A stretch of 64,000 nt of DNA. Source: Eledone cirrhosa. Lineage: Eukaryota. Position 1 is the stretch's first letter, and each line of letters starts with the position of its first letter. The notes under the pieces were generated by a model that saw nothing but the letters and a program-made list of their open reading frames with translations, did not search any database and was not told the DNA's origin. The stretch lies in NCBI GenBank assembly GCA_964016885.1, contig OZ024741.1:295492001-295556000 (forward strand), written 5' to 3'. Made by a program: the position numbers and the translations under genes. This document shows, piece after piece, positions 1 through 64,000 of this stretch.

Positions 1-1047
1 ACACATTTGCCGGGGATCGAGTAGCATGCGCCCGTCGTGGTCCACCAAAGACCGGATCGTGGCTTTGTTGCCACGACGCGCCTCCGCCACTCGGGCCCAT
101 TGAACGGCTTTCGTCCCCTCGTGTCTGAGAGCACGCACCCTAGTTCTGACAACCCAGCCTTCGTGCTTTGCATTGAAGAATTGGTCAAGGGCCAATTTCG
201 CCGCAAGTACGTCGGCCGCGATGCCTTTGCTAAGCGCCTCGTCTAATTTTCTAAATAGTTCTCCCTCTGATCTATTTTTCTCTATTGCTAAAGCCTTAAT
301 AAACCTAATAGACTCTATTCTAATCGCTCTTTTCAGAGCAAACCACCACTTGTTGTTGACGATGGCCCCCGTCAACGCCCGCTTAACTAGTTCGCTAATC
401 CGGTCTCTGTAGGCCTTGCGCGCTGGTAAGGACGCGTTTAGCTTCCAGTCGCCGGGTCCTCGTCTATGAAGCCTATCTAAGTCAAGCACACAGATCACGA
501 ATGTGTGGTCCGTGTAGCTAACTATCTTGAATTGTGGACAGCCTATGCTAGACCTATCTATTTCCCTACAAAATACTCAATCTAGATATGATCTGGATGA
601 CCCGATGCTGTTTGTCCAAGTCCACATTGGCACATTCGGGAAATCCAATCGCTACCTGTCAGACAGCTCAAAACGCCTGAGCAGTTTGGTGAGGCTCTCG
701 CACCCTCCTCCCCCATCCTCTAATCCCACACAGTCCCAGCATGCATCTAAGATCCCGTCCAGCACCACCAACTTACCTTCTGGGTCCAGAAAGATGGCTC
801 GTATGGCGAGATTCCAACCTCTCCGAAAAAGCACAGCAACTCATCCCCCCGATCCAGGACGGCTGGGAGATGCGTACACATCGTAGCCGCAAAAGATCGG
901 TGCGAAGGCCCGTGCTTCGGAGATTCTGGTCTCGCTGATGGCCACTACATCTATGTTTAGTGACCTGAGGTCGTTGAGCAGGTGGCCCTGCTTCCATGAC
1001 GACCCCAAGCCACGCGCATTTATGCTGCCTATTCTGAGTGAGGTCAT
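1..1047 (-). pseudogene. ORF2 N-terminus: APE-type endonuclease and linker, with stops and an apparent internal deletion
   Basis: MTSLRIGSINARGL...DVVAISETR, WTWTN...SRSYLD, SYTDH and WKLNASL are typical L1/Tx1 APE motifs. Confidence 0.85.
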
Positions 1048-1082
1048 GTTGAAATGGAGTTGAAAAAATGGGAAAGACCACT

Positions 1083-2991
1083 TACCTTACTTCTCGTAGA
1101 GGAAGGATGGTTTCTCCATCCTTTTCACTGCTTGTGGCCTCCTCCGGAAGGATGTCCTTATAAATCCTCCTGGAGAGTGCTTGTCGGAAGTCTTTGATGT
1201 CTTTGGGGAATTTTTGTTTTAGTGTCGTGTACGTTTTCTGTGTGATGCGAGAGATTTGTATGTGTGGAGGTGGTGTGAACTTTTGCGGTGTTGTGTAGTC
1301 TTTTTCTGTGATGCTGGTGTTGTGTTGGATGTAGTATAATAGTTAGTTGTTGTTCAAATTTAATGCTGTGTAGTGTGTATCGTTTTGGTTGTTTTGTTTT
1401 GTTTGCGTTTGTTGTGGGTTTGTTTCTGTTTCGCTTTTTGGTGACTTTTGTGGTGTTGGTGATGGTCGTGTTGGGGTTAATGATGGTGATGGTGTTGGTG
1501 TTTGTGGTGATGGGGTTGGTGATGCTGGTGTGGATGGTGGCATAGCTGTCCTAACTTTTTTGTTTGATAGTTTATTTGTTTCCCTCTGTATTTTGTTTTT
1601 GGAGGGGGAAGGAAGAGGATTTTTTTCTATTTTGGCTTCTTTTTCTTTTTTTTTCTTTTTTCCTGATACCGTTTCCCATTCCTCGTCGTCACAATCTGTC
1701 TCCAGTTGCGATAGGTCGGGGAGTGGAAAATCCTCCACAGGCGTTGGTTTTGGTTGTGGTGTGGTGGATGGTGTAGGCGCTGGTGCTAGTACTGGCGCGT
1801 TGGGTGGTGGTGGTGTTGGTTTTGCTACTGTTGCTGGGGTTGTTGCTGCTACAGTTGCTTCTGTTATTGCTGCTACAGTTGTTGCTGCCATTTCTGCTGC
1901 TGGTGGTGTTGATGGTTGCGTCACTGGGGTGGGTAAGAGAGGTGGCCTCAACTTTCTAGCCTGAGGGCAGAAAGCCCTTAGGTGGGTTCCTTCACCACAA
2001 ACGACACTCCTAGGCCTTCTACCCTCGACGATTACGGTGAGGTAGCTGCTGTCAGTGAGGTTTGCTTTTTTGGTCCGCTTGGATCAGGAGTTCCATCCCA
2101 GATCCGGACCAGTTCTCCTGCTTTTCTTTTGCTATTTCTATTATTTTGGTGTTGGCCTCGATGCCGGCGAGGACGGCAGCCATTAGCCAGGGAATTTCGA
2201 TGGCCGGTGGAATGTGGGTCACCCTGATCTTTACGCAATAGCTTGGGACGAGTGTGAAGTCGTCGCTTCTTAATGAGGCCATGGAGTGCTCTCGGGCCTC
2301 CTGTGGTGTTCCAAAGAACACGTCCACGGTTCCATATTTCTGCCCACGTCTGATGTGGGTTTTTTTGGCCCACACATGTCCCAAAGCTTTTTTTATTTGG
2401 GACTCGGATGCCCGTTCCACTCGGCGCGATTTTATGTTAATCGTCCGATAAGACACGGTGCATAGGCGCCGATGCTCCATTTTATTTGGTGGGGGGCTGA
2501 CTCTGTACCCATCTTTCTTTACCATTCTCTTGGCTTCTTCTAATTCCTCCTGAGTTACCTGGATTGTTTCGCATTTTTTTACTGCTTTGGCAAATGACAC
2601 GGTGCTGTTATTCTCATTGTTTTTGTTGCTGTTGTTGTTATTGTTATTTTTGTTATTGTTATTTTTAGTTTCAGTTGTGGTGGTGGTGGCGTCAGTGGTG
2701 TTCGGTGTGGAAGAGTCGATTCTGGGTGAATCCATTTCGATGTCACGAGATAATTTATTTTTTTCTTTTGTTTCTGTTGTCGCTGTGGTGGTGGTGGGGG
2801 TGGCGGCTTTAACACCTGCAGTTTTTTGGTAATGGCGGGAAATGAATGTCTGCATGAGACAAATTTAAATTATTGCTACTGCTTATATTTTTAGTGTTGG
2901 CAAACGTAGTAATATTTACAATGGTGGTGTTGGTGTTAGGTGTTAGTTTGTGAGGAAGGCTGTCAGCTTGGTGTAGCTGTGAGTAGTCCAT
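1083..2991 (-). pseudogene. ORF1 gag-like nucleic-acid-binding protein with zinc knuckle and Pro/Thr-rich tail; frameshifts and an internal stop
   Basis: ORFs 2052..2855 and 1343..1951; hand translation of ~1960-2030 gives VEGRRPR-SVVCGEGTHLRAFCP (CX2CX4HX4C with first Cys->Ser); the frame continues past the TAA at 1343 to ~1083. Confidence 0.75.
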
Positions 2992-3205
2992 GATTTTTTC
3001 AAAGAAATTTTTTGTTTGATAATTATAAAAGTTTAAATTTTGGGCTCAAGGCCCCAATCTTTTTGAGTGTCCTTTTCCGAAAGCAATATATGTGACCTTA
3101 TAAACACTTAACAACAAAAATGTTCCATAAATGGCAATTTGAAACAACTGAAAACAACAAACCTTTGCGGAGCTCACGATAATATGATTTCCTACGTAGG
3201 TCGCC

Positions 3206-3268
<63 letters not shown>

Positions 3269-3335
3269 GACGATGACGACGATGACGACGGCAGCGGCGG
3301 CAACAGAGGAGGAAGAGGAGAAGGAGAAGAAGAAG
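3206..3335. repeat. Compound trinucleotide microsatellite (AAT)n(GAT)n(GGT)n(GAC)n(GAG/GAA)n
   Basis: Directly visible. Confidence 0.9.
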
Positions 3336-3709
3336 GTAAGCAAATGCCCCCCAGTGTAAAATGTTGCTAAGAATATAGAGTAAGATAGAGTAAAATACAT
3401 TGTACATGGAGCAGAGGAAAGTTGGCAAATATACATACACTGCTGCTTGGAAAGTCTGTTGAAAGAGAATTTCCTGGTTAAATCCATCAGGAAATAAGAC
3501 AAGGCAGAGCAAACAGCAAATAGATGGAAGAAAATTTACCATGAAATAATAATAATGATAATAATGGTGGTTTATTTGAGACAGATACCCTGCTTTGAAA
3601 CATTCAAACCATTGCATTGAGTAAATTCATTTTATTGGAATATTAGGAAATATAACTTTACATTCTAAATACATAACTGTGTTCATTCATACAAGCAGAT
3701 TTGCACAAA

Positions 3710-3758
3710 TCTCTCTCTCTCTCCTCTCTCTCTCACACCCCCCTCTCTCTCTCGCTCG

Positions 3759-3820
<62 letters not shown>

Positions 3821-3840
3821 GTATGTATGTATGTATGTGT
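3710..3840. repeat. (CT)n / (GTAT)n microsatellite
   Basis: Directly visible. Confidence 0.95.
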
Positions 3841-4019
3841 ACATGGAAGCATGTTTATGTGTTATTAACCCATTTTATTACCAACCCACCCAAAACCAGC
3901 TCTGGCACTATGAAATAACCCCACCACTTTTAAAAGTTTCCAGTTTAAATTTGAATTAAAGGATCTGAGGCTTAGTTTTGATGTAGATTGTAAGTAAAAA
4001 CAGCAAAGTTCCACTCAAC

Positions 4020-4403
4020 AACCTTTTTAAATCATGAATCTTCTGTTCTTGCTTTCTGTTCACCAGGGTTGTTTGAGCTTCAATTTCTTCATGCAACTTT
4101 TGAGCTGTTCTATTTCTCTCCATTTGCTGTCTTAATGATTTTCTTATATCTGATTCCTCTTGATGAATAGTTGCTTTCATTGCTCTATCTTCAGTGAGCC
4201 TTTTTTATCTTTCCTCTTCTGTTCCTCTGATTCATCCTGTCTGTTCTGAGCATTTCTTATTCTTTGTTGTGCTGTTGTTTCCTACATCTGATTCCTCTTG
4301 ATGATAGTTGCTTCTATTGTTCTATCTTCAGCAATTCTTTTTGATCTTTGTGCCTCTGATTCATCCTGTCAATTCTGTGCACATCTTATTCTTTGTTGTT
4401 GAA
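4020..4403 (-). mobile_element. Probable Helitron RepHel N-terminal charged repeat fragment, inverted relative to the adjacent piece
   Basis: Repeated QQRIR..QNRQDESE.QR.KR..EDR..ATIHQEESD units resembling Helitron N-terminal E.EQR..RL repeats. Confidence 0.5.
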
Positions 4404-4424
4404 ACATTTAATTCAAAATTCCTC

Positions 4425-4848
4425 AAAATTTGTCCAAATTGTGGTGGTAAAAAATGGAATGGTGAGTCAACTGGATTAAATGGAAAGATTAAGTTTAGAC
4501 TATTATCTGAACCACCAGACCCTTGAAGGGACTGCTGATTGGTAAAACTGTTGAATGAAGACACTTTATTCAAAATATCCAGAAGTGTAATAATGCATTG
4601 CAAATGACATAATTTGGTGCAAATGTCATTCAATAAGATGGCTGTGTACCCACTTTCAAGATCCAAGGGCAAGTGTACCACTTCAGCCACTTTTGGAAGA
4701 AGAACCAAAATATTTACAATTGTATTGCATCAGTGATATGAAAATTCAAGCACAGACAAGATATGAAAGGAATAAAGAAACTAAGTATGAAATCGTGTTG
4801 CAATTAAAGCATATGTTACATAAAAGAAGCAGCTATATTAGAAGCTTC
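4425..4848 (+). mobile_element. Helitron RepHel fragment (Cys-rich region upstream of Rep), degenerate
   Basis: CPNCGGKKWNGE..G..NGK...L.EPPDPLKGLL..HFIQNI..NNALQMT.FG...PTFKIQGQVYH...EPKYLQLY..LKHMLH..SYIRSF match conserved Helitron motifs. Confidence 0.8.
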
Positions 4849-6610
4849 ATTATTTCCTTTAACCCAGGCAACACCAGGTACTTCTGCTAGCATATATATA
4901 TATATCAATAGTTTGACTTGAAGATAAAAACATAAAGTTTGCATCATGGTGGTGCCATTAATCTCAGTAGAATCTAGCGAAATATACATGTGATCTCATT
5001 GGCATCTTGGTGGCATCAATGAGTCTGGTGGGTCTTTTGCTCTGTGTATCCAGTGACATTGGTAGGCTGAATGTTCAATAGATCTATTGTAATTTTGGGT
5101 CCCCTATCAACTACTTATTAACCAGCTTGATATCTTTCATAAGTGATGTCTACAAACCATTTGTCAATACAGCTTCAATGACAGATTTTCAAATATTGAC
5201 TTATCCTCTCAATGTAAAATTGATGCTATTGAATCCTTTTTCTTTTTGTTTATTTATTTATTTTTTTTTTTTTGTAATCTCAATTAAAATGTGGTGACAA
5301 TAGAATTCCAAAAGTCCTTATGTATAGCCAGCTCTGTGATGGAAGGAGAAATGTACAAAGAACATGGCTGAGATACAAGAAAAGGCTCAAAGATAACCTG
5401 AAAGTGACAAAGATTTCCCAAAGACATTTAAAGAACTACAATAAATGGAGGTTAACTTGCTAAAAATCCATGAAAAATTATGAAATAAGCAGTATTCATG
5501 GTGTTAAAGTTCTTCATACCTGTCAAAGGCAAATTTTTCCAATTCTTCAAGACAAATTTGGGCATGTAGAGGTAGAGATAGAAGAAATCTACCCTTATAT
5601 TTAGACAGTTGGTTGAATTGGGTAGCTTTGTTAGAATGTGTGATCTTTCCATCATACACCTCAAATCATAGTGACTGTTTTCCTTTGTGCCTTCTCTTCT
5701 TTCTGATCTTATTTGTTAATTATTCCCCTACATTAGAGTATAAAATTTAGCTGAATCGGACTGCTTTTTCTAGCAGCCCATTACTTACCATTGTCCACCT
5801 ACCACTACCCTTCTGTTGACAGTTAATCATATGATAATTCTTCCATTCGAAATTATCCCTGGTAGCAGATAAATCAGAAGATTTTTTTGATAATTGAGAA
5901 GTTCCCTGATAAGCTGAGATTTCTCACAGTATTCAGATACTCAAATTACTGAGAATACTCAGTGAAACTGCAATTGGGATATCATAGTAATGAAAATGTC
6001 TTTCTTATCTTGTTTACTTTTCCCAAATATAATTTTATTATGCTCTGAATAATTGATTTTTAATAATTCCTTCATTGCACCAAACTGGTATTGGTTGGAC
6101 TCCCTCATATGTATGTCTATACTTGTGTATAAAAATATATATATATGTAACTTCAATTAATCATCATCATCCTCATTTAACATCGAACTTCCACGCTAGC
6201 ATGGGTTAGACGGGTTTATCCCAATTAAAGTGTGTGCTGGGTGCTTTTTGCCATGTCTTTTACACAACCACTTTACAGTGAGGCCTGGATGTATTGTGGT
6301 ACCAACATAATACCCATTCTAGCTTACTCTTAATCTCTACCTTATCTTTCTCTGTCCCTCTCCTTATACCCTCTCTACCTCCATATATGGTAAACATCAA
6401 AACCTTTACCTATAACAATGATCATAGAATAATTGTTCCACATCACAGCACATGGATTGATAAGGTGAAACTCTTCACCCCCACTCCCTCTCTAATATCA
6501 CACTAACTGACTGTATTTCATGCTATTTTTAACATATTTACATTTTCTTAAACGAAAATCTCATTACTGAATTCTGCTTCATGGTCAACAGTTGAATTCG
6601 CCAACTATAA

Positions 6611-6722
6611 GCTTTCTGATGAAGTGTAATAAATAATTATGTATTGCATATGATTGAACAATATATTTTGTAGTCAGCATATGTAGACAATTTATAATAG
6701 ACATGGAAACATATGTCAAAGC
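6611..6722 (+). ncRNA. Minimal hammerhead ribozyme motif with long, degenerate stem II
   Basis: gcttt-CTGATGA-(~83 nt)-GAAA-catatg-TC-aaagc; stem I gcttt/aaagc; palindromic acatatgt; followed by a short tail and TA-rich sequence. Confidence 0.65.
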
Positions 6723-7067
6723 AAATAAGTTCATAATCTCTTCACGCCAATGTTTTATTTTTCTTGGTGCAATACTTACTTATATTAATATATATATATA
6801 CATACATACACATATATATCATGAAAATGATATAAATATATATATTTGCGTGCATATACATATACCATACATATGCATATACATATATATGGTTGGTGTT
6901 AGGAAGGGCATCCAGCTGTAGAAATCAAGCCAGAATCAGTTCCCGTCCCACCCTTGCAAGCAGGGAAAAGTGGACGTAAGATGATGATGATGATGATGAT
7001 ATGTATATATAAACATATATATATGATACATATATATATACACACATCATATATATACATATATATA

Positions 7068-8155
7068 AATCATCATCGCCGTTAAACATCCATCTTCCAG
7101 ACTAGCATGAGTAGGACCGATTGACCCTTAGAGAGAAAATCAGGTCAGAGGACCATGTTAAACTCGCCCGGAGCAGATTTTGGCTTGGTTTCTACAGCTG
7201 GGTGCCCTTCCTAAAGCCAACCACATTTACGGTGTGTGCTGGGTGCTTTTTGTCATGTCACCTACATGACCACATTACATTGTAGACTGGGCACCTTTTG
7301 TTGCATCACCTACATGACCACTTTACAGTGGGGACTGGGCACTTTTGTCTTGGAACTAGGGACGGGGGAGGAAGCTTGGGGAATTTGCAGACATAGGTAA
7401 TAAGGGAGGGATGGTTACTGCAAAGGGAGGTGTATGAGAGGAAGGTGTTGCCTATTAAGTATAAGCCTCATCCTGAGAATAATAGAGGGCGGGTCTTCTG
7501 TAATACTAAATAGCCCCAGAGTTCATGGTCCTGTGTCATGGCCTTAGTGAGGTGTAATTGTGCAAGGTCAGCTTTTATTACCTCATCGCAAGTCTTCCTA
7601 GGCCTGTCAACTTTACAGCTACCATTAACTTTGAGTGATCTGAACCTTTTTATACAGCTGTCATCCTTCATACACATCACATGTCCATACGAACGCAATC
7701 TCCTTTCCTGCACGCAACAACTGATCCCTCTTATGCCTAATTTCTCACGCAGTACATTTATACTTTGCCATTCACATATATTACTATTGCACATCCAGCA
7801 AAGCTTGGAGGTTTCATTCCTTTCCAATCTTCGCAGGTCCTCACACAGTACCCAGGTCTCGCTGCTGTGCAGCATTGCTGTTCGTATACATGCCTCATTC
7901 ATTCTGTCTTTCGTTTTGAGGGAAAAACCTTTTGTAGTTAGTAACGGTAGTAGCTCCCTAAACTTTCTCCAGCCAGATCTCACTCTGGTTACTGTGCTTT
8001 CAGAACACCCGCCCCCACAACTGATTTGGAAACCCAGGTAACAGAAACTATCTACCATTTCAACCGAGCCCTCTGAGGATTTGAAGATGATTGTATCCTG
8101 AGGGTTCTTGCACTGGCCATAAGTAAAACCTACATTCTTTGTTAGCCTGCCAGAG
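7068..8155 (-). mobile_element. RTE-clade LINE 3' fragment (end of RT, C-terminus, 3'UTR, (ATG)n tail)
   Basis: ORF 7468..8199 VDSFCYLG..GWRKFRELLPLL..ERRLRSYGHV; 3'UTR shared with 12125-12420. Confidence 0.9.
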
Positions 8156-8532
8156 AATATATACACACACACATATACTCTCGGGTGTTGACTAATCACT
8201 CCCCTCCCCCGCTTATTAATTTTTCATATTCCCTTCACTTATTAGACTTGACTAATCTATCTCCTGTGAAATGTTATTTCAAGTGGTATCATTCCTGTGA
8301 CAATTAATTTTCTTTAGACATTAAAAATCATTATGCATGATAAAAAAAAGAATATTACAAGAAATCCCATTATAAAATAAATAGGATGAGTTTGGGTCTC
8401 AATATGTAAACTGAACGACTAATTCTGATTTTAAAAAAACAAGGGAGACAACCTTGAAAAATTATCGATTTTTCCAAACCCCTTACCCTTTCACTTATTC
8501 CATCCCAACCCCGTATGATTTGGGACCCAAGA

Positions 8533-8534
<2 letters not shown>

Positions 8535-8605
<71 letters not shown>
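8535..8605. repeat. (TA)n microsatellite
   Basis: Directly visible. Confidence 0.97.
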
Positions 8606-8608
<3 letters not shown>

Positions 8609-10607
8609 ATAAAAGCAAGTTCTTTACTCCATTGCTTTATTTGATATATATATATATTCCTTTTGAACAGTGTGTATTTATATTTCAGAACAACAAAAGT
8701 CAGTGAATGAGGTAAACAAGATACAAGACGTTTTATACCTAATGAATAAATATAAAATCCTTCAGACAATGCAAACATTTATATTTTAAACCTTCTTATA
8801 TAATAGATAATTCCAATAAGTGAATTATCTGAATAAAAACAGCAAACAAAAAAAATGATGTTTTTGTGAGCATATGAAATTGAAATATGATGTCCAACTT
8901 GAAAGTATATATCCTAAATTCCAAAGTAGTATGTAGATGGAAGATATACGTTTTGGAAAAATAGGAATATTAAAATAAGTGGTTTTGTTTCTATTCTCAA
9001 GATTAACAAAATTCTATCCACTGCAATTTAACTAAAACAACAACAAAGCAATGAAGACATTGTTAGCATCACATAAACTTGTTAATAAATACTAGCAATA
9101 TTTGTCTATATTTCTTCAAACGTAAGCCAACATAAAATTCTCTGTAAAATATGAATAGATAATGAGGATCTTTTCTCAAATCTACAAGGGCCAGTCAAAA
9201 AGTAATGCCTTTTTTATCATAGCAGGCTTATTTGAGTTAAAATTTGGCACAAAAGTAAAAGCACATATCTTCTTGAGACTAAACTATCTCATTACGTTTT
9301 TCTGATAGGTATGAGTGACTGAGATGATTTCAAGATGGCCGCCTCCATAAAATTCTTCCACCATAGTAAGACCCGTTGTTAAGTTTTGTTCTAAACACAA
9401 GCTAAATACCTCCAAATACTTGATTTTTGGTTTTAGACTTGGATAATTTTTATTATCATATAACAAATATATAATTTTTAAAAGAAATACATACATATAA
9501 TCAATTAATTATTGCTAGAAATCTTATAAATATAATACACAAAAATATACAGTCAAAGCGAAAAAAGAAACATCAATTCAACAAGAAGTGCATCAATCAC
9601 TTACTCACCACAAGCAACAGGGAACATTTTTAATGCAAGCCAACATGTTCACAGTGTTACCGCTGGTGATGGCAAGGCTAAGGTGCTAAAACAACCAAGC
9701 ACCCTCATGGACTTGGTTCAAAAATTATTTGAAAATCTTTGGTTGTGTCTTTCAATGGAAATAGGGAAATGAATGAGTTAAATTACTGACTTGTTAGCAA
9801 TACTTGTTTTTGGATCCACCATAGTAACAGTGATTATTGATTCCTTAACTGGTAATGGAGTTGTCAGTGTTTTGGCATGGGGTGTGTCTGGGCTAGCACC
9901 CAGACCTCTCCTGGTTGAGGAAGGGGCAGGAGGAAGAGGAGGAGGAGGAGGAGAAGAAGATATACTGATAGTGGCTTTAAATACAATTATTTCACAGTGA
10001 TCAGTTAAGAGTAATGTAAGTGGAAACGGAGAAGAATGTAATAACATTTGAAGCTGTAGGCCCAGTTGGTCTCACTTTTTATATTCACAGTGAAATTGTA
10101 TAAACACAAAGACAAACTTTATAATTGACCAATGTATTTAATATATTTTAATTATGTTGTTTGCACATTGGTTTCTTTTTCGCATTAATATTCATACTTT
10201 ATCCTCATTTAATCTCTTAGCTACTACTCCCCTTGAAATTACAATCTTTGGTTCTATTTTCTTTGAAATAACAGAGACAGTCTAGAAGTAGAGAATACTT
10301 TTTTGCAATATAGGAACTAGGCAAAAACTTCAATCTTGGTGTGACAATGAAATACTCCTAGTATACTCTGTAAAGGGGTTGATGATGAAACAGGGATACC
10401 ATAGAGTACAGATGACCTTTTATTCTTCTTGAGAACATGACAACCTCTCTAGTGTTGATGTCATGACAAAATACAGTAGACTTTGTAAAGTGTTTTGTGT
10501 TATGCAAGCTATCCCCCTGTAGAATCCATACTAAGAATTAGAATGTATTTGAGAGATGTGATCACCCTGAACCTGTGTAAGGGGTCAGTAACTCTAGATA
10601 TGAACAA

Positions 10608-10982
10608 TTCAGAACCAATTTATGGAAGACATCCTAGGAGAAGAGCTGCCCAAACCTTCATCGATCAACTCTCAGAAAATACAACCCTCAGAAGGGAGCA
10701 GTTGCCAGGAGCAATGGAAAATCATGAATTGTGGAGAGACTTTGTCAGGAAAGTTCAACTTTGGTCCACAATGATGATGAAGATGATCTATCTATCTATC
10801 TTTCTAGCTATCTATCTACTGTGGGAACCAACTCATGGAAGACACCCTAGAGGAAGACCTACCCGAACCTTTATCAATCATACTTCAGTATGGAGCAGTT
10901 ACCAAGAGCAATGGAAAATCGTAAATTGTGGAGAAACATGGTCAGTAATGTTCGATTGTGGTCACAAAGATGATGATGATGA
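10608..10982 (+). mobile_element. Two tandem 3' ends of an RTE-like LINE family
   Basis: EP.HGRHPRGRP.RTFID..LP.AMEN.ELWR, present twice, each ending in (GAT)n. Confidence 0.65.
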
Positions 10983-11221
10983 ATATCAGTACCAATAATA
11001 TATTTGGTATGAAAGTTTTATGAAGTGGGGATTATTGGTATATGTAGGAAACATATCAAATTTAAGTTAGTAACAAATAGAAACTGAACATAGAGAAGAG
11101 AGAAGAAACGTAATAGTGAGAACAAATTAATCCATTAATAACAAAAGAAAAGTCTATTTTAAATTGTTGTTGCTACTTCAGATTAAGATAAAGAATCAAT
11201 AAAAGTTATCTCTATTTCTTG

Positions 11222-11475
11222 TGAAGGTGCATGGCTTGCTGGTTAGTGTGTTGTATTCGTAATCGGGAGGTTGCAAGTTTGATTCCTGGACCAGATGATG
11301 GTGTATGTCCTTCAGCAAGATACTTTATTTCATGTTGCTCCTTCTGCCAGGAGTTGCAGCTAGTAGATAGCATCAGCAATGGAAAGACCAATGGAAACAT
11401 TGTTTCCTTGGTCCGATTTGACAAGTTCCACCCAACTCAGTAAGTGAATGGGGTCTGAGAAGTAGTCAATCGATA
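11222..11475 (+). mobile_element. tRNA-derived SINE (family S2, CORE-like central part)
   Basis: A-box-like tggcttgctggttag, B-box-like gtttgattcc, gcaagatactttatttca; multiple copies in the window. Confidence 0.75.
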
Positions 11476-11707
11476 CCAATATATATTTCTTGTGTTCTAA
11501 AAATCAGTTAAAATTGTGCTTCTGGGAAAACCAGTAAAAATACAGGCTATAGATACATTTGATGTGTTTGAACACTCTATGTTCTGTAACTTACTGATTT
11601 GAGAAATAGAGATCAATAAAATAAATTGCCTGATTTTAAAAAAAAAAGGTAATGGGTCCCATCAACTAAAAATACCTGAAGACAGTGCTTCATTATGGCC
11701 TTGTGCC

Positions 11708-12014
11708 CAGGGTTGGATTTAGACCTTGGAGGGCCCAGGGCAATTCAGGTTCCGAGGGCCCCCTCATACACAAAAAATTAGAATACGCAGCAACCCCCAC
11801 CCAAATTTTATATATCAAAGTTAGCTTGGCACAAGTAATTAGAATTGAAAAGTTATACATACAGGTATTAAATTCAAAAATTCTAACTATCCTAAAACTA
11901 AAAACCCAGCTGAGAGCACAAATAAATTGCTATGGCCATTGCTGGTGCCCCACTGCCACAATGCAGAGGGCCCAGGGCAATTTTCCCCTTTCTCTCCCAT
12001 TAAATCTAGCCCTG
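11708..12014. mobile_element. hAT-type MITE (~307 bp)
   Basis: TIRs cagggttggattta / taaatctagccctg; 8-bp TSD cttgtgcc on both sides. Confidence 0.9.
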
Positions 12015-12123
12015 CTTGTGCCAGTGACTGAAACCAGTAAAAGAATATAAGAATTAAATGGTTAAAATATCCGTTTCTGTTGATAGAAACAGTGAAATGT
12101 TTGTCTGTTAATCTAAATGGGTA

Positions 12124-13652
12124 TCATCATCATCATCATCACCGTTTTACGTCCGTTCTTCCACGCTAGCATGGGTTAGACGGGTTGTCCTGTTGTGGGC
12201 AGTGTCTGGTCGGCTGACCATGCCTTGCTCATACAGGAACTGATTTGGCTTGATTTCTACAGCTGGATGCCCTTCCTAACACCAACCTCATTTACAGTGA
12301 GTGCTGGGTGCTTTTTCGTGGCGCCTACATGTCCACTTTACAGTGTAGGCTGGGTGCTTTTTTGCCGTGGCACCTCCACGACCACCTTGCAGTGGGGGGC
12401 GTGGGGGCATATTGTCTATATGCTTCAGCTTGTACCCATGGGAGGTCGGGTACTCTGTATTACTGCGTGACGCCAGAAGTCACGGTTGTGTGTTTTTCCC
12501 TTTGAGAGGTGTAATTGGGTAAGGTCGGCTTTTATCACCTCATCCCAGGTCATCTTGGGTCTCCCAACTCCACGGTTTCCATCAACTTCTAGTGCTCTGC
12601 ACCTTTTTATGCAGCTGTCATCCTTCATACGCATCACATGTCCATACCAGTGCAACCGCCTCTCCTGCACACAGCATTTGATTCCTCTTATGCTCAGTCT
12701 CTCTCTCAATTCATTTATGCTTTGTCGTTCACGTATATTACTTTTACACATCCATCGGAGCATGCAGGCTTCGTTTCTCTCTAATCTACGTAAGTCTTCC
12801 ACCTTCAGCGCCCAGGTCTCACTACCATGCAACATTGCTGTTCGGATACACGCATCATACAGTCTGCCTTTCATTCTGAGGGAGAAGCCTTTTGCAGCTA
12901 GCAGTGGTAGTAGTTCCCTAAACTTCTTCCATCCCGTTCTTACCCTAGTTATTGTACTTTCTGAACACCCACCTCCGCTGCTAATTCGGTCACCTAGGTA
13001 GCAGAAGCTATCTACTGTTTCTACAGAGCCCTCCCAGAGATTGGTGGTACTTGTTTCCTGTGGCTGTTTGCTGCTTGCTGTCTCAGCACAGCTGCTGCAT
13101 GTGAAGCCTACATTCTTAATTAAGCTTCCTGAGATCCCGCTACATCTCTTGTGTACCCATTGTTTGCATTTGGGGCAGAGAATGGAGTTCCTACCTACAC
13201 CTTTCCTACATACTGAGCAAGGCCATTTCCCTGAGGGGATCTGGGTTCTGTTTTCTCGTCTACTTACAAGGACTTTAGTCTTTGTCATGTTGACTTTGAG
13301 ACCCTTTCTTTCTAGTCCCTGCTTCCATTCTAAGTTTGGAATTTATTCTCTAGTTCTACCATAGATTCAGCTATGAGTGCGAGGTCATCAGCATACAGGA
13401 GTACCCATGGGCATCCGGTCTTAAACTCCTCCGTTATTGCCTGCAGGACTATGATGAACAGGAGGGGCTAAGAACAGAGCCCTGGTGGACCCCAACCTGT
13501 ACGCTAAATTCCTCGCTATACTCATTGCTAATCCTAACTTTGCTGACTGCTCCCCTATACATGGCTTGTACCGCTTTCACAAGCCATTCATCTACTCCTA
13601 GTTTTCTAAGAGCCCACCAGATTACAGCACGTGGAACTCTGTCAAAGGCTTT
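12124..13652 (-). mobile_element. RTE-clade LINE, 5'-truncated (RT with PHD-like insert, C-terminus, 3'UTR, (ATG)n tail)
   Basis: KAFDRVPR, GVHQGSVLSP, LLYADDL, ORF 12425..13288. Confidence 0.93.
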
Positions 13653-13964
13653 CAAAGTATCTCTCAATGAATGCTTAATGTTCCAACTGACATCAAAGAT
13701 ATATTTTAAAATAACCCATGATATGAAAGGGTGAAGATCCTTCGAAATAGGAAGGTTTAAAAGGAAAACAAATATCTTTGAATTTGGAACAACTGAGATC
13801 TTCCTACACAATTTTCATTTCAATGATCATCCCCCATTTTCATTCTGCAACAGATATTTCCATGTTTACATGGATTAGATGATACTGCTTAGCAACCATT
13901 CATTCTGACATCAAATGTACATTGCTAGAGTCACATATTCAATAACAAAGCAGGAGTTATTAAA

Positions 13965-13997
<33 letters not shown>

Positions 13998-15721
13998 ACT
14001 TGAAAGGGTCAAAGAATATCTGTGAAAATAGACATTGATGGGATTTTTTCCTCTCTACTCTATGTATGTTTTTAATTTTATTTTCATGTATAAGAAAAAA
14101 ACAACAAATCAACAACTAAAGAAATGCATTTATCTCCATGTCATGCAAGATAACATTTAACTGTGTTGACACTGCTTTCGGGTATGGAGAAAATTGTAAT
14201 CCTTTTTGTAATGACATTATATACTTTATATATGGATAGAAGAGAAAAATAAATACAAACATTGTTTGAATTAGAACAAGAGAAAATATAGAAAAAAAAA
14301 AAGAATCATAGAAAGTTTTTCACTTAAAACATCTCTCATTTTATATTCAGTTATTCAGTATGAGAAATGTAGTGATTAGCTTGATCTTATGGGATTAACT
14401 ACTTCAGATCATATTCCAAAGCAATGATTTCTATCTGGATTCAAATGGTTTATAAATTGTAATTAAAAGGTGAAAAACCTGGAACTAAATTACATCACAA
14501 AGTTGAACATTGTAACGGCTTTTTAATTTCCCTTCCTGGAATGCATGCATCTATGTGTGCATGCAAGCAGAAATATGCACAAAATAGAGTCAAACATCAA
14601 TCGTGTGCAAGTGAGCAAACGCTTGCATGAAGCAGCCAAATATCAATCAGTGAAATTCTTCCTCATTTTCCCGATTGATTTCAATGAAAAAGATATAGAT
14701 TTGGTGAGGTTCATGCTTTTCTTAATGGAATTACAGACATCAGCAGAAAATTAGAGAATTTTCTCCAGCACTTTGTGTTCTAAGTTCAAATCCCACCAAG
14801 CTCAACTTTACAATTCCTCCCTCTAGAGCCAATAGAATAAGTACTAATCTAAGTCAGTTGACTGATAGAATTCTTTGAGAGCCAGATCAGATGACTTTTA
14901 ATATTATTCCAGTTCATTGCATTCTGTGTTTAAATTCCATCATGGCCTATTATGGAAGTGGACTTAACCTTTCCAAATTTCTAAGGAAAGACAGAGCCTA
15001 TGATTTTCAGTTAATTTTGAAAATAATCAAGAAAATTGGGAGACTTAAAAAATTAGCAAACTTTCTTATTATCAACTTGGCGTTTGCAATATATTTTACA
15101 AAAGTTCTCTAAATAAAATTATGACAGAAGATTTCTGATAATTATAAACACTTTAAAACAAGAAGTTTTGCAATGTAGAACCAGGAGCAGTTTCACATGT
15201 TTTATGTTAATCTATATTCTAGTTTAGTGTCAACATGTGACCCTTGGGTCATTTTAACAGAGTTCATTCTATTACAAGTATTCAAGCCATATTTCTGGTT
15301 TGATGATACCTTCCACTCTCTTTCTCACTCATCTCAGAAGCTCGGAAAAGGGTTATGGGCGCTATAGCTGACTAAATACACCCATGTTTTTGAGGTTTTT
15401 TTCTCATTTTTTTCTGTTCCTTCCTCTTCTCACTCTCTATCTTTCTATTTCACCTTTTATTTCACATTCTATCCTCTAATTAAGGACTAGTGTTCAAAAC
15501 GTTAAGACTCTTTTCCTGCTTTATTAAGCATTATACTAATATATTATCATTGTTCTGTGTTGCTTGCTTAGTTAATTCTGTTTACTTTTTACATATATAT
15601 ATATATATATATATGTATATGTATACACACACACATATGTAGACATACAGTCCAACCCTTGCCAGCAGGGAAAACAGACATAAAATTATGATGATAATGG
15701 TGATGCATTATATATATATAT

Positions 15722-15785
<64 letters not shown>

Positions 15786-15910
15786 GGTAAACATTGATGC
15801 AATTCAATTCAAGCACTCAACGTACTTTTTCCACATAGGAGCGACGGAGTAAATATCGAATAAGGAAAAAAGCAAAGTAGTTTCAGATGTTCAAGTCCTT
15901 TAATAATAAT

Positions 15911-15984
15911 GCTGTGATACATATTTCAGTGACGACACTGGCCACACTGTTCTGTGTGCGAGTGTCGTGACATCATCAGACAGC
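15911..15984 (-). ncRNA. Minimal hammerhead ribozyme motif (left arm)
   Basis: Reverse complement reads gctgt-CTGATGA-stem II-GAAA-tatgta-TC-acagc. Confidence 0.7.
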
Positions 15985-16529
15985 TTGTTACATAATAAGG
16001 TTATGTTTCCGAGGCAATCCAAATTGGATGGACAAGGGAACGGATGAATTGCGTGTTCTTGGGTTTTTCATCCGCTCCCTTGTGAGTACCAATTCACCCC
16101 CACCGGCCTGCGCAAGCACATGTCCGAAGGAAGTTGACCATTCGCCACCGCAGACTTCAACGAAATTTGCTTAGTCAGTTCACCCTGTCATCCAAAACAA
16201 TGGCCCACCAATGCCTGTACCATATTTTACTGCTACCCATCACGGCTGTGGAAGTCAGCCGAGAGCCAGAGGGGATGGGTAGCAGTAAAATATGGTACAG
16301 GCATTGGTGGGCCATTGTTTTGGATGACAGGGTGAACTGACTAAGCAAATTCGTTGAAGTCTGCGGTGGCGAATGGTCAACTTCCTTCGGACATGTGCTT
16401 GCGCAGGCCGGTGGGGGTGAATTGGTACTCACAAGGGAGCGGATGAAAAACCCAAGAACACGCAATTCATCCGTTCCCTTGTCCATCCAATTTGGATTGC
16501 CTCGGAAACATAACCTTATTATGTAACAA

Positions 16530-16603
16530 GCTGTCTGATGATGTCACGACACTCGCACACAGAACAGTGTGGCCAGTGTCGTCACTGAAATATATATCAC
16601 AGC
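16530..16603 (+). ncRNA. Minimal hammerhead ribozyme motif (right arm)
   Basis: gctgt-CTGATGA-tgtc acgacact...agtgtcgt cact-GAAA-tatata-TC-acagc; stem I gctgt/acagc. Confidence 0.72.
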
Positions 16604-16650
16604 ATTATTAGTAAAGGACTTGAACATCTGAAACTACTTCGCTTTTCCTT

Positions 16651-16816
<166 letters not shown>

Positions 16817-16859
16817 CATACATATAGATACACATATATATTCATTAGCATTATATTTA

Positions 16860-17042
16860 TGGTGGATTGGCAGTATCGGTAGAGAGTCGGACACCATGCT
16901 TTGCAGCATAGAGTTACGGCCCTTTATGGTCTGAGTTCAAATCCCACCGAGGTTTACTTTAATCCTTACGGGGTCAATAAAATAAAGCACCAGTAATGCA
17001 CTGGGTAATTGCTGGCCTTGTGCCAAAAGTAGAAACAATTAT
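16860..17042 (+). mobile_element. tRNA-derived SINE (family S1)
   Basis: tggcagtatcggtag A-box-like, gagttcaaatccc B-box, 3' ggccttgtgccaaaagtagaaacaatt; near-identical copies at 40330, 51281 and 61993. Confidence 0.85.
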
Positions 17043-17086
17043 ATAACCCATGCTAGCGTGGAAGAACGGACGTAAAACGGTGATGA

Positions 17087-17246
<160 letters not shown>

Positions 17247-17568
17247 ATGTATGTATGGGGGAGGGGGCAGAGTCATTAGAACATCAGATCAAATGCTTTG
17301 CAATACTCATTCCGCCTCTCTGCTTTCTGAGTTCAAATCTCACCAAGGTCAACTTTGTCGTTCATCCTTTCAGAGTTAATAAAAGTAAATACTGATGTGG
17401 ATTCTTTTTCTACATCACTTTCTCATTTCTCTTCCTCTGGAAAACTGGCTGTGTTCAGACCTGGAGAGGGGATGGATTCCACCAGGTTTAAAGTGCCAAA
17501 GATGCGTGGCGCTCCCTACAACTCCACTAGGACTTATAGGACCTTACAGTACACGCACACATATATTC

Positions 17569-17609
<41 letters not shown>

Positions 17610-18634
17610 TACATACACATCCATATAGCCTACTTCCAATGAAAACAAAGTATAATGTTTCTAACTATATCTTAAGTGATTTATTGCTAATTGTGTATAT
17701 ATGTGTATGTATATGTGTACATGTCAGTATGTATGTATAAATGACTGTCTGTATTTATGCATATAGATATGTATGTACACATGTAAGTATATACACATAT
17801 ATACTATACATACATGTGTATGTATGTATGCATGTATGTGTGTATGGATAATTATATACACGTACATACTACATATATATATGTGCATCTATGTGTACAT
17901 GTACATATATGTGTATGTAATGAACATTTATGTGTCTGTGTGCATGTATGTATGTGTACATCTATGTGTGTGCAGGTCTGCATATGTATATATGTATGTG
18001 TGTGTTTATGTATGTGTATATGTGTGTAAATGTGTGTATGTAATAATAGACATTACTGTTGAGAAAATCTATTACAAGATACTTCATGACTGCTGGAATT
18101 CCTCAGAGAATCTGCGGAAGTTTTATCACTCCCTTAGTTCCGATCACAGAATATAGATTAATGTTTCCTTCCTTTAACTTAGAGAAATACTTTCACATTA
18201 TAAATAGCTTTCTTAAGTGATTGCCTTTTACTTTCATTGCGTTGCCTCAATCTTAAATATATTTTTGTTAGTCAGTTAGCAAGCACCACTAATAAAAAAA
18301 AATGTTTAAAAGTCAAGGTGTGTGGCCTTGTGCTTAAGGCGTTGATCTGATGATCATAAGATTGTTAGCTCCATCTTCACACCTAGCAGCATGCTATTTC
18401 CTTCATCAAAGTACTTTATTTCATTTCTATTTCATAGCTGCTTAAAAAGGAATGTCCTGTACTCTCAGTCACTTATCACCACATAAAGAGACATAAATAT
18501 ATGCCACAAAGCATGTTGTCCAACATTCTACTGATACTGCCAATCCACTACCCTTAATATATTTACACATAATAATTAACATATATCTGGTCCCACTGCG
18601 AGTATTTAAGTTGTGAACATTTCACTGCCAAAAG

Positions 18635-19330
18635 ATTTATTCTTGCTTTGTAGGCCTTGAAAATGCATATGATCGCATTCCACTGGACCTGCTGCTGAAG
18701 GTTCTGCAGCAGTATGGCATTGATGGAGAGCTCCTTGCTGCCCTGATGTCTCTATACAAATGCCCGGGGACTTGTGTTCGGATAAATGGTGCTAAATCAA
18801 AACTATTCAATGTGGGAGTTGGACTCTGCCAAGGGTGTGTACTGTCACCTCTCCTGTTCATTATTTATATGAACAAGATTGACATGCACAGATGGGTTGG
18901 AAGTGATATCATGACTGTCGGGTGTAGAATCCATTGCAGATGACATGATATTACTTAACTCGACAGAAGGTGATCTCTGACTTGCACCTGATGGTTTGGT
19001 GCCAAGTGCTACATGGTATGAATGAAAATCAGTGCTGCGAAAACTGAGGCATTTATCCTCTCAATGACGCCAGCACATTGCACTCTACATGTGAATGGAC
19101 TTCCACTGAAGCAAGTGGAGAAGTTCGGGTATCTTTGGGTCATTTTCATGAGTGATGGAAGGCAGGAGGCGAAATTAAGTACAAGAATTGCAAGAAATGG
19201 TACAGTAATGTGCCAGCCTTAGCATTCAATCATCAGAAGAAGGGAGGTAGGTGTAAAAGCCAAACTTGCTATCTTTAATATGGTATTCACAGTAACCCTT
19301 CCTATGGTCATGAATCTTGGATAATGACAG
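18635..19330 (+). mobile_element. Old RTE-like LINE RT fragment, different family
   Basis: FVGLENAYDRIP, GVGLCQGCVLSPLLFIIYM, ADDM, MKISAAKTE, VEKFGYL. Confidence 0.8.
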
Positions 19331-19500
19331 TAGACCCCAAGCAAGAAAGTTGGATAACATACAAGATCTTGGCTGGTCTCATGATATACTTACTAAAACT
19401 AATTTAATAGTTATGTTTGTGTACCTGTGCCTATATATATATACATAGATATATAGATATAGATATATACATATATACATATGTATACATATATATATAT

Positions 19501-19682
19501 AACAAAGGAAGTGTGGTAACGAACCAGATGAACCATAACGCACCAGAGTACTCAATACTTAGGGTAGTAGAGTGGGTAATAGGAAAAAGTGTAACCCCCG
19601 ACGGCAGAGCTCAAGCCATTTTGACGGCTATTTCTAGACTCGAAACGGCTTGAGCTCTGACGTCGGGGTTAAACTTTTTCCT
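19501..19682 (-). mobile_element. Short hairpin+tail element (type A) in (TA)n
   Basis: ~100-nt hairpin 19582-19682 plus tail; same family as 34491 and 60348. Confidence 0.75.
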
Positions 19683-19910
19683 ATATATATATATATATAT
19701 ATATATTAAATTGTTTAGAACTACAAGTGAAATCATTATTTGCCTTTTTTAAATATATATATATATATAAATAGCTTAGAGTTTAGACTCAGAGAGGTCA
19801 TTTACAATCATTTCAGCTCTAGGAATCGCTTCTGAGCAGTATATATATATATATGAATTAATAAAAACAATGAAATAAAAACAAAGAACAGATTCCTTAT
19901 ATTGAAAGAA

Positions 19911-20051
19911 TCATCATTTTACGATCGTTTCTGGGATATATATGTGTGTGTTGGTATGTATATCATTAAATATCTATGTAAAAAAATATTACAAATTATC
20001 AGAGGAGATATACATACCTTCACTTATATATGCCATCTTCAGAAATGATGA
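19911..20051 (-). ncRNA. Hammerhead ribozyme motif in the inverted repeat
   Basis: tcatcattt-CTGAAGA-tgg...cca-GAAA-cgatcg-TA-aaatgatga (9-bp stem I). Confidence 0.8.
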
Positions 20052-22233
20052 AGTATGTTTATTGAAAGAAACAAAGTATTAATACAAAAAGTCTGTTTGG
20101 GAACAGGTTTTGAATTGACCAATAGAAAAGAGTTAGAGGTCAAGTTGATAGAATAACAGTAGTTATAATAACAGTTTTATAATGAAGCTTTAGCTAGAAG
20201 CGGCCATAAGAACAAATTAGTCTATATACCTCGCACCAATAATATTTCAAACATACAACCTAATATTACCAACAAACACCAAATGAAAAACCCACACCTA
20301 AATTCCACTCATACTACACCTAAAAACACCAACCCAAAACTTAATTTCTCTACCTCTTCTCACATAAAAGATAATGACTTTCAAAAAATCATTCACCCTA
20401 ATGCTCTTACATATGTCAACAAGATAACTAAAAAAAGTTCTAGTGATCAGACTAAAACATCAATTAAACCTATACATAACTAAACCTATATATAATAAAA
20501 CCACTAATAGTAACTCTCTCAGTGAACCTCCCAATACATCATATAAATATAAGAAACAATGTTGAAACCGTAATAGACGGGTTACTTGGTATAATGCTCC
20601 ATTTAATCTACAGATTAAAGACCATATCCCTAAAAAATTCTTTGCTATCCTAGAGAAAAACTTCCCACCAAACCATAAATACCATCAAATTTTAAATAGA
20701 TCTACTGTCAAATTTTCCTACTCCACTACCAAGAATATACAACAGAATATAAGTGCGTACAACACATATAAGTGTAAAAAAAACATAAATATACCACCAA
20801 CACATCAAACCAACCATAATAATACTAAAGTAAACCAAAACAAACCACCTTCTTCTTCACCTATAATAGGTCCCGTAAACTCCACACCGATTTTGACTAA
20901 TAATCTCCAAAACAAACAGAACTCTACTAGCTCCACATCCCCTTAAACTACCACCCACCAACAACCTGTCTAACCATACTAATCTAATTAGAACCCATTC
21001 TAAACCATACATTAATGAAAATAGTAACACTAATACCACTACAGATAATACAATTAACTCTCCTGATACAATATTTACGAATGGCTGTAACTGTAGAATT
21101 CAAAGAAATTGCCCATTAAAGGGAAATTGTCTTATTAATAACATAGTCTATAAATGTGTAATTAGTACTAAGGACTCCACTCAATCCTATATAGGAGTTA
21201 CGTCTAACCAATTTAAAGTAAGATTTAATACCCACAAACATAGTTTTAAAAATGCCACATTAGCTAAGCAGTTAATAATTACAGAAAGAAGGATATTGAT
21301 TACAACCAGACCTGGAGCGTGCTCAAAAGGGCCATCCCTTATCAAAATAGCAGATATGAGTGTAGGTTATGCTCCCAAGAACTATTTGAAATCATGAAAT
21401 CTAATGATATCCTATTAAATAAGCAACAGGAGTTAATTATATCATGCAATCATAGAATTTGAAAAACCTTCAAATATTATAAACTTAATTAATATATAAA
21501 TTATTATAATTAATTTTAAAATGTTTTTTTTCATTTAGTTAACCTATAATTAGATATTTACTACAAAGAATTTCATAATTTTATTTCCCTCTTACAGCTC
21601 ACTTTACCTAAAGTTATCTTGAACCTCACTACTTCTTTTAACCGCATCCCCTATCTATCACATTTAATACCTAGGATTAGTAAATATAATTAATATCTTT
21701 AATATTATGGATGTTTAGATAGATACACTATTTTTTATAAAATTTTATCTATTTCAGTCTTTCGATATATATATATATATATATATTTTTTTTTTTTTTA
21801 CTTCTTTATTTATCACATTCATAAGAATTAATATAATTTTAACTCTGTAAGTATACATATCAATTAATTTAATTTCCTTTTGTGTATCTAAGTTCCTTGA
21901 AATTTAAACAGTAGTATTTCTCACTAACACTCTCATCTCACAAAAAATTCTTTTCCCTTCGCTTTTAACAACATTCTTTAATAACATAAATTTTTTGGGG
22001 GAATCATTCACTATCTCATTGACTTGACCTCATTTTAACCCCTACCCTTCTCTTCCCCATTGTATTCTTTTCATTCAAAGTATAAATTTACATTCCTCCA
22101 CTCCTAGCATAAAGTTTCTACTACTGTTATTCTATCAACTTGACCTCTAACTCTTTTCTATTGGTCAATTCAAAACCTGTTCCCAAACAGACTTTTTGTA
22201 TTAATACTTTGTTTCTTTCAATAAACATACTTC

Positions 22234-22372
22234 ATCATTTCTGAAGATGGCATATATAAGTGAAGGTATGTATATCTCCTCTGATAATTTGTAATATTTT
22301 TTTACATAGATATTTAATATGATATACATACCAACACACACATATATATCCCAGAAACGATCGTAAAATGAT
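22234..22372 (+). ncRNA. Hammerhead ribozyme motif in the 3' terminal repeat
   Basis: atcattt-CTGAAGA-tgg(~100 nt)cca-GAAA-cgatcg-TA-aaatgat; palindromic acgatcgt. Confidence 0.8.
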
Positions 22373-22565
22373 TTTTTCAATATAAGGAACCTGTTCTTTG
22401 TTTTTATTTCATTGTTTTTATTCATTTATCTTGACTCTGTTTTCCTATGATTTTTATCGTTAATTTTGAATGCATTTTCTCTTTTCATGATATCTTCTAT
22501 ATTTGGATTACATTGAGTTCTTCATACGGATTAGACACTACCGTTTATTTTGGTAGTTTTTATCT

Positions 22566-22602
<37 letters not shown>

Positions 22603-22881
22603 CCAGTGAGAATCGTATTTCGGCTAGTAGAAAAAGCGAAACGAAACACAAAATCGTAGATATGCTGGCAAGCGCTCAATAGTTAAAAAAAACTAGAGCT
22701 AAACAATAAGTTAAAACGCCATACAGACTGAAAAAGCGGTTAAGAAGGCATTAACCACCTAAGCCAAAAAACAAATCAAGCTAAACAGGTCAAACAAAAT
22801 AAAAGAATAAAAACCGACATGGACCCAAATGGAATTGGTGGTAAAATCCAAATGTAGGGTTTCTATGACAATTAAATCAAT

Positions 22882-22994
22882 AATTGTTTCTACTTTAGGC
22901 ACAAGGCCAGCTATTATCCAGTGCATTACTGGTACTTTATTTTATCGACCCCGTAAGGATGAAAGGCAAAGTTAACCTCGGCGGGATTTGAACT
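22882..22994 (-). mobile_element. SINE S1 3' half
   Basis: Reverse complement of the S1 consensus from the B-box to the 3' end. Confidence 0.8.
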
Positions 22995-23859
22995 AATACT
23001 GTCTGCTTAAAACTATAAGCTTTCAGCATAAAGATCGAACAAGGAATATCACGTTATCAACAGGTAATTTTGGTGTGTAACCAATTTTGCGAGTGACGCA
23101 TAAGTTAGTAAATGCACATGCATAAGTCACAAGGGGAAAATTCCCCATATTTTGGCAAATGAATTCAGTATGTGTATATCATATAAAAAATTGCATAGAT
23201 AGCACAAATCGGATAATCACTCAACCGGGTAGTTTTTAAAATAAACTTATGCAATTAATCTGTCAATAGAATTATTAACAGGTTAATTGTAAGGCTCGGG
23301 AGATTAATACAAATATAATTCAGCTAGAATCGTATTTCGGCTGGTAGAAAAAGCGAAACGAAACGCAAAATTGTAGAAATGCTGGCAAGCGCTCAATAGT
23401 TAAAAAACTAGAGCTAAACAATAAGTTAAAATATATATATGAAGGAAAAGAATGTCTTCACTTGTAGTGAAGTCATTAAATTAAATTAAACAATTTAATT
23501 TAATTTTATAATATCATAATTTTACAATTTCATTTTGTAGATCTAGTAAGTTAGTTAACTTCGGTGGGGAGATTTTTTTAGAGATTCCTGGTTAACTTTC
23601 CTGTGGCGATTGTCAAACTGATCTCAGGTTGTGTTGTGATGTGTGACTCTCTATATAAAAGATTTAGGTGTGTCTGGGGGAAAGAGGGGTTAATAAGTGT
23701 GGGAGTGAAGGAGTGTTGTTGAAGATTTACAGGAATTAAAGTATATATATATATATACAGAAAATAGTGAATGCTAAGAGCAAGATAATTGATTGTTAGT
23801 GGGGTTGGGAGGTGTTGGGATGTTTAAGGAGTGTTTTAGAAAGGGGTTGTAAAAGTGCC

Positions 23860-25945
23860 ATCCTTCTTTACATTGCGGGCAGGTTGCACAGTAAATTTAT
23901 TTTTTCGTTTTGCAATTCCTGTTTGCATTAACTTTGAAAATCTCATTGCTTTTAAAGGAGATTTTCCCACCCTCTTCAATGTATTCACAAGTTCCGCATC
24001 GAGGGTCGCCACATTTCTTAATTTGCATTATTTCATTGTAAGATGTAAATTTTACCTTGGTGAGCAGCTTTTTTAGCTTGGCTGCTTGGCATCTACTATA
24101 TATTATTTGTAAGTTCAAATCCCGCCGAGGTTAACTTTGCCTTTCATCCATACAGAGGTCGATAAAATAAAGTACCAGTAATGTACTGGTTAATTGCTGG
24201 CCTTGTGCCAAAAGTAGAAACAATTATTTGTAAGTCTTTTATGAGTGCATTCATTTTGGGGGGCTGCTGGAGAATTGGGAGATATTGTTTAGTGGCTTTC
24301 ACAATGTTGAAGTTCCTTGGATTGTAAGTGAAGTGATGACAAAAGGGATAACTGTTTTTCCCTTTTGTTTTGTTGGTTTGTTTTTCTCACTGAGATGTTC
24401 TGAGCCTTGGAGATGTCCATATTGATGAGCTTCACCGGATATTCTTGTCTTTTAAGGAACTCTTTTAGTTCATATAATCTTTTTTCCTGTAGTGTGGGGT
24501 GTGTTACTATGGTGGAAATGCATCTTGCTATGTCAAAGGGAATGTTCCTTTTGGTATGTGAGGGGTGTGCTGATCGGAAATTCAGTATTGGTGTGTGTCT
24601 GTTGATTTGTAAAATAGGTCTGTTGTGATATTTTCCCCTTCTTTAATGATAAGGATATCCAGAAATGGTAGTGCCTTTTTATTTCATTCCATGGTAAATT
24701 TTATTGCTTTGTGAAGCCTGTTTATGATGGAATGGAATCTTTGCAGGTTTTCTTGGCTTTTATTCCAGAATATGAAGCTGTCGTCTAGGTAATGTTTCCA
24801 GTTATTAATGCGGCGAAGTCATGACTGAATGTTTCCTGCAGCTGGGAATATAATTTTGTCTCTAGGTGACCCATAACGAGTGTTGCCTATGTTAGGGCTA
24901 CTTTCGTGCCCATGGCCATTCCTTTTATTCATAAAGAGGAAGTGGTTGTTCTCCAATACTAATTTGAGTCCTTCCAAAATAAAATTTTTTGCAAATCTCT
25001 CTGAAATGTAGTCTGGGTGTTTTGTAATCCAGAAGTCAACAGCTTCAATTCCTAAGTTGTGTGGGATGTTAGTATATAAGCTTGTTACATCAAAGCTGAC
25101 TAAGATTGTTTCTTGGTGTACTTTCTGGGTAATATAGTTCAGGAATTCCATATCATCTCTGATGAAGCTTGGCACTTTTTTACATAAAGGTTTCAGTATG
25201 ATGTCTAATAGGTTCCTTAGACGTTGTGTGCTTGAGGCTGGATCAGCAACATTTGGGCGTAATTTTAAGTCTGTCAGTTTTGGTACTTCAACATATGATG
25301 TATTTTTGCCTTTTATGTTGTTTTGGATTTCTCTGGATTTGTGAACTTTCAGCAATCCATAAAAATTGGTGGTTTCATTTCGAAGTTGGTTAAGTAATTG
25401 ATTTCCTTTAGCATGAGATTATTTTGGTACTTGTCGTCAGTTTGCCTACTTGAATCATCGATTTTCTTTCTTCACTTTTGCTGATTTTCCTGTTAACCCC
25501 CCGTCATTCAACTGTTCTAGGACCATATCCTTGTAGTGGTTTTTGTTCATGATGACGATTGCTCCACCTTTGTCAGCTTCTTTTATGATTATTGAGGAAT
25601 CTTTTTGTAACTTGTTTAGTGCTAACAGTTCGTCTCTGCAATATTTGACTGTGCCAATCATCATAGGCAGGCTATGTATTCGTCCAGGTATGTGTCTCTA
25701 TTTAACGGGCATTTGAAGTTCTTTCTGTTTTTCACTAGTGATTCCTCCTTGTATTCTACACCCTGGAAGAATTCTCCTAAATGTAAATCTTCTGTGTCTT
25801 TTATAAGGTCGGCTTGATCTGCTTTTGGAGGGGGTGTGAACTTCAGTCCATTTTCTAACAGTTTGATTTCCTGTTGTGTTCGTTTCTTGGCTGATATGTC
25901 GATTATTTTTGGTTCCTTTGGGTTTTTCTCATTGAGTGCCACTTG
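23860..25945 (-). mobile_element. Penelope-like element (Neptune-type) RT plus Cys linker, degenerate; SINE S1 fragment inserted at 24112-24228
   Basis: LLENGLKFTP, IIIKEADKGGAIVIMN, KVHK..LRP, LVSFDVTSLYTNIPH, YLDD, CGDPRCGTCEYI. Confidence 0.9.
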
Positions 25946-26273
25946 AAGGGTGGTATTTATTTCTTTTTTTCCTTCATTTGGTGGGAGGCACCTTGTTCTA
26001 AAACTTAATTACCATTTGAGATAGCAATGTTTTTGTTGTGGTAAAATATTCTGCTCGCTGGCATTTTGTGTTGAAAATTTTCTGAAATCTTGTTAAGTGG
26101 TTGATATATGTGGGTCTGGTTCTTCTGCTGCTCCATTCGGTCTTCATGTGTCTTTGATTTTGCCTCTCGTAATTGTTCTTGGGGTTTTGACAGTAGTTGT
26201 ATCTGGTTCTGATTTTTAGTATTTGGTCTGTGTATATATATATATATTTATGTATGTATATATATATATATAT

Positions 26274-26313
<40 letters not shown>

Positions 26314-26314
26314 T

Positions 26315-26660
26315 TTCATTTTACGCCCACTTTTCCCTGCTTGCAAGGGTGGGACAGGAACTGATTCTGGCTTGATTTCTACAGCTGGATGCCCTTCCTA
26401 ACACCAACCTCATTTACAGTGAGTGCTGGGTGCTTTTTTGCCGTGGCACCTCCACGACCACTTTACAGTGGAATGATAGGGGCCCAAGTCCCTATCATCT
26501 CATTTCTACAGCTGAGTAAACTGGAGCAATGTGAAATAAAGTGTCTTGCTCAAGGAAACAACACATCACCCGGTCTGAGAATTGAACTCACAACCTTTCG
26601 ATTGCAAGGCCAATGCTCTAACCACTAAGCCATGTGCCACCATTAAGCCATGTGCCTCCA
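26315..26660. mobile_element. RTE-type 3'UTR fragment adjoining a SINE S2 copy on the minus strand
   Basis: tttctacagctggatgcccttcctaacaccaacc motif; aaataaagtgtcttgctcaagg...ctaaccactaagccatg. Confidence 0.7.
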
Positions 26661-27454
26661 TATATATATAGATACATATATATATATATATGTGTGTGCG
26701 CATAAGGATGTGTATATATACTTATGTAGAGTTAAGAAATAAATGTTTGCATGTTAAGTAATGAAGATAAACACTTTACCACCATCACTCTCACAGAATA
26801 GCAACTACCATCACCATCACAGAACAACCACCACTACCACCATCACACCACCACCACCACCATCATCACAAAATAGCCACCACCTTCATAGAACAACCAC
26901 CACCATCAACAGATTGTTTCAGATTCCACTGTAAAAAATTAATGTTAATAAACCTCTTTAAATCAGTTGAAAAGTAAATATTTATCAACAGGTAAGCTTT
27001 CAAAATGGAAATTTAATGTAGAGATATGTTTAGCTAATAATGTTATCAAATGCTTCAGAGTTTATATTGCTTCAACCTGATAAAAGCATAAACTCGAATG
27101 TAACTAATCATGTCAGTTTTATGTTGCTAACATTTAGGAAAGCTAACAAAAGATCTTGAACAAATTTTGGGTATTATGCACATATAATCAAATCTGACTC
27201 CCCTTTTATATTTCTTTACTTGATTACACATGTTCTTTGGATGTAACGTTGACCGTTATGGTGTAGTGTGCAACTGATTGTCGCACTTGGTGTGGAATTG
27301 ATGGCTGTTTTTATCTGTTTTTTATCTTTTTCTCTCGCTTTGATCATATATTTTTGTGCATTAATTAGTGAGGTTCCTAGCAATAATTAATGGTATTTAT
27401 CATTTAAAAAGCAACAATAAATAGAGAGTGAAATAAACCTAGCCATTAAATATG

Positions 27455-27702
27455 TTTAGTGGTTACATGATAGAAAAATCATTCTAACCATTTAAAAACA
27501 TACAAAACCTATTATATTCATTTTTTATTTATTTTGAGGTGTCAAGATTTTTAACAGACTTTGTAACTTGGTCACTGGTACAGTTCCAATTGTATCAAAA
27601 AAGTGCAATAAAAATGTTGACACCCCAAAATAGATGAAAAGTTAATATAATAACTTTTGTGGGTATTTTTGAATGCTATAACGATTCTTCCACAATGTAA
27701 TT
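27455..27702. mobile_element. Old degenerate foldback/MITE
   Basis: ttttgaggtgtcaagattttta pairs with taaaaatgttgacaccccaaaa; weaker outer pairing. Confidence 0.5.
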
Positions 27703-27821
27703 GCTTCAGTTTCAACACTCAATCACATATTAGATAATTTACCAAAAATGTACAACTTTGAAATATATATACTTATTTTTCTAAAACACCTACTCAAAAC
27801 TAAGTCTAGCTTAACTATCAA

Positions 27822-27935
27822 AGTGGAGTTGGCTGGCCACAGATGTGAGCCCCATGAGGTGGAATACCTGATCCAGCAAATCTCCCTCTCTGTCCTCTGC
27901 AGCAATGTATTCTCCATCCTATCAGCCAGGACCCA
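27822..27935 (+). mobile_element. CRE-like (RLE-type) non-LTR retrotransposon extreme 3' fragment
   Basis: EPHEVEYLIQQISLSVLCSNVFSIL resembles the L.QR.S.A..RGNA C-terminal motif; homologs at 41700-41915 and 55468-55580. Confidence 0.55.
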
Positions 27936-28469
27936 GAGGCAAAGAGTAAGTTTATTGGAGGTGGAGGATACTCATTTGGATGCCACATAATCATTATTAT
28001 ACTTATTATAATCTCTGTATCTGGTACTTATTCCTGACACCTAGAAAACTGGAAGAACAAGTGAAACTACTGCCAGCACATCATAGTAGAACATACAATG
28101 TGTACATCATTTTATATCCACTTAAAAGATTCTTTAAATTACAGATAAAATCCCAAACATTATCTTTTCCTTCATTTTTTTCCCTTCAGCCCTTAAAATA
28201 GTATATTGTAAAAGATCTACCAACTATAAACAAAATCTTTGTTGAAATACTTATATGAAATATAATTATATACAACTTATATATCTGGTGCCATGATAAA
28301 ACTCACTCATTACATTCTGGAAAGTGGCATAAAATTATAGAAACCATGCTTCAAACTGAACATACATATGAGAAATGTATCTAAAAGAGCAGTGACTCTG
28401 AATAAGAACTGATCTTATCTGTAATCACTTATTCAAGCCATGCCAGCATGGAAAAACAAAAGGAATCAA

Positions 28470-28718
28470 TCAATAAGATCCCAGATCTCATCCATTTACC
28501 AAGTAGGCTGAAACTCATCAAGTCTGACCAAGGAAACAATGTTTCTATTGGTCTTTCCATTGCTGATACTATCTATTGGTTGCAACACCTGGCAGAAACA
28601 GCAATGTAAAATAAAGTGTCTTCCTTAAGGACATAATGCATCACTCGGTACAAGAGTCGAACTCGCAACCTTTACAATTGCAAATCCAACTCTCTAACCA
28701 CTAAGCCATGCGCCTTCA
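28470..28718 (-). mobile_element. SINE S2
   Basis: Reverse complement of the 11222-11475 type. Confidence 0.75.
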
Positions 28719-29062
28719 TGTTAACTGATGATGATAAGGAGGGGGAGGAGGAAAACTATACTTTTATCATATAACTATACAAATTCTTTTTAAAAGTTAA
28801 CCTTTTTTATATCAAACTGCCTAAAACTGTCCCTGGTTTAAAATGTATATATTTCTCTAAGAACCTTCCACCATAATGTAAGAATGTTTGTTAAGCTATG
28901 CTTCAAACACTAGTTTAATAATGTAAAAGTTAGTTCTGTTACTAAATCCTACCATATTCTTGATTATTTTCAAAATTGCTTTAAAATCGTTGGTAGTGTT
29001 TTTTTTTTTTTATTAAACAATTTGGATGAAATCATAAAATGAATTTATCTATCCATTTCTTA

Positions 29063-29420
29063 GTGGAATGTAAGTGTGTGAGAAAGGTAGAGCTTAGACA
29101 AGTTGAGGGAGAAGCTGGGTTTAAGAGAAATCCGAGGTGGTATGCAGGAGGGGAGACTGCATTGGTATGGAGATGTGATGTGCATGGACAATGATTGTTG
29201 GATGAAGTGCCAGGAAATGCCAGTGGAAGGAAGCTGCAGTAGAAGTAGACTAAGAAAAATCTGGGCAGAGGTTGTGAGAACTGACCTCAAATCATTGAGA
29301 CTCACAGAGGAGATGATAAAGGAACTCGCTTGAGTGGAGAGATGACATACTGAGAAGGACCCAACCAGCCCATGCAAACATTGAAAAACAGAATAAAAAC
29401 TATGATGATGATGATGAAGC
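29063..29420 (+). mobile_element. RTE LINE 3' fragment (related pieces at 32560-32830 and 54005-54358)
   Basis: LREKLGLREI..EGRLHWYGDVM..SRLRKIWAEVVRTDL followed by (ATG)n. Confidence 0.8.
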
Positions 29421-29813
29421 ATCATTATCCCATTGTTGTTTTTTTACATTTTCTTATCTGTTGTTTTTACATTTTCTTATCTGGGTTACATGGAACATTT
29501 TTGAAACGGTTCTCTACAGTCAGATGATCTTTCAATGCCAATTCATATTTATATGGTACTTATTCCAATCTTCACTTATGACATATTGTTTGTGATTGAC
29601 ATAAACAAACAGCACCGGTTATTGTTAAGCAGTGTCAACATGAAGATACATATGGAGATAAAGACACACACACACATGCATACACACACACAAAAAAGAC
29701 ACACACATATATACAATGTAATTCAGCACAATTTAAGTTGACCAAATTTCACTCAAAAGACATAGTTTAACCTGGGGATAACAACACACTTGCTCAAGGT
29801 GCCATGCAGTAGA

Positions 29814-30410
29814 CAGGTCTTGATTTGGACCTTTGGGACCCCTCATACAAAAAAAAAAAATTAGAATACACACCAAACCCCCAATTTTACATATCAAAGT
29901 CATCTGTCGCAGGTAATTCAAATTGAAATATACATACAGGCATTAAATTCCAAAAATCTAACCACCCTCATTTTATGTCTACTTTCAATATGTGTTGGAC
30001 AGATTGTCACAGTCCGAGACAAGACATATTAGAGTGACCTCATCATGCTCATACATTACACATTTGGCATGGTTTCTATGGCTGGATGCCCTTCCTAACA
30101 TAACCACTTTAGTGTGTTTATTGGGTGTATTATTTTTGCAATACCGGCACAACTATTTTACACAGCGACATCAAATATTTTGTATTCTGATAACCTGATG
30201 TCTCTAAAGTGGAGAAAATGTGATGAATTTTGCCATGGTAAGGACATTAAATACTTTTTGTTAAAAATATAGTTCTCGTTGTCAAAGGGATTAAACTAAA
30301 AAGCCCAGCAGATGGCACAAATAAATTGCTACAACCATCACTGGTGCAGCCCCCCGCTGTGAGGGGCCCGTGGCAATTGCCCCCTTTGCCTCCCATTAAA
30401 TCTGGCCCTG
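29814..30410. mobile_element. hAT-type MITE (same family as 11708) inserted into a SINE and containing a nested RTE 3'UTR-like fragment
   Basis: TIRs caggtcttgattt / taaatctggccctg; 8-bp TSD gcagtaga. Confidence 0.82.
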
Positions 30411-32954
30411 GCAGTAGAATCAAACCTGAAAGCATGTGGTTGCAGTATAAACTATTTAACCACACAGTCATGATTGCATGAATTAGTTATAATTTGTGGA
30501 TATATGTATGTAAAATGATAATATTTTCATTAAGCATGGATATGATGAGAATAACTAATGGAACTCACAGCTGGTACAACATTCAAGTTTTGCAAATATA
30601 ACCTTTGCAGCATAATAATGTATCAAATTTCATCATTTCATCTACAGTCTAGTCATAAACATTCTTTCTTTTTGAAGATATAGAACTTAAAATATGTTAT
30701 CACTTATCACTATGTTAACCCTTTTGTTACCATAACCCATGCAAGCATGGAAAAACAAACAAAAACGATGATGATGATGATAATTTGTAATGAAAGACGC
30801 AGCCTATAATGTTCCCATCATTTAAAATGTAATCAACTAACTTTCTAGAACATAAAATTAACATTGATTTTTACTTAAAATGATGATGGAGGTTTTCTTT
30901 TTATTCTAAATATTCTTTGGAGAGCTGTTCAGGTAGAGAATGGATCACAGGTGGCAAAGAGTGATACAGCCACCAGATATGACGGTTTGTTGTGGTATAA
31001 GTGGGCAGCTGCTGGATGAATAAGCAACCCCAGACTAATAGCAGTAAACTACTAGAGGAGATGGAGTAATGAGTGACACCTGTAGCTCACAAGAAAACTC
31101 CCACAATCCAGTGGTGTAGCTATGATGAGGCCAGTAATGGCTACCTTGAAAAAAGACTAGTCTTCACAGGTTTGAGAAAGTACCAAATTGGTGACTGGTG
31201 TGAATAAGACCACCAAAGCTGCAATAAAGTGAGAGGTACAAAAAAGAACCATACTGTATCGTGCTTCTCACAGGTTAACAAGGGACATGTTCAGGCATTA
31301 GGTAAATAAATATATGAACTTTAATACTTTTTTTTTTTTTCATTTTCAGAAAAATCGTAAAGGAAACTTAGGACAATAAAGAAGGGAAGTTGGGAACTAG
31401 CAGCATAGAGAAGAATTAAGAATTCCATGAGTACAAAACCTGTCATGAGGCTCAAAAGACTTATTCCTGCCATAACAGGGAAAATAATTAGACAGGACCA
31501 AGGAAACTATGGTTGTTTCATGGCTGATACTCTCTGCCAGTTGCATCACTGATTTCCAGTAACAGTAGGTGGAATTTGAACTTAGAATGCACAGAGCTAG
31601 AACAGATACTGCAAAGTATCTCACCAATCTTTTTATCAATTCGACCAATCCATCAATTCTAGTTTGATACTTTGTTTATTGAATCCAAAAGAAGAAATGG
31701 TTATGTTGACTTCAGTGGGAGTGGGATTTGAACTTATGTGTGCAGAAAGCTTTAACAAATACCTTGGTATTTAATCTAATGCTCTAACATCTTTGCCGAT
31801 TCGCCACATAATTATCAGGGAAAATGGCTCTAAAATTGTAATGTATTGCTTCTATTAGATGTTCTTTAATATCAAGACTACTGCATCTGATCAAACTTCA
31901 GCTGGTTGAATGGAGTTCACTCTGAAAGTAGACATACTGTTAGTAAATACATACTTTCTTCTCTTATCTCGTGTATATGTCACCAAGAAACCTACCTGAC
32001 ATTTATGTCTTCTCAAATCTATACAACTTACCATTCCCCAATAGCAATAATAACAATTCTCCAGACAGATGTGACAAACACTAAATTGAAGAATACTGAT
32101 ACAGTCTAATAATTATTTTAAATCTGCTGACCTTTTCCAGGCTGCTAGCCCTTTCTAAAACAGAGGAAAATGTTTCCCCAAGAAACAGTTTAAATGTTTG
32201 TGCAAACAAAGTGAAAGATATTGTACCAAATTTCTCTGACAGTGAAGCTTCTGGCAAGTGAGATAATGTAAAGAATTCTTTGACAGTACAAAACTATTTA
32301 CTGGTTTTGGTTTTCTGGTAATTATAGTTATCAATGTAACATGGAATTGCAATGTTTTGCCTTTATTTTGGGCATAGATTCACTGAAATGGAAACTTAAT
32401 TATTGTAATTTAACACATATGCAACCAATATCCAGATACTAAGAAAATATATCAGTTACAATAATCTCCCCATTAATGGCTACATAAGTGTGCTTTACAT
32501 CTTGACATTAGAGAAGTTCTTAATTTGATTAACTCTTTTTGTGACCATGTGTCTAATAAAATACACTGTAAATGTGAGAGAAAGACAGTCTGGGTGAACT
32601 GAGGGAGAAACTGGGTTTAAGAGGAATCTGAAGAAAGAAAACAATGATGCACATGGATGATGATCGCTTGGTGAAGATGTGCCAGGAAATGTGAGTCGAA
32701 GGAAGCCACAGTAGAAGTAGACCAAGGAAGACCAGGGCAGAAGTGATGAGAGCTGATCTCAAATTGCTGAGGCTCACAGAGGAGATATTGAAGGAAATTG
32801 GTGAGTAGAGAGATGCTGTGCTGAGAGGTCAAGTAGGTGGTTTCATCAAGTTGAACAAATGTCAGCAAATACAACCTTCTTCTCTACTGTACTCTGTCTG
32901 TGTGTGTGTGTGTGAATTCCAAGTGAAATCGAGGTAACACAGTTTAAAAGGGTT

Positions 32955-33776
32955 ATAGTCAGTTATATGGTTTGTAGTCAGACATTACTGGGCTGGAATA
33001 TTTGGTTGATGGATTGTAGTCAGACATTACTGGGCTGGAATATTTGGTTGATGGATTGTAGTCAGACATTACTGGGCTGGAATATTTGGTTGATGGATTG
33101 TAGTCAGACATTACTGGGCTGGAATATTTGGTTGATGGATTGTAGTCAGACATTACTGGGCTGGAATATTTGGTTGATGGATTGTAGTCAGACATTACTG
33201 GGCTGGAATATTTGGTTGATGGATTGTAGTCAGACATTACTGGGCTGGAATATTTGGTTGATGGATTGTAGTCAGACATTACTGGGCTGGAATATTTGGT
33301 TGATGGATTGTAGTCAGACATTACTGGGCTGGAATATTTGGTTGATGGATTGTAGTCAGACATTACTGGGCTGGAATATTTGGTTGATGGATTGTAGTCA
33401 GACATTACTGGGCTGGAATATTTGGTTGATGGATTGTAGTCAGACATTACTGGGCTGGAATATTTGGTTGATGGATTGTAGTCAGACATTACTGGGCTGG
33501 AATATTTGGTTGATGGATTGTAGTCAGACATTACTGGGCTGGAATATTTGGTTGATGGATTGTAGTCAGACATTACTGGGCTGGAATATTTGGTTGATGG
33601 ATTGTAGTCAGACATTACTGGGCGGGAATATTTGGTTGATGGATTGTAGTCAGACATTACTGGGGCTGGAATATTTGGTTGATAGGTTGTAGTCAGACAT
33701 TACTGGGCTGGGATATTTGGTTGATGGTTTGTAATCAGACATTACTGGGGCCTGAATATTTGGTTGATAGGTTGTA
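32955..33776. repeat. 42-bp minisatellite, ~19 copies
   Basis: Unit gtagtcagacattactgggctggaatatttggttgatggatt; identical core with divergent edges. Confidence 0.97.
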
Positions 33777-34350
33777 AAGTGTTAAACCTAATGACCTATA
33801 AACATATTTTAATTCCAATGTGAAAAAGTTCATCAACAATAATTGAAGGTAATGAGAGAAGTTTAGTGAAGCAACCTTAGTAAAGATATTTTTATATTAA
33901 TTGACAATCTCATCAGTCATATCGTAGTTTGAAGTCTTGCTTGCTATTACACTGAGAAGAGATATTAACACATATATGTGTTTATTGAAAATTCAGAAAT
34001 TTCGCTGTAAATATATATCTATATGTATGTATGTATACATACATTTATTTAAAATTCAAAAATGTCATTATATATATATATATATATTGGTACGGACCTA
34101 TAATAACACACACAAAACACATGCTTACGCACGTGCTCAAGTATAGCTCATTTTACAAAACGGGTTGTTTTTCATTTCAGGTAGACGCGCTCCATCATCC
34201 ACTTTTCTAAAAAACAAATCATACACAAAACGGCAGCACCAACAGTTTTGTAAGAGATGTCAACATGAATGGACCTGTTATTTTTATCTAAAGACATTTT
34301 TTCCAATTCCATCCCGCCCGTCCCCTCAATCTATTTTATTTCTCATTCTT

Positions 34351-34386
34351 TCTTCTGATGAAGGACTAGCGTCCGAAATGTTAAGA
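34351..34386 (+). ncRNA. Compact minimal hammerhead ribozyme motif
   Basis: tctt-CTGATGA-a-ggac tagc gtcc-GAAA-tg-TT-aaga; followed by an ~85-nt tail and (TA)n. Confidence 0.78.
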
Positions 34387-34490
34387 TCCTGTTCCTGCTA
34401 TATCAAGCGTTAACCTAATATATACCTTCTATATACTATACCGATTGTGTTGTTATTTCTGTTTACCTTTTCCATATATATATATATATA

Positions 34491-34676
34491 GGAAAATGTT
34501 TAACCCCGACGGCAGAGCTCAAGCCGTTTCGACGGCTATTCCAGAAATAGCTGTCAAAACGACTTGATCTCTGCCGTCGGGGTTAAACATTTTCCTATTA
34601 CCCACTCTACTACCCTAAGTATTGAGTACTCTGGTGCGTTATGGTCCATCTGGTTCCTTACCACAATTCCTTCGTT
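34491..34676 (+). mobile_element. Short hairpin+tail element (type A) in (TA)n
   Basis: Hairpin 34491-34595; tail tattacccactctactaccctaagtattgagtactctggtg... Confidence 0.78.
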
Positions 34677-34783
34677 ATATATATATTTGCTCTAGGGATC
34701 TTATATATTTGATATATATTTATCCTTATCGAGCCCTCTTTGGATTTTAGTCTTCAAATTTATTATTATTACTATATATATAT

Positions 34784-34974
34784 GAATCAGAATGGATGTA
34801 GTAAAAAAGCTGTTAGACCATTACTCACCAGAGTACTCAATACTTGGTGCAGTAGAGTGTGGTAATATGAAGTAGTCAGGACCCCCAAGGGCTGAGCTCC
34901 TGCTGTTTCAACAACTAGTTTGAAACTAGCTGTTGAAATGGCAGGAGCTCACCCGTTGAGGTCTCAACTCCTTC
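34784..34974 (-). mobile_element. Short hairpin+tail element (type B)
   Basis: Hairpin ~34869-34974; tail shares ccacactctact..aagtattgagtactctggtg with type A; second copy at 60139-60323. Confidence 0.72.
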
Positions 34975-34983
34975 ATATATATA

Positions 34984-35104
<121 letters not shown>

Positions 35105-35559
35105 GTGGCTTAGTGATTAGAGTATTTGGCTGATAATCATAAGGTTGTGAGTTTGATTCTTAGTGGCTCATTGTGTCCTTCAGTAAGACACTTATTTCAC
35201 ATTGCTTCAGTCCACTTAACTATCTCCATGTAACTTAACTATCTCCATGATGCACTATACATTTAAGAATTAGCCAAAACTAAACTTTATTTTTTTAATT
35301 AAAATTAACTTTAAATAATAGCTTTTAGAAGTTAGTCATTTTTAATCACTCTTCTATTCTTTGTCCTCAATTACTGATTCTTTAGCCGAATAAAGATCAT
35401 TTTATAACTTCTGAGAAATCATTGCTATGTTTTGAGCTCCTTCAAAGAAGTTACATTTTTAGCTCTTTCATGACTATATTTCTACTGAAATACACGATAT
35501 TTCAATTAATTAATGAAGTGTTTTTATAGTTTCACTGAAATTATTATTTCACAGCTCTG

Positions 35560-36042
35560 ATACTATGGGCACGGGGTTAGAATGTCTTAGGAAAGAATTG
35601 CAGGACAGATTTTACAGGCAAAACCAACTGGCAAGAGACCTAGGGGTAGACCCCAAGCAAGATGGTTGGATAACATCCATGAGCTCGGCTGGTCCTGTTT
35701 GCGGATCCAGCCAGATCAGTTGGAAACAGTTACTTCTGACAGGACCCATTGGAAGGAGTACTTCTGAGAACTCTGCCCCAACCACTGTAACAGGAAAAAG
35801 TGGACAAAGAAAAAGAAGAAGGCTTGGGTTCACAATTGTGAGATTGTAAGTTCGATTTCTGGACCAGCCAATGTGTTGTGTCCTTAAGCAAGCCACTTTA
35901 TTTCTGATTGCTCCTTCTGCCAGGAGCTGTAACGTGTAGATAGTACCAGCAATTGGAAAGACCAATGAAAACATTATTTTCTTGGTCAAATCTGATGAGT
36001 TCCACTCCCACCCCACTCAGTAATGAGGTCTAGGGTCTTATT
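35560..36042 (+). mobile_element. RTE-like 3' fragment followed by SINE S2
   Basis: AKPTGKRPRGRPQARWLD motif; then the S2 body. Confidence 0.6.
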
Positions 36043-36169
36043 GATTGATTGGTAAAACATGTGATTTTACTTCATTGAAACAGAGTCAAGTTTTGGGCTG
36101 GTTGGTTAGGGTTTTAAGTGTAACAAGAGAAAGGGTGTTCATGTTGTTGGGCCTTTGTCATATAATTAT

Positions 36170-37145
36170 AACAACACCTGTTACATATGTCCACCTTGTT
36201 TACTTTTGTGATATAAATAACACCTGTGTTACATATCCACCTTCTTTACCTTTGTCATATAAATAACACCTGTGTTACAGATGTCCACTTTGTTTACCTT
36301 TGTCAAATAAATATAACAATTAACACCTGTGTTACATATGTTTACCTTGTTTACCTTTGTCATGTAAATTTAACTTCTGATTAACACCTGTGTTAGATAT
36401 GTTTACCTTGTTTACCTTTGTCATATAAATTTAACTTCTGATTAACACCTGTGTTAGATATGTTTACCTTGTTTACCTTTGTCATATAAATTTAACTTCT
36501 GATTAACACCTGTGTTAGATATGTTTACCTTGTTTACCTTTGTCATATAAATTTAACTTCTGATTAACACCTGTGTTACATATGTTTACCTTGTTTACCT
36601 TTGTCATATAAATTTAACTTCTGATTAACACCTGTGTTAGATATGTTTACCTTGTTTACCTTTGTCATATAAATTTAACTTCTGATTAACACCTGTGTTA
36701 GATATGTTTACCTTGTTTACCTTTGTCATATAAATTTAACTTTGGATTAACACCTGTGTTAGATATGTTTACCTTGTTTACCTTTGTCATATAAATTTAA
36801 CTTTGGATTAACACCTGTGTTAGATATGTTTACCTTGTTTACCTTTGTCATATAAATTTAACTTTGGATTAACACCTGTGTTAGATATGTTTACCTTGTT
36901 TACCTTTGTCATATAAATTTAACTTTAGATTAACACCTGTGTTAGATATGTTTACCTTGTTTACCTTTGTCATATAAATTTAACTTCGGATTAACACCTG
37001 TGTTAGATATGTTTACCTTGTTTACCTTTGTCATATAAATTTAACTTCGGATTAACACCTGTGTTAGATATGTTTACCTTGTTTACCTTTGTCATATAAA
37101 TTTAACTTCGGATTAACACCTGTGTTACATATGTTTACCTTTGTC
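36170..37145. repeat. 61-bp minisatellite, ~13 conserved copies plus degenerate left-edge units
   Basis: Unit taacacctgtgttagatatgtttaccttgtttacctttgtcatataaatttaacttctgat. Confidence 0.95.
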
Positions 37146-37201
37146 GTATAGAATTTTGATTAACGCCATCAGATTAGAGAGATTCCTTTTTCATCACATA
37201 T

Positions 37202-37724
37202 TTAACCCTTTAGCAGTCACATTACTCTATATATACTATGAGAATTTGATATTATTTATTTTGAGAACACTACCTTAACCCTTTAACATTTACATTACTC
37301 TATATATACTATTGTATTTTTGTGGTAAAGGCTTTATCTCACATAATATCAAATCTATGAGATGTTGATATTATTTATTTTGAGAACACTACCTTAACCC
37401 TTTAGCATTTACATTACTCTATATATACTATTGTATTTTTGTGGTAAAGGCTTTATCTCATATAATATCAAATCTATGAGATTTTCATATTATTTATATT
37501 GAGAAAAATACCTTAACCCTTTAGCATTTACATTATTCTATATATACTATTGTATTTTTGTGGTAAAGGCTTTATCTCATATAATATCAAATCTATGAGA
37601 TTTTCATATTATTTATATTGAGAAAAATACCTTAACATCAGTATGAGAAACTGGTTACAGCCGGTTTGAACAGAGGTGAGAGGATTCTGTCCGGACACTG
37701 CCAGTTTATATGCTAAAGGGTTAA
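37202..37724. mobile_element. piggyBac-type (TTAA) MITE with its left 119 bp tandemly amplified
   Basis: TTAA-ccctttagca ... tgctaaaggg-TTAA; full copy 37513-37724; extra left halves start at 37202, 37275 and 37394. Confidence 0.85.
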
Positions 37725-37864
37725 ACAGAAATTCAGAAACTGATGAAGTGAGGAATGTTATTTAAATATATTGTTGATATATATAGAAGTCAAATTGGTT
37801 AAACATACTGAAAAAGAAAGCAGCATTGGAAAGGACTATGATATAGAAGTGCTGTTTTTGTTGG

Positions 37865-38560
37865 AGGTGGTGGTGATGGAGGTCTTGCCATGGTGGTGGT
37901 GGTGGCATGGCGGTGATGGAGGCCTTGCCATGGTGGTGGTGGTATGGCAGTGATGGAGGCCTTGCTATGGTGGTGGTGGTGGTGGTATGGCGGTGATGGA
38001 GGCCTTGCCATGGTGGTGGTGGTGATGGAGGTCTTGCCATGGTGGTGGTGGTATGGCAGTGATGGAGGCCTTGCCATGGTGGTGGTGGTGGTGGTGGAGG
38101 TCTTGCCATGGTGGTGGTGGTGGTGGTGTGGTGGTGATGGAGGTCTTGCCATGGTGGTGGTGGTGGTATGGCGGTGATGGAGACCTTGCCATGGTGGTGG
38201 TGGCGGTCTGGTGAGGAGGGTGGTGGTGGGGTGGGTATGATGATGTAGGTCTAGCCATGGGTGGTGGTGGTGGGGTGATGTAGGTTTTGCCATGGAAGGT
38301 GGTGGTGACAGTGTGGTATTGAGGGTGTTTTCATGGATGGTGGTGGTGATGGTGGCATGGTGTTGAGGATGTTGCCATGGGTGGTGTGGCGATGGTGGAG
38401 ATTTTGCCACTGGTGGTTGTGGAGGCATTGCCATGGATGGTTGTGGTTGTGTAGATAGTGGTGTAGTGATGGGGGTGTTGCTAAGAGTGGTTGAGGGGTT
38501 GATGGGGATGTTTTCATTGATGGTGGTTATGGTGATGGTAGTGTTGTTGGCAGAAATATA
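37865..38560. repeat. GGT-rich minisatellite / low-complexity region
   Basis: Units gatggagg(c/t)cttgccat(ggt)n(atggcggt), decaying rightwards. Confidence 0.9.
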
Positions 38561-39009
38561 GTAGTAGAGGGAGGTATAGAGGAGGTAAGGAGTAGAGAGA
38601 GGTGTAGAGGAGGTGAGGAGTAGAGAGAAGGGTAAGAGAGGTGAGGGTGGAGAAAGGGGAAATTTGGTAAATGTTATTGCTGATCTGATTAAGTTGTGGA
38701 TGCAATTAAGTCTGCTCGCAACATTGATCTTTCAGAAATAAATTTTTTAAAAATGAAACATTCATCTAACGATAAGAGAAATATTAAAAAACAACATCCA
38801 ACAATTTTTAAAAAACGTCAAATAGCATTGATTTTAGATAGATTTAACTTTAAAATAATCTCATCTAATTAACATTTTCTATTTGATGAGAAATTTCAAA
38901 TAACAAATCCGATGATATGTAATTGACTTTTTTATATATGGGAGTTGATGAGTTTGTATGTTAGGTATAACTAACATACAAGGTATACTCCCTTTCTTCT
39001 TCTTCACTC

Positions 39010-39420
39010 ACTTAATCCTGGGAGGGTCTTGGGGGAAGAGTCATCAAACACTCCTTTCAACAGGTTCTATCAGAAGCAACTGTCTCCAATTAATCCAGCT
39101 GGATTCCTAAGGGAGATCAGCCGAGCTTATGGATGTTATCCAACCATCTTGCTCAGGGTTTACCCTTGGGTCTCCTGCCAATTGGTTTTGTCAAACGATT
39201 CTTTCCTGAAACATTTTAACCACATTTCTGTAGTATTGGAGCTGGGGTCTCTCAATTCTAAGAAGTGGTATCTCTACCTGGAGTGACTCTCTGATCTCTG
39301 AGCTATGCACTCTATTGAGTAATTTTACTCCAAAGACCCTTCAGAGGAACCCCATTTCCACCGCTTGTATTCACAGTTGTATTCTTTTGGCTATTACACC
39401 AGATTCATGAAACATGGGTT
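39010..39420 (-). mobile_element. Old RTE-like 3' fragment
   Basis: Minus strand HESGVIAKRIQL.IQAVEMGFL.., GRRPKGKP.ARWLDNI; same family as 35560. Confidence 0.55.
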
Positions 39421-40329
39421 GGCACAAATATGAAACTGAAGATAGTTTCCTTTCTACAGTCAAAATTCACTTCAGTTTTGAACATTTGATGACTATAGTA
39501 CACTCTTCTTTAAATTATTATTATTACCAAATCTTCCCTATGTGTGAGTATCTCCTAATCAAGTCATTACCAGCCCTCCACTTCAGACAAACACAATAGT
39601 TGAGACAATGTCAGCACTCCACTTGTGACAATCAAAATGGTAGTTTTAGTTAAAGTCAACCCTGAAAATCGAACTTTCAATCCTTATTCCTTGGAGAGTT
39701 TTCTAAAATTCTTTAATGATAGAACCAAAAATTAATTGATTATCACTAGAAATGGAAATTTTAATATTGAACAAACTTGAGTAAATACATCAATAGCTCA
39801 ATATAGAAAAGAACTGAATTAGAGATTACAGTAACCTTTTTTTACTAAGAGGTTTTAGCAAAACTATGCAAATATCTCGCTACATAACAACAATGTTACT
39901 ATTACTATGTCAATGAAATAAAATTCTGTAGTTGACGTTTACCTCTTGGGTGAATGTAAACCGATGAATGAATACTAATCTCAGCTGTAAACAGAGATTA
40001 AGGGATTAAACCTGCCCTTAAGGATTATGTATGCTTTACTTGAGAGGCTGGTTCTTAATGAAGATATCGCTCATATTTTGAAACATCTTAACAAAAACTT
40101 TTCGATTGCCAATCCGTCGTTCTATGTGTACACAGCTTCTGTTATTTTAGTGGGTTCAAAAAGTTTATAATAGATCAGGAAACTGTAGTTGTCCACATTT
40201 AAATCTGGTTTTTGCTTTGTTTGTTTTTTTTATCTTATTCTCAAGTTAATTCAATACTTTGCTGTATAATATTATCTTTTACTGAGTAATCAAATTATGA
40301 TTGATTTTTTTTTTATTATTTAGAATAAG

Positions 40330-40520
40330 CGGTGGTGGATTGGCAGTATCGGTAGAGAGTCGGACGCCATGCTTTCCAGCATAGTTACGTCCCTTTACGG
40401 TCTGAGTTCAAATCCCACCGAAGTTTACTTTGCCTTTCATCCTTACGGGGTCGATAAAATAAAGTACCAGTAATGCACTGGGTAATTGCTGGCCTTATGC
40501 CTAAAGTAGAAACAATTATT
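40330..40520 (+). mobile_element. SINE S1, full length
   Basis: Matches 16860 and 61993; flanking direct repeat ttatttagaataag is a candidate TSD. Confidence 0.88.
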
Positions 40521-40682
40521 TAGAATAAGAGGCTAAATATTAAGAGTGAGCATTGTTGAACAAGTCTACTGGATCCACAGTGGAGTCCAGGGAGAGCACA
40601 AAGTTAACTTAATAAAAATGAGTAAAAACAAAGGTTTCTAATTTAGGCACAAGGCCAGCAATTTGGTGAAGAAGAAAATCGA

Positions 40683-40888
40683 TTAACCCTTTAGCATTTA
40701 AATCGTCCAGAATTCTCTCACCTTTTTCTGTTCAAACCGGCTGTAACCAGCTGCTCATATTTATGTTAAGGTATTGTTCTCAAAATAACTAATATCAAAA
40801 TCTCGTAGATTCAATATTATGTGAGATAAAGTGTTTACCATGAAAATACAATAGCAAATATAGAATAATGTAAATGCTAAAGGGTTAA
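40683..40888. mobile_element. piggyBac-type MITE (same family as 37513, opposite orientation), inserted in a SINE
   Basis: TTAA-ccctttagcattta / taaatgctaaaggg-TTAA. Confidence 0.88.
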
Positions 40889-41699
40889 ATCAACCCAGTA
40901 TATGACTGGTACTTTATTTTATTGACCAGAAGGATAAAAGCAAAACTGAATCAAAATAATGGTTTCTAATTTAGGCACAAGGCCAATAATTTTCGAGGGG
41001 GGGGGGTGATTAACTCGTCTCCAGTGAATCACTGGTACTTTATTTTATCAACCTCATAAAAATGAAAGGCAAAGCTAACATCAGTGGGATTTGAACTCAG
41101 AATGTAAAGGGGAGTAACTATATGCCACAAAGCATGTTGTCAGATGCTCTACCGATTCTGCCAATGCACTGCCAAATCAAAGTGATGAATACAAATATAC
41201 CAAGATGGGGCTTACAAAAATCAAAAAGCTAACAATGCAGTCTTAAACCAACTAAGTGAAGTCTTGTTCAGTAGACTTCATATAATATTAAGTTGGAAAT
41301 TATAAACCAGTTATTCAGCATCAGTAATAGCACATAAAAATTAAAATTGACCTCTGTAAGATTTGAACTCAGAGTGGAGAGACTCAGAACAGATACCATA
41401 AAGCATATTTTTGTTTGATGCCCAAACAACTTCACTAATTCACCACATTCAGGGATGAACATGTAGAAAATTGCCTACATTACAGAATAACCTGGTTCAA
41501 GTAGCTCTGATATGATCAATGATTTTTTTTCTTTACTGTATAGAGCTTATTTTATTTTACAAAGCTATTTAATTAAAAACAAAACACACAATTAAAGCCA
41601 ACAAAAAAAGGGAAATGAAAAGAAAAAGAAAACAGAATAAAGCAATGAAAGAAAGGAAGAAGGGGTGACAAACAGTACACCCCAGTCAGAACGGTGCTT

Positions 41700-41915
41700 C
41701 AGCCATGCCTCACAGACATAATGGTAAAAGCTTACCACAGAGAATGGCCAGAGACACCTGCTGCAACAACCATTCCACCTCATGGAGCTCCCTCCTCAAG
41801 CAGGCCACTGTCTTTCTGATTTTATGGAGGAAACCAGCAGTGCAGGAACCAAGGACACCAGAGGTCTTCACACAGAATGGCACAAAGAGGACACAGTCGT
41901 TCCAGCTCCAGTATT
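41700..41915 (-). mobile_element. CRE-like RLE C-terminal fragment
   Basis: FVPFCVKTSGVLG...FLHKI...ELHEVEWLLQQVSLAILCG. Confidence 0.6.
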
Positions 41916-42251
41916 GTTCAGTAATTCAAACTACAAACTGATGCTTCCTGCCTTTGAAATAAAACTGATATGTTTTGCACTTTTTAACCAATCTAACACT
42001 AGAGCCATCAAAATCTAAACTAGCTACTTTAGAATTTGAACTGACAAATTGCTATAAATAATTTCTCACTTTTGCACCAGCTAGCTTGAAATTTCTGTTT
42101 TATGACCTGTGAAGCTTTCTTACAAGTAGTAAAGAAATAAAAGAATAGTGAAAACTATATGTAAAGTAACAAATAAGGCTGGTGTCAGAAAATTGGGTAT
42201 GTTAATACGTTGCAGTAATATATATATATATTGAATTTGATCTGAATTAAC

Positions 42252-42485
42252 AAGATCCCAGACCTCATTCATTTACAGAGTGGAGTAGAACACACCAAAT
42301 CAGACTAAGAAACTAATGTTTCCATTAGTCTTTCCAATTGCTAATATCATCTACCAGTCACAACTCCTGGGAGAAGGAGCAGCACGAAATAAAGTATCTT
42401 GCTCAAGGACACAACACATCACTCAGTCCAGGATTGGAACTCACAACAGCCCATTTGTGAATCCAGTTCTCTAACCACTATGCCA
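42252..42485 (-). mobile_element. SINE S2
   Basis: Reverse complement of the S2 consensus. Confidence 0.72.
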
Positions 42486-43227
42486 AATGACTGAAGTCAA
42501 ATGACTGAAGCCAGTAAAAGAATGAAAAAATAAAGGAATATATGGGGAACAAAACAAGAAGAAAAGAAAAACAAGAGAGGTTATAGTACAGAAAATTGAA
42601 GTTATTAGGTTAATGTTTTGGAGAAGTAAAAAAAGAGTTAATTATGACGTTTTGGGCAACGCCTTTCTTTAGAAGAATAAGAAAAGAATGGCGGAAAGAA
42701 TGGAGAAATAATAAAAAAAATAAAGAGAAAAAAGTTTGAGGCAATTTGCCACATGCCTCCTGGATTGTGATATTTATATATTATATGTTTGTGTATGTGT
42801 ATAAAAGACAATCTCATGTAAAAGTTAAGTTTAGTACATTTAGCTTTTTTACTGAGTGTAAGTGGACATATAAGAGTTATATGGGGAGACAGAGCTTGTT
42901 AGCCTTGGTTAACAGCCTGTCTAGGAAAAGAGTCACTCTGATTTCAAAACTAGCATAGACAAGACTCCTTAACCACCTTGGCAACAAATTTTCACATGAC
43001 CAAGGGCAGCTCATCTTTCTGAGGAAGATGGATGAGCTGCAGCTCAGTAGCCAGCTTCTGAGTAATAGTCAGAACAGGATTCAGGACCAACCAATTTCAA
43101 TCTTTTTTTGCTAATGAGAATTATGGATATACAGCATCATATAGATGAGCATTCGTGCAATTGTCCATGGTCCCCAACCCTCAACAATGAGGGTGGGAAG
43201 AGACCAGACCAGATATACATACACACA

Positions 43228-45320
43228 TGAGGAGAATAAATGGGAGAAAGACAGTCTCCCCCACATCGACCCAATAGAGGGACCAGCAGTGTTAGTCGAG
43301 GGTAGTATAATAAGTAAGGCAATCAAAGATATGAAGACAGGCAAGGCGGCTGGGCCTTCGGAAATAGTTGCCGAGATGCTGAAGGCATCTGGTACGGTGG
43401 GACACACCATGGTCACCCGGATAGTCAACCAAGTCATACAGAATGGGGTTGTTCCGAAGGACTGGCGCACCAGCATTATCGTTAACTGTTATAAGGGTAA
43501 AGGAGATGCACTAGATAGGAGTAACTATAGAGGCATTAAATTAATCGACCAGGTCATGAAGGTCACGGGAAAAGTTATAGCGCAACTAATCAGAGAGCGA
43601 ATTGATCTAGATGAAATGCAGTTCGGGTTTGTGTCAGGAAAAAGTACCACAGACGCTCTTTTCATTGTACGACAACTACAGGAGAAGTACCTAGCTAAAA
43701 GTAAACCCCTATACTTAGCTTTCGTCGACTTGGAGAAGGCCTTCGACAGAGTCCCCCGTTCCATTATCTGGTGGGCTCTTAGAAAACTAGGTGTTGATGA
43801 ATGGCTTGTGAGAGCTATACAAGCCATGTATAAAGAAACAGTTAGCAAGGTTAGAATTAACAACGAATATAGTGAAGAGTTTAGTGTAAAAGTTGGTGTT
43901 CATCAGGGCTCTGTTCTTAGCCCCCTACTATTTATTATTGCCCTCCAGGCTATAACAGTGGAGTTCAAGACCGGCTGCCCATGGGAACTCCTATACGCAG
44001 ATGATCTAACGCTCATAGCTGAATCAATGGCCGAGCTAGAGAAGAAATTCCGAACATGGAAGCACGGCCTAGAATCAAAAGGCCTTAAAATTAACCTAGC
44101 TAAGACTAAAGTTCTAGTTTGTAAGAAAGAAAATAAGGCGGCGGTCCCCTCCGGGAAGTGGCCATGCGCAGAGTGTAGGAAAGGCGTAGGTAGAAATTCC
44201 ATTTTGTGTCCCAAATGCAAAGTTTGGGTGCATAAAAGATGTAGTGGGATCACAGGTAAGTTAACTAAGAACATAGATTTTACATGTGGCCGGTGTTCTG
44301 GGGATATAAGTAGCAGCAAGTGCCCACAAAATACTAGCTCTTTCAACTGCGCAGAGGGTTCTATAGAAATAGTGGACAGCTTCCGTTACCTGGGTGACAA
44401 AATCAGCAGTGGGGGAGGGTGCTCTGAAAGTACAGTAGCTAGAGTCAGAACTGGGTGGAAAAAGTTCAGAGAGCTTATACCACTATTAGCCGCTAAAGGG
44501 TTCTCCCTAAAAATGAAAGGCAGGCTGTACGATGCCTGCATACGAACAGCAATGTTGCATGGCAGTGAGACCTGGGCATTGTGTGCAGAGGATATACGCA
44601 GACTAGAGAGAAACGAAGCTTGCATGCTCCGCTGGATGTGTAATAGTAATATACGTGAACGACAAAGCATAAACGAACTAAGGAAAAAATTAGAAATAAG
44701 AGGGATCAGATGTTGTTTACTAGAGAGAAGGCTACGTTGGTATGGTCACGTGATGCGCATGAAGGATGATAGCTGTATAACAAAGTGCAGGGCAATAAAG
44801 ATAGACGGTAGCCACGGAATAGGCAGACCCAGAAAAACCTGGGACGAATTGATAAACACCGACCTCACACACTTACACCTCACCAAGACAATGTCACTGG
44901 ACCGAGACCTTTGGCGGTACTCAGTAATAGAGAAGACCCGCCTTGCCAGTAGGCATCTCTAACAAAATACACCCCGTCCCACCACCACAACCCCCACCCC
45001 ATCCACACCACCCCGTTCTATGTAAAGTTATGTTGGTGCCGCGCCATCCAGGCCGAAACAAATGAGATCGTGTAGGTGTCACGACAAAAAAACACACAGT
45101 CCACGCTGTAATGTGGCCGTGTAGGCAACACGGTAAAAACCTCCCAGACCCACACTGTAAATGTGGTTGGTGTTAGGAAGGGCATCCAACTGTAGAAAAC
45201 CTGCCAGACAGTCCTATGCGAGCAAGAAAATCACTCTTGCCTCAAGTGGGACTACCCCCGTCCAAACCCATGCAAGCGTGGAACACGGACGTTAAATGAT
45301 GATGATGATGATGATGATGA
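43228..45320 (+). mobile_element. RTE-clade LINE, 5'-truncated, with uninterrupted RT-to-stop frame, 3'UTR and (ATG)n tail; a second RTE 3'UTR follows at 45321-45537
   Basis: ORF 43145..44962: YKGKGD..NYRGIKL, QFGF, FVDLEKAFDRV, GVHQGSVLSP, YADD, PHD-like finger, FRYLG. Confidence 0.95.
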
Positions 45321-46064
45321 CATAGGTTGTGTAGGCGCCACGGTAAAAAAGTACCCAGTACTCACTGTAAATGAGGTTGGTGTTAGGAAGGGCATCCAGC
45401 TGTAGAAATCAAGCCATAATCAGTTCCGTATGAGCAAGACATGTTCACCTGACCAGGCATTGCTCACAACAGGATAACCCGTCTAACCCATGCTAGCGTG
45501 GAAGAATGGACATAAAACAGTGATGATGATGATGATAGACACATTTGCTGATATTCAATGAGTCATTTGAAAGAATCTTTAAATGTCTCTTTTATCCCCC
45601 ACTTCTTTTTTACAAGATTAATAATTAAAGTTTTGAGGGGTAACAATTTAAATACTGTATTCATAACCCAATACTTCACTAATATTGTTTAGAATTCTTT
45701 TACTGGTTTCCCTTAGAGGGATTTAGTCCATTGTATCGATACCTGTACGTTCTTTTGTTGTTTGTTTTGGAAATGTTGAATTCTGGTACATATTTTATCG
45801 ATCTCTTTTGTTGAACTGCTAAGTTACAAGACGTGTACACAGATACAAACATAACCATAAACACAAACAAGCATACACATACATTGTATACACAAGGTTG
45901 GCTGAAAGGTTTATTGGCTGATCAAGATACTCTCATAGAATGACTAAATGTGGTGTATTTTTCAACATAAATCCTGCAAAGAAACAATGCAGTTATTAAT
46001 AAGAAAAGTTGAAATTAATGCATGCAAGATTTCACAGTTCTAGTATCACACATGTGTATGCGTA

Positions 46065-46100
<36 letters not shown>

Positions 46101-46313
46101 CACAGCTGGTGATATGCATGTAAGTAAATATTTTCCTTATCTGATATTTTGTAACTAACCTTACATAGATCGATAACGAAGTATAGTTACAATGTATTAT
46201 CATCACCTAGAAACGATCGTAAAGCAGTGAAGTATATTTCTAATGACTTGATTTTTTATTTCATTGTTTTAACTTATATATATATATATATATATATATA
46301 GGGGGGGGTGTAA

Positions 46314-49300
46314 AGTGAACCCCTTAACCACAAAGCTATGCCTACACCTATGCTGTGGGTTAAACCCCTTAACCACATAGCTTTCCTACACCTATGTTGT
46401 GGGTTAAACCCCTTAACCACACAGCTTTCCTACTCCTATGTTGTGAAATAAACTCCTTAACAATACAGCTTTCCTACACCTGTTGTGTGATAAACTCCTT
46501 AACAATTCAACTTTCCTACAACTGTTGTGTGATAAACTCCTTAACAATACAGCTTTCCTACACCTGTTGTGTGATAAACTCCTTAACAATTCAACTTTCC
46601 TACACCTGTTGTGTGATAAACTCCTTAACAATTCAACTTTCCTACAACTGTTGTGTGATAAACTCCTTAACAATACAGCTTTCCTACACCTGTTGTGTGA
46701 TAAATTCCTTAACAATACAGCTTTCCTACACCTGTTGTGTGATAAACTCCTTAACAATACAGCTTTCCTACACCTGTTGTGTGATAAACTCCTTAACAAT
46801 TCAACTTTCCTACACCTGTTGTGTGATAAACTCTTTAACAATTCAACTTTCCTACACCTGTTGTGTGATAAACTCCTTAACAATACAGCTTTCCTACACC
46901 TGTTGTGTGATAAACTCCTTAACAATTCAACTTTCCTACACCTGTTGTGTGATAAACTCCTTAACAATTCAACTTTCCTACACCTGTTGTGTGATAAACT
47001 CCTTAACAATTCAACTTTCCTACACCTGTTGTGTGATAAACTCCTTAACAATTCAACTTTCCTACACCTGTTGTGTGATAAACTCCTTAACAATTCAACT
47101 TTCCTACACCTGTTGTGTGATAAACTCCTCAACAATACAGCTTTCCTACACCTGTTGTGTGATAAACTCCTTAACAATTCAACTTTCCTACACCTGTTGT
47201 GTGATAAACTCCTTAACAATACAGCTTTCCTACACCTGTTGTGTGATAAACTCCTTAACAATTCAACTTTCCTACACCTGTTGTGTGATAAACTCCTTAA
47301 CAATTCAACTTTCCTACACCTGTTGTGTGATAAACTCCTTAACAATTCAACTTTCCTACACCTGTTGTGTGATAAACTCCTTAACAATTCAACTTTCCTA
47401 CACCTGTTGTGTGATAAACTCCTTAACAATTCAACTTTCCTACACCTGTTGTGTGATAAACTCCTCAACAATACAGCTTTCCTACACCTGTTGTGTGATA
47501 AACTCCTTAACAATTCAACTTTCCTACACCTGTTGTGTGATAAACTCCTTAACAATTCAACTTTCCTACACCTGTTGTGTGATAAACTCCTTAACAATTC
47601 AACTTTCCTACACCTGTTGTGTGATAAACTCCTTAACAATTCAACTTTCCTACACCTGTTGTGTGATAAACTCCTTAACAATTCAACTTTCCTACACCTG
47701 TTGTGTGATAAACTCCTTAACAATACAGCTTTCCTACACCTGTTGTGTGATAAACTCCTTAACAATACAGCTTTCCTACACCTGTTGTGTGATAAACTCC
47801 TTAACAATTCAACTTTCCTACACCTGTTGTGTGATAAACTCCTTAACAATTCAACTTTCCTACACCTGTTGTGTGATAAACTCCTTAACAATTCAACTTT
47901 CCTACACCTGTTGTGTGATAAACTCCTTAACAATTCAACTTTCCTACACCTGTTGTGTGATAAACTCCTTAACAATTCAACTTTCCTACACCTGTTGTGT
48001 GATAAACTCCTTAACAATACAGCTTTCCTACACCTGTTGTGTGATAAACTCCTTAACAATACAGCTTTCCTACACCTATGTTGTGGAATAAACTCCTTAA
48101 CAATACAGCTTTCCTACACCTGTTGTGTGATAAACTCCTTAACAATTCAACTTTCCTACACCTGTTGTGTGATAAACTCCTTAACAATTCAACTTTCCTA
48201 CACCTGTTGTGTGATAAACTCCTTAACAATACAGCTTTCCTACACCTATGTTGTGGAATAAACTCCTTAACAATTCAACTTTCCTACATCTGTTGTGTGA
48301 TAAACTCCTTAACAATTCAACTTTCCTACACCTGTTGTGTGATAAACTCCTTAACAATACAGCTTTCCTACACCTGTTGTGTGATAAACTCCTTAACAAT
48401 ACAGCTTTCCTACACCTGTTGTGTGATAAACTCCTTAACAATTCAACTTTCCTACACCTGTTGTGTGATAAACTCCTTAACAATTCAACTTTCCTACACC
48501 TGTTGTGTGATAAACTCCTTAACAATACAGCTTTCCTACACCTGTTGTGTGATAAACTCCTTAACAATACAGCTTTCCTACACCTGTTGTGTGATAAACT
48601 CCTTAACAATACAGCTTTCCTACACCTATGTTGTGGAATAAACTCCTTAACAATACAGCTTTCCTACACCTGTTGTGTGATAAACTCCTTAACAATTCAA
48701 CTTTCCTACACCTGTTGTGTGATAAACTCCTTAACAATACAGCTTTCCTACACCTATGTTGTGGAATAAACTCCTTAACAATACAGCTTTCCTACACCTA
48801 TGTTGTGGAATAAACTCCTTAACAATACAGCTTTCCTACACCTGTTGTGTGATAAACTCCTTAACAATTCAACTTTCCTACACCTGTTGTGTGATAAACT
48901 CCTTAACAATACAGCTTTCCTACACCTGTTGTGTGATAAACTCCTTAACAATTCAACTTTCCTACACCTGTTGTGTGATAAACTCCTTAACAATACAGCT
49001 TTCCTACACCTGTTGTGTGATAAACTCCTTAACAATTCAACTTTCCTACACCTGTTGTGTGATAAACTCCTTAACAATTCAACTTTCCTACACCTGTTGT
49101 GTGATAAACTCCTTAACAATACAGCTTTCCTACACCTATGTTGTGGAATAAACTCCTTAACAATACAGCTTTCCTACACCTATGTTGTGGAATAAACTCC
49201 TTAACAATACAGCTTTCCTACACCTATGTTGTGTGATAAACTCCTTAACAATACAGCTTTCCTACACCTATGTTGTGGAATAAACTCCTTAACAATACAG

Positions 49301-50252
49301 CTTTCCTTCACCTATGTTGTGTGATAAACTCCTTAACAATACAGCTTTCCTACACCTGTTGTGTGATAAACTCCTTAACAATTCAACTTTCCTACACATG
49401 TTGTGTGATAAACTCCTTAACAATACAGCTTTCCTACACCTATGTTGTGTGATAAACTCCTTAACAATACAGCTTTCCTACACCTGTTGTGTGATAAACT
49501 CCTTAACAATTCAACTTTCCTACACCTGTTGTGTGATAAACTCCTTAACAATACAGCTTTCCTACACCTGTTGTGTGATAAACTCCTTAACAATTCAACT
49601 TTCCTACACCTGTTGTGTGATAAACTCCTTAACAATTCAACTTTCCTACACCTGTTGTGTGATAAACTCCTTAACAATACAGCTTTCCTACACCTGTTGT
49701 GTGATAAACTCCTTAACAATTCAACTTTCCTACACCTGTTGTGTGATAAACTCCTTAACAATTCAACTTTCCTACACCTGTTGTGTGATAAACTCCTTAA
49801 CAATACAGCTTTCCTACACCTGTTGTGTGATAAACTCCTTAACAATACAGCTTTCCTACACCTATGTTGTGGAATAAACTCCTTAACAATACAGCTTTCC
49901 TACACCTGTTGTGTGATAAACTCCTTAACAATACAGCTTTCCTACACCTGTTGTGTGATAAACTCCTTAACAATACAGCTTTCCTACACCTATGTTGTGG
50001 AATAAACTCCTTAACAATACAGCTTTCCTACACCTGTTGTGTGATAAACTCCTTAACAATACAGCTTTCCTACACCTGTTGTGTGATAAACTCCTTAACA
50101 ATACAGCTTTCCTACACCTATGTTGTGGAATAAACTCCTTAACAATACAGCTTTCCTACACCTATGTTGTGGAATAAACTCCTTAACAATACAGCTATGT
50201 TTGCACCAATGTGGTGAAGTGAACTCCTTAACCACACAGCTATGCCTGTACC
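46314..50252. repeat. 42-bp (with 44-bp variants) minisatellite, ~90 copies
   Basis: Unit ttcctacacctgttgtgtgataaactccttaacaat(acag|tcaa)ct. Confidence 0.98.
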
Positions 50253-51280
50253 TATAAATGTACAATTTAATCAGAAGACAATCAAATATAATTTAATCTC
50301 CAGCTGACAAGTGATTCTCAACACATTACCAACAACGACAGCACCAAATTCAATAAAATTATTGTTTTTTCAGAAACACACACAAGCAGAATAATCAATT
50401 GTATCATTGTTACAGAGTAAAGCACAATTATAATTACTAATTTGTTAAGCTGCACAGTTTCTGTGAGATTAGTACTTGTCTATTTGTGGCAGTTCTTGCA
50501 TACAATTTACTTTCTTTCCACCCCAAAACGTGGAGAGGAATGAGGTAGGAATACATTTGGGACTTTTCTCTATAAGACATTAATATAATAGTTAGTCCAA
50601 TGGGATTGAGCCATCTGATACAACACACACATATATAAGTAAGCAATAGTTGGATATCATCACTAAACAATCTCTCTCTTCTTTACATTTCAGGCAGTTT
50701 ATAACTTCACTTGTGGTTATTATTGGTATGAACATATTTCACTCTTGAGATGTTTTGTTTTTGTTGTTGTTTTTTTAATCAAGGAACAACTGTATGAGTG
50801 CATTTAAAGAGAAGGAGGGAGAGTGAGAGAGAGGTAGAGGCTGAAACAGACAGTAGGACAGGTACACATAGAAAAATGGGCAAATTAGTTGGTAAATAAC
50901 TAAAGTGACTAGATAGAATGTGGATAAATAGACAAACTACTGATGGTCAGTGGTAGACAGACTGTTGACATCATCATCATCATTTAACATCTGTTTTCCC
51001 TGTTAGCACTGAAGTCAGTACTGAAGTGGAGCTATTGACTTCCCAGACAGGCTAAGAGGTCTGTATCTTGCTTATGTATGGTCAATACTGCAAAGCATTT
51101 TGTCTGACACTAACAATTCTGCTAATCCACATCGCTGGACTGGGGCTTGATTTATCAACACTGAAAGTATGAAAAGCAAAGCTGACTGCTACAGTATTTG
51201 AACTCTGTGCTATTTGTTCCAACTCTCTGTGCACTAAGTATTTAATCCAACATGTCAATTTGTTGCCTTAAAGAATATAT

Positions 51281-51690
51281 AATTGTTTCTACTTTTGGCA
51301 CAAGGCCAGCAATTACTCAGTGCATTACTGGTACTTTATTTCATCGACTCCGTGAGGATGAAAGGCAAAGTTAACCTCGGCGGGATTTGAACTCAGAATG
51401 GCAAGGGACGTAACTCTATGCGTCAAAGCATGGCGTCCGACTCTCTACCGATACTGCCAATCCAAATGATTTCTACTATATATAATGATTTCTACAACAA
51501 GCCAGAAATTTGGGGAGAGGGAAAAGTCGATTAAACCGACCCCAGTGCATCACTGGTGCCTTATTTTATCAACTCCATAAGGATGAAAGGCAAAACTAAT
51601 CTCGGCAGGATTTGAACTCAGAACGTAAAGAGCCATAACTCTATGCTATGAAGCATGGTGTCTGACGCTCTACCGAAACTGCCAATCCCC
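51281..51690 (-). mobile_element. Two adjacent SINE S1-type copies (51281-51464, 51490-51690)
   Basis: Reverse complement of the S1 consensus. Confidence 0.85.
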
Positions 51691-52947
51691 TGCCCTCTTA
51701 AAGAATATATGATATGAACAGGTAAATATAGGAGGTATATGAGCTACAGTTTGGTAAAGTGTTATATATTTGGTGTTGGTACCTTACACTAATGCTTCTA
51801 TATCGACTATTTAACTTGTCTAACTACCTATACTAATAACCTTAATGATACAGTTATGCTGGAGTGGTGCAGGTTTTTTATTTTATTTTTCCATTACATA
51901 AACACACAACATACATAGAGACAGTTATATATGCATACACACACAAATATATACATACAGACACATATACACAAATGCAAACATATATACATGCATACAT
52001 ACATTCAAACAAACATACATATATATATACATACATACATACACACATAGAGAAAATTATATACGCATACAGACACAAATATATACATACACACATACGC
52101 ACATGCAAACATGTATATATATATATGTGTGTGTGTATATATGTATGTGTATATATATATATACACACACACATATACATACATGCACACACATACACAC
52201 GTACATATACATACATTAGTTTCCTACATTCAGTTTGTCTTCTCAGTATGAAATTACCAATAAATCTATGAAACATTGCCATAGTGAAATAAACATTAAC
52301 ACACTCAACTAAACATTGACTACTACTATTACTGCTGTTGCTGTACTACTATTACTACTACCACCACCACCACTACTACTACTACTGCTGCTACTACTAC
52401 TACTGCTGCTACTACTACTACTACTACTACCACCACTACTACCAACAACACCACCACCACTTGTGTAATAATTGTTTCTACTTTTGGCACAAGGCCAGCA
52501 ATACCCAGTAATGTACTGGTACTTTATTTTATCAACCCCATAAGGATGAAAAAATAAAGTACCACTAATGTACTGGATAATTGCTGGCCTTGTGCCAAAA
52601 TAGAAACAATTATTACACAAGTGGTGGTGGTGTTGTTGGTAGTAGTGGTGGTGGTGGTAGTAGTAGTAGTAGACTAATACTACCACCACCACTACTACCA
52701 ACACCAACACCATCACTTGTGTAATAATGCTCACTCTAAGTATTAGTAATAACTGTAGCTTGTTGTAGAACATAGTACAGTTCCTTGCCTGCAAATATAT
52801 AGACCAACATGTTCATTAACACCTCCCCCATAATATAAACACACACAAACGTATGTAAGTGTATGTATATATATCATGATCATTTAATATGCATATGTAC
52901 ATATATGTATATATCATCATCATTTTACGTCCGCTTTTCCCTGCTTG

Positions 52948-53021
<74 letters not shown>

Positions 53022-53159
53022 ATGTATATATATATATGTATATATATATATATACACACACACCCACACACATATATATCCGTACACACATGTATATATA
53101 TATACACACACACATATATATATGATATAGTTATAAATTAGAGACTGTGTTACAGTGTG

Positions 53160-54960
53160 TTTAACAGAGAATTGATGAAGAAAAGAAGAGAGAATAAATA
53201 GAAGTGGAGAAAGAAAGTAAATAAATAAATGAATAATAAAAGGAAAGAAAGAATAACGAAAAGAAAAAGAAGAAAAACAGACTGAGAAGAAATGGAATGA
53301 AAGACATGAAAGAAAAGAATGGAATGAAAGCTAAAAGAAAAAAACAAAAAAGCAGGTAACAAAGGGAGTGTGAAAAAAAAACAACAAAAAGGAAAAGAAG
53401 GGGAAAAGAAAAAAGAAAGTGGGAAAAGAAAAAAAGTAAAAGTTTGTGTGGTGGGTTAAAAAATAAAAAAAAGGAAAAGAGAAAAAAACAAAAAAGGAAT
53501 GAGGAAAATGGAAAGAAGGAAAGAAACAAAGGAGGTAAAAGTTGGGTAAGAAGAAAACAAACAAACAAAAGCAGAGAATGAAAATAGAAATATGTGTAAA
53601 TGAATAAAAAGAGGTAATAATACATAAAAAGATGTGTAGATAGATAATAGAGATGTGTACATAAGTAAAAGGAGGTAGAGAAAAATTAAATATGTGTAGA
53701 AAAAAATATCAATATTTTATAAGATGTGACTAGAAAAAGAAATATGTATAGATAAAAGAAAACAGTGTGTAGATTGATAAAAAGATGTGTAGAGAGGGAA
53801 AAAGATGTGTAGGTTAATAAAAGGGTGTGTGGATAAAGAAAACGATGTTTAGACAGAGGAAAAAGATGTAGGTAAATATATAAGATGTGCAGATAAATTA
53901 ATGTGCTTTGAAATTAATATAAAAAAGATGTATAGGTAAATAAATAAAGGAAATGTGTAGAAAAGTAAAAAGATGTGTATTCAGATAAAAAAAAAAATAG
54001 AGATAAATATGATGCCTGTGTGAGATGTGCAATGCTGCATGGTAGTGTCAATGTGATCGACCAAGCATGGATAAAATGTAGATGTGGGAGAGAAGACTGC
54101 GTTGGTATGGCCATGTGATGTGCGTGGGAGATGACCGCTGGGTGAAGAAGTGCCAAGAAATCCTGGTGGAAGGAAGATGCAGTAGAGGAAGACCATGAAA
54201 AACATGGGCGAAGATGGTGAGAGGTGACCACAGATCGCTGAAGCTCACAGAGGAGATAACGAGGAACCGGGACAAATGTACTGAAGAGAACCCATCCCAC
54301 CCTTGCAAGCAGGGAAAAGGGGACGTAAAATGATGATGATGATGATGATGATGATGAGATGACAAAGAGTGTAACTAACTAAATATGTTTTGATAAATAA
54401 AAAAAATGTGTAGATAAATAAACAAGTGTGTAGAAAAAGATTCATAGATAAATAAAAATATTTGTAGATAGATGAAAGGGAGTGTAGTTTAGTAAAAAGA
54501 TGTCTAGTAGATAAAAAGATGCCAGTAAATAAAAGGTTGAATAGATAGAAAAAAAGACGTATAAATTAATAAAAAGATGTAAATAAATACAAATATGTAT
54601 AAATTAATAAAAAGATGTGTAGATAAATTTCTAAAATGTCAAGAATTAAAAGATGTGGTTCAAAGTAGAACGTTGAGTTGATAAAAAGTTGTTATATACA
54701 TAAAATTATGTAACAATAAATAAAAAAGATGCATGGGAATAAAAAGATGTGTAGAAAAAGATAAAAATATGGATAGATGAATAAAAAGATGAGTAGATGA
54801 ATAAAAAGATGAGTAGATGGATAAAAAGATGTGTAGCAAGTTAGTCAAAGTTGTATAGAGAGAGATATGAATTGAAAGGTAGAGGGATAGATAGATGAAA
54901 CAGAAGAAAAGAGGGTTGAAAGCATTAAAGAGATGTCTTAGATTGTAAGAAAAAGAAAGA
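53160..54960. repeat. Purine-skewed low-complexity tract with degenerate ~19-bp repeat (aataaaaagatgtgtagat), interrupted by an RTE fragment at 54005-54358
   Basis: Directly visible. Confidence 0.75.
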
Positions 54961-54967
54961 GGAATAT

Positions 54968-55035
<68 letters not shown>

Positions 55036-55994
55036 TAGATGGTGGAGAAAGGATGCCAAGTGTTTTTATAAACAGCTAAGAAAATATACAAAGGTATGCA
55101 GTGGGGTGGAAACTACTGATGGTCTTCTGTATCAACAAAAAACAGTTCAATTAAGTACATACAATGGTGTAAGTCTGCTTGTAATTGCAAATAGAGTATG
55201 GGAGGAGAAGATACTCTATTTCAGACCAGTAGCCTAGCCACAGTATGTACTACCTGTGATGATGCTTGTGTTCCCCACCCCTATAAAAACACAACACAAT
55301 ACACATTAAAAAAATGACAAGAAGTCCCACCCTACACACACACAAGCTGCCACTGTTTTAGGCAGGGATGTAAATCAGAGAAAAAGGATCCTGACCAAAA
55401 TTTTAGAGCACTAGTTTTCCAGTGTTCTTGGTCCACAGACCACAACCCTATTGCACAACTGCTATTGGAGCAGAGTTGGCTGCCCACAAGTGTAAGCCCT
55501 ACAAGGTGGAGTGGCTGTTCCAGTACGTCTCCTTTGCTGTCCTCTAGGGCAATGTATTCTCCATCCTATTGGCAGGAAGCCAGAGGCAGAGTAGCTGGAG
55601 GAGGAGGATACTCTTTCAGACACCACACATATACACACATACTCAACCATATAACCAAATGAATAATAAAGTTTATATCACCTGCTAACTGAAAACAGAC
55701 CACTTAGATACAATATACAGAAAACTGATTGATTTTGCTAGATTGATTCTAGTGAACTATTGTTTCCTGTATATATAACTTGTAACAACAGGGTGTTTAG
55801 TATAAAAGAAAATTGCCTGAATTAGCAGGACTTAGGATAAGATCAATTAAAACAACGTTTGCAATGAACACTACATAGGATCAAAATGAGTAGTGGGGTC
55901 AAATCACTCAAAGTCAAGCAAGCTCTACCAGATGATGCAGATGACAGACACACACGTATATATGTGTATGTGCGTATGTGTTTTTGTGTGTGTG

Positions 55995-56334
55995 TGAAAG
56001 CACATGGCTTAGTGGTTAGAGCATTGGGCTTGCGTTTGGGAGGTTGTGAGTTCATTTCACGGACCGGCTGATGAATTGTCCTTGAACAAGACACTTTATT
56101 TCATGTTGCTCCAGTTTACTCAGCTGTAGAAATGAGTTGCGACGTCACTGATGCCAAGCTGTATCGGCCATTACCTTTCCCTTGGACAACATAGGTGGTG
56201 TAGAGAGGAGAAACCAGTTTGCATGGTCAACTGCTGGTCTTCCACAAACAACTTTGCATGGATTTGTGCCTTTGAGAGGAACTTTCTAGAGTGAAAATCC
56301 CATGGTCATTCTTGACTGAAGGGAGGTGTTTACC

Positions 56335-56337
<3 letters not shown>
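55995..56337 (+). mobile_element. SINE S2, long copy
   Basis: catggcttagtggttagagc...gagttcatttc...aagacactttatttca...ctcagctgtagaaatgag. Confidence 0.8.
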
Positions 56338-56377
<40 letters not shown>

Positions 56378-56381
<4 letters not shown>

Positions 56382-59278
56382 CTTTTCTGGGTGGGAAATG
56401 ACAATGGGCTGGGTGGTGTAGGAATCATCGTAGCAGAAAGTGGGCAGATAAGATAATAGACGTAAATAGAGTGAACGACAGAATAATTGAAATAAGACTT
56501 GTCCTCAATAGAACTACTATGACAATAATATGTGCATATGCACCACAATCCGGACTGCCTGGCATTATAAAAGACAGATTCTATGAGACTTTAATGCTCA
56601 CTACCTCCCAAATAACTGACAGTAACTACATAATTATCGCTGGCGACCTAAATGGTCACGTTGGGCAACATTGTGATGGCTATGACGGAATCCATGGAGG
56701 CTATGGGTTTGGTACTAGAAATAAGGAAGGCTCCAGAATCCTGGAATTCTGTGACGCAAATAACCTAACTATCTGTAACACAAACTTCAAAAAACGAGAC
56801 AATCACTTGATCGCCTATAGATCGGGGGAACACACAAGCCAGGTAGATTATATCCTTACCAGAAGATGTGACAGAGTGTCTGTTGTAAACACTAAATCCC
56901 TCCCCCATGAAGAATGCACCTCTCAACATAGACTCATAATTAGCGACCTCATAGTCAGGACGAGACGTACTCGACAACAAAAGAGGACTATCCTCAGGAG
57001 AAAAATATGGAAGTTAAAGGACCCCACAGCCAGTAATAAATTTAAAAGCATATTACTTGATGCTTTTGATAGTAAGGAAGAGCAATTAGAGTCGTACAAT
57101 ATAGAGGAACAGTGGGAATTCCTGAAAGCTAACCTGCTGAAGGCGACAGATGAAACCTGTGGCTGGAGCAGACCTATAGGCAGGAGGAGAGTAACTTGGT
57201 GGTGGAACAGTAAGGTGGAGGGGTCAATCAAGGCCAAAAAGTAGGCTTGGAAAGCATGGCGGGATGGTGGAAGTAGAGAAGACTATCAAGTGGCCAGGAG
57301 GAAAGCTAGGAGACAAGTGTACTTCGCAAGAAGGGAAGCAGAGGAAAGAAAGTTCAAGCATGTTCTACAATGCGAGGACCAAAAACGTGAGGTGTTCAGG
57401 ATTGCTAGGCAATGTGTCAAGGAAAACCGTGATATTGTCGGGGAGAAGTGTGTCCTTAATGATGATGGTGTATTTGCCATCACTGACGCTGATAAGAAGG
57501 TAGCTTGGAAGTGTCACTACGAAAGGCTACTAAATGAGGAGAAAAATTTGGAGAAAGACAGTCTCTCCCACCAATAGAGGGACCAGCAGTGCAAGTTGAA
57601 GGTAGTATAATAAGTAAGGCGATCAAAGACATGAAGTCAGGCAAGGCGGCTGGGCCTTCGGAAATAGTTGCTGAAATGCTGAAAGCATCTGGAATGGTGG
57701 GACACACTATGGTCATCCGGATAGTAAACCAAGTCATACAGAATGGGGTCGTTCCGAAGGACTGGCGCAGCAACATCATCATTAACTGCTACAAGGGTAA
57801 AGGAGATGCCCTAGATAGGGGAAACTATAGAGGCATTAAATTAATTGACCAGGTCATGAAGGTCACAGAAAAAGTAATAGCGCAACTAATCAGAGAGCGA
57901 ATTGATCTAGATGCAATGCAGTTCGGGTTTGTGTCAGGTAAAAGTACCACAGACGCTCTTTTCATTGTACGACAACTACAGGAGAAGTACCTAGCTAAAA
58001 GTAAACCCCTATACTTAGCTTTCGTCGACTTGGAGAAGGCCTTCGACAGAGTCCCCCGTTCCATTATCTGGTGGGCTCTTAGAAAACTAGGTGTTGATGA
58101 ATGGCTTGTGAGAGCTATACAAGCCATGTATAAAGAAACAGTCAGCAAGGTTAGAATTAACAACGAATATAGTGAAGAGTTTAGAATAAAAGTTGGTGTT
58201 CATCAGGGCTCCGTCTTTAGCGCCCTACTATTTATTATTGCCCTTCAGGCTATAACAGAGGAGTTCAAGACCGGCTGCCCATGGGAACTTCTATACACAG
58301 ATGATCTAACGCTCATAGCTGAATCAATGGCTGAACTAGAGAAGAAATTCCAAACATGGAAGCATATTCCTGTCTAAGACTAATGTTCTAGTTTGTAGGA
58401 AGGAAAATAGGGCACTGGTCCCATCTGGGAAATGGCCATACTCAGTGTGTAGGAAAGGAGTAGGCAGAAACTCCATTTTATGTCCCAAATGCAAAGTATG
58501 GGTGCATAAAAAATGTAGTGGGATTACAGGTAAGCTAACTAAGAATATAGATTTTATATGTGGCCGGTGCTCAGGTGCAATAAGTAACAGCAAGTGCCCA
58601 CAAAATACTAGCTCATTCCATTGCACAGATGGTTCTATAGAAATAGTGGACACCTTCCGTTACCTGGGTGACAAAATCAGCAGTGGCGGAGGGTGCTCTG
58701 AAAGTACAGTAGCTAGAGTCAGAACGGGATGGAAAAAGTTCAGAAAGCTAATACCACTATTGGTCGCTAAAGGGTTCTCTCTAAAAATGAAAGGCAGGCT
58801 GTATGATGCCTGCATACGAACAGCAATGTTACATGGCAGTGAGACCTGGGCATTGTGTGCAGAGGATATACGCAAACTGGAGAGGAACGAAGCTTGCATG
58901 CTCCGTTGGATGTGTAATAGTAATATACGTGAACGGCAAAGCATAAATGAACTAAGGGAGAAATTAGGAATAAGAGGAATCAGATGTTGTTTACTCGAGA
59001 GAAGACTACGTTGGTATGGTCACGTGATGCGCATGAAAGACAACAGCTGCATAAAAAAAGTGCAGGGCGATAAAAATAGACGGTAGCCACAGAGTAGGCA
59101 GACCCAGAAAAACCTAGGACGACTTGATAAATTCCGACCTCAAACACTTACACCTCTCCAAGACAATGTCACTGGACCGAGATCTTTGGCGCTACACAGT
59201 AATACAGAAGACCCGTCTTGCCTAAGTACAAAGCGAAACCTACAGTCAGTAAGCACCTGTAACAAAAATACACCCCCT
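56378..59278 (+). mobile_element. Near full-length RTE LINE ORF (APE + RT + PHD-like finger), disrupted by stops and frameshifts
   Basis: YAPQSG, GDLNGHVG, SQVDYIL, SQHR (APE); RT ORFs 57589..58377 and 58445..59086 closely match the 43-45 kb copy. Confidence 0.95.
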
Positions 59279-59280
59279 AA

Positions 59281-59809
59281 TACATACTACTGTACGTCTG
59301 TATACATATATGTATGTACGTATACATACTTATATTTAAGTATCAGCCGTACTATGAATGAGAAATGAAATTTCATTTTTTCCATTTATCGTTTTCGGTA
59401 CCCCGGCCGATTAACTCACTCGATATGCAAATTAGGCTGCTCAGCCGTTAATATGCATAAGGAAAGTATATACTTTCAAACGTTCAATCGACTGTCAGGA
59501 AGATATATGGTACTGATGACAGCTAATAAGCTAGAAACTAGTTCATCGTTCCTTTGTCAGTGTTGAACAAAAGAGCAACGATGGTTGCCGAACACTGTAC
59601 GGCTTAATTCGAGCTGTTTGTTTACAAACAAACCGAACATTATAATAAATGTTCGGTAAACACATACGTACATATATATATATGTGTGCATGTATGTATG
59701 TATATACATACTACTGTACGTCTGTATACATATATGTATGTATGTATACATACTTATATTTAAGTAACAGCCGTACTAAGAGAGAGAAATGAAATTTAAT
59801 TTTTTCCAT
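59281..59809 (+). mobile_element. ~424-bp non-coding unit with ~105-bp terminal direct repeat and a central hammerhead-like core
   Basis: 59281-59385 repeated at 59705-59809; CTGATGA-c agct aata agct a-GAAA-ctag-TT at ~59513-59543 (stem I weak). Confidence 0.55.
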
Positions 59810-59833
59810 ATTATATATATATATATCATATAC

Positions 59834-60137
59834 ATCATCATCATCATCGTTTAACGTCCATCTTCCACGCTTGCATGGGTTTGGATGGGAGTTTTCCCAC
59901 TTGAGGCAAGATTTGTTGTCCTGCTCATATAGGACTGTCTGGCAGGTTTTCTACGGCTGGATGCCCTCCCTAACACCAACCACGTTTACAGTGTGGACTG
60001 GGAGGTTTTTACCGTGTTACCTACACGGCCACATTACAGCGTGGACTGTGTGTTTTTTGTCGTGACACCTACATGACCTCATTTGCTTCGGCCTGGATGT
60101 TGTGGTACCAACATAACTTCACATTTAAGGGGGTGGT
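59834..60137 (-). mobile_element. RTE 3'UTR in inverted orientation
   Basis: Reverse complement of ~45007-45315. Confidence 0.88.
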
Positions 60138-60138
60138 A

Positions 60139-60518
60139 AATCAAAATGGATGCAGTAAAAACCTGTTATACCATTATTCACCAGAGTACTCGATACTTGG
60201 AGTAGTAGGGTGTGGTAATATGAAAGAGTCAGGACCCCGACGGCTGAGCTCTTGCCGTTTCAACAGCTAGTTCCAAACTAGATGTTGAAACATCAAGAGC
60301 TCAGCCACCGGCATACTCTTTCCTATATATATATATATATATATAAGGGAAAATGTTTAACCCCGAAGGCAGAGCTCAAGCCGTTTCAAAGGCTATTTCA
60401 GTCCAGAAATAGCCGTCGAAACAGCTTGAGCTCTGCCATCGGGGTTAAACATTTTCCTATTACCCACTCTACAACCCTAAGTATTGAGTACTCTGGTATC
60501 TTACCACACCTCCTTTGA
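60139..60518. mobile_element. Hairpin+tail elements type B (60139-60323, minus) and type A (60348-60518, plus)
   Basis: Homologous to 34784-34974 and 34491-34676; separated by (TA)n. Confidence 0.75.
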
Positions 60519-60531
60519 TATATATATATAT

Positions 60532-60790
60532 GAAGTGTTTCCGTAGGAAAGGTAAAGGAAAAGAGAGTGTTCTATGTAGACTACAGAGCTTTTTAGTTAT
60601 GTAATAAACACCATAAGATAATTATTTCATTTACCAAAGGTTTCACGAGGACAGACGAGCCTGACATAGACGTCTGACTTCGCTCGTCCATTCTGACGAG
60701 CGAAATCAGACGTCTATGTCAGGCTCGTCTGTCTTCATGAAACCTTTGGTAAATGAAATAATTATCTCGTTTTTTTTTTATTACATAACT
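60532..60790. mobile_element. Foldback element: ~95-bp arms plus ~60-bp unpaired tail, in (TA)n
   Basis: Arms ~60596-60688 / 60695-60790, loop cattct. Confidence 0.7.
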
Positions 60791-61992
60791 ATATATATAT
60801 ATATACATTTAATATAGAAATGACTTCTGCAAAGGAAACAGTTCTAGTCCTGTAAAAGTCATTTCTATAATAAAATGAATATGCCTATACTCTACTAACG
60901 TATTCAGTACCTTTTTTTATCAGCGTTCACCTTCCAATTTACATTGGGATTCTACACACACATATAATCCTAGTTATATTCCATCCTCTAATATTTTTAA
61001 TAATTTTGCTTTTATCCTAAACCTAACTCACTCACACCTCTATCTACATCTCTATCTTCACATATTCATCATCACTACCATTTTAAAGTCTGCTCTCTCA
61101 AACAATGAAATATAAACACAAAACGTTTATAATTTTAACAAGTTCTAACTCAATTATTTGTTCCAACTATTTCTTCTTTCCCTATAGCTCACTCGTCACA
61201 CTGCAAGTCTAGCTTCCCCCTCAATCCTCATTTACATAACACTGTCATGGACTACATACAACTACATCTACTCAACCCACTATATATATATATACCTCCA
61301 CTCTCATTAAGCGTGAACCTAATTCCATTTTTAACTTGTACTCCTGCATTATTGTTGTTGTTTTTTACTTTCCTATATATATATATATATAAAACTAAGA
61401 AACTTAACAAAGAGAAGATAAAATATTGAACGAAAACAAGGCAAAACGAAAAACAATATTTTTGAAGGAGAAACCTTCGAAATTTATTTAACATAATCAG
61501 CTGTACCTCTCCTCCAAAAATGTTGGCTTTATGTTTGTCTTAGAAGCAATTATTGTATATAGATCCATTAGTCAATGCTTTTATTACTGAATATTTTCAA
61601 TCAGTATTTGTAGAAGTATTTTTCATCATGCCTTCTAATTTCATGTCATTACTGAATAATATCAATCAGGAAAATGTCAGATGTTATATAGGAATATAAA
61701 AAAATAGGAATTGCAAAAGAAAATATATAGAAAATAAATAAATTTCTTTCTTTTAAATTTCATTAACATAACTGTAATCTACAACTTTTGAAAACGTATC
61801 TCTGTAAAATTTCATTAAAAATATGCATCATTAGGAAAGTTATAAGAAAACAAAATCTGTGGAAGGAGCACTAAACTGTAGTTAGGTCAACAGTTGTTTC
61901 GTTTGAGCCCCATGTAGATCTATTATCAAAGGCATTCTATCTATGGCAATTTTGTCTTTTCTTTCAGACACTGCATCTTACATTATTTAATA

Positions 61993-62173
61993 TTGGCAGT
62001 GTCGGTAGAGGGTCGGACGCCATGCTTTGCAGCACAGTTACGTCCCTTTACGGATTGCGTTCAAATCCCGCCGAGGTTAACTTTGCCTTTCATCCTTACG
62101 GGGTCGATAAAATAAAGTACCAGTAATACACTGGGATAATTGCTGGCCTTGTGCCAAAAGTAGAAACAATTAT
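61993..62173 (+). mobile_element. SINE S1
   Basis: Matches the S1 consensus; flanked by the repeat attatttaat. Confidence 0.87.
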
Positions 62174-62294
62174 TTAATGTAATGTGTGTATATTTATTTT
62201 ATTTTGAAAGACTTCAGGATGATTTGAGGGAAATTTGACTTCTATCTTCAACAAAGCAAATAACTACATAGAGGTTTGTTTAATAAAGTCTAAA

Positions 62295-62566
62295 GTCTGT
62301 CTTGAGCTCAGGGGTTTATCAGGCCTGTGCTCATTCCGGTTTCTGTGAAGCAACTGAAAGTACAAAACTTCCCCCTGGACAGGATGCCAGTCCATCACAG
62401 GATTGAACCCCCAGTCACTGCTGGTACTCATTTTTCAGCTGTGTATACTGAAGCACCATGAAACGAAGTGTTTTGCTCAAGAAAACAACACACAACCCAG
62501 TCCAGGAATCGAACCCATGATGTTATGATCATAAATCCATCACCCTAACCTCTAGGCCATGCCTCC
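62295..62566 (-). mobile_element. tRNA-derived SINE related to S2
   Basis: Reverse complement has ggcatggcctagaggttaggg, gggttcgattcc, ttgagcaaaacacttc. Confidence 0.7.
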
Positions 62567-63710
62567 ACTCATTCAAATACAACTAGTTTTCTTTCTAAGC
62601 TATTTTGTAGCTTAATGCTAAACCTTACATTCTATCATAAATATTAGACAGTTTCATCTTACACATTAATACACAAGTTCTTCTGTCAAGTAAAACATCT
62701 CAGAGAAAAGGTTTACACAAGAACTGTCATAGATACAGCAATAGAACAGCAATACAGGGATCAAGTGTTGTTCACCATTGATTTAATGTTGTCTGCTCAT
62801 TTCCTTTCCACGTTTTCACCTTCACATTTTTATATTTGTATTAGATTTCCTTTTCTTTGTTATTGGAGCCTTAAGTTTTTGTTTTTTTATATAACAATTT
62901 ATATTTAAGGCAAAACAAAAAGAAATGAAGTAAATTCACAATGGTTCTTAAATTCTCTGCTTGACCTCTCTCCTAACTCCTGATATTACAGTGTTTTTGT
63001 TCTTTCATATATGTCTTGCTTTTTACAAACACACACATACATACATACATACATACATACATACATACATACATACATACATACATACATACATACATTC
63101 ATACATATATGATATATATATATATATATATTATATCTTGTACTGTCATTTCTCTAATACGACGAGTGTGTTTAACTCTAACGCACTCAAGTATTTTTAT
63201 CTTATATATATATATATATATGAATTTTTATAAATTGTAGGATTCTCAGCGCAATGGGTAGCTGTAAACAGCTGATTACTATATGTATAGTAAAAAGTCA
63301 GGTTAAGATATAACCACATACTGAGCGGAGAAATGGAGAGAGGGAGATAAAGGAAGAAAGAGAGTCTAAAGCATGAGATGAGAAATGAGAGGGGTATAGA
63401 GAGAGAGAAGAAAAAAGCGGAATGAGATCGATGGAGCAGAACTTTTTGAGAATTGAGAAAAATAAATAAAAAATAATGGAAAAAGGATGAAGAAAGTAAA
63501 CTAACAAGAAAAATAGAATTTTAGTGTCATATGAATCATCAGCGCCCTTCTAGACCAACATGGTTTCTTGCAGGAAAAAATAGGAAGGACCATATATATA
63601 TAAGGCTAGCCAGTGCATCAGAACCTAAATTTCTGTTAGTCTGACACTGCAATACAGGAACAAGAGAGCAGTAGTAATAGCATGGGAGAAGGCGATAGTG
63701 TGTATATATA

Positions 63711-63773
<63 letters not shown>

Positions 63774-64000
63774 AAGATCGGAATTAAGAGTATTCCGCAG
63801 TTCACTGTAATAATAATAATAGCATTAGCTCTCAAAGAAGAATAGATAATTTCCTTCTGAACTCAAATGCAAGTATATATTACACAAAGAGAAGTGTGTT
63901 ACACAGTGAGATGTGTGTAAGGAATTATTACAAGTGAGTTTACCGTTACTGTATAGGGAACAAGTTAGCAATTAAATAGAAAAAAAACTAAGTCAGAATC

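Follow-up and report, generated by a model that had tools for sequence, protein, structure and literature searches.

Five copies of a ~190-base repeat in the window (the whole 64-kb stretch of Eledone cirrhosa DNA analyzed here) represent, with a probability of about 0.75, one ORF-less miniature family of insertions made by a Penelope-like element (PLE) in or beside TA repeats. Each copy consists of a palindrome of about 105–115 nt and a one-sided tail of 80–85 nt (60 nt in the deleted copy A60348). Since this anatomy is the described PLE/Naiad pattern, and is also present on a GIY-YIG-bearing PLE in the same window, the suggestion in the initial annotation of an undescribed class of elements is not supported; the palindrome-plus-tail repeats are probably a new family of the PLE insertion pattern, not a new class of element. 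Their membership in a named PLE clade is unproven, and the enzyme possibly belongs to the Naiad clade.

Anatomy and setting of the five copies

Searches with blastn and an nhmmer profile recovered exactly five copies from the window (E-values of 5e-43 to 2e-33, against E = 5 for the next, unrelated match), the same five hairpins with one-sided tails that the initial annotation had named and had sorted into types A and B. Two groups can be distinguished, but A and B are 72–77% identical and homologous across the arms and the first half of the tail in blastn and in alignments, so that, judged by sequence, they are two subfamilies of one family and not separate types.

In element orientation, the order within a copy is (TA)n, inverted arm, direct arm, internal TA or AT, tail, (TA)n. 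A direct arm and its tail form a unit of ~140 nt; ahead of it stands an inverted copy that covers the arm but not the tail, and the arms are 76–90% complementary. The last base of the inverted arm at the joint is the C found just before the internal TA/AT of the direct copy, and (TA)n adjoins it there. The association with (TA)n noted earlier was seen at nine of the ten ends, the exception being the tail end of B60139, which has no TA run; target-site duplications are unreadable within (TA)n flanks. A right repeat extended on one side is also found in DIRS1, and a non-autonomous DIRS-like (tyrosine-recombinase) retroelement, which combines inverted terminal repeats with a one-sided 3' extension, would share this outline. 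The A/B arms, however, enclose a loop of only a few bases with no internal complementary region, and none of the nine window ORFs scanned matched a recombinase, which makes a DIRS-like origin remote.

A34491 (34491–34675, plus strand, as delimited by blastn/nhmmer) begins with its inverted, distal copy (34491–34537, minus), which borders the upstream (TA)n run at the very base that marks, in the direct copy, the passage into the tail. Its direct arm (34538–34595, plus) begins 18 nt ahead of the GAAA position and runs as far as the C preceding the internal TA, and its 80-nt one-sided tail (34596–34675, plus), followed by (TA)n, holds the conserved 19-nt motif at 34617–34635 (plus), which includes an 8-bp palindrome. 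B34784 (34784–34974, minus strand, from the same searches) has an 85-nt tail at 34784–34868 (minus; motif at 34827–34845) ending at an (AT)n run, a direct arm at 34869–34927 (minus) and an inverted copy at 34928–34974 (plus) joined to (AT)n at 34975. A19501 (19502–19681, minus) comprises a tail at 19502–19581 with the motif at 19542–19560, a direct arm at 19582–19640 and the shortest inverted copy, at 19641–19681. A60348 (60348–60517, plus) has its inverted copy at 60348–60399, its direct arm at 60400–60457 and its tail, with a ~19-nt deletion, at 60458–60517 (motif at 60479–60497). B60139 (about 60139–60323, minus) is made up of a tail from about 60139 to 60221 (motif at 60180–60198), a direct arm at 60222–60279 and an inverted copy at 60280–60323.

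The direct copies have a common 5' start: in the alignment all five begin at a single base, 18 nt ahead of the GAAA position. Such a common start is not expected from random truncation, and suggests a defined RNA end or a strong reverse transcriptase (RT) stop. It is sharply defined only in A19501 and A60348, and overlaps the palindrome centre in the B copies and A34491. The inverted copies stop at varying points in the alignment of the five copies.

The longest open frame of A/B is 62 amino acids, with no RT plus GIY-YIG ORF of the kind that marks autonomous PLEs, and the peptide from the longest frame of A34491 had no match among 1.84 billion proteins. The reported lack of Pol III boxes and of symmetric terminal inverted repeats (TIRs) was borne out. 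No B box occurs in any of the five copies, which excludes the A plus B box arrangement of a tRNA-derived SINE, and the one-mismatch A-box matches at 19565 and 34602 do not exceed chance, with 21 such matches found and 21 expected. The second repeat lies 80 nt inside the element, and the arm ends differ between A and B. These small ORF-less mobile-element copies are, in line with the earlier proposal, neither tRNA SINEs nor standard MITEs, and de novo annotation would likely label such a mini-PLE family as unknown, MITE or SINE.

The co-occurrence of A and B at two places was also correctly noted: each of the two B copies has its own A neighbour within 350 nt (34491–34974 and 60139–60517), for which the chance is about 0.012–0.015, assuming independent landing in the window's 85 TA runs. 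The tails face each other at 34.7 kb and the hairpins at 60.3 kb, and this difference in orientation between the two pairs rules out an A+B composite element. Two 3'-end pieces, at 34176–34473 and 15455–15592, are 75% identical and terminate at (AT)n. A CTGATGA...GAAA core lies at 34355 in the first piece, which also shares a TA run with A34491.

The window is repeat-rich, mostly 29–45% GC, and besides its 85 (TA)n runs contains RTE-like LINEs, minisatellites and PLE fragments. The LINE copies, with RT and a PHD-like finger, lie at 43145–44962, 56402–59230, 12425–13814 and 7468–8223, and the minisatellite arrays at 32967–33776 (42-bp units), 36264–37141 (61-bp) and 46318–50196 (42-bp). Possible host exons at 3956–4204 and 4361–4729 (minus), partly repeated, had no match in a protein search.

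The Penelope-like insertion pattern

The insertions described for the Naiad and Hydra clades, including Octopus families (PMC8557442), show an inverted 5'-truncated copy, a one-sided 30–40-bp tail and a (TA)n target, and A. vaga insertions carry inverted pLTRs with a 31-bp tail (PMC3846280), as far as the accessible text of these sources extends. PLEs make up 6.8% of the O. vulgaris genome, according to the available part of PMC13282606. In all five A/B copies an inverted 5'-truncated copy lies next to the 5' end, and the target is AT-rich or (TA)n at all but one of the ends. The tail is at one end only in five of five, but measures 80–85 nt (60 in one) against the published 30–40 bp; that of a PLE in the window is ~140 nt.

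This PLE, a decayed element that is not a member of the family, served as an internal control. It spans 19855–22569 (plus) between (TA)n runs, with a ~310-bp inverted 5' copy and a ~140-nt one-sided tail, and contains a GIY-YIG-like ORF piece at 20897–21394 (plus) and a type I hammerhead at 22241 (mirror at 20042). The GIY-YIG-like region gave a Pfam E-value of 0.021, below the cut-off, and an Atlas score of 0.94–0.96, with one of the top three clusters 12% GIY-YIG. A second control, D (15783–16654, minus), is a ~800-bp palindrome with ~400-bp arms and a ~75-nt one-sided tail between (TA)n runs, and has a type I hammerhead with a stable helix II at 16535 (mirror at 15979). The third, C (60531–60789, minus), is a single copy between (TA)n runs, with a ~200-bp palindrome, a possible tail of ~63 nt and a weakly scoring hammerhead core at 60693. 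In a hammerhead scan, three independent loci (the PLE, D and 6616) scored 13 or more, and none of 200 shuffles had more than two; at least one such locus was present in 53 of the 200 shuffles, so the D hammerhead taken alone is borderline. The stretch 6607–6730, near TA runs, contains a type I hammerhead-like motif whose helix II is very long.

In the PLE, D and C, the inverted copy ends at a C and is joined to (TA)n, and the direct copy continues with AT, GAT or TA into the tail; the same C|TA or C|AT joint is found in A/B and in these controls. The initial annotation had called for an autonomous element with the same tail. None was found in the window, nor any autonomous partner or ORF-linked copy of A/B. 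Naiad ORFs are marked by an N-terminal GIY-YIG and by CxC and DKA motifs; the endonuclease of the PLE at 19855 is apparently at the C-terminus, and the RT at 24289–26008 has DKG, so neither looks like a Naiad. This RT belongs to the stretch of a second decayed PLE (23440–26230, minus), with DKG and GLKF motifs and molluscan RT relatives at 50–68% identity (Octopus sinensis at 50%). A repeated ~110-nt segment beside (TA)n, at 22601–22715 and 23325–23430, has a GCCGAAA motif on the minus strand and is possibly another PLE-end family.

How might such an insertion arise? A PLE RT-GIY-YIG protein, probably a dimer, would nick both strands of a TA repeat. Reverse transcription of a ~140-nt 3'-end RNA would be primed by one nick at the tail end and by the second at the internal TA/AT site, 80 nt further upstream, after which the two cDNAs would be joined head to head. 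On this view the tail would correspond to the interval separating the two start sites, and it probably includes a protein-binding signal; the hairpin would be a by-product, remade at each insertion and decaying afterwards. The second arm could also come from fold-back of a single cDNA, with the same product expected, and the template could be either an independent short RNA or a full-length transcript on which the RT meets a strong stop. The accessible text of PMC11167929 reports that the PAc enzyme, a predicted dimer, cleaves and extends both strands at AT-rich DNA, that PAc tail length equals the distance between two RT start sites, and that the Penelope tail is needed for endonuclease recognition. 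The earlier proposal that the tail is the enzyme signal fits these Penelope tail data. We infer the twin-priming step, since a literature search found no PLE paper on twin priming.

A TA-targeting fold-back MITE of Tc1/mariner type could also yield this structure, if it had inserted next to another small repeat, now the tail, and the two had then spread together as a composite. The A palindrome is bounded by TA on both sides, and the Octopus vulgaris repeat annotation has many Tc1-mariner families and MITEs (PMC13282606, available part). The window holds no solo hairpin or solo tail, with both parts carried by five of five copies, and its PLE-marked elements show the same joint. In TIR elements the terminal repeats are the conserved part. 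A/B show the opposite, arm ends differing between A and B and the tail being most conserved, and such a composite is improbable.

In a truly new minimal non-autonomous class, the possibility raised by the initial annotation, the palindrome and tail would be copied whole by an unknown enzyme. Size is fixed in five of five copies, and no match was found in Rfam (at gathering level), GTDB, plasmids, phages, protein representatives or the supplements of PMC8557442, PMC10085705 and PMC13282606 as available. In GTDB the 23-nt tail pattern had no match, and blastn against plasmids and phages returned none for A/B. Two GTDB matches to the 19-mer (L001 and L002) were rejected; they are about the number expected by chance, and the profile matched around the motif only, with no arm or palindrome. 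Literature searches returned no paper on the A/B palindrome-plus-tail family by title. However, little can be concluded from the missing database matches, since the collections searched hold no eukaryotic repeat libraries; the inverted copies vary in where they end, and the anatomy has PLE precedents both in print and in the window. A new class is improbable.

Tail conservation and arm decay

The conserved tail motif of the initial annotation is real: the 19-mer has five matches at three or fewer mismatches against 0.02 expected, and none of 100 shuffles reached five. Within the element, conservation is highest in the first half of the tail, with 33 of 39 columns invariant versus 20/49 and 33/59 in two arm regions, in part because that half is CpG-poor. 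Tail variation falls mostly in the loop of a possible AC-rich stem-loop, which shows no compensatory change; single arm-plus-tail units and tails fold no better than shuffles (z from 0.97 to -1.62). Against eight other TA-adjacent ends in the window, the A/B tails showed no significant similarity (best p = 0.058, for the D tail). In A, the arm motif TTGAGCTCTG (34563–34572, with one base changed in A34491) and the tail motif TTGAGTACTCTG (34622–34633) differ by a central TA only, a likeness that suggests a duplicated dyad site.

Helentron/Helitron2 elements have short asymmetric repeats, a 3' hairpin and a T-rich target. A non-autonomous element of this type, moving by rolling circle, would account for the placing of the A/B repeats, one terminal and its partner subterminal; a weak stem-loop is also possible in the tail. 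But the A/B repeats, at ~50 nt, fill the whole palindrome instead of being short, there is neither a CTRR end nor a T-tract target in the (TA)n flanks, and the stem-loop is not significant, leaving a Helentron origin very improbable.

The initial annotation had pointed to paired changes in the hairpin, and RNAalifold did find double-sided change in 12 of 62 predicted pairs. Within copies, the arms mismatch at 34 of 259 columns; 24 of these mismatches break pairs, 10 are GU-compatible and 12 are of CpG type. The paired changes are thus present but do not support a selected RNA structure, because inverted duplication itself yields double-sided changes. The arms are an inverted duplication in decay. 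A duplicated, selected structured RNA (a miRNA-like hairpin or a ribozyme) would draw on the same double-sided changes and on sub-threshold miRNA-model matches; with most arm mismatches breaking pairs, and Rfam matches far below gathering scores and of a generic long-hairpin type, it is the hardest of the readings to credit. Rfam searches of the whole window and three sub-regions gave only such sub-threshold generic hairpins, and Rfam is insensitive here, as no hammerhead model matched even at the window PLE.

The A/B differences and two copy-specific variants (in A19501, and in B34784 versus B60139) are present in both arms of a copy, which favors remaking of the palindrome from one arm. One GA variant, common to the proximal arms only of two A copies, points against remaking, but is ambiguous because it lies at a CpG.

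Naiads, rearranged hammerheads and other known systems

The Octopus elements Naiad_Obim and Naiad_Ovul resemble A/B in their (TA)n target, inverted 5'-truncated copy, one-sided tail and lack of a canonical hammerhead, as described in the accessible part of PMC8557442. They differ in being 3.4–4.4 kb long with an EN-RT ORF and 30–40-bp tails, whereas A/B are ~190 bp and ORF-less, with 80–85-nt tails and a shared 5' start. Compared by eye and post hoc, with no alignment statistic, the 3' ends of Naiad_Obim/Ovul and A/B have short features in the same order at similar distances from the terminus. GTCGAAAC lies about 106 nt from the end in Naiad_Obim/Ovul and 121–126 nt in A/B; CCGT and a G run follow, then CTGA 27 nt past GAAA (29 in B), and a terminal CATCCATTT is common to the Naiad_Obim/Ovul ends and B60139. 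GTCGAAAC occurs three times in the 584-kb supplement of PMC8557442 as available, two of them at the Obim/Ovul ends. A gapped GAAA...CCGTNGGG pattern, designed post hoc from the two Naiad motifs described below, was found in 2 of 10 arms against 0.02 expected.

A similar TCC..TTTGA motif closes five of the 47 Naiad 3' ends examined (out of 54), these five belonging to Octopus and Acropora, and similar T-rich motifs also occur away from termini in other consensus sequences of the supplement. The 13-nt Naiad terminal motif was absent from A/B at two or fewer mismatches and occurred four times elsewhere in the window (7.3 expected); another Naiad motif was absent from the whole window. The A/B tail 19-mer and arm motifs matched none of the Naiad or Hydra 3' ends in the accessible supplement of PMC8557442. 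A/B are not copies of the published Octopus Naiad families. We put a Naiad-type partner for A/B slightly above an even chance.

In published consensus sequences inspected by eye, Naiads described as having no canonical hammerhead seem to contain rearranged hammerheads. By eye, the 3' ends of Naiad-2_Nbra, Naiad-3_Nbra, Naiad_Hcon and Naiad_Hpol show hammerhead blocks in the type-CSG order, with helices I, II and III of 4–9 bp each, whose sequences vary between species yet still pair; these ends scored at most 'HHR_core' or 'HHR_half_core' in the accessible part of PMC8557442. Naiad_Obim, _Ovul, _Amil, _Aacu, _Anas and _Esco 3' ends show, also by eye, an S-G-C block order. In the three worked through (Ovul, Amil and Esco), helix I is 6 bp and helix III 5–8 bp, and the predicted cut lies 13, 17 and 16 nt before GAAA, respectively. 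In the Octopus and Acropora Naiads the partner of helix II precedes the cut site and does not follow CUGAUGA, a topology outside the six block orders given in the available text of PMC10085705; in Naiad_Esco no helix II partner was seen by eye. That text reports only two natural type-CSG sequences and makes no mention of Naiads or octopus, and literature searches found no title linking Naiads to permuted hammerheads.

These arrangements allow a more specific reading, in which A/B would be retrotransposed offcuts of a ribozyme, the template being the cut-off 3' product of a rearranged hammerhead. Naiad 3' ends would carry non-circularly permuted hammerheads, missed as 'half cores'; self-cleavage 13–18 nt upstream of GAAA would free a ~140-nt 3' RNA with both RT start sites, and, starting at both nicks, the Naiad enzyme would copy this RNA into (TA)n. 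The product would be a palindrome of constant size with its tail, and no promoter of its own would be needed. The A/B start, 18 nt before GAAA, is near the expected cut of a type-SGC/CSG ribozyme (Eckert et al. 2023, PMC10085705, as available), and several Naiad 3' ends show these block orders by eye. The GAAA block of type-SGC is present in A/B; the candidate core, CTGGTG(A/C), has A6G and is at best degenerate, helix I is only 3 bp in four of five copies, and a 6-bp helix II exists in B only. A/B thus differ from type-SGC/CSG hammerheads in having no intact CUGAnGA block. Neither a complete hammerhead nor a CUGAnGA-based fold was found in A/B; one could lie upstream of the truncation point. 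We consider the offcut reading unlikely, though worth keeping in view, because the CUGAnGA block in A/B is at best degenerate. The possibility that A/B hold the 3' half of a type I hammerhead found no statistical support, as the GAAA-helix-UC half is at chance (12 in the window versus 1–13 in 20 shuffles). The role of PLE ribozymes is an open question in PMC11167929 and PMC8557442, in their accessible parts, and A/B could make it testable; if the offcut reading is true, PLE ribozymes would have a product that can be seen in genomes, and rearranged hammerheads would be widely represented in animals.

Returning to the PLE reading as a whole, A/B can be set beside the other named systems, described here from the accessible parts of their sources. 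PLE hammerheads and retrozymes are defined in PMC4209133 and bioRxiv 10.64898/2026.07.22.740005. Non-LTR retrozymes (bioRxiv 10.64898/2026.07.22.740005) and non-autonomous Chlamys elements, e.g., MRC1 (PMC8557442), are like A/B short, ORF-less and thought to be moved by PLE enzymes. They form head-to-tail repeats, and each retrozyme unit has a full type I hammerhead, whereas A/B are single head-to-head palindromes without a full hammerhead; tandem units each with a type I hammerhead, the mark of non-LTR retrozymes, were not found in A/B. Nor do A/B have the type I hammerhead in the pLTR of canonical PLEs (Penelope/Poseidon, Neptune, Nematis and Hydra); a (TA)n target with no canonical hammerhead is, in contrast, among the traits that define Naiads, and A/B share it. 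Penelope/Poseidon elements (A. vaga Pen2a, PMC3846280; PAc, PMC11167929) share with A/B the inverted pLTR and an optional tail. Unlike A/B, they contain an ORF, their pLTR includes a type I hammerhead, and they are not (TA)n-specific, with 8–10-bp target duplications in A. vaga. In PAc, cleavage of both strands at AT-rich DNA and a tail lying between two RT start sites fit A/B, which offer a clean genomic picture of this two-start-site model, so far seen in vitro for one element (PMC11167929).
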